This document shows, one piece after another, positions 1-20,756 of a stretch of 20,756 nucleotides of DNA. A program made the position numbers and the translations under genes. Location of the stretch: contig RPQS01000064.1 of the NCBI GenBank assembly GCA_003818605.1, positions 1 to 20,756 of the forward strand, written 5' to 3'. A model generated the notes under the pieces. That model saw only the letters and a program-made list of their open reading frames with translations. It was not told the origin of the DNA and ran no database searches. How positions within the stretch are numbered: the first letter of the stretch is position 1; each line of letters starts with the position of its first letter. The DNA comes from Candidatus Zhuqueibacterota bacterium (lineage in GTDB: Bacteria > Electryoneota > RPQS01).

Positions 1-2122
1 CCCACGGATAACAGCGATTATCCGTGTTCCCTCTGGCTGCCCGTTCCCACTCCGCTTCGGTGGGAAGTCGTTTTCCTTGCCAGGCAGCGTAGTCGCAGGC
101 ATCATACCACGAGACGTTCACCACGGGGTAATTCGCATAGGCTGAATCGGTGAAATAGTCAGGCATACCGGGGAATCCGGGATCGGGCGGATAACTGCGG
201 GCTGTGGAATCGCAAAAAGCTTTATACTGTGCGTTGGCAACCTCGAATCTGTCAATGAAGAACGCCGGCACATGGACAGTGTGGATGGGATGGGAATGTT
301 CAGGCCAGGTAGATCCCATATTATACGAACTTCCCGGAATCAGAACCATACCCGCCATGCTGTCGCTTGTTCCGGTCGTGAAGGACCAGAGAGGACCTTG
401 CGCCGTGTGGTCGTGATCATCATAAACGATAATCCGCCAATAGTAGGTTGTCCAGCTCGTCAACGTTCCCGGATCATAGGTGGCACCGGATTGTGCGGTA
501 CTCACCAGCGAAGGCGTTGAATCCGTCCCGAAATAGACATCATAGGTTAACGGATCCAGATCGGGATCAATGCCTGTCCACGAGAGTACCGAATCAACCA
601 ACTGGCCGATTGCGCCGTCAGCCGGGTATGGGAAAATCGGAACCGGGGGCTGATTCACAACGTTTGTCGCTGCGCAACGGAATCCGTACATGAAGCGTCG
701 CACCGTCGGAGAATAGTTCCAACGATAGCCGCACCGCAAAAATGTGTCCGGAGCGCTCCACGAGCCGCCCCGCAAAACGCGATTGGAGGCGCGTGGAGTG
801 TCAATCCATGCGCTTCCATTAGTAGGGGCGCCATCGTAAGAGGCATGCCAATCATCCTCGCACCATTCCATAACATTGCCTGCCATGTCGAAACAGCCCA
901 CCGGACTGACGCCATTAGGAAAATGACCAACCGGTGATGTATTTGTGTAGCCGTCGGAGGATTGGGAACCGTTTGCGTTTCCCGCAACCCAGGTATCCCC
1001 CCACGGCCATTGACGATTATCCGTGTTGCCTTTAGCCGCCCGTTCCCATTCCGCTTCCGTGGGCAAACGCGCGCCCCTCCATGCGGCATAGGCTTTCGCA
1101 TCATCCCAAGAAACCATGACTACCGGATAATTCGCATAGGTTGGATTGGTGACAACATAATCCGGTGCATCAAATGCCGGAACCAGCGGATAAGCTCGTC
1201 CTGTCGCATCGCAAAACACCTTATACTGTGCGTTCGTTACTTCATATATGTCTATATAAAACGCCGGAACGTGAACCGTATGGATAGGCAGCGAATAGGG
1301 AGGCTGGTAAGCCGCACCCATGCTGTAGGAACCCGCCTGAACGAACACCATTCCCGCGGGCAGAACATCATGATGGCGTAAATAAGTCACCAGCGCCGAA
1401 TCCTGCCCCTCCGCCAGCGTAAAGCTGAGAATCAGCGAATCATAATCCGCATACCGGAATTCGAGCTGGACCGAAACATCATCCAACGTGCGGGATTCTC
1501 CGGTTCGATGCGCGGCGCCCTCGCCGCCGATAGGACTTCTCCTGAACATCGAAACGTGCACTTCCTCGCCGCCGGAGGGTCCATTGCCCGGATCCAGCAG
1601 CACCATCTTTCGGGACTTGATCCCGTTGGGAGTATGCACCACAGTAAAATAGATTCCTCCGGCAATGCGCTGTCCCGTCGCGCTGCGTCCATCCCACCGG
1701 AAATCATAATATCCCGGCTGAAGTTTCCGATGGACAAGCTCCGTTACTTTCTGACCTAATATGTTGTAGATGGATACCCGCACGTCCTGCTGAATCGGAT
1801 TGGTCAGGCTGAAAGTTGTGCCGTTCGAGAAGGGATTCGGATAATTGGGAGTCAGATCAATGGTCTGCGGCAGCAGCGCGCGATTGTTTGAAGCACCGCT
1901 GGTATGAAACGTGTGAGCCCAATGGCCGCTGCCATCCGTCTGAACGGAATCCGTCTGTCCCGCGGAAATATCGGTAATGCGAACCCACGCCCCGGCCAAA
2001 ACGGTCGTATCGTGCACGGAATAGCCGAAGACCGTTCCGTGCAGCGAAACATCATCTAAAGTTTGCGCGGCGGCAAACTGCCCGATCAGCATTAAAACCA
2101 CAACGGTCAGAACGTGCTTCAT
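1..2122 (-). CDS. Secreted tandem FGE/SUMF1-domain protein, partial (C-terminus beyond window start). N-terminal signal peptide, CarboxypepD_reg-like region, internal FlgD-Ig/T9SS-CTD-like beta-sandwich, then two FGE-sulfatase domains separated by an Fn3-like linker.
   Basis: Translated by hand on the minus strand from the ATG at 2122..2120, giving MKHVLTVVVLMLIGQFAAAQTLDDVSLHGTV.... The ORF track lists no stop-bounded ORF in this frame across 1..2122, consistent with an open ORF running off the edge. Hand-translated motifs: LTPNYPNPFSNGTTFSL (rc of ~1790-1850), DAKAYAAWRGARLPTEAEWERAAKGNTDNRQWPWGD (rc of ~1000-1110) and YANYPVVNVSWYDACDYAAWQGKRLPTEAEWERAARGNTDNRCYPW (rc of 1-140). These match the domain order and spacing of the gene at 13153..15603 (EAEWERAA at residue ~355 and ~688 in both). 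Confidence 0.8.
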   Translation of the reverse strand, partial: MKHVLTVVVLMLIGQFAAAQTLDDVSLHGTVFGYSVHDTTVLAGAWVRITDISAGQTDSVQTDGSGHWAHTFHTSGASNNRALLPQTIDLTPNYPNPFSNGTTFSLTNPIQQDVRVSIYNILGQKVTELVHRKLQPGYYDFRWDGRSATGQRIAGGIYFTVVHTPNGIKSRKMVLLDPGNGPSGGEEVHVSMFRRSPIGGEGAAHRTGESRTLDDVSVQLEFRYADYDSLILSFTLAEGQDSALVTYLRHHDVLPAGMVFVQAGSYSMGAAYQPPYSLPIHTVHVPAFYIDIYEVTNAQYKVFCDATGRAYPLVPAFDAPDYVVTNPTYANYPVVMVSWDDAKAYAAWRGARLPTEAEWERAAKGNTDNRQWPWGDTWVAGNANGSQSSDGYTNTSPVGHFPNGVSPVGCFDMAGNVMEWCEDDWHASYDGAPTNGSAWIDTPRASNRVLRGGSWSAPDTFLRCGYRWNYSPTVRRFMYGFRCAATNVVNQPPVPIFPYPADGAIGQLVDSVLSWTGIDPDLDPLTYDVYFGTDSTPSLVSTAQSGATYDPGTLTSWTTYYWRIIVYDDHDHTAQGPLWSFTTGTSDSMAGMVLIPGSSYNMGSTWPEHSHPIHTVHVPAFFIDRFEVANAQYKAFCDSTARSYPPDPGFPGMPDYFTDSAYANYPVVNVSWYDACDYAAWQGKRLPTEAEWERAARGNTDNRCYPW

Positions 2123-2416
2123 GCGGATATCCTCTCCATTTCAGCGGGACAGATGATTCCTTCGGTCCGCGCGAGAGTTACTCTGTTGTGTCTATCGAAT
2201 TTCCCGAAAGAATAAAAACGAACCTGCCTGCTGTCTATTCGACCGTCTAATGTAGCGAACAATTCAATACCAATCAATTTCCCGCGCGTGTATAAGTAAC
2301 TTTTTATTAAATTCCTTACGCATTGACGATAATCCGATCTTATCTCATGAAAATCACGGCCCCACCCGGAATCTGACCGTCTACGGTCATCCTGAACGAA
2401 GTGAAGGATCTCTCTT

Positions 2417-2566
2417 TTCCCTCCGTTCATCGCAGATCTCGCTTCGCGGACCTGCCCCGCAACGCAACCACCGCAAGGTGCACCGCGCCGGATTACTAGC
2501 CAACACCCTCCCGGTTGTTGGTCGCAACCCCCGCCGCAATCTTTGTCTTCTTTCCGCTTTCCTTTT
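2417..2566. repeat. Rep-B copy 1: ~140-150 bp structured repeat, near-identical to 7246..7391
   Basis: CCGTTCATCGCAGATCTCGCTTCGCGGACCTGCCCCGCAACGCAACCACCGCAAGGTGCACCGCGCCGGATTACTAGCCAACACCCTCCCGG(T/G)TGTTGGTCGCAACCCCCGCCGCAAT(C/T)TTTGTCTTCTTTC is shared with copy 2 with only 2 mismatches. It contains a hairpin CCAACACC-N6-GGTGTTGG and a GCTTCGC heptamer. Confidence 0.85.
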
Positions 2567-2663
2567 TTCATCCTTCATCCCTCATCCTTCATCCTTTCTT
2601 ATGTGCGTGGGCGGACACAAGGGGGTCTCTTCTTCGCGGCGGCAGGCATCTTGTCCGTCGAAA

Positions 2664-2718
2664 ACGAGATCTCGCTCCGCGGACCTGCCCCGCAACGCAA
2701 CCACCGCAAGGTGCGCCG
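2664..2718. repeat. Partial Rep-B copy (5' half, ~55 bp)
   Basis: ACGAGATCTCGCTCCGCGGACCTGCCCCGCAACGCAACCACCGCAAGGTGCGCCG matches the first ~55 bp of Rep-B with a few substitutions. Confidence 0.7.
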
Positions 2719-2812
2719 AGCGTGGGTCGCTTCACCCCTCGCGCTCTTTCCGCCGAGCCGGGGCTCCTGACCCGGCCGGAATGATTTCGTTCCGCGTAGG
2801 GACACGGCCTGT

Positions 2813-2856
2813 CCGCGAAGCGAGATCTCGCCGATGTCGGACCGTGTCCGTCTGAC
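2813..2856. repeat. Rep-C module (~45 bp) containing the 12-bp palindrome GCGAGATCTCGC
   Basis: CCGCGAAGCGAGATCTCGCCGATGTCGGACCGTGTCCG resembles 7150..7195. It is flanked by the inverted repeat GGACACGG...CCGTGTCC and contains a GCGAAGC heptamer at 2815..2821. Confidence 0.65.
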
Positions 2857-2888
2857 TTACCGCGTTGGTTTCCGCAACGATATTCGTA

Positions 2889-2914
2889 GCGCCCGGCTTG
2901 CCGGGCTTTTTTGT
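2889..2914 (+). terminator. Rho-independent terminator (orphan, no upstream plus-strand CDS)
   Basis: GCCCGGC-TT-GCCGGGC hairpin (2891..2906) followed by TTTTTTGT (2907..2914). Confidence 0.6.
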
Positions 2915-3043
2915 GGGCAAAATATTTCACACATCGAAATTTAAATTTTATCGGCATAAATACTTATAATTGGATCAAACATCGCATATAATGTCGTCTT
3001 ACTAATATGTTCATATGTATTTTCGGACAATACAATAATTTTC

Positions 3044-3072
3044 TTGACTCTCTGAGTAGTGCATATTAAATT
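3044..3072 (+). promoter_or_regulatory. Sigma70-like promoter for the histidine kinase operon
   Basis: TTGACT (3044..3049), 17-bp spacer, TAAATT (3067..3072), about 80 nt upstream of the ATG at 3154. SD-like AAGGGGA lies upstream of the start. Confidence 0.5.
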
Positions 3073-3153
3073 GAGCAACTTATCGTGAAAAGGGCATGAG
3101 TCGAATTTGCTCCTGGATAGATCAAATGGGTTTTATAGCATAAGGGGAAAAGA

Positions 3154-5340
3154 ATGTCTGATTGCTCAAACGTTGCTGAGTTGATCGAAAAACTCAAACA
3201 GGTTGACCTTCCCGTGGGCTACTATGTTGTAGAAAAGGACGGTCGTTTTTTATATGCTAACAAACTTCTTCTTGATTTGCTGCACCTGAAGGCGGACAAT
3301 TATCTTCAAGCTTCTATTGCAGATAAATATGCGAATCCGGAGGAACGTAAAACTTTTGTTGACATCGTTCTCGGCGCAGCCGCCCGAAATCAACAGCCTC
3401 CCAAACAAGTTATCTCTTTCACCGTAGAAGGTCGGGAAATCTTCGTACAAGACCACTGCTGGCCGATTTATAATCCACCGGAATCTCAGAAGCTCGTAGG
3501 ATTTGTCGGAAGCCTCGTGGATGTCACCGAAGAAGAGCGTTATCGCCGCAAGCTGCCCGTTGGCGTATACCGCGTCAATCCAGAAGGAATGGTTGTCTAC
3601 GTGAATCAGGCCATGGTCAAAATGCTTAAGTATGGCAGTCCAGAGGACATCGTTGACAAGAAGAGCGTTGGCGAACTTTACTTTAATCCCGAGAAAGAAA
3701 AGGAATTCTCGGATTTGCTGAAAGAAAAAGGAGAAGTTGTTGATAAAAAGGTGGAGCTAGTAAAATCGGACGGCCAAACCATCTGGGTTTCCGCTAGTGC
3801 TTATCCGCTGGGTGATCCGAAAGTGGATTGGGTATCGCGCGAAGGTGTGCTGGTGAATGTTACCGTGGAAGAATTATACCGACAGATAATGGAATATGTG
3901 CCTGTCGGCTTATATCGTGTTCTAAAGAAAGACGGAAAGAATATACTCCATGACTGCAACAGACAATTTGATGAAATGTTCGGTTTTGCGCCGGGCACGG
4001 CAAATGGACAGCGAGCCGAAATTGTTCACGTTTCGCCTGAAGATACCGTCAAATATGAAAAAGCTATTCGCGACGCGGACCTTCTCGGACAACCATTAGT
4101 TGGATATGTCCTAAGAACAAAAAAGCAAGATGGGACAATAATCTTTATCGAGGCAAACACTCGGGCTATTCATAAGCGGGGGGAATCCGGAACGGAGAAG
4201 GGTGAAATTATCGGACGGATTGGCGCTCTGCGGGATATCACGAATGAAGTAGCCTTACGCGAACAAGTCAAGGAGTTCACGGAGGATTTCGGTGCCGTTC
4301 TTCATGAATATTCTTCCGCGCTGCTCATGTTAAGGGAGTCCACGGACTCTGCATTGGAATCCCTTGGACAAGATCCGTTTCCAAAGGTAGGCGAAATCAC
4401 TCCTCGGGTGGCAGATCAATCGCTATCCGAACCTGTATCTAAGTTTATTGATTCGTTAATAAGATTGCGTTCTCAGATGAGTGTAAATCGCCAACCGGCA
4501 AATCTAACTCCCGAGGAGTTTGAAGATTTGGACAATTATCAGGTCTTGCTGAAGAATCCTGAAAAGTATATTCCCGAACCCGCACTTAGGCTCCCGGCGA
4601 TACGCGACGCCGTTAAAAACATTCTTAATTTACTGGACAAATTTGAAAGCTCTTCTCAATATCAAGAGCAAATCAAGGATGTGAAAAGGAATGCCGAGGA
4701 AGTGCTTCGTATTTGCAGTCTGATCTACATGCATAAGGCGGGAAATGCCATTCTATCCTTGGGAAAACAAGTTCGTGCCGTCCGCAATTTCGTCACGTTT
4801 CATATTAGAGAAGATAGACGTGATATGCACTTTGTTTCCAAACTCATTGATCAGGCGGTTTCCGAATGGGCCGATTTTGCCCATATCAGGAATGTAGAAA
4901 TCAAACTGGATTACATCCATCCCAATGTTATTCTGAATGTTTCCAAGGACGATGTCGTCCGGGCCATGGCTAATCTCCTTCATAATGCCATCAAGTATAG
5001 TTGGGAGCGGAAACAGGGGGTCCCGCCTTGGGTGGATATACGGACTCGCGTGGTTCAAAAGTGGGTGCACATCGAATTCGAGGATTGGGGTGTGCCTATC
5101 CCTGCTGACGAGATTAAGAATGATGTTTTGTTCCGAATAGGCGTGCGCGGCCGGTTGTCAAGCGATCGGGAACGTGGAGGTACCGGAGTCGGTTTGGCCG
5201 ATGCCCGCCGCGTTGCCCAACGTTACGGCGGTGATGTTACCATTGTCAGCCGTCCCGCCGATTCGAAAGGCAAACCGGACAACTATAAACAGCCGTTTCT
5301 TACCACTGTCACGCTTCGATTACCGATCTTCTCCAATTAA
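3154..5340 (+). CDS. Sensor histidine kinase with three PAS domains and a C-terminal HATPase_c domain
   Basis: 728-aa ORF. Three repeats of the PAS-like pattern VGYYVV.KDGRFLYANK / VGVYRVNPEGMVVYVNQ / VGLYRVLKKDGKNILHDCN. C-terminal N-box LLHNAIKYS and G-box GTGVGLADARRVAQRYGGDVTI. No transmembrane segment, so cytoplasmic. Confidence 0.9.
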   Translation: MSDCSNVAELIEKLKQVDLPVGYYVVEKDGRFLYANKLLLDLLHLKADNYLQASIADKYANPEERKTFVDIVLGAAARNQQPPKQVISFTVEGREIFVQDHCWPIYNPPESQKLVGFVGSLVDVTEEERYRRKLPVGVYRVNPEGMVVYVNQAMVKMLKYGSPEDIVDKKSVGELYFNPEKEKEFSDLLKEKGEVVDKKVELVKSDGQTIWVSASAYPLGDPKVDWVSREGVLVNVTVEELYRQIMEYVPVGLYRVLKKDGKNILHDCNRQFDEMFGFAPGTANGQRAEIVHVSPEDTVKYEKAIRDADLLGQPLVGYVLRTKKQDGTIIFIEANTRAIHKRGESGTEKGEIIGRIGALRDITNEVALREQVKEFTEDFGAVLHEYSSALLMLRESTDSALESLGQDPFPKVGEITPRVADQSLSEPVSKFIDSLIRLRSQMSVNRQPANLTPEEFEDLDNYQVLLKNPEKYIPEPALRLPAIRDAVKNILNLLDKFESSSQYQEQIKDVKRNAEEVLRICSLIYMHKAGNAILSLGKQVRAVRNFVTFHIREDRRDMHFVSKLIDQAVSEWADFAHIRNVEIKLDYIHPNVILNVSKDDVVRAMANLLHNAIKYSWERKQGVPPWVDIRTRVVQKWVHIEFEDWGVPIPADEIKNDVLFRIGVRGRLSSDRERGGTGVGLADARRVAQRYGGDVTIVSRPADSKGKPDNYKQPFLTTVTLRLPIFSN

Positions 5341-5350
5341 GGACATTCCA

Positions 5351-5872
5351 ATGAAACCCAAAATTCTCTGGATCGAGGATGAAGCCACCGGGGATATGTC
5401 ATCCTTTGCCGGCCCCGTCTATGCCAGTATGAAATACGAGTTCGTTATTGCGGGAAATGCTTCTGAAGGTATTCGCCGTATTATCGAAGCCGAATCCTCA
5501 CCTTTTTTAGCCGTGATTGTAGATATTCGTTTGCAGCCCGGTGATACGGAAGAATGGATAGACTATTTCGGTCAACGCGGAAAAGATCCGAAAGCGGCTA
5601 GACTCGGTCGGGAACTCCTGTATTGGCTTTTTAAACACGAACAGGCCAATGTCAAATTAATGGACAAGCGTCCGCAATGGATAGTCAACCAGCAGCATCG
5701 CTTTGGAATTTTATCTGTAGAAACCAAAGAAGAATTAAAGAAGGACTTGGATGAACTCGGAATCACCGAGCATGTTACCAAAAAAGAGGACACGCCTCAT
5801 ACGGTTCTGCTTGATATGATTAAAAAACTCGTTCCGAAGATTTCTAATCCAGCCCGGGAAAGCGAGGCATAA
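5351..5872 (+). CDS. Stand-alone receiver (REC-like) protein with a ~30-aa insertion and a C-terminal extension
   Basis: The ATG at 5351 lies 11 nt after the kinase stop. MKPKILWIEDE (acidic pocket), VIVDIRLQPGD (candidate phospho-acceptor Asp) and FGILSV fit a CheY-like fold. No DNA-binding output domain. The listed ORF 5174..5872 overlaps the kinase, so its upstream part is probably not translated. Confidence 0.7.
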   Translation: MKPKILWIEDEATGDMSSFAGPVYASMKYEFVIAGNASEGIRRIIEAESSPFLAVIVDIRLQPGDTEEWIDYFGQRGKDPKAARLGRELLYWLFKHEQANVKLMDKRPQWIVNQQHRFGILSVETKEELKKDLDELGITEHVTKKEDTPHTVLLDMIKKLVPKISNPARESEA

Positions 5873-5875
5873 CCG

Positions 5876-7120
5876 ATGCCTCCGCAAATTGATATTAACT
5901 GGGCTTGTGTATATTACGAGTCCCTGACGACGTTTCTTGTTTTTGCGCTCGGCTTGCCCGCCCTGCTCTTTCAATTGGCCATGCCCGAGATTCGATATGT
6001 GCTTCATCGAAGGCCGTCCACTTGGCTGCTTTTCTGGATCCCAGCGCCTTGTCTTGCATTCTGCTGTATGGCCTTTATTTGGTGTTTTCATCCTTGCCCT
6101 GACGATAGTTTGTCCATGAGAAAATGCGAAGCTGCCTCATGGCTCATCACTGTAATCTTGATTCTCCTTGTCGTTTGGTCTCTCTTCCTCTCGTTCTGGG
6201 GACGACGTTTGCTGATAAAGATTCTGCGATTTCGAATCACGAGACTTTATGATTCCAATAACAGTATTGACATCGAAACGTTGGACGATCTCATCTATCT
6301 TGGTGAACAGGGCAAACGCGGAAACGAAAAAAAGAGTGTGCTTGATGAACTGAAGAAGCTTGCTGAATATGTTATTCAGAGCGATGGCTACGACGGTTCC
6401 GTTTTGGACAACGTAATAAAGGGTGTCGAAAAAATTGTTGCGAATGGCAAGGAACCGGGCTGTCGTGACGATTTCGAAAGAGCGACTGAAATTCTGATTA
6501 GCATCAAGAACCATTTGAATGTACAGAGTAAAAAAAATCAGTTCGCACTTCAGATTCCAATGAATCAGGGTGAAGGCCTTGTGCTTACTGACGCGCATGA
6601 CTATCGAATATTTCACAAAGTATTGTCATCAGTACAAAAAAAAACGAAGTTAAAAGTGGTCGAGCTCGCTGATAAAAATGACTATCGAATTGTCATAGAT
6701 GTCCTAAGAGATATCTGCCTGTCAGCAGTGAAGCATGAATTCACCTCTACGGGTAAAGACTGCGTTGAGGCTATTGTTCCGAAGAGTACGGCCTTATTTC
6801 AAATTGGCAAATTCGCCTTTCTCGAAGGTCATCATTTTGTTTCGCTCGTATCACTTAATAAATTGGATGATATAGCTCAACGGCAGCTAAAATTCAAGGC
6901 GAATGAAGATGTATTCAATCTCCTCGGCCTCATTGCCTATTTCTGGGCTGGCGGCGAGTCCTCGCGCAAACAGGCGGAAGATTATCTACGTGATGTGAAG
7001 GACATGTTTGATCCTTCTTTCATGGTTTGTACTGAAGCAGCCATCGAATATCATCGTACTTTTCCCCATTACGACACCGCCGACAAACTTCTCATCCTCC
7101 TCCGCGAGTATCCCTTTTAG
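5876..7120 (+). CDS. Membrane protein with four N-terminal TM helices and a large cytoplasmic alpha-helical domain, function unknown
   Basis: 414-aa ORF starting 4 nt after the receiver stop (operon arrangement). Hydrophobic stretches LTTFLVFALGLPALLF, WLLFWIPAPCLAFCCMAFIW and WLITVILILLVVWSLFLSFW. The remainder is charged and helical. No recognisable family. Confidence 0.7.
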   Translation: MPPQIDINWACVYYESLTTFLVFALGLPALLFQLAMPEIRYVLHRRPSTWLLFWIPAPCLAFCCMAFIWCFHPCPDDSLSMRKCEAASWLITVILILLVVWSLFLSFWGRRLLIKILRFRITRLYDSNNSIDIETLDDLIYLGEQGKRGNEKKSVLDELKKLAEYVIQSDGYDGSVLDNVIKGVEKIVANGKEPGCRDDFERATEILISIKNHLNVQSKKNQFALQIPMNQGEGLVLTDAHDYRIFHKVLSSVQKKTKLKVVELADKNDYRIVIDVLRDICLSAVKHEFTSTGKDCVEAIVPKSTALFQIGKFAFLEGHHFVSLVSLNKLDDIAQRQLKFKANEDVFNLLGLIAYFWAGGESSRKQAEDYLRDVKDMFDPSFMVCTEAAIEYHRTFPHYDTADKLLILLREYPF

Positions 7121-7149
7121 TATTTGTGTAGTATCACTGCCTGTCTGCC

Positions 7150-7195
7150 AAGCGAGATCTCGCCGCAGGCCGACCGTGTCCGATGCACAGACACG
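7150..7195. repeat. Rep-C module copy 2
   Basis: AAGCGAGATCTCGCCGCAGGCCGACCGTGTCCG plus CGTGTC...GACACG inverted repeat. Related to 2813..2856. Confidence 0.65.
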
Positions 7196-7206
7196 AAACA
7201 TCATTT

Positions 7207-7238
7207 GCAATAAAAAACGGGCGCACATTCGTGCGTCC
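7207..7238 (-). terminator. Rho-independent terminator for the TetR transcript
   Basis: On the minus strand: GGACGCAC-GAAT-GTGCGCCC hairpin (rc of 7218..7237) followed by TTTTTTATT (rc of 7208..7217). Confidence 0.6.
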
Positions 7239-7245
7239 GCTGTGA

Positions 7246-7391
7246 ATTCTCCCCCCGTTCATCGCAGATCTCGCTTCGCGGACCTGCCCCGCAACGCAAC
7301 CACCGCAAGGTGCACCGCGCCGGATTACTAGCCAACACCCTCCCGGGTGTTGGTCGCAACCCCCGCCGCAATTTTTGTCTTCTTTCAGCTT
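7246..7391. repeat. Rep-B copy 2. It lies between the TetR stop codon (7392..7394) and the TetR terminator. Its GCTTTC-rich 3' tail continues to ~7412 inside the TetR C-terminal codons.
   Basis: Identical to 2417..2566 except 2 substitutions. Here the hairpin is perfect: CCAACACC-CTCCCG-GGTGTTGG. Confidence 0.85.
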
Positions 7392-7991
7392 TCAGATTTC
7401 CGCTTTCCGCTTTTCTTCCACGATTCCCTTCATAATCCCCTTCACCACCCGCTTCACCGACAACGTTTTCGTGCACGTCGTCACATAAGGCACGGCTCCC
7501 TCCACTGCACAAAACAAGGCCGTGGCTTGCGCGGCCGTGTCATGTTTGACCAACTGTCCCTGCTTCACTCCGCACGACAGCATATATTCGTACCAGTTGA
7601 TCATGGCCGCGATCCGCACATTCACATGCGGCCACCACACTTTATTCTGCAGGGTGTGAACGACTCCCAGCAAATAAAATTCCTGCTCCCGCGGATGACT
7701 GGCCCAATACTTCAGATAATCTTCGATAAATTTCCGCAGCCCCGTCACCGCATCCAATCCGCCCGCCGAATTCATCATCACTTGCACGGGTTCGAATAGC
7801 CGTTCACGGACCGCCGCCAACACCGATTCCTTGTTGGAAAAGTAATGATAGAGCGTGGATCGGTCTATCTTCGCACGTTTTGCGATCTTTTCCATTGAAA
7901 CACCATCGTAGCCCCATCGTATAAATTCGCGAAAAGCGGCATTAATGATGTCTTTGATTCTTTTGTCTTTAGCCTGAATTGTGCCGGGCAT
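7392..7991 (-). CDS. TetR/AcrR-family transcriptional regulator
   Basis: 199 aa. N-terminal HTH AAFREFIRWGYDGVSMEKIAKRAKIDRSTLYHYFSNKESV is typical of TetR. The C-terminal helical ligand domain is present. Confidence 0.9.
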   Translation of the reverse strand: MPGTIQAKDKRIKDIINAAFREFIRWGYDGVSMEKIAKRAKIDRSTLYHYFSNKESVLAAVRERLFEPVQVMMNSAGGLDAVTGLRKFIEDYLKYWASHPREQEFYLLGVVHTLQNKVWWPHVNVRIAAMINWYEYMLSCGVKQGQLVKHDTAAQATALFCAVEGAVPYVTTCTKTLSVKRVVKGIMKGIVEEKRKAEI

Positions 7992-8008
7992 TGTCTATGA
8001 GCCTTTCG

Positions 8009-8023
8009 TCAACACTGTGTTGA
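8009..8023. promoter_or_regulatory. Candidate TetR operator: perfect 15-bp palindrome TCAACACTGTGTTGA
   Basis: Located 18 bp upstream of the TetR start codon in the divergent TetR/ssrA intergenic region. TetR-family proteins typically bind 15-bp palindromes overlapping their own promoter. Confidence 0.5.
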
Positions 8024-8130
8024 TAATATAACTTTCGTATGAACAACCATCAAGCCTGCAACTTTTCTTTCCGCTCTTTCGTTTGTATATTGTATTCACT
8101 TTCTATGTCTCATCGGCGGATTGCGGCTTT

Positions 8131-8177
8131 TCAATATTTCGGCTTCAGCTTTCCGCTTTCAGTTCTCAGCTTTCTGT
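8131..8177. repeat. GCTTTC-rich module related to the 3' tail of Rep-B, directly upstream of ssrA
   Basis: TTCGGCTTCAGCTTTCCGCTTTCAGTTCTCAGCTTTCTG compared with the Rep-B tail TCTTTCAGCTTTCAGATTTCCGCTTTCCGCTTTTC (7381..7415) and TTCTTTCCGCTTTCC (2550..2566). Confidence 0.5.
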
Positions 8178-8182
8178 ATTCC

Positions 8183-8535
8183 GGGGACGACATGGTTTCG
8201 ACGGGATTCAGGATGGCATTGGGTGCAGGTCGAGGCTGGAGTGCCCTCGTAAATCACATTCCAAAACAATAAGTGCGAACAACACTTATGCCCTTGCTGC
8301 CTAATTAATTAGGGAGCATGCCCTCCCCGGCTGGGGCGCAGCGGTCGGGGATGCGGCACCAACTCTCTGCGCTGGCGTACGGCAGGCCGCGGTCCGTGCG
8401 TGAGATTATGCGGCTGGCTTCCCCAAGCTCTGTCGTTGGTGCGACCGGGAAGTGAGAAACTAACCAGCGAAGACACCTGTGGTACCCGGTGTGGTCCGCT
8501 TTCCGGACGCGGGTTCGATTCCCGCCGTCTCCACT
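8183..8535 (+). ncRNA. ssrA: tmRNA (ssrA), tag peptide (A)ANNTYALAA
   Basis: 5' GGGGACGACATGGTTTCGACGGGATTCAGG... matches the tmRNA 5' consensus GGGGNNGANNNGGNUUCGACGGG. The tag reading frame GCG AAC AAC ACT TAT GCC CTT GCT GCC TAA runs 8275..8304, followed by TAATTAATTAG. The 3' tRNA-like end GGACGCGGGTTCGATTCCCGCCGTCTCCAC pairs GGGGACG with CGUCUCC (7 bp, one G:U). Discriminator A. CCA is not encoded. Confidence 0.9.
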
Positions 8536-8574
8536 AAAGCCCTTGTTAACGATTATGTTAACGAGGGCTTTTGG
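8536..8574 (+). terminator. Terminator of ssrA
   Basis: AAAGCCCTTGTTAAC-GATTAT-GTTAACGAGGGCTTT long hairpin (~14 bp stem, one mismatch) followed by TTGG. Contains two GTTAAC sites. Confidence 0.6.
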
Positions 8575-8750
8575 TATACAAGCACATGACATATTCGTTT
8601 TCCTTGCAGTGTGCTGTCATTCATTGACTCTCGAAAGACATTTTGCTAACTTGAGATTAATGCACTTCGGCTGAGGGTTCACCCTTGTCATGCACCTTAA
8701 GATGAGCGAATTCTCTGTTGAAAAGCAGTAGGGTTCGCTCGGTTCATTTT

Positions 8751-9042
8751 ATCACCTGCCGCTATCAACATCATAGCGACGGCCGATAGAGCATCGAGAT
8801 GAGCACGCTGCCGCGAAGCGGCACAGCAAGCATAGCACCTTCGGTGCCATCGCCATTATAGCGACTGCCGAGTGGGCATCGGTGGCAGCGAAGCGGCGCG
8901 AGCCGAGTACTTATTCGCACCTTCGGTGCCATTACCATTATGGCGATAGCCAGTAGGGCAGCGAGATGAATACGCTGCCACTAAAGCGGTGCACACACAC
9001 GAGACAACGCTGCACCTTCGGTGCCATCACCATCATAGCGAG
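8751..9042. repeat. Rep-A tandem cluster: four head-to-tail units (8751-8834, 8835-8916, 8917-9011, 9012-9042 truncated)
   Basis: Each unit begins (A)TCACCTGCC / GCACCTTCGGTGCC, then CATC(A/G)CCAT(C/T)AT(A/G)GCGA(C/T)(A/T)GCC, then a variable part containing CGCGAAGCGGC-like hairpins. Period 82-95 bp. Degenerate Rep-A-like fragments also occur at 8668..8720. Confidence 0.85.
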
Positions 9043-9077
9043 AAATAACAGCATATCGCAAACGAGGTTTATTCGCG

Positions 9078-9740
9078 ATGACGACGGAAAACCTGTGGCC
9101 GAAAGAATGTGCAATGTGTGGCAAGGTTAGCGCACACACCAAACTTAGTTCAAGTACGGAGTTCGGCCCCCCTGATATGGACCTTCGTCCAGCGGAGATG
9201 TATCGTTCGACGATAAGCACTTGGATTCAACGATGTCCATACTGTGGGTTTTGTTCAGGCGACATTAGTGAGGCTGAGGAGGTTGACAAAACGATAGTCA
9301 ACAGCCCAAGCTACCAGTCACAGTTAAATGATCCGCGCTTTTCGGAGCTGAGCAATTCATTTCTCTGTCGAGCAATGATCGAGAACTCGTTGGGAAACTA
9401 TCAGGCGGCCGGGTGGGCTGCATTGCGTGCCGCGTGGGTGATGGACGACAGACAAAATGTTGCGTCTGCTGCGCAGTGCCGGCTTCGGGCAATTAAATTG
9501 TTCCTGCGTGATTTCGCAGCACGGCGGGACAGCTTGAAGGAACCGGCAAAATACTATGTCCTGCTCATAGATCTACATCGGCGCACCGAGCAGTTTGGAA
9601 TGGCGCAGACCCTGTTGCTTGAGGGCAGACTTCTGAACCTTCAGGATAATGAACAACAGATATTCGACATTCAGAACGAGCTTATTGCCAAGCGTGACGC
9701 CCGATGCTACACGACATTAGGAGAGTTGCGCAACGAATAG
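9078..9740 (+). CDS. Zinc-ribbon plus helical (TPR-like) protein, possibly DUF2225-like
   Basis: 220 aa. Two CxxC pairs (CAMCG ... CPYCGFC) at the N-terminus followed by an alpha-helical region. The family assignment is from memory of domain architecture only. Confidence 0.6.
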   Translation: MTTENLWPKECAMCGKVSAHTKLSSSTEFGPPDMDLRPAEMYRSTISTWIQRCPYCGFCSGDISEAEEVDKTIVNSPSYQSQLNDPRFSELSNSFLCRAMIENSLGNYQAAGWAALRAAWVMDDRQNVASAAQCRLRAIKLFLRDFAARRDSLKEPAKYYVLLIDLHRRTEQFGMAQTLLLEGRLLNLQDNEQQIFDIQNELIAKRDARCYTTLGELRNE

Positions 9741-9767
9741 TCTGTCCCAGAACACTGAATCTATGGT

Positions 9768-9835
9768 GTTGCACCGAAAGCCTGCCGCCATTACCAACAT
9801 CCAAAGCGCAAGTGGTGCCATTTATTCTGACGACG
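9768..9835. repeat. Degenerate Rep-A copy
   Basis: GCACCGAAAGCCTGCCGCCATTACCAACATCC...GGTGCCATTTATTC. Recognisable CTGCCGCCAT(C/T)ACCA core but diverged. Confidence 0.5.
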
Positions 9836-9882
9836 TACAGCGGACGGATATAACAAGTGGTGTCTCTACAGGATAAGACTCC

Positions 9883-10719
9883 ATGAGAACAACCGCCTTT
9901 TTTCCCTTTTATTGGCTGCTGGTATGTATGGCTTTCGCACAGCCGCCTGATCTACAAATGCACCAATCCACAGAAGCGACTCGACAACGCGGGGGATTTT
10001 CGCTCGGACTTCAACACGAACAATCAACGCCGCTCGACGAAAATGTTAATCTTCGCCATTCGAACATTGATATTGTTACTTTCTGCATGGATACGCTGTT
10101 CGGCTACGAGACAATCTGTAGCTGGTGGGACGTTTTCAATCCATTCAGTCCAGAGGACAACTTCACCGTCGATGTTGCCCGCATTCACGCGACTCCGGAG
10201 CATCTTACTCAGTATTATTGGAACATCTTTGTCCCCGAAAGAAGTCCAGCCGATCCGGATCCCGGAAATCCCAACTTCAGCAATGCTCTCTACGACGCAC
10301 TAACCATTCAGGGAGATCCCTACGGAAGCGCAAGGATTTTTCCTGTTACCGTGGACGCTGGCCTGGGAACCGAGGACTTCCTCTTCCTCGCCCGTGCCTA
10401 CGACGATTCGATTCATTTTGTTTCTGTTGACCCGCACTTGATTCCAGTCACACATGGGCTACACGTGACCGTCACGTGTTACCCAAATCCCTCCAATGCG
10501 AAGACAATCATCTCGCTCGCACTGCCGCACGCGAGCAAAGTCAGCCTTGCCGTGTACGACATCATGGGCCACGAGGTGTGTGCGCTGTACGAGGGAATGC
10601 TTGAGGCTGGAGAGCAACGGTATGCATTTGACGGTTCGCTGCTGCCATCAGGGATTTACTTTGCGCGCTTGGATGCAGGCACCTTCTCGCAGACGAAGAA
10701 GCTCATGCTGCTGAAGTAA
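9883..10719 (+). CDS. Secreted protein with C-terminal T9SS/Por sorting domain (FlgD-Ig-like)
   Basis: Signal peptide MRTTAFFPFYWLLVCMAFAQ. The C-terminal ~80 aa are CYPNPSNAKTIISLALPHASKVSLAVYDIMGHEVCALYEGMLEAGEQRYAFDGSLLPSGIYFARLDAGTFSQTKKLMLLK, which matches the Por_Secre_tail / FlgD_ig pattern. Confidence 0.8.
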   Translation: MRTTAFFPFYWLLVCMAFAQPPDLQMHQSTEATRQRGGFSLGLQHEQSTPLDENVNLRHSNIDIVTFCMDTLFGYETICSWWDVFNPFSPEDNFTVDVARIHATPEHLTQYYWNIFVPERSPADPDPGNPNFSNALYDALTIQGDPYGSARIFPVTVDAGLGTEDFLFLARAYDDSIHFVSVDPHLIPVTHGLHVTVTCYPNPSNAKTIISLALPHASKVSLAVYDIMGHEVCALYEGMLEAGEQRYAFDGSLLPSGIYFARLDAGTFSQTKKLMLLK

Positions 10720-10730
10720 ATCATTCCTGA

Positions 10731-10806
10731 CGCCTGCCGCCATCACCATCATAGCGATAGCCGATGGGGTATCGAGATGCTGTAGAGCAGCAGGCGGAGC
10801 ACGCGC
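10731..10806. repeat. Rep-A copy (full length, best-preserved)
   Basis: CGCCTGCCGCCATCACCATCATAGCGATAGCCGATGGGGTATCGAGATGCTGTAGAGCAGCAGGCGGAGCACGCG. Flanking inverted repeat CGCCTGC/GCAGGCG encloses the core. Confidence 0.85.
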
Positions 10807-10848
10807 CCTCTTGTTACTGTCTAAAAGCGAAGGAGCTTGCTCGGAGAC

Positions 10849-12333
10849 ATGAATCCCCGATCATTTAAGTGGTTCTTTGGTATTTTGGCATTTCTATTTG
10901 CTCTATACCTGACGCTTTTGATCCCAGATCCAGCAGTGCTGGTTTCGCGCGCGCAAGATAAGGAACCCTTTGCATGGAATCGCGACGAGTATTGGTCATC
11001 GCTGGAATCAAGGTTCAAGGAAGCACGGGCTGAAGGCTGCGCGGGTTTATCTTTAGCGATTAATCAAAGACTCTCAAAGATTGATAGTCTCAATGTGCGA
11101 TTGCGGAACGGTTCACTGCCACCTACGATGCCGGTGTACGGTGAAGTCGAGAGCAACTTCTTTGAGTCGGGAGTGCTCCTGGCTGTTTGTCCGTCCAGGG
11201 CCAGCGACTATATGAGATCCTTCGGGGAGCTCAGACGTGCCTTGAAACAGCAGTCTGTGAAGTGGGACATGAACTCTCAAGCCGGGCGAGACTGCATCTA
11301 CAGGCTTCTCTATGGCGGTCGCATTGCTATCGAAGAGGTGATTCTGCAGTCGGCTAAAGGGGTTGTTTCACAGCCCGTCGTAGAAGCGAACGAACCCTCG
11401 GAAACACCATCCGCAACCATCTTGGGCATGGAGATTCACAGTGGTGACATCCTGGTATCACGAGGCGGTGCTCCGACGTCAGCCTTGATCGCGCGGGGCA
11501 ATGACTACCCCGGCAACTTCTCTCATGTCGCTCTGATCTATATTGACGAGAACACCGGTTTGGTCTCGATCATTGAATCTCATATCGAGAAGGGGGTAGC
11601 AATTGCCGGCATAGAGGACTACCTCAAGGATATAAAACTGCGGGTGATGGTGCTTCGCCTTCGATCGGACCACCCCGCATTGCAAGCCGATCCGATGCTT
11701 CCACACTACGCGGCCAAGTACATGTTTGGGCAGGCAGGCGCTGAGCATATCCCTTATGATTTTGCGATGAACACGTCGAACAAATCCAAAATGTTCTGTT
11801 CCGAGGTCGTATCCGGCGCTTACAGTCACTGCGGTGTCAAGCTTTGGGCCGGACTCTCCAACATCTCCAGCATGGGAGCCCGGTCGTGGTTGTCCGCCTT
11901 TGGCGTGCGAAACTTCACCACCGAGGAACCGTCGGATCTTGAATACGACCCTCAACTAAGCGTGATCGTCGAATGGCGCGACTACGAGACGCTCTACAAG
12001 GACCATTTGGACAATGCGGTGGTAGACATCATGCTCGAGAGTGCGGACAACGGGGCAGCGCTTGGTTATGACTGGTACATGCTGCCAGTGGCAAGGGTGA
12101 TCAAAATCTATTGTGCGATTATCAATAAGTTCGGTGCTATCGGACCGATCCCGGAAGGAATGACGGCCACATCAGCCTTGAAGAACAAGTGGTTCTCCCG
12201 GCACCATAGCGAAACAGTAAAGAAACTAAGTGTTCTGGCACAGCACTTCCGGCAGAGCAACGGCTATTCTCCGCCGTATTGGGATCTGATCAAGCTTGCT
12301 CGACAAGCCTATACCTCGTCTGTCACAAGATGA
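10849..12333 (+). CDS. Permuted papain-fold peptidase (C92 / YiiX-YebB-like) with N-terminal TM anchor
   Basis: GDILVSRGGAPTSALIARGNDYPGNFSHVALIY (His-first motif) followed later by KMFCSEVVSGAY (catalytic Cys). N-terminal FKWFFGILAFLFALYLTLLI. The ATG at 10849 is preferred over the listed TTG at 10837 because AAGGAG lies at 10829..10834. Confidence 0.75.
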   Translation: MNPRSFKWFFGILAFLFALYLTLLIPDPAVLVSRAQDKEPFAWNRDEYWSSLESRFKEARAEGCAGLSLAINQRLSKIDSLNVRLRNGSLPPTMPVYGEVESNFFESGVLLAVCPSRASDYMRSFGELRRALKQQSVKWDMNSQAGRDCIYRLLYGGRIAIEEVILQSAKGVVSQPVVEANEPSETPSATILGMEIHSGDILVSRGGAPTSALIARGNDYPGNFSHVALIYIDENTGLVSIIESHIEKGVAIAGIEDYLKDIKLRVMVLRLRSDHPALQADPMLPHYAAKYMFGQAGAEHIPYDFAMNTSNKSKMFCSEVVSGAYSHCGVKLWAGLSNISSMGARSWLSAFGVRNFTTEEPSDLEYDPQLSVIVEWRDYETLYKDHLDNAVVDIMLESADNGAALGYDWYMLPVARVIKIYCAIINKFGAIGPIPEGMTATSALKNKWFSRHHSETVKKLSVLAQHFRQSNGYSPPYWDLIKLARQAYTSSVTR

Positions 12334-12372
12334 CGGCACAACCGAATAGCAACGATAACAACAAACGACATG

Positions 12373-12415
12373 AGCTGCATCGGCCATCACCATCATAGCG
12401 ACGATAGCAGCACCA
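12373..12415. repeat. Rep-A copy (core only)
   Basis: GCTGCATCGGCCATCACCATCATAGCGACGATAGCAGC. Confidence 0.7.
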
Positions 12416-12454
12416 CACCGAATCCTAAAACCAGGCAGCACGAAAGAGCATTTC

Positions 12455-12820
12455 ATGGGATTTCTAAAGCGCCTTTTCACCGGTTCTACAAAGCCAGGCA
12501 AGCCGATTGCCGTAACGGACGAATCTTTCGAACAGGAAGTGCTGAATTCAGATTTGCCTGCGGTGGTTGACTTCTGGTCACCGACGTGTGCGCCGTGTCA
12601 GGTGATGGGAGGACTCTTGAATGAGCTTGGTCCAGAGTTTACAGATCGTCTTCGGATTTTCAAGTTGAACGTGGAACAAAGTCCGGACACCGCTGAACAG
12701 TACCGGATTCGGGGTGTTCCCACACTCGTATTCCTGCGCAAGGGGCGAGAAGTTGACCGTGTTGTAGGTCTGATGCCACTTCATCCGCTGCGCGCCAAGC
12801 TTGAGAAACTTGCATCATAG
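12455..12820 (+). CDS. Thioredoxin-family protein with CAPC active site
   Basis: VVDFWSPTCAPCQ ... GVPTLVFLRKGREVDRVVG is the classic thioredoxin fold. Active site WSPTCAPC instead of WCGPC. About 18-aa N-terminal extension. Confidence 0.9.
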   Translation: MGFLKRLFTGSTKPGKPIAVTDESFEQEVLNSDLPAVVDFWSPTCAPCQVMGGLLNELGPEFTDRLRIFKLNVEQSPDTAEQYRIRGVPTLVFLRKGREVDRVVGLMPLHPLRAKLEKLAS

Positions 12821-12827
12821 ACTCGAT

Positions 12828-12990
12828 GGCCTTCCGGTGCGCATCGGCCAGCATCATCATAGCGAGAGCCGATAGGGCCTTAGATGCTTCGGAGTAGTGC
12901 GAAGCGCGGTAACCAGACGTGCCGGCGCATACCGCCATCACCATTATAGCAGGGATGACAGTGGAGGTCGCAGCGTCGGCATGACCGATA
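12828..12990. repeat. Two adjacent Rep-A copies (12828-12912 and 12921-12990)
   Basis: GGCCTTCCGGTGCGCATCGGCCAGCATCATCATAGCGAGAGCCGATAGGGCCTTAGATGCTTCGGAGTAGTGCGAAGCGCGG, then CCGCCATCACCATTATAGCAGGGATGACAG.... Confidence 0.75.
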
Positions 12991-13152
12991 CGTTATTTAC
13001 CCATGAACAGAGCACTCTAAGCAGTCAGGAATCGGCATCCCACAATGGCTGAAAAAAACACACTGCGTGCGTCCCGCCTTCCATCATAGATATCGCAAGA
13101 GCCGGTGTGTAAAATGCTCAATCGGTTAACCACATACACTCTTGGAGAGAAA

Positions 13153-15603
13153 ATGCGAGTCTTACAGTGGTCCTTGGTTCTTGTTTTTACCTTTGCTGTT
13201 GTTGGCATAGCGCAGCCCTTGGATGATGTTCAATTATCGGGCATCGTCCACGGCTACTATGGGCCAGACACGACGGTTTTAAGCAATGCGACCGTTATGA
13301 TTGAGAACCTCGGAACGGGTCAACACGACTCGGTTATCACCAATGATTTAGGATTTTGGTCGTGGACCGGAGTGTCGAATGCCGTGGGCGAACCTCATTC
13401 GCCCGTGCCGGGAAATCTCGCGCTGGCTCCCAGCTATCCGAATCCATTCTCGGAGACGACGACGATTCGCATTCTGAACAATTCCCAGCAGCGTGTACGA
13501 CTTGAGGTGTATAACATTCTTGGGCAGCGGGTAGCCGAACTGGTGGATGACAATCTGCGTCCCGGCGCGTTCGATCTCACATGGAACGGCGTAAGCCGCA
13601 ACGGCACACCTCTCGCGCAAGGCATGTACTTTTTATGCTTGAACGCTGGCGGTCATGCGGTGACCCAGAAGATGGTGGTTCTTGGAACCGGTTCAGGACT
13701 TGCGAAAATGTCGCTTCGCGGGTCGAATCCGGGAAGCGGAGGATTGTTCGAACCCTTGCGCGGCTCCGGATTAAAAGGACATGCGAGCACGCTGGATGAT
13801 TTCTTGCTTCGCCTGGAGTTCCGGCACACGGACTATGACTCGGTGATCATGAACCTTACTTTGGCGGATGGACAGGATACGATGCTTGTGACCTACTTGC
13901 GCCGTCACCAAACTCCCGAGATGGTTCTGGTACCGGAGGGACCGTATTCGATGGGAGCGACTTATCGCACCACATCACAGCCTGTTCATACGGTGAATGT
14001 TCCGGCATTTTATCTTGATGTGTACGAAGTCACCAACTCCCAGTACAAAGCCTTCTGTGATTCCACGGGGCGCACCTATCCTCCCGATCCCCAATTCACC
14101 GGCATGCCCAACTACTTCACTGATCCGCTCTACGCGAATTACCCCGTGGTGAGCGTCTCATGGTATGATGCTCGCGCCTACGCTACGTGGAAAGGGAAAC
14201 GCTTGCCCACCGAAGCCGAATGGGAACGTGCGGCGAAGGGGAACGTGGACAACCGGCCGTGGCCGTGGGGAGACACATGGGTCGCGGCGAATGCCAACAT
14301 CTACCAGAATGCTGCTGACAGCTTCGAGTTTACGTCACCCGTCGGTCATTACGTTAATGGGATCAGTCCGACCGGTTGTTACAACATGGCGGGCAATGTG
14401 TCGGAGTGGTGTGAGGATGACTGGCATGATGATTATAACGGCGCCCCCACTGACGGCAGCGCATGGATAGACAATCCGCGCGGCCCCTACCGTATTATAC
14501 GGGGCGGTTCATGGCAGGGCTACGATTATAGCGCACGATGCGCCGAACGCGACTTGAACGAACCATCCATGCAACACAGCGCTATCGGTTTCCGTTGCGC
14601 CAGAAGCATCACCATCAATCAGCCGCCCTTAACTCCGTCTTCACCAATTCCAACGGATAGTGCAATCAATCAGTCAGTGACCGTCACTCTCGCGTGGACC
14701 TGCAATGATCCGGACAATGATCCAACTACGTACGATGTCTATTTTGGCACGGCATCTACGCCGCCACTGGTCAATTCCAGTCAGACAGCAGCAACTTACG
14801 ATCCGGACACGTTGGCCAACAACACAACCTACTATTGGCGAATCGTGGCGCATGACAATCACGATCACTCGACATCGGGACCTGTTTGGTCGTTTACAAC
14901 GCTGATGGGAGGCATGGTTTTAGTTCCGGCGGGGCCGTATACAATGGGTTCTTCCGCATTGGGAAGCACTGCAAGACCTGAACACACCGTCGATATTCCC
15001 GCGTTTTATATGGACATCTACGAAGTGACGAATGCCCAATATAGAGCCTTCTGTGACTCGACAAGCCGGGCGTATCCGTCCGATCCGGGCTTTTACACCA
15101 ACTACTTCACAAGCCCAACCTATGCGAGTTATCCGGTAGTCATGGTAGATTGGAATGACGCCAGCGCTTATGCGACATGGGCGGGGAAGCGGCTGCCGAC
15201 GGAAGCGGAATGGGAACGTGCGGCGAAGGGGAATACGGATAACCGCTTGTATCCATGGGGAGATGCGTGGGTTGCAGCCAATGCCAACGTCATCAATAAT
15301 CCCGCCGATGGATACACCTACACATCACCTGTAGGCAATTACCCGAATGGGATCAGTCCGGCGGGCTGCTATGACATGGCTGGAAATGTGTTCGAGTGGT
15401 GCGAGGATGACTGGCATTCGAACTATACCGGTGCGCCGACCGACGGCAACGCCTGGATAAACAATCCGCGCGGCGCCTATCGTATTCTACGGGGCGGCTC
15501 ATGGAACGTCAACCAGTTGAACGCACCATGTGCTTTTCGTTTCTTCGACAGTCCGACGTCCCGCTACAACCTTTACGGATTCCGTTGCGCCAGAACGCCA
15601 TAG
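13153..15603 (+). CDS. Secreted tandem FGE/SUMF1-domain protein (paralog of 1..2122). Signal peptide, CarboxypepD_reg-like region, internal FlgD-Ig/T9SS-CTD-like domain, FGE domain 1, Fn3-like linker, FGE domain 2.
   Basis: The probable start is the ATG at 13153 (MRVLQWSLVLVFTFAVVGIA, GGAGAG 4 nt upstream); the listed GTG at 13105 adds 16 non-signal residues. PSYPNPFSETTTIRI...GMYFLCLNAGGHAVTQKMVVL at residues ~95-185. Two copies of HTV.VPAFY.D.YEVTN.QY.AFCD ... RLPTEAEWERAAKGN ... GNV.EWCEDDWH ... RGGSW, which are the FGE-sulfatase signatures. Linker WTCNDPDNDPTTYDVYFGT...TYYWRIVAHDNHDH is Fn3-like. Confidence 0.9.
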   Translation: MRVLQWSLVLVFTFAVVGIAQPLDDVQLSGIVHGYYGPDTTVLSNATVMIENLGTGQHDSVITNDLGFWSWTGVSNAVGEPHSPVPGNLALAPSYPNPFSETTTIRILNNSQQRVRLEVYNILGQRVAELVDDNLRPGAFDLTWNGVSRNGTPLAQGMYFLCLNAGGHAVTQKMVVLGTGSGLAKMSLRGSNPGSGGLFEPLRGSGLKGHASTLDDFLLRLEFRHTDYDSVIMNLTLADGQDTMLVTYLRRHQTPEMVLVPEGPYSMGATYRTTSQPVHTVNVPAFYLDVYEVTNSQYKAFCDSTGRTYPPDPQFTGMPNYFTDPLYANYPVVSVSWYDARAYATWKGKRLPTEAEWERAAKGNVDNRPWPWGDTWVAANANIYQNAADSFEFTSPVGHYVNGISPTGCYNMAGNVSEWCEDDWHDDYNGAPTDGSAWIDNPRGPYRIIRGGSWQGYDYSARCAERDLNEPSMQHSAIGFRCARSITINQPPLTPSSPIPTDSAINQSVTVTLAWTCNDPDNDPTTYDVYFGTASTPPLVNSSQTAATYDPDTLANNTTYYWRIVAHDNHDHSTSGPVWSFTTLMGGMVLVPAGPYTMGSSALGSTARPEHTVDIPAFYMDIYEVTNAQYRAFCDSTSRAYPSDPGFYTNYFTSPTYASYPVVMVDWNDASAYATWAGKRLPTEAEWERAAKGNTDNRLYPWGDAWVAANANVINNPADGYTYTSPVGNYPNGISPAGCYDMAGNVFEWCEDDWHSNYTGAPTDGNAWINNPRGAYRILRGGSWNVNQLNAPCAFRFFDSPTSRYNLYGFRCARTP

Positions 15604-15638
15604 TTGGCTCTTGCTCCCTTGGTTCTTGACTCTTCGGT

Positions 15639-15670
15639 TGTGCGTAAATCTTTCGTACACACTTTTTTGG
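15639..15670 (+). terminator. Possible weak rho-independent terminator after the FGE gene
   Basis: TGTGCG-TAAATCTTT-CGTACA hairpin (one G:T) followed by CACTTTTTTGG. Confidence 0.35.
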
Positions 15671-15725
15671 TTATCATACGCAAGTATGACAGACATGCGA
15701 AGCATCAGCCACTGCATCTGAAGTT

Positions 15726-15900
15726 GCCACTCACCTTCATCACCATCATAGCGACAGCCGATGGTGCATCGATGCGAAGCTCTGCGATATTCGAAGCCAT
15801 TCGCCTACGGATCGGCCATCATGAATATGATTGCAACCATGGTACCGCACGCGGGGATGGTGTTACGGCACAGCATCATGTGCATCAGCGACCATTGACC
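15726..15900. repeat. Rep-A copy (15726-15786) plus a degenerate copy (~15869-15900)
   Basis: GCCACTCACCTTCATCACCATCATAGCGACAGCCGATGGTGCATCGATGCGAAGCTCTGCG, and further on CATCATGTGCATCAGCGACCATTGACC. Confidence 0.75.
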
Positions 15901-16052
15901 CTCCTTGGACGTTGAACTTCCATCCGCCGGTTATGCCACACGGGAAAGTGCGCCATTTGGCTAACGACATACAGTCTGTGGCAAAGGCGGAAGTTCAAGT
16001 TTCCGCTGCCCCCAACAAACCAAACCGGAAAAACCTTAGAAAGGTAACAGAG

Positions 16053-16913
16053 ATGATCTACGTAGCGATTACGCTTCTTGCATTGCTTATCGTTTCATTT
16101 TTCGTAAAATGGGAATCCAATGCGGTTCCCCCTTGGGTGAAAGGTGCTATTATTGCTCTCGCAGCAATCTTCACGGTTTTCAGTATGGTGCGTACCGTTC
16201 CCAACGGCAGTTGCGGTGTTGTTGACCTGTTCGGCGTGATCCAGCCAACCGCACTGGATCCCGGAATCAATTTCGTGAACCCGTTTGCTGATGTAATCCA
16301 TAAACCGACACGCACCCAAGAGATCAAAGAGACCATGATCACACCATCCAAAGAAGGTCTGTCGTGTGAACTTGAAGTTTCTTGCTTCTTCCATGTCAAA
16401 AAAGAAGCTTGGCCTGTGATGATGCAAACAGTTCAGAACGGCGACCCATTAGTTCTCCTGGAACCCAATTTTCGTTCAGTAACACGTGATATTACGACTA
16501 CATCGGAGGCAAAAGCCCTATACACTGCTGACCGGACCATTCTCGCGGGTAAGTTGAAAACCGATTTGGCGACGGTCGTTGGTCCTCGTGGTATCACGAT
16601 TGAAGAAACTCCGATGCGCAGTTTGAAGTTGCCTGCGAGTGTATCTGAGGCAATTAATGCGAAGGCAACAGCGGAACAGGAAGCTCAGAAAATGGAGTTT
16701 GTCTTGCAGAAAGAGAGGCAAGAGGCTGAGAGAAAACGTATCGAAGCCCAAGGCATCAAAGACTTCCAGAAGATAATATCTGAAAGTATCAGCGATAAAT
16801 TACTTGCTTGGAAGGGGATTGAGGCGACAATGGATATTGCCAAGTCTGAAAACGCAAAAACTGTAATTATTGGATCGGGCAAGAATGGATTACCCATCAT
16901 TCTCGGTCAGTAA
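16053..16913 (+). CDS. SPFH / band-7 (prohibitin, HflK/C-like) membrane protein
   Basis: MIYVAITLLALLIVSFFVKW (TM) then VRTVPNGSCGVVDLFGVIQPTALDPGINFVNPFADVIHKPTRTQEI, which is the SPFH-domain signature. C-terminal coiled-coil-like EQEAQKMEFVLQKERQEAERKRIEAQ. The start at 16053 is preferred over the listed 15831 because the upstream 220 nt overlap the Rep-A copies and AAAGGT lies 8 nt before 16053. Confidence 0.8.
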   Translation: MIYVAITLLALLIVSFFVKWESNAVPPWVKGAIIALAAIFTVFSMVRTVPNGSCGVVDLFGVIQPTALDPGINFVNPFADVIHKPTRTQEIKETMITPSKEGLSCELEVSCFFHVKKEAWPVMMQTVQNGDPLVLLEPNFRSVTRDITTTSEAKALYTADRTILAGKLKTDLATVVGPRGITIEETPMRSLKLPASVSEAINAKATAEQEAQKMEFVLQKERQEAERKRIEAQGIKDFQKIISESISDKLLAWKGIEATMDIAKSENAKTVIIGSGKNGLPIILGQ

Positions 16914-17059
16914 TTGAGTCTGAAAACGATGGATCTTTCTCATCGGGACCATGGTCGTCGCACCGGGATCTGTGGCTACGGTCAAGGGATCCGTTGGCTA
17001 TGACGTGGAGGACGGACACGTTCTGAGAGCCTGTGTGTTCTTGGTCTTGTCCCCGAAAC

Positions 17060-17285
17060 CGGTACCACCGCGAAGCGGCACACACCACGCCTGAAATCAT
17101 AAGGCACAATTGCTGCCGCCATCACCATTGTAGCGACATCCATAAGGTATGAGATGCTGCGAAGCGGCATACCGATCTAACGCACCCTCGGTGCCATCAC
17201 CATTATAGTGAAGATGGCAGCAGTGTGCGGCAAACAAAGTATCAAGTGCCTTCGCGTGCCTCCCCCTTCATCACCATAACGAGCT
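17060..17285. repeat. Cluster of three or four Rep-A copies or fragments (17060-17080 tail fragment, 17112-17170, 17182-17232, 17246-17285 degenerate)
   Basis: GCTGCCGCCATCACCATTGTAGCGACATCCATAAGGTATGAGATGCTGCGAAGCGGCAT, then GCACCCTCGGTGCCATCACCATTATAGTGAAGATGGCAGC, then GTGCCTTCGCGTGCCTCCCCCTTCATCACCATAACGAGC. Confidence 0.8.
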
Positions 17286-17365
17286 TGTTGTGCGTATTGT
17301 TCAGACGATTTACTTACCGTATACTACTGACTGCATTCTGTTCACTTCGCCTCAGAGAGGATCCG

Positions 17366-17704
17366 ATGAAAACAACGACTCAGAACCAGGGAGACGTACT
17401 GGTAATCTACCTTCACGGGAAAATCATGGGTGAGGAGCCCGGCACAACGGAATTTCATGATACAATCACGAGCGCGATAGTCGAAGGGAAACGGAAGGTC
17501 GTCGTTGACTTCGCAAATGTCGACTGGCTGAATAGCTCTGGCTTGGGAATGCTGGTGAAATCTTATGGGATTCTCAAAGAGGTTGATGGCCAGATGCGGT
17601 TGTCTGGAATGAATGAGCCTGTAACACAAGTAATGGTAAATACACGACTCGATCTCGTATTCGAAATCCACCAGTCCGTGCAATCCGCAATTGCAAGTTT
17701 CTAA
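17366..17704 (+). CDS. STAS-domain anti-sigma-factor antagonist (SpoIIAA/RsbV-like)
   Basis: MKTTTQNQGDVLVIYLHGKIMGEE...VVVDFANVDWLNSSGLGMLV...MRLSGMNEPVTQVMVNTRLDLVFEI. Start at ATG 17366 with GAGAGG upstream. The listed 17225 start lies inside the repeats. Confidence 0.8.
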   Translation: MKTTTQNQGDVLVIYLHGKIMGEEPGTTEFHDTITSAIVEGKRKVVVDFANVDWLNSSGLGMLVKSYGILKEVDGQMRLSGMNEPVTQVMVNTRLDLVFEIHQSVQSAIASF

Positions 17705-17709
17705 GGGGC

Positions 17710-17860
17710 GCAGTGGCCGCGTAGCGGCGCAAGCTGTTAGACATTCGCACCTTCGGTGCCATCACCATCATAGCGATAGGCGATGGGATATCGAGATCGC
17801 GAAGCAGCGTGATTCGGCGGTCGGCATTCGCCGCCCACCTTCATCACCATCATGCAAGAG
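17710..17860. repeat. Rep-A copies (17747-17809 full, 17836-17860 partial) plus a GCCGC-GTA-GCGGC hairpin at 17717-17729
   Basis: GCACCTTCGGTGCCATCACCATCATAGCGATAGGCGATGGGATATCGAGATCGCGAAGCAGCG, then CCACCTTCATCACCATCATGCAAGAG. Confidence 0.8.
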
Positions 17861-17923
17861 AATGAAAAAAGTGCTGATCACATTTCGGACTGGGCATAAC
17901 TATTCTTCTATTCACCGACACCG

Positions 17924-19150
17924 ATGAAGACATCCGCGACGTCGCAGAAATCACCAACGGTGGTCTACCGGTTCAAAGCGATCTCCGATAGTTACACGGA
18001 GCCGGGAACGGTTTGGCGTGTGATTGAGATCCCGTCCAATCGGACGCTTGGCAGTTTGAACAAGGCGATTTGCAATGCCTATGACCGGTGGGATAATCAG
18101 TTGTGGTCGTTCTTCTTTGGAATGCCCGGCAAGCGCGGCACTCAGGAGTATGTGACTTACCGGGACCCGCGCCGGTTTGGGCGCAAGACCAAGTCGGGCC
18201 ATGAGGCGAAGCTGAAGTTCCTTCCCCTCAACGACCACCCGCAGTTTTATTACGTTTGGAGCTACGAGCAACAATGGTGGCATCGCATTGAGTTTCTCGG
18301 CATCCATGACGTTGATCCAGACGTGACATACCCTCGTGTCGTTGAATCACAGGGATTTGCACCGCCCGTTCACATCGATTTCCTTGCCCCTCAACCAGCG
18401 GACGAGTCCGTGACCATTAACGTCGGCATGGACAAGGACCGCAGGGTGACATATGCCGAGTTGGATGCTTCTCTGAAGACACGGCCCAAAGCACTGAGTA
18501 CTCCAGAAGTGATCGGGTACCTGCGTGGAGCGGTATCGGCGGCAAACATCGTGATGCCGTCCCGCTATTGGGGTCTTCTGCTGGGGAACGATCCATTTGA
18601 AAGCACGGAACAACTTGCGGATCTGCAATCGTTGCTCTTCAGTCTACACAATCAATTGGCAGACTCGATTTCTTCCGGGGTGCCGGTGGTCTTGCGCCGG
18701 TCGTTCTATCCGGTTACGCGCGAGGGCCTGTTGCTGTTCGCATCGGATTTGCGGATGGAAATACAGGGGTTTCGACGGGGGCTGGACATGGGTCAAAGTA
18801 ATCCGGATGACTTAGACAAGGAAGGCATGCGAGCCATGATGGCGATGGTTGAAGCGGATACGCTTCTGGAAGGTGTGGAGGACTTTCAAAGGCGAAACAC
18901 CGTGCTCAAACCAGCCGAGATCAAGCAAATACACAAGCAGGTGTTGGGCGTGGCGGAGGTGGTTGACACGATCATGATGGATCTGGGGATCGCTTTTCGG
19001 TCAACGCGAAAACAGACAATCGAGAGTACACTCAAAACCGCTACCAAGACGGAAGTCAGACGCAACGATCCCTGTCCTTGTGGCAGCGGGAAGAAATACA
19101 AGGCCTGCTGCCTGGACAAGATCCGGCAAACGAATCCGGAGAACAATTAA
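17924..19150 (+). CDS. PRiA4b-ORF3-like domain protein with C-terminal SEC-C metal-binding motif
   Basis: N-terminal LGSLNKAICNAYDRWDNQLWSFFFG fits the plasmid pRiA4b ORF-3-like (pfam07929) pattern L..I..AFGW..HLH.F. C-terminal NDPCPCGSGKKYKACC is the SEC-C motif. Confidence 0.75.
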   Translation: MKTSATSQKSPTVVYRFKAISDSYTEPGTVWRVIEIPSNRTLGSLNKAICNAYDRWDNQLWSFFFGMPGKRGTQEYVTYRDPRRFGRKTKSGHEAKLKFLPLNDHPQFYYVWSYEQQWWHRIEFLGIHDVDPDVTYPRVVESQGFAPPVHIDFLAPQPADESVTINVGMDKDRRVTYAELDASLKTRPKALSTPEVIGYLRGAVSAANIVMPSRYWGLLLGNDPFESTEQLADLQSLLFSLHNQLADSISSGVPVVLRRSFYPVTREGLLLFASDLRMEIQGFRRGLDMGQSNPDDLDKEGMRAMMAMVEADTLLEGVEDFQRRNTVLKPAEIKQIHKQVLGVAEVVDTIMMDLGIAFRSTRKQTIESTLKTATKTEVRRNDPCPCGSGKKYKACCLDKIRQTNPENN

Positions 19151-19173
19151 AGGTGAGGCGCTATCGCTAAGTC

Positions 19174-19743
19174 ATGACTGACAACAGCAGAAACAAGGCA
19201 AGGATTAGGCGTGTTTACGATGCCACCCTAACCAATATTGAATCGATGATTAGCCAACCGAACCGCGTTCAGTTACATATACCAACCCTGTGGCACCAAG
19301 ACCAGTGGGAGCGGTACGTGAAAGCGGATCTCATATCACGTAAGGATGTCCAATTCCTACACTCACGGATCACCGTTGCGATGCGTCTACAGGAATTCGT
19401 GGGGCTTAACGTAGACGGAAATTGGCGCGTGTCGTTCGACAAGTTGGTGAATTTACTCTTCAATGCGATGTTGATGAGAGAGTGTTTTCCATTGCTTGAG
19501 AAAGTGAATGCCACGGAAATGATTCTTCAGTCGCAGGACAGATTCAGCATTCTTCTCGGACGCTCTTCGGACAGTGTGTCAGACGAAACATGGAAGTTAA
19601 TTGGCACAAGGATTGCAGACCCAATATATAGGGACAACTCGATAAATACAAAGACTCTTTTGCATTTCTTCTTTGCATACCTTTTGTCCGGGGCGCAGCT
19701 TGCGAAATATTGGAAGGGGATTGAATTATTCGACGTCGCGTGA
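19174..19743 (+). CDS. Hypothetical protein (189 aa), probably co-transcribed with 17924..19150
   Basis: ORF begins 24 nt after the previous stop with no intervening repeat. Sequence is protein-like. No recognisable motif. Confidence 0.5.
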   Translation: MTDNSRNKARIRRVYDATLTNIESMISQPNRVQLHIPTLWHQDQWERYVKADLISRKDVQFLHSRITVAMRLQEFVGLNVDGNWRVSFDKLVNLLFNAMLMRECFPLLEKVNATEMILQSQDRFSILLGRSSDSVSDETWKLIGTRIADPIYRDNSINTKTLLHFFFAYLLSGAQLAKYWKGIELFDVA

Positions 19744-19920
19744 AAGATTTGGACAGCCATCTTCGAGCCCATGTAAGTTGCACGCCCACCTACGCCAGTA
19801 ACATCTGGCGGCAACTTTTAGCTATGCCGACAGCAGATACTCTTAAGTTCGGTTATATATTACTATCATCGGAGAGACCGAAACGATATAGCTGAAGTCG
19901 AGAAGTTCTACGGGTTCTTT

Positions 19921-20493
19921 GTGGATGTTGCAGATGAGCTAATGGGCGAGTTGTCGACTGATTTTGCGCGAAGGCATTTCATTGAATTGGGCTTCGTCAT
20001 AGCGGAGTCCTTCAGATTTCCGCCGATCAATCTCGGAATTGCGATCATAGGCCGGCAACCCCTGCTCGCCGCAGAGGTCGAGGTTAACGCCGCGAAGCGA
20101 AAGCCAAAGGTGGAACCCGAGTGGGCAGAGATTGCGGATGTAGAGTGGTCCACCAAGCCACTTGAGTTTGCACGTGATCGTGAGATGCTACTCGGGCATG
20201 GCGCCTGGCCCAGTATTAAGCCAAGTGTCGAACACGAGGCGGACAAAATCCTTTTCGACATACGCAAGGATGAAAATGATAGCACGCCGCTGACAACAAG
20301 ATTGGTGGAGCGCGTGGATTGCATAGAAACCTATGAAATTGTGAAGGCTCTCGTCGCTCGCTATGTTGTTTGCTGGTGTGCTGCCCGCCATCGAAACAAG
20401 AACGTCGTAGAGGAAATCCTCGGCTATCCAGCTCGTCCACCGCGCAGGAAGCGTCGGCCAAATGCTCCCAAAGGAGAGCAACTACCCCCTTAG
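19921..20493 (+). CDS. Hypothetical protein (190 aa, GTG start as listed)
   Basis: Plus-strand ORF with mixed charged and hydrophobic composition. The overlapping minus-strand ORF 19908..20324 is Ser-rich low complexity and is judged antisense noise. Basic C-terminal tail PPRRKRRPNAPKGEQLPP. Confidence 0.4.
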   Translation: MDVADELMGELSTDFARRHFIELGFVIAESFRFPPINLGIAIIGRQPLLAAEVEVNAAKRKPKVEPEWAEIADVEWSTKPLEFARDREMLLGHGAWPSIKPSVEHEADKILFDIRKDENDSTPLTTRLVERVDCIETYEIVKALVARYVVCWCAARHRNKNVVEEILGYPARPPRRKRRPNAPKGEQLPP

Positions 20494-20683
20494 ATCCGTT
20501 GCCAGATACAAGATCCTATTTTAATGATTGCCTGAGATCCTGGGGTCTCGCAGGGTTCAAATTTCCGCAAGGTATGGATTCGACGCTTTGGGAAGATCGC
20601 GAGAAGGAGTTTGCGCGAAAAGGCTTACCTGAATTGCGCAGATAGCCAAGTTGACCAACACGGACCAGCGCCGGGCTATCTCC

Positions 20684-20712
20684 GGAGAGGCACTCGCCTC
20701 TCCATTTTTTGT
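20684..20712 (+). terminator. Strong rho-independent terminator
   Basis: GGAGAGGC-ACTC-GCCTCTCC (8-bp perfect stem, 20684..20703) followed by ATTTTTTGTT. Confidence 0.75.
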
Positions 20713-20756
20713 TATCTGGCGGTAAGTGACAGTGGCTGGCTATTGCTGCCTATAAA

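Follow-up and report, generated by a model that had tools for sequence, protein, structure and literature searches.

An orientation-locked intergenic repeat at the boundaries of shuffled gene units downstream of ssrA in a candidate division KSB1 bacterium

A short repeat, Rep-A, occupies nearly all gaps in a row of genes that run in one direction, and it points as they do; its host is an uncultured bacterium from sediment that belongs to the FCB group (NCBI label "candidate division KSB1"), Zixibacteria being its closest named relatives. Related contigs are mosaics joined at the core of the repeat. We give an even chance to the reading that Rep-A is a new family of dispersed junction repeats, specific to this lineage and locked in orientation, and that its direct copies drive a cassette-like shuffling of genes; such exchange would be driven by homology or slippage rather than by a dedicated enzyme.

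The window, that is, the whole stretch of 20,756 nucleotides that was analysed, has ssrA and its terminator at the left border of the array, both on the plus strand (Table 1); JGI gene calls were mapped onto it by a shift of +7923. Seven co-directional units separated by repeats follow (9078..17704, plus strand), and then three further plus-strand genes, from 17924 on, with no repeat between them. The functions first read from the translations were recovered by Pfam for the T9SS, C92, thioredoxin, FGE, SPFH, STAS and SEC-C proteins; the supposed zinc-ribbon protein (9078-9740) has no Pfam match, CxxC pairs being visible in its translation. A terminator scan of the window found no canonical terminator between the array genes, so that Rep-A would be contained in their transcripts; as all copies are intergenic and in sense orientation only, transcription of the array presumably runs through them.

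Table 1. Features of the ssrA-adjoining array and of the genes beyond it
Feature	Position	Strand	Basis and remarks
ssrA (tmRNA), tag peptide ANNTYALAA, left border of the array	8183..8536	+	ARAGORN; Rfam RF00023, 184.8 bits
Canonical intrinsic ssrA terminator (GC stem, then TTTT)	8537..8574	+	read from sequence
Possible sigma-70-like promoter TTGACT-17-TAACTT, before first repeat	8624..8652	+	inferred; below scan threshold
Rep-A copy 1, long form	8746..8830	+	core 8763-8779, 2 mismatches; GCCGC-GAA-GCGGC hairpin 8809-8821
Rep-A copy 2, long form	8831..8912	+	core 8848-8864; GCACC-TTCG-GTGC hairpin
Rep-A copy 3, long form	8913..9007	+	core 8930-8946, 3 mismatches
Rep-A copy 4, short gene-proximal form	9008..9060	+	perfect core 9025-9041, 53 nt before ATG 9078
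Gene unit, no family	9078-9740	+	JGI gene call; no Pfam match
Decayed core remnant GCCATTACCAACAT	9783..9796	+	nhmmer E=2.9; repeat family D13; weak
Gene unit, T9SS tail	9883-10719	+	Pfam; JGI gene call
Rep-A, long form	10731..10796	+	perfect core 10741-10757, starts 21 nt after T9SS-gene stop codon
Gene unit, C92	10849-12333	+	Pfam; JGI gene call
Rep-A, short form	12375..12412	+	perfect core 12385-12401, 70 nt before thioredoxin ATG
Gene unit, thioredoxin	12455-12820	+	Pfam; JGI gene call
Rep-A, long form	12838..12905	+	core 12849-12865, 2 mismatches
Rep-A, short form	12926..12965	+	core 12936-12952, 3 mismatches
Gene unit, tandem FGE plus T9SS-tail domain	13153-15603	+	Pfam; JGI gene call
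Rep-A, long form, CCTT-type 5′ flank	15728..15785	+	perfect core 15738-15754
Gene unit, SPFH	15933-16913	+	Pfam; JGI gene call
Rep-A, long form	17110..17170	+	core 17120-17136, 2 mismatches
Rep-A, short form	17181..17222	+	core 17195-17211, 2 mismatches
Gene unit, STAS	17366-17704	+	Pfam; JGI gene call
Rep-A, long form	17743..17812	+	perfect core 17760-17776
Partial core, last copy of the array (CCTTCATCACCATCAT, then diverges)	17832..17853	+	nhmmer E=0.013; repeat families D11, D17
Gene, SEC-C/PRiA4	17924-19150	+	Pfam; JGI gene call
Gene	19174-19743	+	JGI gene call
Gene	19921-20493	+	JGI gene call
Second of only two canonical terminators, closes the plus-strand gene row	20684-20703	+	terminator scan

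Searching the whole window with the core (<=3 mismatches) gave 12 matches on the plus strand and 0 on the minus strand; a profile search (nhmmer) returned 12 matches at E<=0.003, besides a partial copy at 17838-17853 (E=0.013) and a weak remnant at 9783-9796 (E=2.9). This makes 12 clear copies, one partial and one decayed, all outside called genes and within a span (8758-17853) that begins directly downstream of ssrA; of the estimate of about 16 copies made initially, the family proved real and the count too high, core and profile searches finding about 13-14. Likewise, one to four copies had been claimed for every gap of the array, which is true of most, but that at 9741-9882 has kept a decayed core remnant only. 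The claimed absence elsewhere was confirmed: within the window, the 8.7 kb left of the array and the part past 17853 are free of Rep-A. The array gaps total 1,962 nt and hold 13 copies, whereas the remaining intergenic DNA (~1,860 nt) holds 0; this difference in density has a p of ~2e-4, a value obtained by simple arithmetic on intergenic lengths and copy count in this window alone. Up to 4-5 copies stand in tandem in one gap, and in several gaps the gene-nearest copy is the best preserved (for example those at 9025, 12385 and 10741). The stretch 10644-10757, comprising the end of the T9SS gene and a core, is homologous to many other loci.

The constant part of Rep-A is a roughly 20-base motif (17-25 nt), the nearly invariant, non-palindromic core C-N-(GC|TT)-CATCACCATCATAGC(G/A)A-N-GAT; it is sharply bounded by variable flanks, and its conservation is continuous and asymmetric, not bipartite. 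Optional modules adjoin it, on the 5′ side a GCACC-UUCG-GGUGC mini-hairpin, on the 3′ side a block CGRCCGATAGGGCATCGAGATGC and then a GC-GNA-GC mini-hairpin; in the short form the core is followed only by AGATGACAGCAG..., and unit lengths range from ~44-49 nt (short form, on other contigs) to 80-100 nt. The repeat had been called structured, and this holds for the local mini-hairpins but not for any fold common to the copies: single copies fold dissimilarly (z from -0.05 to -3.8), RNAalifold yields 0 pairs for 23 short units and, for 22 long ones, 6 pairs without any compensatory change, and covariation across the core is absent (positions (-1,+22) and (-2,+23) do not covary), the sole dyad there being of 5 bp (CCATC...GATGR). 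When the Rfam 15 covariance models were run on the window only tmRNA reached the gathering score, the repeats remaining unmatched even at E<=10, and neither the window nor tmRNA contains a sequence complementary to the core. A core kept nearly invariant amid drifting flanks implies sequence-specific recognition by some further factor, and a trans-acting factor probably keeps it constant.

Two precedents had been put forward, integron cassette arrays (or CALINs) and tmRNA-targeted islands; unrelated co-directional genes, each followed by a repeat, in an array directly downstream of ssrA, do recall them. What survives of the integron comparison is the cassette-like behaviour: unrelated genes stand in arrays of one direction with a homogeneous repeat at the boundary of each, and gene-plus-repeat units vary by strain in presence and order and have their boundary inside the repeat. 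The hallmarks of attC are missing, however: no pair of R″ (RYYYAAC) and R′ (GTTRRRY) 50-150 nt apart occurs in the eight gaps on either strand, three isolated single cores of such kind aside; there is no imperfect-palindrome hairpin common to the sites and no bottom-strand hairpin architecture, the conserved part being a sequence of 17-25 nt, not a structure; and neither the window nor the array contigs give a match to Phage_integrase or IntI. Unlike in integrons, gene-less tandem units are frequent, and multi-gene operons and core genes are found among the units. The island comparison was not supported: no integrase adjoins ssrA in the window, the 3′ end of ssrA (24 nt) occurs there once even with 3 mismatches allowed and is not duplicated, and GC content is uniform. 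Both candidates were therefore rejected on these grounds; it is exceedingly improbable that the array is a canonical integron or CALIN whose attC sites have diverged, or a tmRNA-integrated island of the classical kind.

Nor is Rep-A specific to this locus; about 145 distinct copies lie on ~30 further metagenome contigs of KSB1/Zixibacteria-like lineage, a sample biased towards arrays because the contigs were retrieved by searching for Rep-A. None carries it on both strands; on each contig all copies share a strand and run in the direction of the genes beside them, and in a crude ORF set the nearest long ORF is co-oriented upstream in 90 of 100 cases and downstream in 100 of 109. At the scales visible the copies are clustered, not evenly spread (0 in flanks of 8-10 kb). 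An array adjoins ssrA also in the relative L047, there with different genes; that of L138 follows a conserved AMP-ligase/epimerase/C92 operon, and that of L162 adjoins a tRNA and an integrase remnant. The motif is present in the relatives L160, L162, L013 and L017 and absent from L165-L170, a patchiness that agrees better with a repeat that is spreading than with an ancient regulon.

That Rep-A bounds gene units, as had been proposed, is borne out by related contigs, which differ in the presence, absence and order of gene-plus-repeat units; the identical gene order of a fixed region was not seen. Unit families have different neighbours from contig to contig, and between contigs that are 94-99% identical homology ends or restarts exactly at core edges, where all examined breakpoints lie. 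L136 and a 25-kb contig share 98.8% identity across 4.4 kb up to the breakpoint, beyond which stand 805 nt and 5,053 nt, respectively, of unrelated DNA, and homology is back at the next core; it breaks at a core edge, too, between L037 and L086 (98.8% identical) and between L031 and L144 (94.5% identical), and likewise for three units (A, B and C) in L071, L140 and L144. Short units between one and the same gene pair differ patchily, as gene conversion would produce; tandem "empty" (gene-less) units are common, and multi-gene operons, phylum-wide core genes (C92) and, in L162, BipA are among the units.

In the mechanism that we propose, many near-identical direct copies, separated by a few hundred bases up to a few thousand, would recombine or slip during replication between their cores; this would duplicate units into tandem runs (44-49 or 80-100 nt) and would delete, insert or swap the genes between copies, which might thus behave as cassettes without an integron. 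Against this mechanism it has to be said that so constant a core implies specific recognition, and that 17-25 nt is short for RecA-dependent exchange. The earlier wording, a new cassette-boundary or recombination site, is upheld as regards boundary behaviour; a role of the core as crossover site in a dedicated site-specific system other than an integron, with its enzyme encoded elsewhere or with a guide-RNA recombinase, strikes us as rather unlikely. If the core had this role, gene units would be excised and inserted between direct cores, and the arrays would represent a new kind of cassette platform. A continuous, asymmetric and sharply bounded core of this length is what a recombinase or guide-RNA target would look like; also in line with it are the direct orientation of all copies, the breakpoints at core edges, the swapping of whole units between ~99% identical strains, and the beginning of arrays at ssrA in two lineages and at a tRNA and integrase remnant in L162. 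Genes are, moreover, truncated at the core, an IS110 fragment in L136 and a tyrosine integrase gene in L162, which hints at site-directed, illegitimate events. However, homologous exchange predicts the same breakpoints, since core edges bound the only shared sequence; the abundant empty units and the patchy conversion resemble slippage; the spacing beside the core varies between long and short forms, a change that would not be tolerated in a two-arm recombinase site; phylum-wide C92 genes and the L162 BipA gene are among the units; and the only recombinases found in the window and on the array contigs are those of one IS110 and one IS630 element.

The strict sense orientation could also stem from a function in expression instead of being merely tolerated. 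The core would then primarily be a signal carried with each gene, be it an operator or mobile promoter read by a dedicated sigma or transcription factor, a signal for elongation of the ops type, or an RNA site in the 5′ leader to which a protein or small RNA binds, with shuffling as a side effect; we regard this as a possible but doubtful explanation. It is favoured, besides orientation, by the better preservation of gene-nearest copies, by the lack of canonical terminators between array genes, and by single-copy relatives, where start codons follow the motif at a distance of 86-244 nt, in L160 also within a divergent intergenic region. Yet the continuous, non-bipartite conservation matches neither sigma-70 nor sigma-54 spacing, and an RNA site would have to do without an Rfam match, a conserved fold or a complementary partner in the window or tmRNA; further, some gaps hold up to 4-5 tandem copies, one copy in L162 follows the last plus-strand gene in a convergent gap, and the close relative L170 (88% BipA identity to L162) has the same genes without the motif upstream.

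As a family of junction repeats, Rep-A has partial counterparts. Pneumococcal BOX (boxA-boxB(n)-boxC), ERIC and Correia elements are modular and intergenic, have optional or tandem sub-units and are co-transcribed with their neighbours; Rep-A is like BOX in its modularity, its optional and tandem sub-units and its intergenic position, but has no sequence relationship to any of them, and they fold into long hairpins. To our knowledge, neither a strict sense lock nor the bounding of shuffled gene units has been reported for these elements. The Borrelia UHB (upstream of erp and mlp) and cases of "promoter propagation" provide unrelated genes with a conserved 5′ sequence, a portable homology for recombination; Rep-A is likewise a conserved sequence common to unrelated genes and offers recombination homology among loci, but it shows no promoter consensus, and its copies also begin 16-24 nt past stop codons and form tandem runs. 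In pdif (XerC/XerD) modules of Acinetobacter plasmids, too, short conserved sites bound gene modules that do not encode the recombinase; these sites, however, are of 28 bp with an 11-6-11 layout and form inverted pairs, whereas Rep-A has a dyad of only 5 bp and direct copies throughout.

The REP/BIME-like family that had been offered as an alternative is closer in kind, though the non-palindromic core and the orientation locked to transcription set Rep-A apart. Both are short, many-copy extragenic repeats within transcription units, form composite or tandem clusters and are rearrangement hot spots (PMC1525189, PMC11208160). REP sequences form imperfect palindromes of 20-40 nt, come in either orientation and alternate inside BIMEs; Rep-A, while extragenic and numerous, is in sense orientation only, is clustered in one-directional arrays on the contigs examined and has accessory mini-hairpins but no supported fold. 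A RAYT (Y1 HUH) transposase was not noticed among the 25 most frequent Pfam families listed for 60 array-contig proteins. REP sequences are also preferred targets of IS110-family elements (PMC1525189, PMC11208160; see also PMC12288879), and in L125 an IS110-family element (DEDD transposase) likewise lies exactly inside a core of Rep-A, flanked by AG: ...ATAGCGA[AG]-IS-[AG]ATGACG.

A direct-repeat search of the window revealed one repeat family, Rep-A, that is limited to positions 8746-17853, where it occupies the gaps of the array, that is, the series of plus-strand genes downstream of ssrA; the stretch that varies least, CATCACCATCATAGCGA, was found 12 times at ≤3 mismatches, each time on the plus strand and never on the minus strand. 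A profile derived from all copies recovers those 12 at E≤0.003 and adds a partial copy at 17838-17853 (E=0.013) as well as a decayed remnant at 9783-9796. All copies in the window are found outside called genes, and the 13 copies in the eight array gaps (1,962 nt) versus none in intergenic DNA elsewhere in the window (about 1,860 nt) correspond, by our own arithmetic, to a p of about 2e-4. The initial annotation had recognized the repeat, and this observation stands; its count of about 16 copies, at least one in every gap, is to be lowered to about 13-14, with one gap containing a remnant only. Within the window, long forms directly follow stop codons and short forms are those closest to the next start codon. 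Every credible gene from 9078 to 20493 is encoded on the plus strand, and Pfam confirmed the domains previously assigned to the array genes (T9SS sorting tail, peptidase C92, thioredoxin, tandem FGE-sulfatase, SPFH, STAS and SEC-C/PRiA4); the JGI calls for an overlapping contig (sample 3300027743) contain the identical gene set.

The anatomy of Rep-A was derived from an alignment of about 128-145 distinct copies of the window and related contigs. The core, the almost invariant and non-palindromic part, has the consensus C-N-(GC/TT)-CATCACCATCATAGC(G/A)A-N-GAT; its edges are sharp and the positions beyond them carry little information. Accessory modules are variably present. The 5' module is a GCACC-TTCG-GGTGC mini-hairpin with a variable loop; in the long form, a GC-GNA-GC mini-hairpin (loops GAA, GCA and GTA) comes after the 3' block CGRCCGATAGGGCATCGAGATGC; the short form consists only of AGATGACAGCAG...GCACCGGC and, outside the window, makes up tandem runs with a period of 44-49 nt. 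Rep-A as a whole has no conserved structure: single copies fold differently (z-scores of -0.05 to -3.8), RNAalifold returned 0 pairs for 23 short units and six pairs devoid of compensatory change for 22 long units, and the core-flanking bases that might lengthen a CATC/GATG stem do not covary. When the GNA hairpins were used to ask on which strand folding occurs, G-U and A-C were counted 9 versus 3 times, a count biased by the selection rule.

Comparison to known elements left Rep-A without a counterpart. The precedents proposed in the initial annotation were not borne out: an integron or a CALIN would show R''/R' core pairs, an attC-like fold and an IntI, none of which was found, and a classical ssrA island is dismissed as there is no integrase, no duplicate of the ssrA 3' end and no compositional break. 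Viral contigs contain single chance matches only, which rules out a phage-borne element, and Rfam has no match to the repeat, even at E≤10; likenesses to a K-turn, a fluoride riboswitch or a his leader, checked by eye, lack a partner strand or the context. Reading the CAT-CAC-CAT-CAT run as coding sequence, uORF or read-through is incompatible with lengths of the repeat units that are not multiples of three and with frames and stops that are not conserved. The only literature matches to the sequence string of the core are His-tag primers. Rep-A is described neither in Rfam nor in the literature searched and is not known from elsewhere; by its nature it belongs, as a variant with integron-like consequences, to the dispersed intergenic (REP/BOX-like) repeat families, and only the discovery of a dedicated recombinase would make it categorically new.

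In species-representative genomes, a set of which the Rep-A host itself is not a member, the 19-mer gave chance single matches plus two MAG contigs (L013 and L017) with several short-form copies. A scan of metagenomes yielded at least 118 stretches with a match; among the matches listed, about 27 contigs carry 2-10 copies each, mostly from freshwater or sediment JGI assemblies, and in every contig carrying them all copies are on one strand. Judged by a crude ORF set, the closest long ORF shares the orientation of the copy 90 times out of 100 on the upstream side and 100 times out of 109 on the downstream side. Gut-metagenome matches with a nearby integrase were rejected as chance, the 19-mer being inside a coding gene of 664 aa. 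This chance 19-mer is present once per gene in L032 and about 25 human-gut contigs, in a widespread element of gut Bacteroidales that is unrelated to Rep-A and has a tyrosine recombinase about 1 kb from the 19-mer.

Apart from the repeat itself, most contigs that carry it share no homology with the window, hence Rep-A is not specific to the ssrA locus. L047 has an ssrA 89% identical to that of the window, followed by a different gene set punctuated by the same core; in a second context (L138, L136) the array starts after a conserved AMP-ligase/epimerase/C92 operon. The 8-10 kb flanking the arrays contain no copies. More distant relatives are patchy: L160, L162-164 and L013 carry single copies 86-244 nt upstream of plus-strand genes, the motif was not found in L165-L169, nor in L170, the BipA of which is 88% identical to that of L162. 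Such a distribution is more readily explained by a spreading repeat than by an ancient regulatory motif; an unbiased sample around BipA in relatives, with no repeat at three loci nor in L170, indicates that the clade with the repeat is narrow.

For comparison of arrays, contigs were cut at the cores and the pieces clustered into unit families, and the neighbours of one and the same family were found to change from contig to contig: in L071, L122 and L140, F2 comes next after F0, while in L144 it comes after F3, with F0 3.7 kb farther along. In junction alignments, likeness to one partner stops, and to another starts, at the core. Nearly identical strains show this, too. L136 and a 25-kb contig (L138+L081) share 98.8% identity over 4.4 kb up to ...CATCACCATCATAGCGAAGA, after which 805 nt in the former and 5,053 nt in the latter are unrelated, and homology is back from the 5' boundary of the next core onwards; L037 and L086 are 98.8% identical from 5 nt before a core, and the similarity of L031 to L144 (94.5%) stops 3 nt after one. 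The initial annotation had asked whether gene order is fixed among relatives; it differs, with the breakpoints at cores, and the units act as cassettes. Many units in tandem are gene-less, and short units between the same two genes differ in patches, features typical of slippage and gene conversion. T9SS cargo 3' ends, which encode the C-terminal sorting domain, and the 16-24 nt between them and the next core are conserved at about 80% DNA identity between the window (10644-10757) and many loci, the cargo genes being otherwise unrelated; at these junctions a longer block of shared homology is thus available.

We give roughly even credence to Rep-A being a new, orientation-locked family of dispersed junction repeats whose many direct copies serve as portable homology. 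Tandem units would then arise by exchange or slippage from core to core, as would the deletion, insertion or swapping of the genes between copies. Should the shuffling be repeat-driven, Rep-A would clearly exemplify, in nature, how a short orientation-locked repeat makes an ordinary chromosomal region a hot spot of cassette-like turnover, in an uncultured lineage rich in secreted T9SS proteins, the poor assembly of whose genomes is attributed to these repeats. Strict sense orientation and a near-invariant core argue that something reads the sequence; a reader is not visible in any contig examined.

The main role of the core might be in gene expression (a mobile promoter or operator, a signal for elongation, or a site in a leader RNA), which we consider rather doubtful: its sense lock, its location upstream of genes and the array interior without terminators are all in accord with such a role, but there is neither a known promoter architecture nor a fold, several copies may stand in tandem, one copy is located in a convergent gap and the phylogenetic distribution is patchy. 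Specific candidates failed. In a sigma-54 reading of GGCACG..TGCA in short units the spacing falls short by 2 nt, sigma-70-like sites on the antisense strand of long forms (TCGATA-16-TATGAT) are lost in variants with a 9-nt insertion, and the core has no complement of ≥9 nt in tmRNA or the rest of the window, with duplex energies no better than those of shuffled cores.

It is also conceivable, though unlikely in our estimate, that the core is the site of a dedicated non-integron recombination system, which would be a hitherto undescribed cassette platform of the FCB group: encoded at a distance from the arrays, an enzyme or RNA-guided recombinase would read the asymmetric 17-25 nt sequence, not a folded attC, and would cut out and insert gene units (T9SS cargo genes among them), with arrays seeded beside ssrA or tRNA genes. 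The sharp, asymmetric core, the genes truncated at cores and the clean unit swaps are as expected for such a system, whereas tandem empty units, the variable spacing beside the core and the lack of an enzyme on array contigs or in the window are not. Were it true, a second cassette-capture system beside integrons would have evolved independently, a functional integron analogue with a sequence-defined, exploitable site. In either case the core is a marker for the variable gene arrays of the lineage in metagenomes and a natural target of an IS110/IS1111-type guided recombinase.

The latter is seen in L125, where an IS110-family (DEDD) transposase element lies exactly inside a core, ...CATCATAGCGA-AG-IS-AG-ATGACG, the target core being CATAGCGA/AG/ATGACG; the IS110 family inserts likewise in REP sequences (PMC1525189, PMC11208160, PMC12288879). 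The transposase gene is followed by about 195 nt of non-coding sequence, which may encode a guide (seek or bridge) RNA. In L136 a 3' fragment of the same IS is fused to a core, and in L162 (3606-4590) a tRNA gene, read by eye, is followed by a tyrosine integrase that is cut short by a core. No recombinases besides these were seen: when ORFs of all six frames were searched with profiles, no other integrase or IS110 was detected on array contigs, and the unannotated ORFs of the window have no recombinase signature.

Coordinates of ssrA, of partial copies of a second repeat family and of sites concerning recombinases
Feature	Location	Strand	Remark
ssrA	window 8183-8536	+	ARAGORN, Rfam
Canonical ssrA terminator	window 8537-8574		hairpin and T run
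Partial copies, second repeat family	window 2667-2721, 2796-2850, 7128-7182		
IS110/IS1111-family element in Rep-A core	L125 858-2210 (oriented coordinates)		AG on both flanks
Further site listed with integrase/core entry	L162 15008-15036		

The C92 peptidase is encoded by a phylum-wide conserved gene, usually at the end of the AMP-ligase/epimerase/C92 operon (L138, L162, L164, L165); that of the window (10849-12333) stands alone between two repeats and has thus been moved out of the ancestral operon. Its exact match at NCBI is [quoted passage not shown], the next named relatives being from Zixibacteria; this places the window, as a metagenome-assembled contig, in an uncultured bacterium of the FCB group. 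In L162, the C92 operon and BipA lie between two identical 25-nt variant cores, CCTTCATCACCATCATCCGCATCGC, 10.4 kb apart. A possible sigma-70-like promoter (TTGACT-17-TAACTT, 8624-8652), below the scan threshold, was read from the sequence downstream of the ssrA terminator and ahead of the first repeat; with it, the four leading repeats would all belong to a 5' leader of about 420 nt. On the minus strand, 1-1381 resembles tandem FGE-sulfatase genes, with 72-75% identity to those of L031, L047 and the window itself (13153-15603), but has only short ORFs left; it is probably a decayed FGE paralogue at the contig edge. A second repeat family, unrelated to Rep-A, comprises two 147-nt copies of 97% identity (2415-2561 and 7247-7393), which bracket a 4.8-kb segment of lower GC (0.44-0.49) encoding a PAS histidine kinase and two ORFs without family match; this segment could be a separate inserted element.

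Follow-up and report, generated by a model that had tools for sequence, protein, structure and literature searches.

A modular intergenic repeat with a conserved, strictly sense-oriented core in a candidate division KSB1 bacterium

Introduction

Small interspersed repeats of bacterial genomes are usually palindromic and occur in both orientations. REP and BIME elements are small, GC-rich palindromes with two kinds of linker that are transcribed, but not translated, as intergenic tandem arrays, and protection of mRNA 3' ends has been proposed as their role; the REP unit itself is a GTAG motif plus a palindrome, occurs in both orientations, and forms inverted pairs. MIRU units were reportedly described by Supply et al. 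in 1997 and 2000 as tens of bases in size and oriented with their flanking genes. MIRUs are mobile and carry a small open reading frame (ORF) whose translation becomes coupled to that of the downstream gene at a -4 nt spacing (PMC12548453). BOX elements of Streptococcus pneumoniae are modular, with variable internal modules and strain-variable copy number, and form transcribed but untranslated parts of operons; their boxA and boxC ends pair into a tight fold, they are enriched between convergent genes, and the effects of boxB depend on its orientation, implying that both orientations occur (PMC3049150). A role in attenuation has also been proposed for BIMEs (PMC3049150).

The 76 nt at positions 10731-10806 of the 20,756-nt stretch of DNA analyzed here (the window), which comes from a candidate division KSB1 bacterium, are a single copy of a short intergenic repeat, Rep-A. 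Rep-A belongs to the small interspersed intergenic repeats and is distinctive among them in its strict sense orientation with respect to genes and in an asymmetric, conserved core that is predicted to be unpaired. Like MIRUs, it consists of short intergenic units, single or in tandem arrays of variable number, that are oriented with the genes; unlike MIRUs, it has no coupled ORF, and it shares no sequence similarity with them. A MIRU-type coupled ORF was rejected because unit lengths of 44, 45, 47, 48, 49, and 82 to 86 nt are not confined to multiples of three; the core has a TAG stop in one frame, a unit-wide start codon is absent, and no consistent reading frame joins the flanking genes across copies, the array-spanning ORFs looking spurious. 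With BOX it shares a composite, modular build, tandem modules of variable number, and variable copy number, and it departs from BOX in that its ends do not pair, no consensus fold emerges, the core is conserved and predicted to be unpaired, and all copies have one orientation. Its hairpins 1 and 2 (TTC and GAA loops) are mutually inverted, like the alternating units of BIMEs, but its most conserved part is the nonpalindromic linker (the core) rather than the palindromes; GTAG-palindrome REP units are absent, and all copies are direct, with no inverted pairs. Integron attC arrays resemble Rep-A in that similar structured repeats, in a constant orientation, come after each of a series of unrelated genes that run in the same direction. 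Rep-A differs from attC in reaching four copies per gap in the window and six in contig L174, and in separating genes of up to 2.5 kb. An integron cassette array was rejected on the tandem copies within gaps, the lack of an integrase (none by Pfam among 10 window proteins), and the many ordinary loci that carry the repeat; no consistent pair of R''/R' sites (RYYYAAC ... GTTRRRY) was seen by eye at unit ends. We found neither the core sequence nor anything on KSB1 repeats in the published literature, and Rep-A is a previously undescribed repeat family.

Results and Discussion

The core, a 17-mer (CATCACCATCATAGCGA), matches the window 12 times at up to three mismatches, against 0.07 matches expected by chance, which bears out the presence of a repeat family claimed in a preliminary description of this DNA. 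All 12 cores are intergenic, on the + strand, and within 8763-17776; on the minus strand of the window, no core match with up to three mismatches was found (e.g., a complement in the tmRNA). The family collected in total comprises 105 cores, 86 to 92 of them distinct, on 28 contigs (123 kb) of 49 to 60% GC. The SEC-C protein of the window is 99% identical to a KSB1 entry. Scanning 185,579 species genomes for the exact 18-mer gave 52 single matches in unrelated taxa, due to chance or coding sequence with the exception of a short contig (L033) from a Calditrichaeota-labeled MAG, which carries two Rep-A copies. A metagenome scan returned at least 118 matches, most of which are one Parabacteroides-type coding sequence, with about 24 true family loci among the matches listed, mainly from one sediment sample series. 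Three further contigs were taken via orthologues of the SEC-C protein; two of these (L173, L174) have clear copies, and the third (L172) has a borderline match and decayed copies only. Rep-A is absent from the contigs of more distant relatives (L175 to L184).

The constant block of Rep-A (-4 to about +24) reads C-N-G-C-CATCACCATCATAGCGA-(A)GAT and is asymmetric, C/A-rich, and about 25 nt long. Each unit has one of three 5' modules, namely, hairpin 1 (GCACC-TTC-GGTGC), GCACCTG-N4-TGCCGC, or GGCACGCGCTGCACCGGC. In the long tail, GCCGATAGGGCATCGAGATG, which holds a 4-bp hairpin, is followed by hairpin 2, whose triloop is of the GNA type, and then by a third small hairpin (GCGC-ACA-GCGC) and a linker of the ACGAGAC type, for a unit of about 85 nt in total; a short tail, AGATRACAGCAG, makes a unit of about 45 nt. 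A module X (GTGATTCGGCGGTCGGCATTCGCCGCC) occasionally stands on the 3' side, and a 9-nt insert resembling AGATAACGA links short and long features in some copies. Modules combine loosely, in many combinations, and the flanks of the core carry little information content. The loop variants of hairpin 2 (GAA, GTA, GCA, GGA) retain G...A. Core-to-core spacings fall into two clusters, 41 to 49 nt and 69 to 101 nt, so that the head-to-tail arrays are built from units of two lengths; arrays run to as many as six units, and single units occur as well. The consensus order first proposed (hairpin 1, core, ATCGAGATG, hairpin 2) holds, by alignment and module scan, for the canonical long unit, which is only one of several forms.

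The copy at 10731-10806 (unit E) is a long unit between the gene for a T9SS-tail protein upstream (9883-10719) and that for a peptidase C92-family protein downstream (10837/10850-12333). It has the 5' module CGCCTGCCGC, a core at 10741-10757, and a segment M at 10760-10779, all on the + strand; TAGCCGATGGGGTATCGAGATG follows the core, and then a variant hairpin, GCTGT-AGA-GCAGC, which overlaps GCAGGCG. Of the two triloop hairpins of the consensus first proposed, hairpin 1 and the canonical hairpin 2, both are absent from this copy. CGCCTGC (10731-10737) is fully complementary to GCAGGCG (10790-10796), and this 7-bp stem is specific to the copy. Folding is about equal on both strands, at a predicted -32.2 kcal/mol (z = -2.0) for the + strand RNA and -35.0 kcal/mol (z = -1.8) for the opposite strand. 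The CAT CAC CAT CAT run was examined as a His-type attenuator leader and rejected, since no start codon accompanies the His codons and the neighboring genes are unrelated to histidine biosynthesis. Stop-codon readthrough giving T9SS proteins a C-terminal His extension was rejected likewise, the frame from stop to CAT being inconsistent among copies.

The other window copies, all on the + strand, begin after the tmRNA gene (8183-8536) with an array of four units. Long unit A (8746-8825), the first, has the 5' module CACCTGCCGC, a core at 8763-8779, M at 8782-8801, and hairpin 2 (GCCGC-GAA-GCGGC) at 8810-8822. Long unit B (8835-8897) consists of hairpin 1 (8835-8847), the core (8848-8864), and hairpin 2 as GCAGC-GAA-GCGGC (8885-8897), and long unit C (8917-8992) of hairpin 1 (8917-8929), a core with three mismatches (8930-8946), M (8949-8968), and a degenerate hairpin 2 (8974-8992). 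Short unit D (9012-9052), with hairpin 1 at 9012-9024, the core at 9025-9041, and a short tail, closes the array, and 36 nt lie between its end and the ATG at 9078. A decayed, thirteenth copy read directly at 9779-9812 (GCCTGCCGC-CATTACCAACATCCAAAGCG), in the gap between a gene ending at 9740 and one starting at 9883, falls outside the three-mismatch core threshold and hence is not among the 12. Around the thioredoxin gene, short unit F (12374-12412; GCTGCATCGGC, core 12385-12401, tail CGATAGCAGCA) lies 53 nt 5' of the ATG (12455), and a degenerate long unit G (12830-12900; core 12849-12865) begins 28 nt past the stop codon, with short unit H (12925-12963; core 12936-12952, three mismatches) beyond it. 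Long unit I (15714-15790) has a CACCTT-type 5' module, a core at 15738-15754, and an M-like GCCGATGGTGCATCGATG, and its canonical hairpin 2 is absent.

At the head of the 16913-17366 gap stands an isolated hairpin 2 module, ACCGC-GAA-GCGGC (17067-17079). Long unit J (17113-17169) has CTGCCGC, a core at 17120-17136, a middle hairpin with altered pairs (CAUA-AGG-UAUG, at 17143), and hairpin 2 as GCTGC-GAA-GCGGC at 17156-17168; this last sequence had been reported correctly, at 17153-17166, a position that we correct here. Short unit K (17182-17223) has the hairpin 1 variant GCACC-CTC-GGTGC (17182-17194), a core at 17195-17211, and the tail AGATGGCAGCAG. A second isolated module, the hairpin 2 variant GCCGC-GTA-GCGGC (17716-17728), lies 12 nt past the stop codon of the STAS gene. 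Long unit L (17747-17855), 5' of the SEC-C gene and kept at orthologous loci, comprises hairpin 1 (17747-17759), the core (17760-17776), M, CGC-GAA-GCAGCG, and module X (17809-17835), and it closes at 17855 with a partial core, CACCTTCATCACCATCAT. Hairpin 1 accompanies only 5 of the 12 window copies; hairpin 2 and its variants occur at 8810, 8885, 17067, 17156, and 17716, and four copies (9025, 12385, 12936, 17195) are of the short form, which lacks ATCGAGATG and hairpin 2.

The sense orientation of the copies is the strongest result of this analysis. Within each locus on the 28 contigs the cores share a strand; of the 105 cores, none is opposite. Flanking ORFs were scored with a codon model for which the window genes with Pfam support served as the training set; 42 copies have both codon-supported flanking genes co-oriented with them, a further 32 abut a contig end on one side and have a co-oriented supported neighbor on the other, and no antisense copy between two codon-supported genes was found among the 105 cores. 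The few seeming exceptions are shadow ORFs overlapping better-scoring genes, or divergent gaps, in one of which (L119) the copy is oriented with the downstream gene. The window itself is uninformative on this point because all flanking genes there are on the + strand; it is the other loci that establish the earlier claim that copies share the orientation of their genes, and opposite-orientation copies, which had been named beforehand as a refutation of a transcript-level role, are absent from the 105 cores. The strict sense orientation is therefore still best explained by an action that takes place in the transcript or is coupled to it, with gene direction and replication direction not cleanly separated because all multicopy contigs are runs of same-direction genes. 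Placement is broader than the mRNA leader of each downstream gene, where the element had been located: some copies begin 20 to 30 nt past stop codons, and arrays occupy entire intergenic gaps. Eight of the nine same-direction gaps longer than 60 nt between 8.5 and 20 kb of the window contain a copy. Short forms end 18 to 55 nt 5' of some start codons, and several are followed directly by AGGAG and ATG.

Each core position other than position 16 (G/A) is about 90 to 99% conserved among the collected copies, and across contigs of 49 to 60% GC, figures that are inflated because copies were gathered by core similarity. One orthologous protein, SEC-C, is 57 to 77% identical across the family contigs, and the repeat is present 5' of every SEC-C orthologue compared, as one, three, or five to six copies or as decayed copies only. 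In these 5' regions, the core is the best-aligned and best-conserved intergenic block. All SEC-C loci carry copies, and no clean pair of filled and empty orthologous sites was recovered among them. The family is therefore old and its copy number fluid, with something conserved holding the core constant. Near-invariance of this kind requires that each copy be under selection or that a mobilizing or homogenizing partner be conserved.

A structured RNA had been proposed from the hairpins and their G:U pairs, and this reading is not supported. RNAalifold returned a consensus structure of 0 pairs on 30 long copies and 0 pairs on 32 realigned long copies, and neither hairpin 2 alone (paired cells, 76/500 shuffles; covariation score, 117/500) nor the inner stem (146/500) exceeded shuffled alignments, so the covariation that the preliminary description had put forward as a check lacks statistical support. 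When the three named hairpins (1, middle, and 2) are pooled, 71.7% of the cells are paired, compared with 67.6 ± 1.3% in shuffles (1/500), a joint signal accounted for by the hairpin 1 columns (0/500), in which the alternative 5' modules create class structure rather than independent compensatory changes. About 82% of the cells of the middle hairpin and hairpin 2 hold standard pairs, versus 17 to 64% with a slid partner, and a few double changes preserve hairpin 1 (GCACT-GAC-AGTGC in L173/L174, CGGC-TTC-GCCG in L033), with one preserving the middle hairpin (in unit J); the small palindromes matter locally, equally so for DNA and RNA. The inner repeat CCATC...GATGG, once taken as part of the core architecture, is confined to a few window copies; across the family the consensus reads GATAGG, and 23 of 30 long copies have a mismatch, C.A, as the central pair of the inner stem.

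The enclosing inverted repeat is real as a perfect 7-bp match in the copy at 10731-10806 and fails as a maintained family feature: duplexes between the 5' and 3' flanks of a copy have the energies of flanks taken from different copies (permutation p = 0.37 to 0.85), and the repeat is therefore generic GCCGC/GCGGC complementarity. By the same comparison, copies lack MITE-type terminal inverted repeats proper to each of them. Compensation by G:U pairs, previously read as a sign of RNA function, is weak evidence, as the excess of G.U over A.C cells is confined to hairpin 2 (19:8; the middle hairpin has 9:10 and hairpin 1 has 15:13) and could stem from one propagated variant or from a transcription-linked C-to-T bias. 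Minus-strand RNA is the more stable in 71 of 86 copies (23 of 30 long, 48 of 56 short), because the + strand core is C/A-rich. In predicted + strand folds, the unpaired probability is 0.58 in the core and 0.42 in the flanks, compared with 0.34 for the minus-strand core; given its C/A-rich composition and the weaker + strand fold, the core is therefore expected to be comparatively unpaired in + strand RNA. As far as these predictions go, the constant part of Rep-A is the 17-nt unpaired core rather than the proposed RNA fold.

At gathering score, Rfam recovered the tmRNA alone from the whole window, and at E ≤ 10 it recovered nothing relevant from the array at 8540-9100. No + strand sigma-70-like site (-35/-10 with 16- to 18-nt spacing) was found at any copy; a minus-strand promoter candidate, TCGATA-16-TATGAT, was dismissed as coincidental, since its -35 box is weak, short forms lack it, and transcription from it would run into the gene upstream. 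Four terminator-like sites were found in the stretch versus 9.4 expected, and none falls on a module of hairpin 1 or of hairpin 2; the single + strand match close to a copy (12975-12989) is just 3' of short unit H. Rep-A units are T-poor (15 to 16% T), and with intrinsic terminators so scarce, gene boundaries therefore need another signal. A Rho-loading (rut-like) composition is an unsupported sub-option, its C-richness being limited to the core (32% C, 19% G), with C about equal to G in whole units.

Our preferred reading, held tentatively and somewhat short of an even chance, is that Rep-A is a co-transcribed element whose exposed core is the recognition site of a putative conserved trans-acting factor. 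Units would be transcribed together with the genes, ending up in 5' leaders, between cistrons, and in 3' trailers, and the core, kept largely unpaired in vivo between small GC-rich hairpins, would present a sequence-specific site to a protein or an RNA. This putative factor would mark cistron boundaries, with effects on processing, 3'-end protection, or termination, and might influence expression. The free variation of copy number at orthologous loci is what would be expected of dispensable DNA and counts against such a recognition site, as do the variable distances of copies from stop and start codons and the negative fold and covariation tests. A bolder version, in which a 17- to 25-nt single-stranded core, presented between small triloop hairpins at nearly every same-direction gene boundary, acts as genome-wide RNA punctuation read by a putative dedicated KSB1 RNA-binding protein, endoribonuclease, or termination factor, strikes us as distinctly unlikely. 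If it were true, the core would replace the scarce hairpin-plus-U terminators in T-poor intergenic regions and set the boundaries of cistrons.

The close rival to a co-transcribed recognition element is a selfish or neutral repeat, minisatellite- or MITE-like, that has no host function and spreads by duplication, slippage, recombination, or a mobilizing enzyme; we judge it rather unlikely. On this account the sense bias would be survivorship, selection having purged antisense insertions whose G/U-rich RNA folds strongly, and the antisense RNA is in fact about 5 to 6 kcal/mol more stable. Head-to-tail arrays of two unit lengths, shuffled modules, decayed copies, unequal copy number at orthologous loci, and the absence of a covarying fold all suit such a repeat, as does the frequent termination of contigs within Rep-A arrays, which is typical of high-copy repeats. 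Less easily accommodated are a core that is near invariant across lineages diverged in GC content and SEC-C identity to the extent given above, its standing as the best-conserved intergenic block at orthologous sites, and the lack of preferential pairing between a copy's own terminal inverted repeats. REP elements, reported in both orientations, are also less strictly oriented than Rep-A. The count of 0 opposite cores in 105 is likewise a stricter bias than that of BOX and ERIC, both of which occur in both orientations (PMC3049150).

Three further explanations seem to us improbable to varying degrees. The original model, a defined cis-regulatory RNA in the leaders of downstream genes built from two triloop hairpins, a CCATC/GATGG stem, and an enclosing stem, we consider hard to credit: sense orientation, the reality of hairpins 1 and 2 as small palindromes, the few clear double changes that preserve hairpin 1, the G.U excess in hairpin 2, and the fold of the array 3' of the tmRNA gene (z = -2.6) speak for it, and the failed consensus and shuffle tests, the mismatched inner stem, and an enclosing stem that is not copy specific speak against it, as do the replacement of hairpin 1 by unrelated modules in most copies, the short form without hairpin 2, the equal folding of both strands at 10731-10806, and the lack of an Rfam match. 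Comparably doubtful is a single-stranded-DNA element in which hairpins and a conserved motif are read by an HUH-type enzyme (RAYT, IS200/IS605-like) or by the lagging-strand replication machinery, with sense orientation following from the co-directionality of genes and replication. Hairpin 2 is a C-GNA-G triloop whose loop variants keep G...A, a motif of particular stability in DNA, d(GCGAAGC) being an example; a hairpin beside a conserved single-stranded motif resembles the layout of HUH substrates; and the palindromes fold equally on both strands without RNA-specific covariation. This reading is countered by about 25 independent contigs that are all sense, an unlikely outcome at an assumed 60 to 75% of co-directional gene runs, by the copy in the divergent gap of L119, which follows the downstream gene, by the absence of a transposase or RAYT gene from the window, and by copies that are all direct, with no inverted REPIN-like pairs. 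Least probable in our view is a DNA-level promoter or transcription factor site repeated 5' of genes. Copies do stand 5' of most genes in the same orientation, some short forms ending close to start codons with AGGAG and ATG beyond, but conservation forms one continuous block of 17 to 25 nt rather than two spaced hexamers, and the only sigma-70-like matches at copies are the weak minus-strand ones; the distance between a recurrent TGCACC and the core varies (3, 8, or 12 nt), and copies that follow stop codons closely and repeat with a period of 45 or 85 nt, up to six to an array, are likewise difficult to reconcile with a promoter.

What the conserved, near-constant, sense-locked core points to is a putative conserved partner, either a host factor acting on messages or a mobilizing enzyme; both would represent new biology, in a phylum for which metagenomes are the only source of knowledge. 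Rep-A could serve as a lineage marker and as a variable-number typing locus for KSB1 genomes, whose assemblies it breaks. The DNA of the window was found again in a JGI sediment metagenome.

Sequence signals within the Rep-A core

The reverse complement of the Rep-A core contains TATGAT, which in the long copies is preceded on the minus strand, at a distance of 16 nt, by TCGATA. These paired sites (10748-10775, 17767-17794, and 9032-9061, all on the minus strand) score weakly as sigma-70-like elements, and a minus-strand promoter directed into the upstream gene was considered on this basis; we judged the resemblance coincidental. In all copies, one frame of the core is closed by TAG (TCA CCA TCA TAG), and where hairpin 1 is present an in-frame GTG makes this a five-codon mini-ORF (GTG CCA TCA CCA TCA TAG) with no evident ribosome-binding site.

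The four-unit first array (8746-9052, plus strand) lies directly 3′ of a tmRNA gene (8183-8536, plus strand; Rfam, 184.8 bits) whose tag peptide is ANNTYALAA. A minus-strand ORF call at 8305-8592 overlaps this gene in antisense and is probably spurious. A minus-strand gene of the TetR family (7392-7991) is flanked by runs of a 7-nt unit (CTTTCAG/CTTTCCG) at 7383-7413 and 8129-8187, the latter stopping just short of the tmRNA gene.

Rep-A and other intergenic repeats in related and unrelated contigs

In L056, a Rep-A-carrying contig, two tandem 68-aa genes (620-826 and 1022-1228) look by eye like candidate PspC-domain membrane proteins. A short unit stands ahead of each gene, with AGGAG and ATG coming straight after it, and short-unit arrays of up to four units occupy the space between the two genes. 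A contig from a Syntrophorhabdaceae MAG (L022) carries one exact 18-mer match near position 6861 on the minus strand, where eight more upstream bases are common to the Rep-A copy at 10731-10806 (GCCTGCCG). Because downstream similarity to that copy and further copies in L022 are both lacking, this match is probably due to chance. Rep-A is absent from the related higher-GC contigs L184 and L179, which carry an intergenic repeat of their own, CCCCCC-N4-6-GGGGGG-ACAAAA-GGGGGG (L184: 1664, 6065, 11331, and 11436; L179: 6349, 14174, 14282, and 16194), with both orientations present in at least one single gap. Each lineage may have a separate intergenic repeat.

Other duplicated sequence in the window

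A second repeat family, unrelated to Rep-A, occurs at 2415-2850 and 7128-7393, with inverted arms GGCCTGTCCGCGAAGCGAGATCT and AGATCTCGCTTCGCGGACCTGCC separated by 105 to 116 nt; a 147-nt segment is shared at 97% identity (2415-2561 versus 7247-7393). The former copy lies within an apparently noncoding kilobase (2122-3150), whose ORFs have negative codon scores, and the other site is a convergent gap (7120-7392). Two duplications are intragenic, one inside the FGE-sulfatase/T9SS gene (13981-14407 versus 14977-15397) the other within the partial gene at the window's left end (1-297 versus 1000-1296), both with copies ∼1 kb apart and 71 to 73% identical.

Follow-up and report, generated by a model that had tools for sequence, protein, structure and literature searches.

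Two predicted exported, double FGE-fold proteins of a KSB1 bacterium lack the catalytic cysteines, and one carries a DGR-type variable-region-like segment

Contig RPQS01000064.1 of Candidatus Zhuqueibacterota bacterium, analysed over its 20,756 nt (hereafter, the window), encodes two proteins that each carry a pair of FGE-sulfatase domains behind a putative signal peptide. The question that this locus raises is whether these are secreted enzymes acting on unusual substrates, or proteins that have kept the fold for another use. The genes are located as follows:

13153..15603, plus strand: gene A, double FGE-fold protein, predicted to be exported (816 aa)
1..2122, minus strand: gene B, partial paralog of common architecture, outside the repeat-bounded array that harbours gene A (707 aa)

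The gene A reading frame opens with a GTG at 13105 and ends at 15603; its start differs between public annotations (829, 816 and 809 aa), and the NCBI protein RPH94675.1 is the gene A product with an earlier start. The ATG at 13153 is preceded by a Shine-Dalgarno-like motif, GGAGAG. The gene B frame (2122..1, minus strand) is truncated at the window edge, by which the position of the C-terminal variable region is missing; its 707-aa product is identical to an NCBI partial protein (KSB1). Over 710 aa, the two proteins have 54% identity (E = 0), and each has two PF03781 domains, in agreement with the paralogy and shared architecture claimed in an earlier note on this DNA; the diverged peptides quoted there are present. 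The motif EAEWERAAKGN, said to occupy matching sites, occurs at residues 354-364 and 684-694 of A and 356-366 of B, but B has EAEWERAARGN (~689-699) as its second copy. The two-domain architecture is rare. In a domain-by-domain identity matrix, used in place of a phylogeny, all copies are 55-79% identical without clean orthology by position, and gene B is the most diverged copy. The matrix does not give the order of duplication, because C1 and C2 (76%) are as close to each other as A1 is to C1 and A2 to C2.

In both proteins, a putative signal peptide is followed by small beta-sandwich modules and then by two FGE-sulfatase domains with an Fn3-like module between them:

13153..13212, plus strand: predicted Sec signal peptide of A, residues 1-20 (...VVGIA|Q), read by eye; AF2 helix at residues 2-19
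13225..13905, plus strand: three small beta-sandwich modules, adhesin-stalk-like, residues ~25-251 (AF2, Foldseek)
13435..13680, plus strand: internal Por_Secre_tail / FlgD-Ig-like module, residues 95-176 (Pfam, TIGR04183, Foldseek 8glk_D and 7eha)
13912..14604, plus strand: FGE-sulfatase domain 1 of A, residues 254-484, both catalytic Cys absent
14638..14901, plus strand: Fn3/Ig-like beta-sandwich linker, residues 496-583 (sub-threshold Ig_Rha78A_N; AF2 block with pLDDT ~77-97)
14908..15594, plus strand: FGE-sulfatase domain 2 of A, residues 586-814, both catalytic Cys absent
671..1357, minus strand: FGE-sulfatase domain 1 of B, residues 256-484, catalytic Cys absent
1..355, minus strand: FGE-sulfatase domain 2 of B, N-terminal half only (window edge)

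The profile search confirmed two FGE-sulfatase domains per protein (3.6e-124 and 6.6e-92). The signal peptides, read by eye only, are MRVLQWSLVLVFTFAVVGIA|Q and MKHVLTVVVLMLIGQFAAA|Q. The smaller modules proposed earlier fared less uniformly: CarboxypepD_reg (seen in protein A only, 19 bits with the cut-off at 32.3) and the Fn3-like module (Ig_Rha78A_N, 18 and 17 bits against 27.4) fail at the sequence level and stand in the predicted structure only. The AlphaFold2 full-length model (pLDDT 86) comprises an N-terminal helix, three beta-sandwiches, an FGE domain, the beta-sandwich at 496-583 and the second FGE domain. With Foldseek, the N-terminal part matched tandem Ig modules of the adhesin type, SiiE amongst them, as well as FlgD and the CTD of a T9SS substrate (8glk_D); FGE structures (2q17, 6muj, 1y1e) were recovered at E ~6e-19 with a TM of ~0.7 on target, and PvdO and TvpA (2y3c; TM 0.64 on target) were also matched.

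The domains share their fold and ~33% identity with aerobic FGE (SUMF1, 1Y1E; Streptomyces/Thermomonospora, 2Q17, 6MUJ, 5NXL). The RLPTEAEWE and GFRCA motifs are conserved, and so are the RCA and GFRC cysteines, which we take to form structural disulfides in human FGE. In contrast with these enzymes, A and B lack both Cu(I)-binding cysteines, have a 3-residue deletion at that site and combine two domains in one protein, with no sulfatase partner in view. The human FGE segment GGSYmCHRSYCYRYRCAAR aligns with GGSW---QGYDYSARCAER in domain A1 and with GGSWNVNQ---LNAPCAFR in domain A2; in the HMMER alignments, a gap, D, V or Q stands at the sites of C336 and C341 in A1 and A2. Domain B1 reads GGSWSAPDTFLRCGYR, with no Cys between GGSW and RC. 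Both catalytic cysteines are thus missing in all three complete domains (A1, A2 and B1), B2 being truncated. Because the copper-binding pair is gone, neither domain could form formylglycine and, judged from their sequences, A and B are not formylglycine-generating enzymes; the absence of these residues suggests a binding rather than a catalytic role, which is the conclusion that the earlier note had tied to such a loss. Its suggestion of Cys/thiol modification is therefore without basis, while its more general idea of a non-canonical, extracytoplasmic role (as predicted) is borne out, and no sulfatase was found among the scanned ORFs of the window, as it had stated.

A working enzyme of the FGE superfamily, be it a formylglycine generator for distant sulfatases or an oxidase of the PvdO/EgtB/OvoA type, is nevertheless suggested by the strong PF03781 matches, the best PDB matches (FGE, CalU17, PvdO) and the NCBI name “SUMF1/EgtB/PvdO family nonheme iron enzyme”. 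We consider it very improbable. Besides the cysteine losses and the lack of a sulfatase in the window, a DinB-type iron domain was not found, and all NCBIfam equivalog scores fall well under their cut-offs (GldK 245/350, PvdO 208/500 and EgtB 175/360 bits); TvpA, a close structural relative, is reported to be without FGE activity (PMC5758913).

The Por_Secre_tail / FlgD_ig module raises a different issue. Its fold, as announced in the earlier note, is confirmed by Pfam (36.4 bits in A, with at least one model per protein exceeding its cut-off) and by NCBIfam TIGR04183 (40 and 34.8 bits, where 23 is the cut-off); the T9SS-CTD name is a label only. It lies at residues 95-176 of 816, the C-terminus being an FGE domain, and therefore it cannot be read as a C-terminal sorting signal; we rejected A as type IX secretion cargo with a type A sorting domain. 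That A could belong structurally to the machinery of type IX secretion or of gliding, akin to PorK/GldK or GldJ, is hardly credible to us. These Bacteroidota lipoproteins likewise place a non-catalytic FGE fold outside the cytoplasm, also within the FCB group, GldK is the best NCBIfam match, PorK structures were matched and neighbouring genes encode T9SS cargo. However, the 245 bits for GldK are below the family cut-off and the best-matching stretch spans only the C-terminal half of the profile (209-407 of 408). The signal peptide has no lipobox Cys, and gldL/M/N neighbours, and with them a gldKLMN context, are absent from the window. Gene A sits in a variable cassette array where neighbours change between relatives, and its rare two-domain architecture and hypervariable tip set it apart from these lipoproteins. 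The labels “formylglycine-generating enzyme”, “nonheme iron enzyme” and “T9SS C-terminal target domain protein”, under which these genes are annotated, are all unsupported by sequence.

If not catalysis, the C-terminus of gene A suggests what the fold may be used for. The following elements are concerned:

15505..15576, plus strand: DGR-type variable-region-like segment of 24 codons, flanked by RGGSW and GFRCARTP*
14515..14586, plus strand: equivalent segment in domain 1 of A; NNY bias weak and decayed, with Q, E and M codons present
15604..15645, plus strand: non-coding stretch after the stop codon, candidate target-site (IMH/hairpin-like) element, conserved in four lineages

In the alignment of A with its 76% identical ortholog (814 aa), residues 785-808 form the 24-aa window of lowest identity (29%, against a mean of 76%). 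All 13 positions equivalent to template Asn codons differ between the two, while none of the seven interleaved scaffold positions (9, 10, 12, 16-18, 20) does. In C-terminal domains, 86 of 91 template-Asn-equivalent codons are NNY, against a background of 57% (p = 6e-16). Restricted to amino acids that leave the third base free, the count is 39 of 42 where 24.2 are expected, a value reached in none of 200,000 simulations. The residues belong to the AAC-accessible set in 89 of 91 cases, K, E, Q, M and W together accounting for only two. Amongst five lineages, template-Asn codons differ in 69% of comparisons at positions 1-2 and in 17% at position 3; interleaved scaffold codons show the opposite (14% at positions 1-2 and 36% at position 3). 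Therefore, rewriting went on after the lineages had split. Transversion divergence at four-fold sites is only 23% between A and the ortholog; third-position retention alone cannot date the mutagenesis. The clear signature is confined to the last domain, the internal domains showing it weakly. With the Asn-rich variable segment of a relative (L004) as a proxy template, 30-40% of the mismatches fall at A, against an A content of 23%, an excess too mild to be decisive. The codon data show that a DGR-type target can be recognised by codon statistics alone when the retroelement is off the contig, which would be useful for many fragmentary metagenome contigs.

About 35 nt after the gene A stop codon are kept in four lineages. 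The hairpin predicted there is weak (-4.7 kcal/mol) and its covariation unconvincing, with one of 11 predicted pairs changing on both sides; as a homing signal it is a weak candidate.

The largest class of DGR targets is made up of C-termini of the FGE-sulfatase type (PMC5758913), and some relatives of gene A belong to it. Using self-BLAST with an adenine-bias filter on the window and 86 fetched loci, we found template/variable repeat pairs of 120-137 nt in 5 of the 79 genome loci encoding gene A relatives (L020, L037, L055, L059 and L080), all five from distant relatives. In these, 84-100% of the mismatches between template and variable repeat occur at template adenines, and the variable repeat is the final ~125 nt of the FGE domain. 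The same search returned no template repeat in the window or in loci L001-L007, no reverse transcriptase (RVT_1) was detected amongst the window ORFs, and none of the close homologs has a reverse transcriptase or a template repeat within 10 kb. A template-like peptide used as protein query retrieved 139 short template ORFs, three from KSB1. Most of 121 template-derived short ORFs have 24 residues between GGSW and GFR, with the pattern NNNxxNxRxANRNNNNPxNRNNNI; the gene A segment agrees with these ORFs, and with the variable repeats of the five loci above, in position, length (24 residues) and register. None of the ORFs has a CARTP end and none is cognate to gene A at the DNA level.

DGRs with FGE-type targets do occur in KSB1 genomes: two loci are complete (L087 and L089), and a third (L088) has a bAvd and a template repeat, while a reverse transcriptase is not in view. 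None of the three KSB1 template repeats examined is cognate to gene A (58-78% nucleotide identity over aligned stretches, with mismatches not specific to adenines); the L089 repeat matches only L089's own target. A KSB1 reverse transcriptase as query gave no match with an RPH accession. The guessed template pattern CCGNCGAAYCGNAAYAAYAAYNNNGGATTYCGTTGY had one match in metagenome contigs, an unrelated high-GC DGR (L082), and two relaxed patterns had none in viral contigs. Our literature search on DGRs or integrons in KSB1 found nothing relevant.

The nearest known counterparts are the CLec1-class DGR variable proteins (such as Treponema denticola TvpA, 2Y3C), which form category “b” in Wu et al. 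2018 (PMC5758913). Like A, they have a C-terminal C-type-lectin domain of the FGE fold without catalytic cysteines, and a variable segment within the last ~40 codons with the 24-residue spacing, the Asn register and the codon signature (NNY, AAC-accessible). Targets that are remote or have several FGE domains have been described before, including a triple-FGE target and targets separated from the DGR by more than 100 kb (PMC5758913), and incomplete DGR loci diversified in trans have been observed (PMC10907252). Unlike this class, gene A has neither a template repeat nor a reverse transcriptase or an Avd beside it, its cognate template was not found in the data searched, and it is a cassette in a repeat-bounded array adjoining ssrA. 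Its product differs in being a predicted exported, two-domain protein with an N-terminal stalk that includes an internal T9SS-CTD-like module, and with a clear signature in the last domain only; in sequence, it is nearer to true FGE (4e-31) than to TvpA (1e-13).

On balance, we think it probable that A and B are exported, non-catalytic binding proteins with C-type-lectin-fold domains, and that diversification by a DGR acting in trans affects the C-terminal domain of A or did so until recently. They would be exported by Sec, with an N-terminal beta-sandwich stalk bearing two C-type-lectin-fold domains of the FGE superfamily and an Fn3-like module between them. At the ligand-binding tip of its C-terminal domain, gene A, like its close relatives, would have had the 24 codons before the stop rewritten through mutagenesis that hits the adenines of AAY (Asn) codons. 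A DGR works in this manner: transcripts of its template repeat are reverse-transcribed, errors arise at adenines, and the variable region is replaced by the resulting cDNA. The DGR would act from elsewhere in the genome, or have been lost recently, because none adjoins gene A. We infer, for this genome, a reverse transcriptase and a template repeat cognate to gene A; for both proteins, a cellular location and a ligand; and for gene B, whose end is missing, a behaviour like that of gene A. With no capacity to form formylglycine and a DGR mutation pattern, A and B therefore look like variable binding proteins of a known kind, not new enzymes. If a trans-acting DGR were confirmed, exported variable proteins with two lectin domains would exist in a poorly known phylum, making A and B candidate factors of variable adhesion or of prey or substrate recognition.

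The same pattern could be a fossil: the clade would descend from DGR-diversified proteins, the element would be gone, and A and B would now be fixed exported binders of the lectin fold. We regard this as rather unlikely, though it is the alternative with the most in its favour. No cognate template repeat or cognate reverse transcriptase turned up in any of the data searched, and the internal domains resemble decayed copies. The gene A sequence is the same in JGI contig L002 (sample 3300027743) and in the NCBI record, possibly one assembly, and the homolog P0011 is identical in two samples; therefore, no present-day variation was seen. P0011 and P0013 have HCGCI in common at positions 20-24. 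The gene A segment includes changes that are not of the adenine type, namely CAG and TTG codons and a conserved scaffold Arg turned into Pro (scaffold changes CGG to CCA and ACG to TTG); these oddities are also compatible with some drift after homing last took place. Against a relic stand the near saturation of Asn-equivalent codons at positions 1-2, their sparing at position 3 relative to the scaffold, the segment being the fastest-evolving part of the protein, and the existence in KSB1 genomes of active-looking DGRs as well as loci without reverse transcriptase. Ordinary diversifying selection on a ligand-binding loop, with a retroelement never involved, appears improbable. In the FGE fold, the binding groove is lined by loops that lie between RGGSW and GFRC and vary superfamily-wide, and no DGR parts are in view; yet selection leaves unexplained the C/T endings of freely degenerate codons, the change at both first codon positions with the third spared, the one-for-one match of variable positions to the Asn codons of real DGR templates, and the near-absence of K, E, Q, M and W. 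DGR diversification in trans, ongoing or recent, is the reading that we retain.

The surroundings of gene A may be the more original feature. The 17-mer CATCACCATCATAGCGA occurs in twelve same-strand copies between 8763 and 17776, where 0.07 would be expected, and two of these bound the gene A cassette:

12936..12952, plus strand: repeat core, left edge of the gene A cassette
15738..15754, plus strand: repeat core, right edge of the gene A cassette

One of the paralogs is thus inside the array, as had been noticed before. Compared with the array of a relative, the homology of gene A begins and stops exactly at the flanking repeat cores, and the neighbours differ. The suggested acquisition through this locus is supported for gene A. 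For gene B nothing points to such an origin; this most diverged copy lies on the other strand, outside the array and with no repeat cores nearby.

The array is variable and located downstream of ssrA. It resembles integrons and sedentary chromosomal integron arrays in that unrelated genes, each bounded by a repeated imperfect hairpin, are arranged in one direction, cassette content and order vary between relatives, and homology breaks at the repeat. It differs from them in beginning at ssrA, in having neither an integron integrase nor attI in view, and in its core, a 17-mer apparently without RYYYAAC/GTTRRRY boxes at the 5′ edge of the cassette. The window and the upstream part of L004 yielded no integron integrase, no consistent GTTRRRY/RYYYAAC boxes were seen by eye at the cores, and in an Rfam search made for the array repeat only tmRNA matched. 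It is conceivable, albeit doubtful, that the locus downstream of ssrA in this KSB1 lineage is hypervariable, unrelated genes being shuffled there as cassettes within 17-mer hairpins of an undescribed kind, with no integron integrase in view, and that a recurrent one of these cassettes encodes an exported lectin-fold protein whose tip is hypermutated in trans by a DGR; if true, two independent diversity-generating mechanisms would be stacked on one surface-protein gene. A search for an integrase near the array start in L004 gave only an IS630-like transposase, and the repeat cores are spanned by imperfect hairpins with z ranging from -0.2 to -3.7.

Genes A and B encode lectin-fold proteins of the FGE superfamily that are predicted to be exported and non-catalytic, and they probably belong to a known class, the FGE-type variable proteins of diversity-generating retroelements (DGRs), in which a template repeat is copied into a variable region with errors at adenines. 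Within that class they are unusual in their orphan status, their two-domain exported architecture and, for gene A, carriage in a cassette array.

13153-15603, plus strand: gene A; the ORF opens at 13105 and the ATG at 13153 is preceded by GGAGAG
2122 to the window edge, minus strand: gene B, partial, 707 aa

Public annotations place the start of gene A differently, giving versions of 829, 816 or 809 aa. The partial gene B product is identical to a protein entry at NCBI from a bacterium of candidate division KSB1. Proteins A and B are 54% identical across 710 residues, and the shared double-FGE architecture proposed in the earlier note is borne out by Pfam, AlphaFold2 and Foldseek. Pfam finds two FGE-sulfatase domains per protein and a Por_Secre_tail/FlgD_ig module at residues ~95-176, with which NCBIfam TIGR04183 agrees. 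The full-length AlphaFold2 model of the gene A protein (pLDDT 86) orders a signal-like helix, three small beta-sandwiches, FGE, a beta-sandwich (496-583) and a second FGE; Foldseek backs the FGE fold and likens the N-terminal part to adhesin-like tandem Ig modules, a T9SS-substrate CTD and FlgD. The remaining labels of the note fared less evenly: CarboxypepD_reg and Fn3-like are sub-threshold by sequence in Pfam and come from structure prediction alone, and the T9SS-CTD-like label has fold and profile matches, but the module is internal and therefore not readable as a sorting signal.

In HMMER alignments, the human FGE active-site stretch GGSYMCHRSYCYRYRCAAR is matched by GGSW---QGYDYSARCAER in A1 and by GGSWNVNQ---LNAPCAFR in A2 (the two FGE domains of gene A); both copper-binding cysteines are gone from either domain, with three residues deleted at the site. 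At the equivalent stretch, B1, the first domain of gene B, reads GGSWSAPDTFLRCGYR. The absent catalytic cysteines speak strongly against a formylglycine-generating enzyme; none of the other scanned ORFs in the window encodes a sulfatase domain, and these proteins reach none of the NCBIfam equivalog thresholds for GldK, PvdO, EgtB, SenA or GldJ. Loss of the catalytic residues, which the earlier note had named as the mark of a binding rather than an enzymatic role, thus points to binding.

Among DGR targets, FGE-sulfatase domains form the largest class, with the variable region at the extreme C-terminus, and TvpA, a solved FGE-type target, is without FGE activity (PMC5758913). A screen of 79 genome loci, each encoding a relative of gene A, looked for repeats with mismatches at the adenines of one copy. 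True template/variable pairs were present in five (120-137 nt; 84-100% of mismatches at template adenines), the variable copy being in each the final ~125 nt of the FGE domain; an example of the peptides encoded by these templates is RGGSWNNNATNCRIANRNNNTPDNRNNNNGFR. A template-like peptide query then retrieved 139 short ORFs that are in fact template repeats, so that a protein search for such ORFs offers a quick route to DGR templates. The spacing from GGSW to GFR is 24 residues in most of 121 of them (120 listed hits and one cluster member), with the pattern NNNxxNxRxANRNNNNPxNRNNNI. These ORFs (P0123-P0243; 36-80 aa) were translated by gene callers, and many are publicly named “SUMF1/EgtB/PvdO family nonheme iron enzyme” or “formylglycine-generating enzyme”, an annotation artefact.

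The corresponding segment of gene A, NVNQLNAPCAFRFFDSPTSRYNLY, is likewise 24 residues long and leads into GFRCARTP and the stop codon; in the 76% ortholog at locus L001 it reads EYGDTYTRCANRNSSSPTNRDAGV. The two differ at 13 of 13 template-Asn positions and nowhere at scaffold positions 9, 10, 12, 16-18 and 20, and no other 24-residue window in the entire protein is as little conserved as this segment (29% identity versus a mean of 76%). The gene A scaffold does carry a few non-adenine changes. In the relative at locus L004 the segment is nearly unmutated, SNNSSNSRCASRIDNNPANRNNFI.

Judged by its codons, the C-terminal domain of gene A bears the footprint of DGR mutagenesis. At the 13 template-Asn positions, NNY accounts for 86 of the 91 codons read from seven C-terminal domains of the clade, against a gene A background of 57% (p = 6e-16), and 89 of the 91 residues are among the fifteen reachable from AAC via adenine-only changes. 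In a stricter test (amino acids with a free third base, amino-acid-specific backgrounds and an eighth sequence, the L004 segment), C or T is the last base of 39 of 42 codons versus 24.2 expected, a count reached in 0 of 200,000 simulations. In pairwise comparisons of five lineages, the Asn-equivalent codons differ in 69% at positions 1-2 and in 17% at position 3, while for the interleaved scaffold codons the figures are 14% and 36%, respectively, as is normal; this inversion is predicted by adenine-specific rewriting of AAY codons and is not expected from point mutation with selection. The bias is weak in the internal domains (A1, B1 and counterparts: 60/78 NNY; 19/27 at free sites), where Q, E and M codons occur in the variable-region equivalent; they look like old copies whose diversification has ended.

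Neither a reverse transcriptase nor a template repeat was found in the window or within 10 kb of close homologs, and a protein search with a KSB1 reverse transcriptase query identified none in the assembly of gene A. Remote DGR targets are documented (PMC5758913), as is trans diversification of loci without their own reverse transcriptase (PMC10907252). FGE-type DGRs do occur in KSB1 genomes, complete in L087 (6168-10213) and L089 (4581-6936); L088 (RQOH01000073.1, 5477-8927) combines a target with bAvd and a template repeat, with no reverse transcriptase called beside them. In these three loci the targets are either a bare FGE domain or cytoplasmic proteins resembling those of conflict systems (NACHT-FGE, CHAT-TPR-FGE), and none of the templates is cognate to gene A. 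A guessed template pattern matched, among metagenome contigs, only an unrelated high-GC DGR (L082), and two viral scans with relaxed patterns gave no matches. L082 is a small contig, unrelated to the organism of the window; its stretch 592-2000 holds a reverse transcriptase of the DGR type (357 aa, YCDD motif) and, on the opposite strand, a template repeat for RGGSFNNNATNLLASNRNNNNPTNRNNNIGFRC. The gene A sequence of JGI contig L002 is identical to that in the NCBI record, possibly the same assembly, and the homologous protein P0011 is identical in two samples. Gene A carries a DGR mutational signature; present-day diversification is putative.

Directly 3′ of the FGE stop codon, ~35 non-coding bases (..TTGYTCCCTTGGTTYWTGRC..) are kept in four lineages, despite their proteins being only ~70-76% identical.

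15604-15645, window: conserved post-stop stretch
7641-7680, L001: the same
1575-1612, L003: the same
3199-3232, L005: the same

Gene A sits as a unit in an array of genes that all point one way; this array starts right after ssrA (tmRNA, 8183-8534; tag ANNTYALAA) and may itself be the more novel object.

8746-17870, one direction: array; cores at 8763, 8848, 8930, 9025, 10741, 12385, 12849, 12936, 15738, 17120, 17195 and 17760

Its genes are unrelated (unknown, T9SS cargo, C92 peptidase, thioredoxin, gene A, Band_7, STAS, PRiA4/SEC-C). Behind each gene comes an element on the same strand, whose 17-mer core CATCACCATCATAGCGA sits inside an imperfect hairpin; the core lies in nearly all intergenic gaps (12 copies versus 0.07 expected). 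Mini-hairpins GCACC-TTCG-GGTGC and xGCGAAGCx flank the element, which has no match in Rfam. This element also punctuates the arrays of L001 and L004, whose gene content is different, and between arrays the homology ends at cores: BLASTN homology to L001 (12934-15737) spans exactly the stretch between core 12936 and the next one at 15738, with other genes as neighbours. Gene A therefore behaves as a mobile cassette, in keeping with the acquisition or duplication through the array suggested in the earlier note, but that suggestion does not extend to gene B, the most diverged copy, which lies off the array on the opposite strand with no cores nearby.

The Band_7/SPFH gene adjoining gene A (15931-16919) has 88% DNA identity to L004 7094-8083, much above the ~73% of the FGE genes, and occupies a different place relative to the FGE gene of L004, indicating shuffled cassette order. 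The L004 array follows a 3′ ssrA fragment (6399-6441) behind an IS630-like transposase (HTH_32 + DDE_3), and upstream are two genes for tRNA-Ser; array position is thus syntenic. No integrase is in view in the window or at the L004 array start. L004 (CAYORN010000004.1) is labelled “uncultured Alphaproteobacteria”, which is doubtful given the KSB1-type array repeat, the 88%-identical Band_7 cassette and the T9SS cargo genes shared with the window. At the array start, 8746-9062 holds four consecutive gene-free repeat units (spacing 85, 82 and 95 nt) that look like empty cassettes.

Elsewhere in the window, a low-GC block (44% versus 53%) is bracketed by MITE-like repeats at 2415-2850 and 7128-7393 and may be an inserted mobile segment; besides two ORFs without Pfam match, it contains a PAS histidine kinase (3154-5340). 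The repeats comprise a 147-nt direct repeat (97%; 2415-2561 and 7247-7393), three copies of a 55-nt unit, and inverted arms AGATCTCGCTTCGCGGACCTGCC / GGCCTGTCCGCGAAGCGAGATCT. Upstream of gene B, the 7-nt unit TTCATCC is repeated in tandem (4.3 copies, 2567-2596), and short TTTCAGCTTTCCGCTTT-like repeats occur at 7383-7413, after a TetR gene, and at 8129-8187, just upstream of ssrA.
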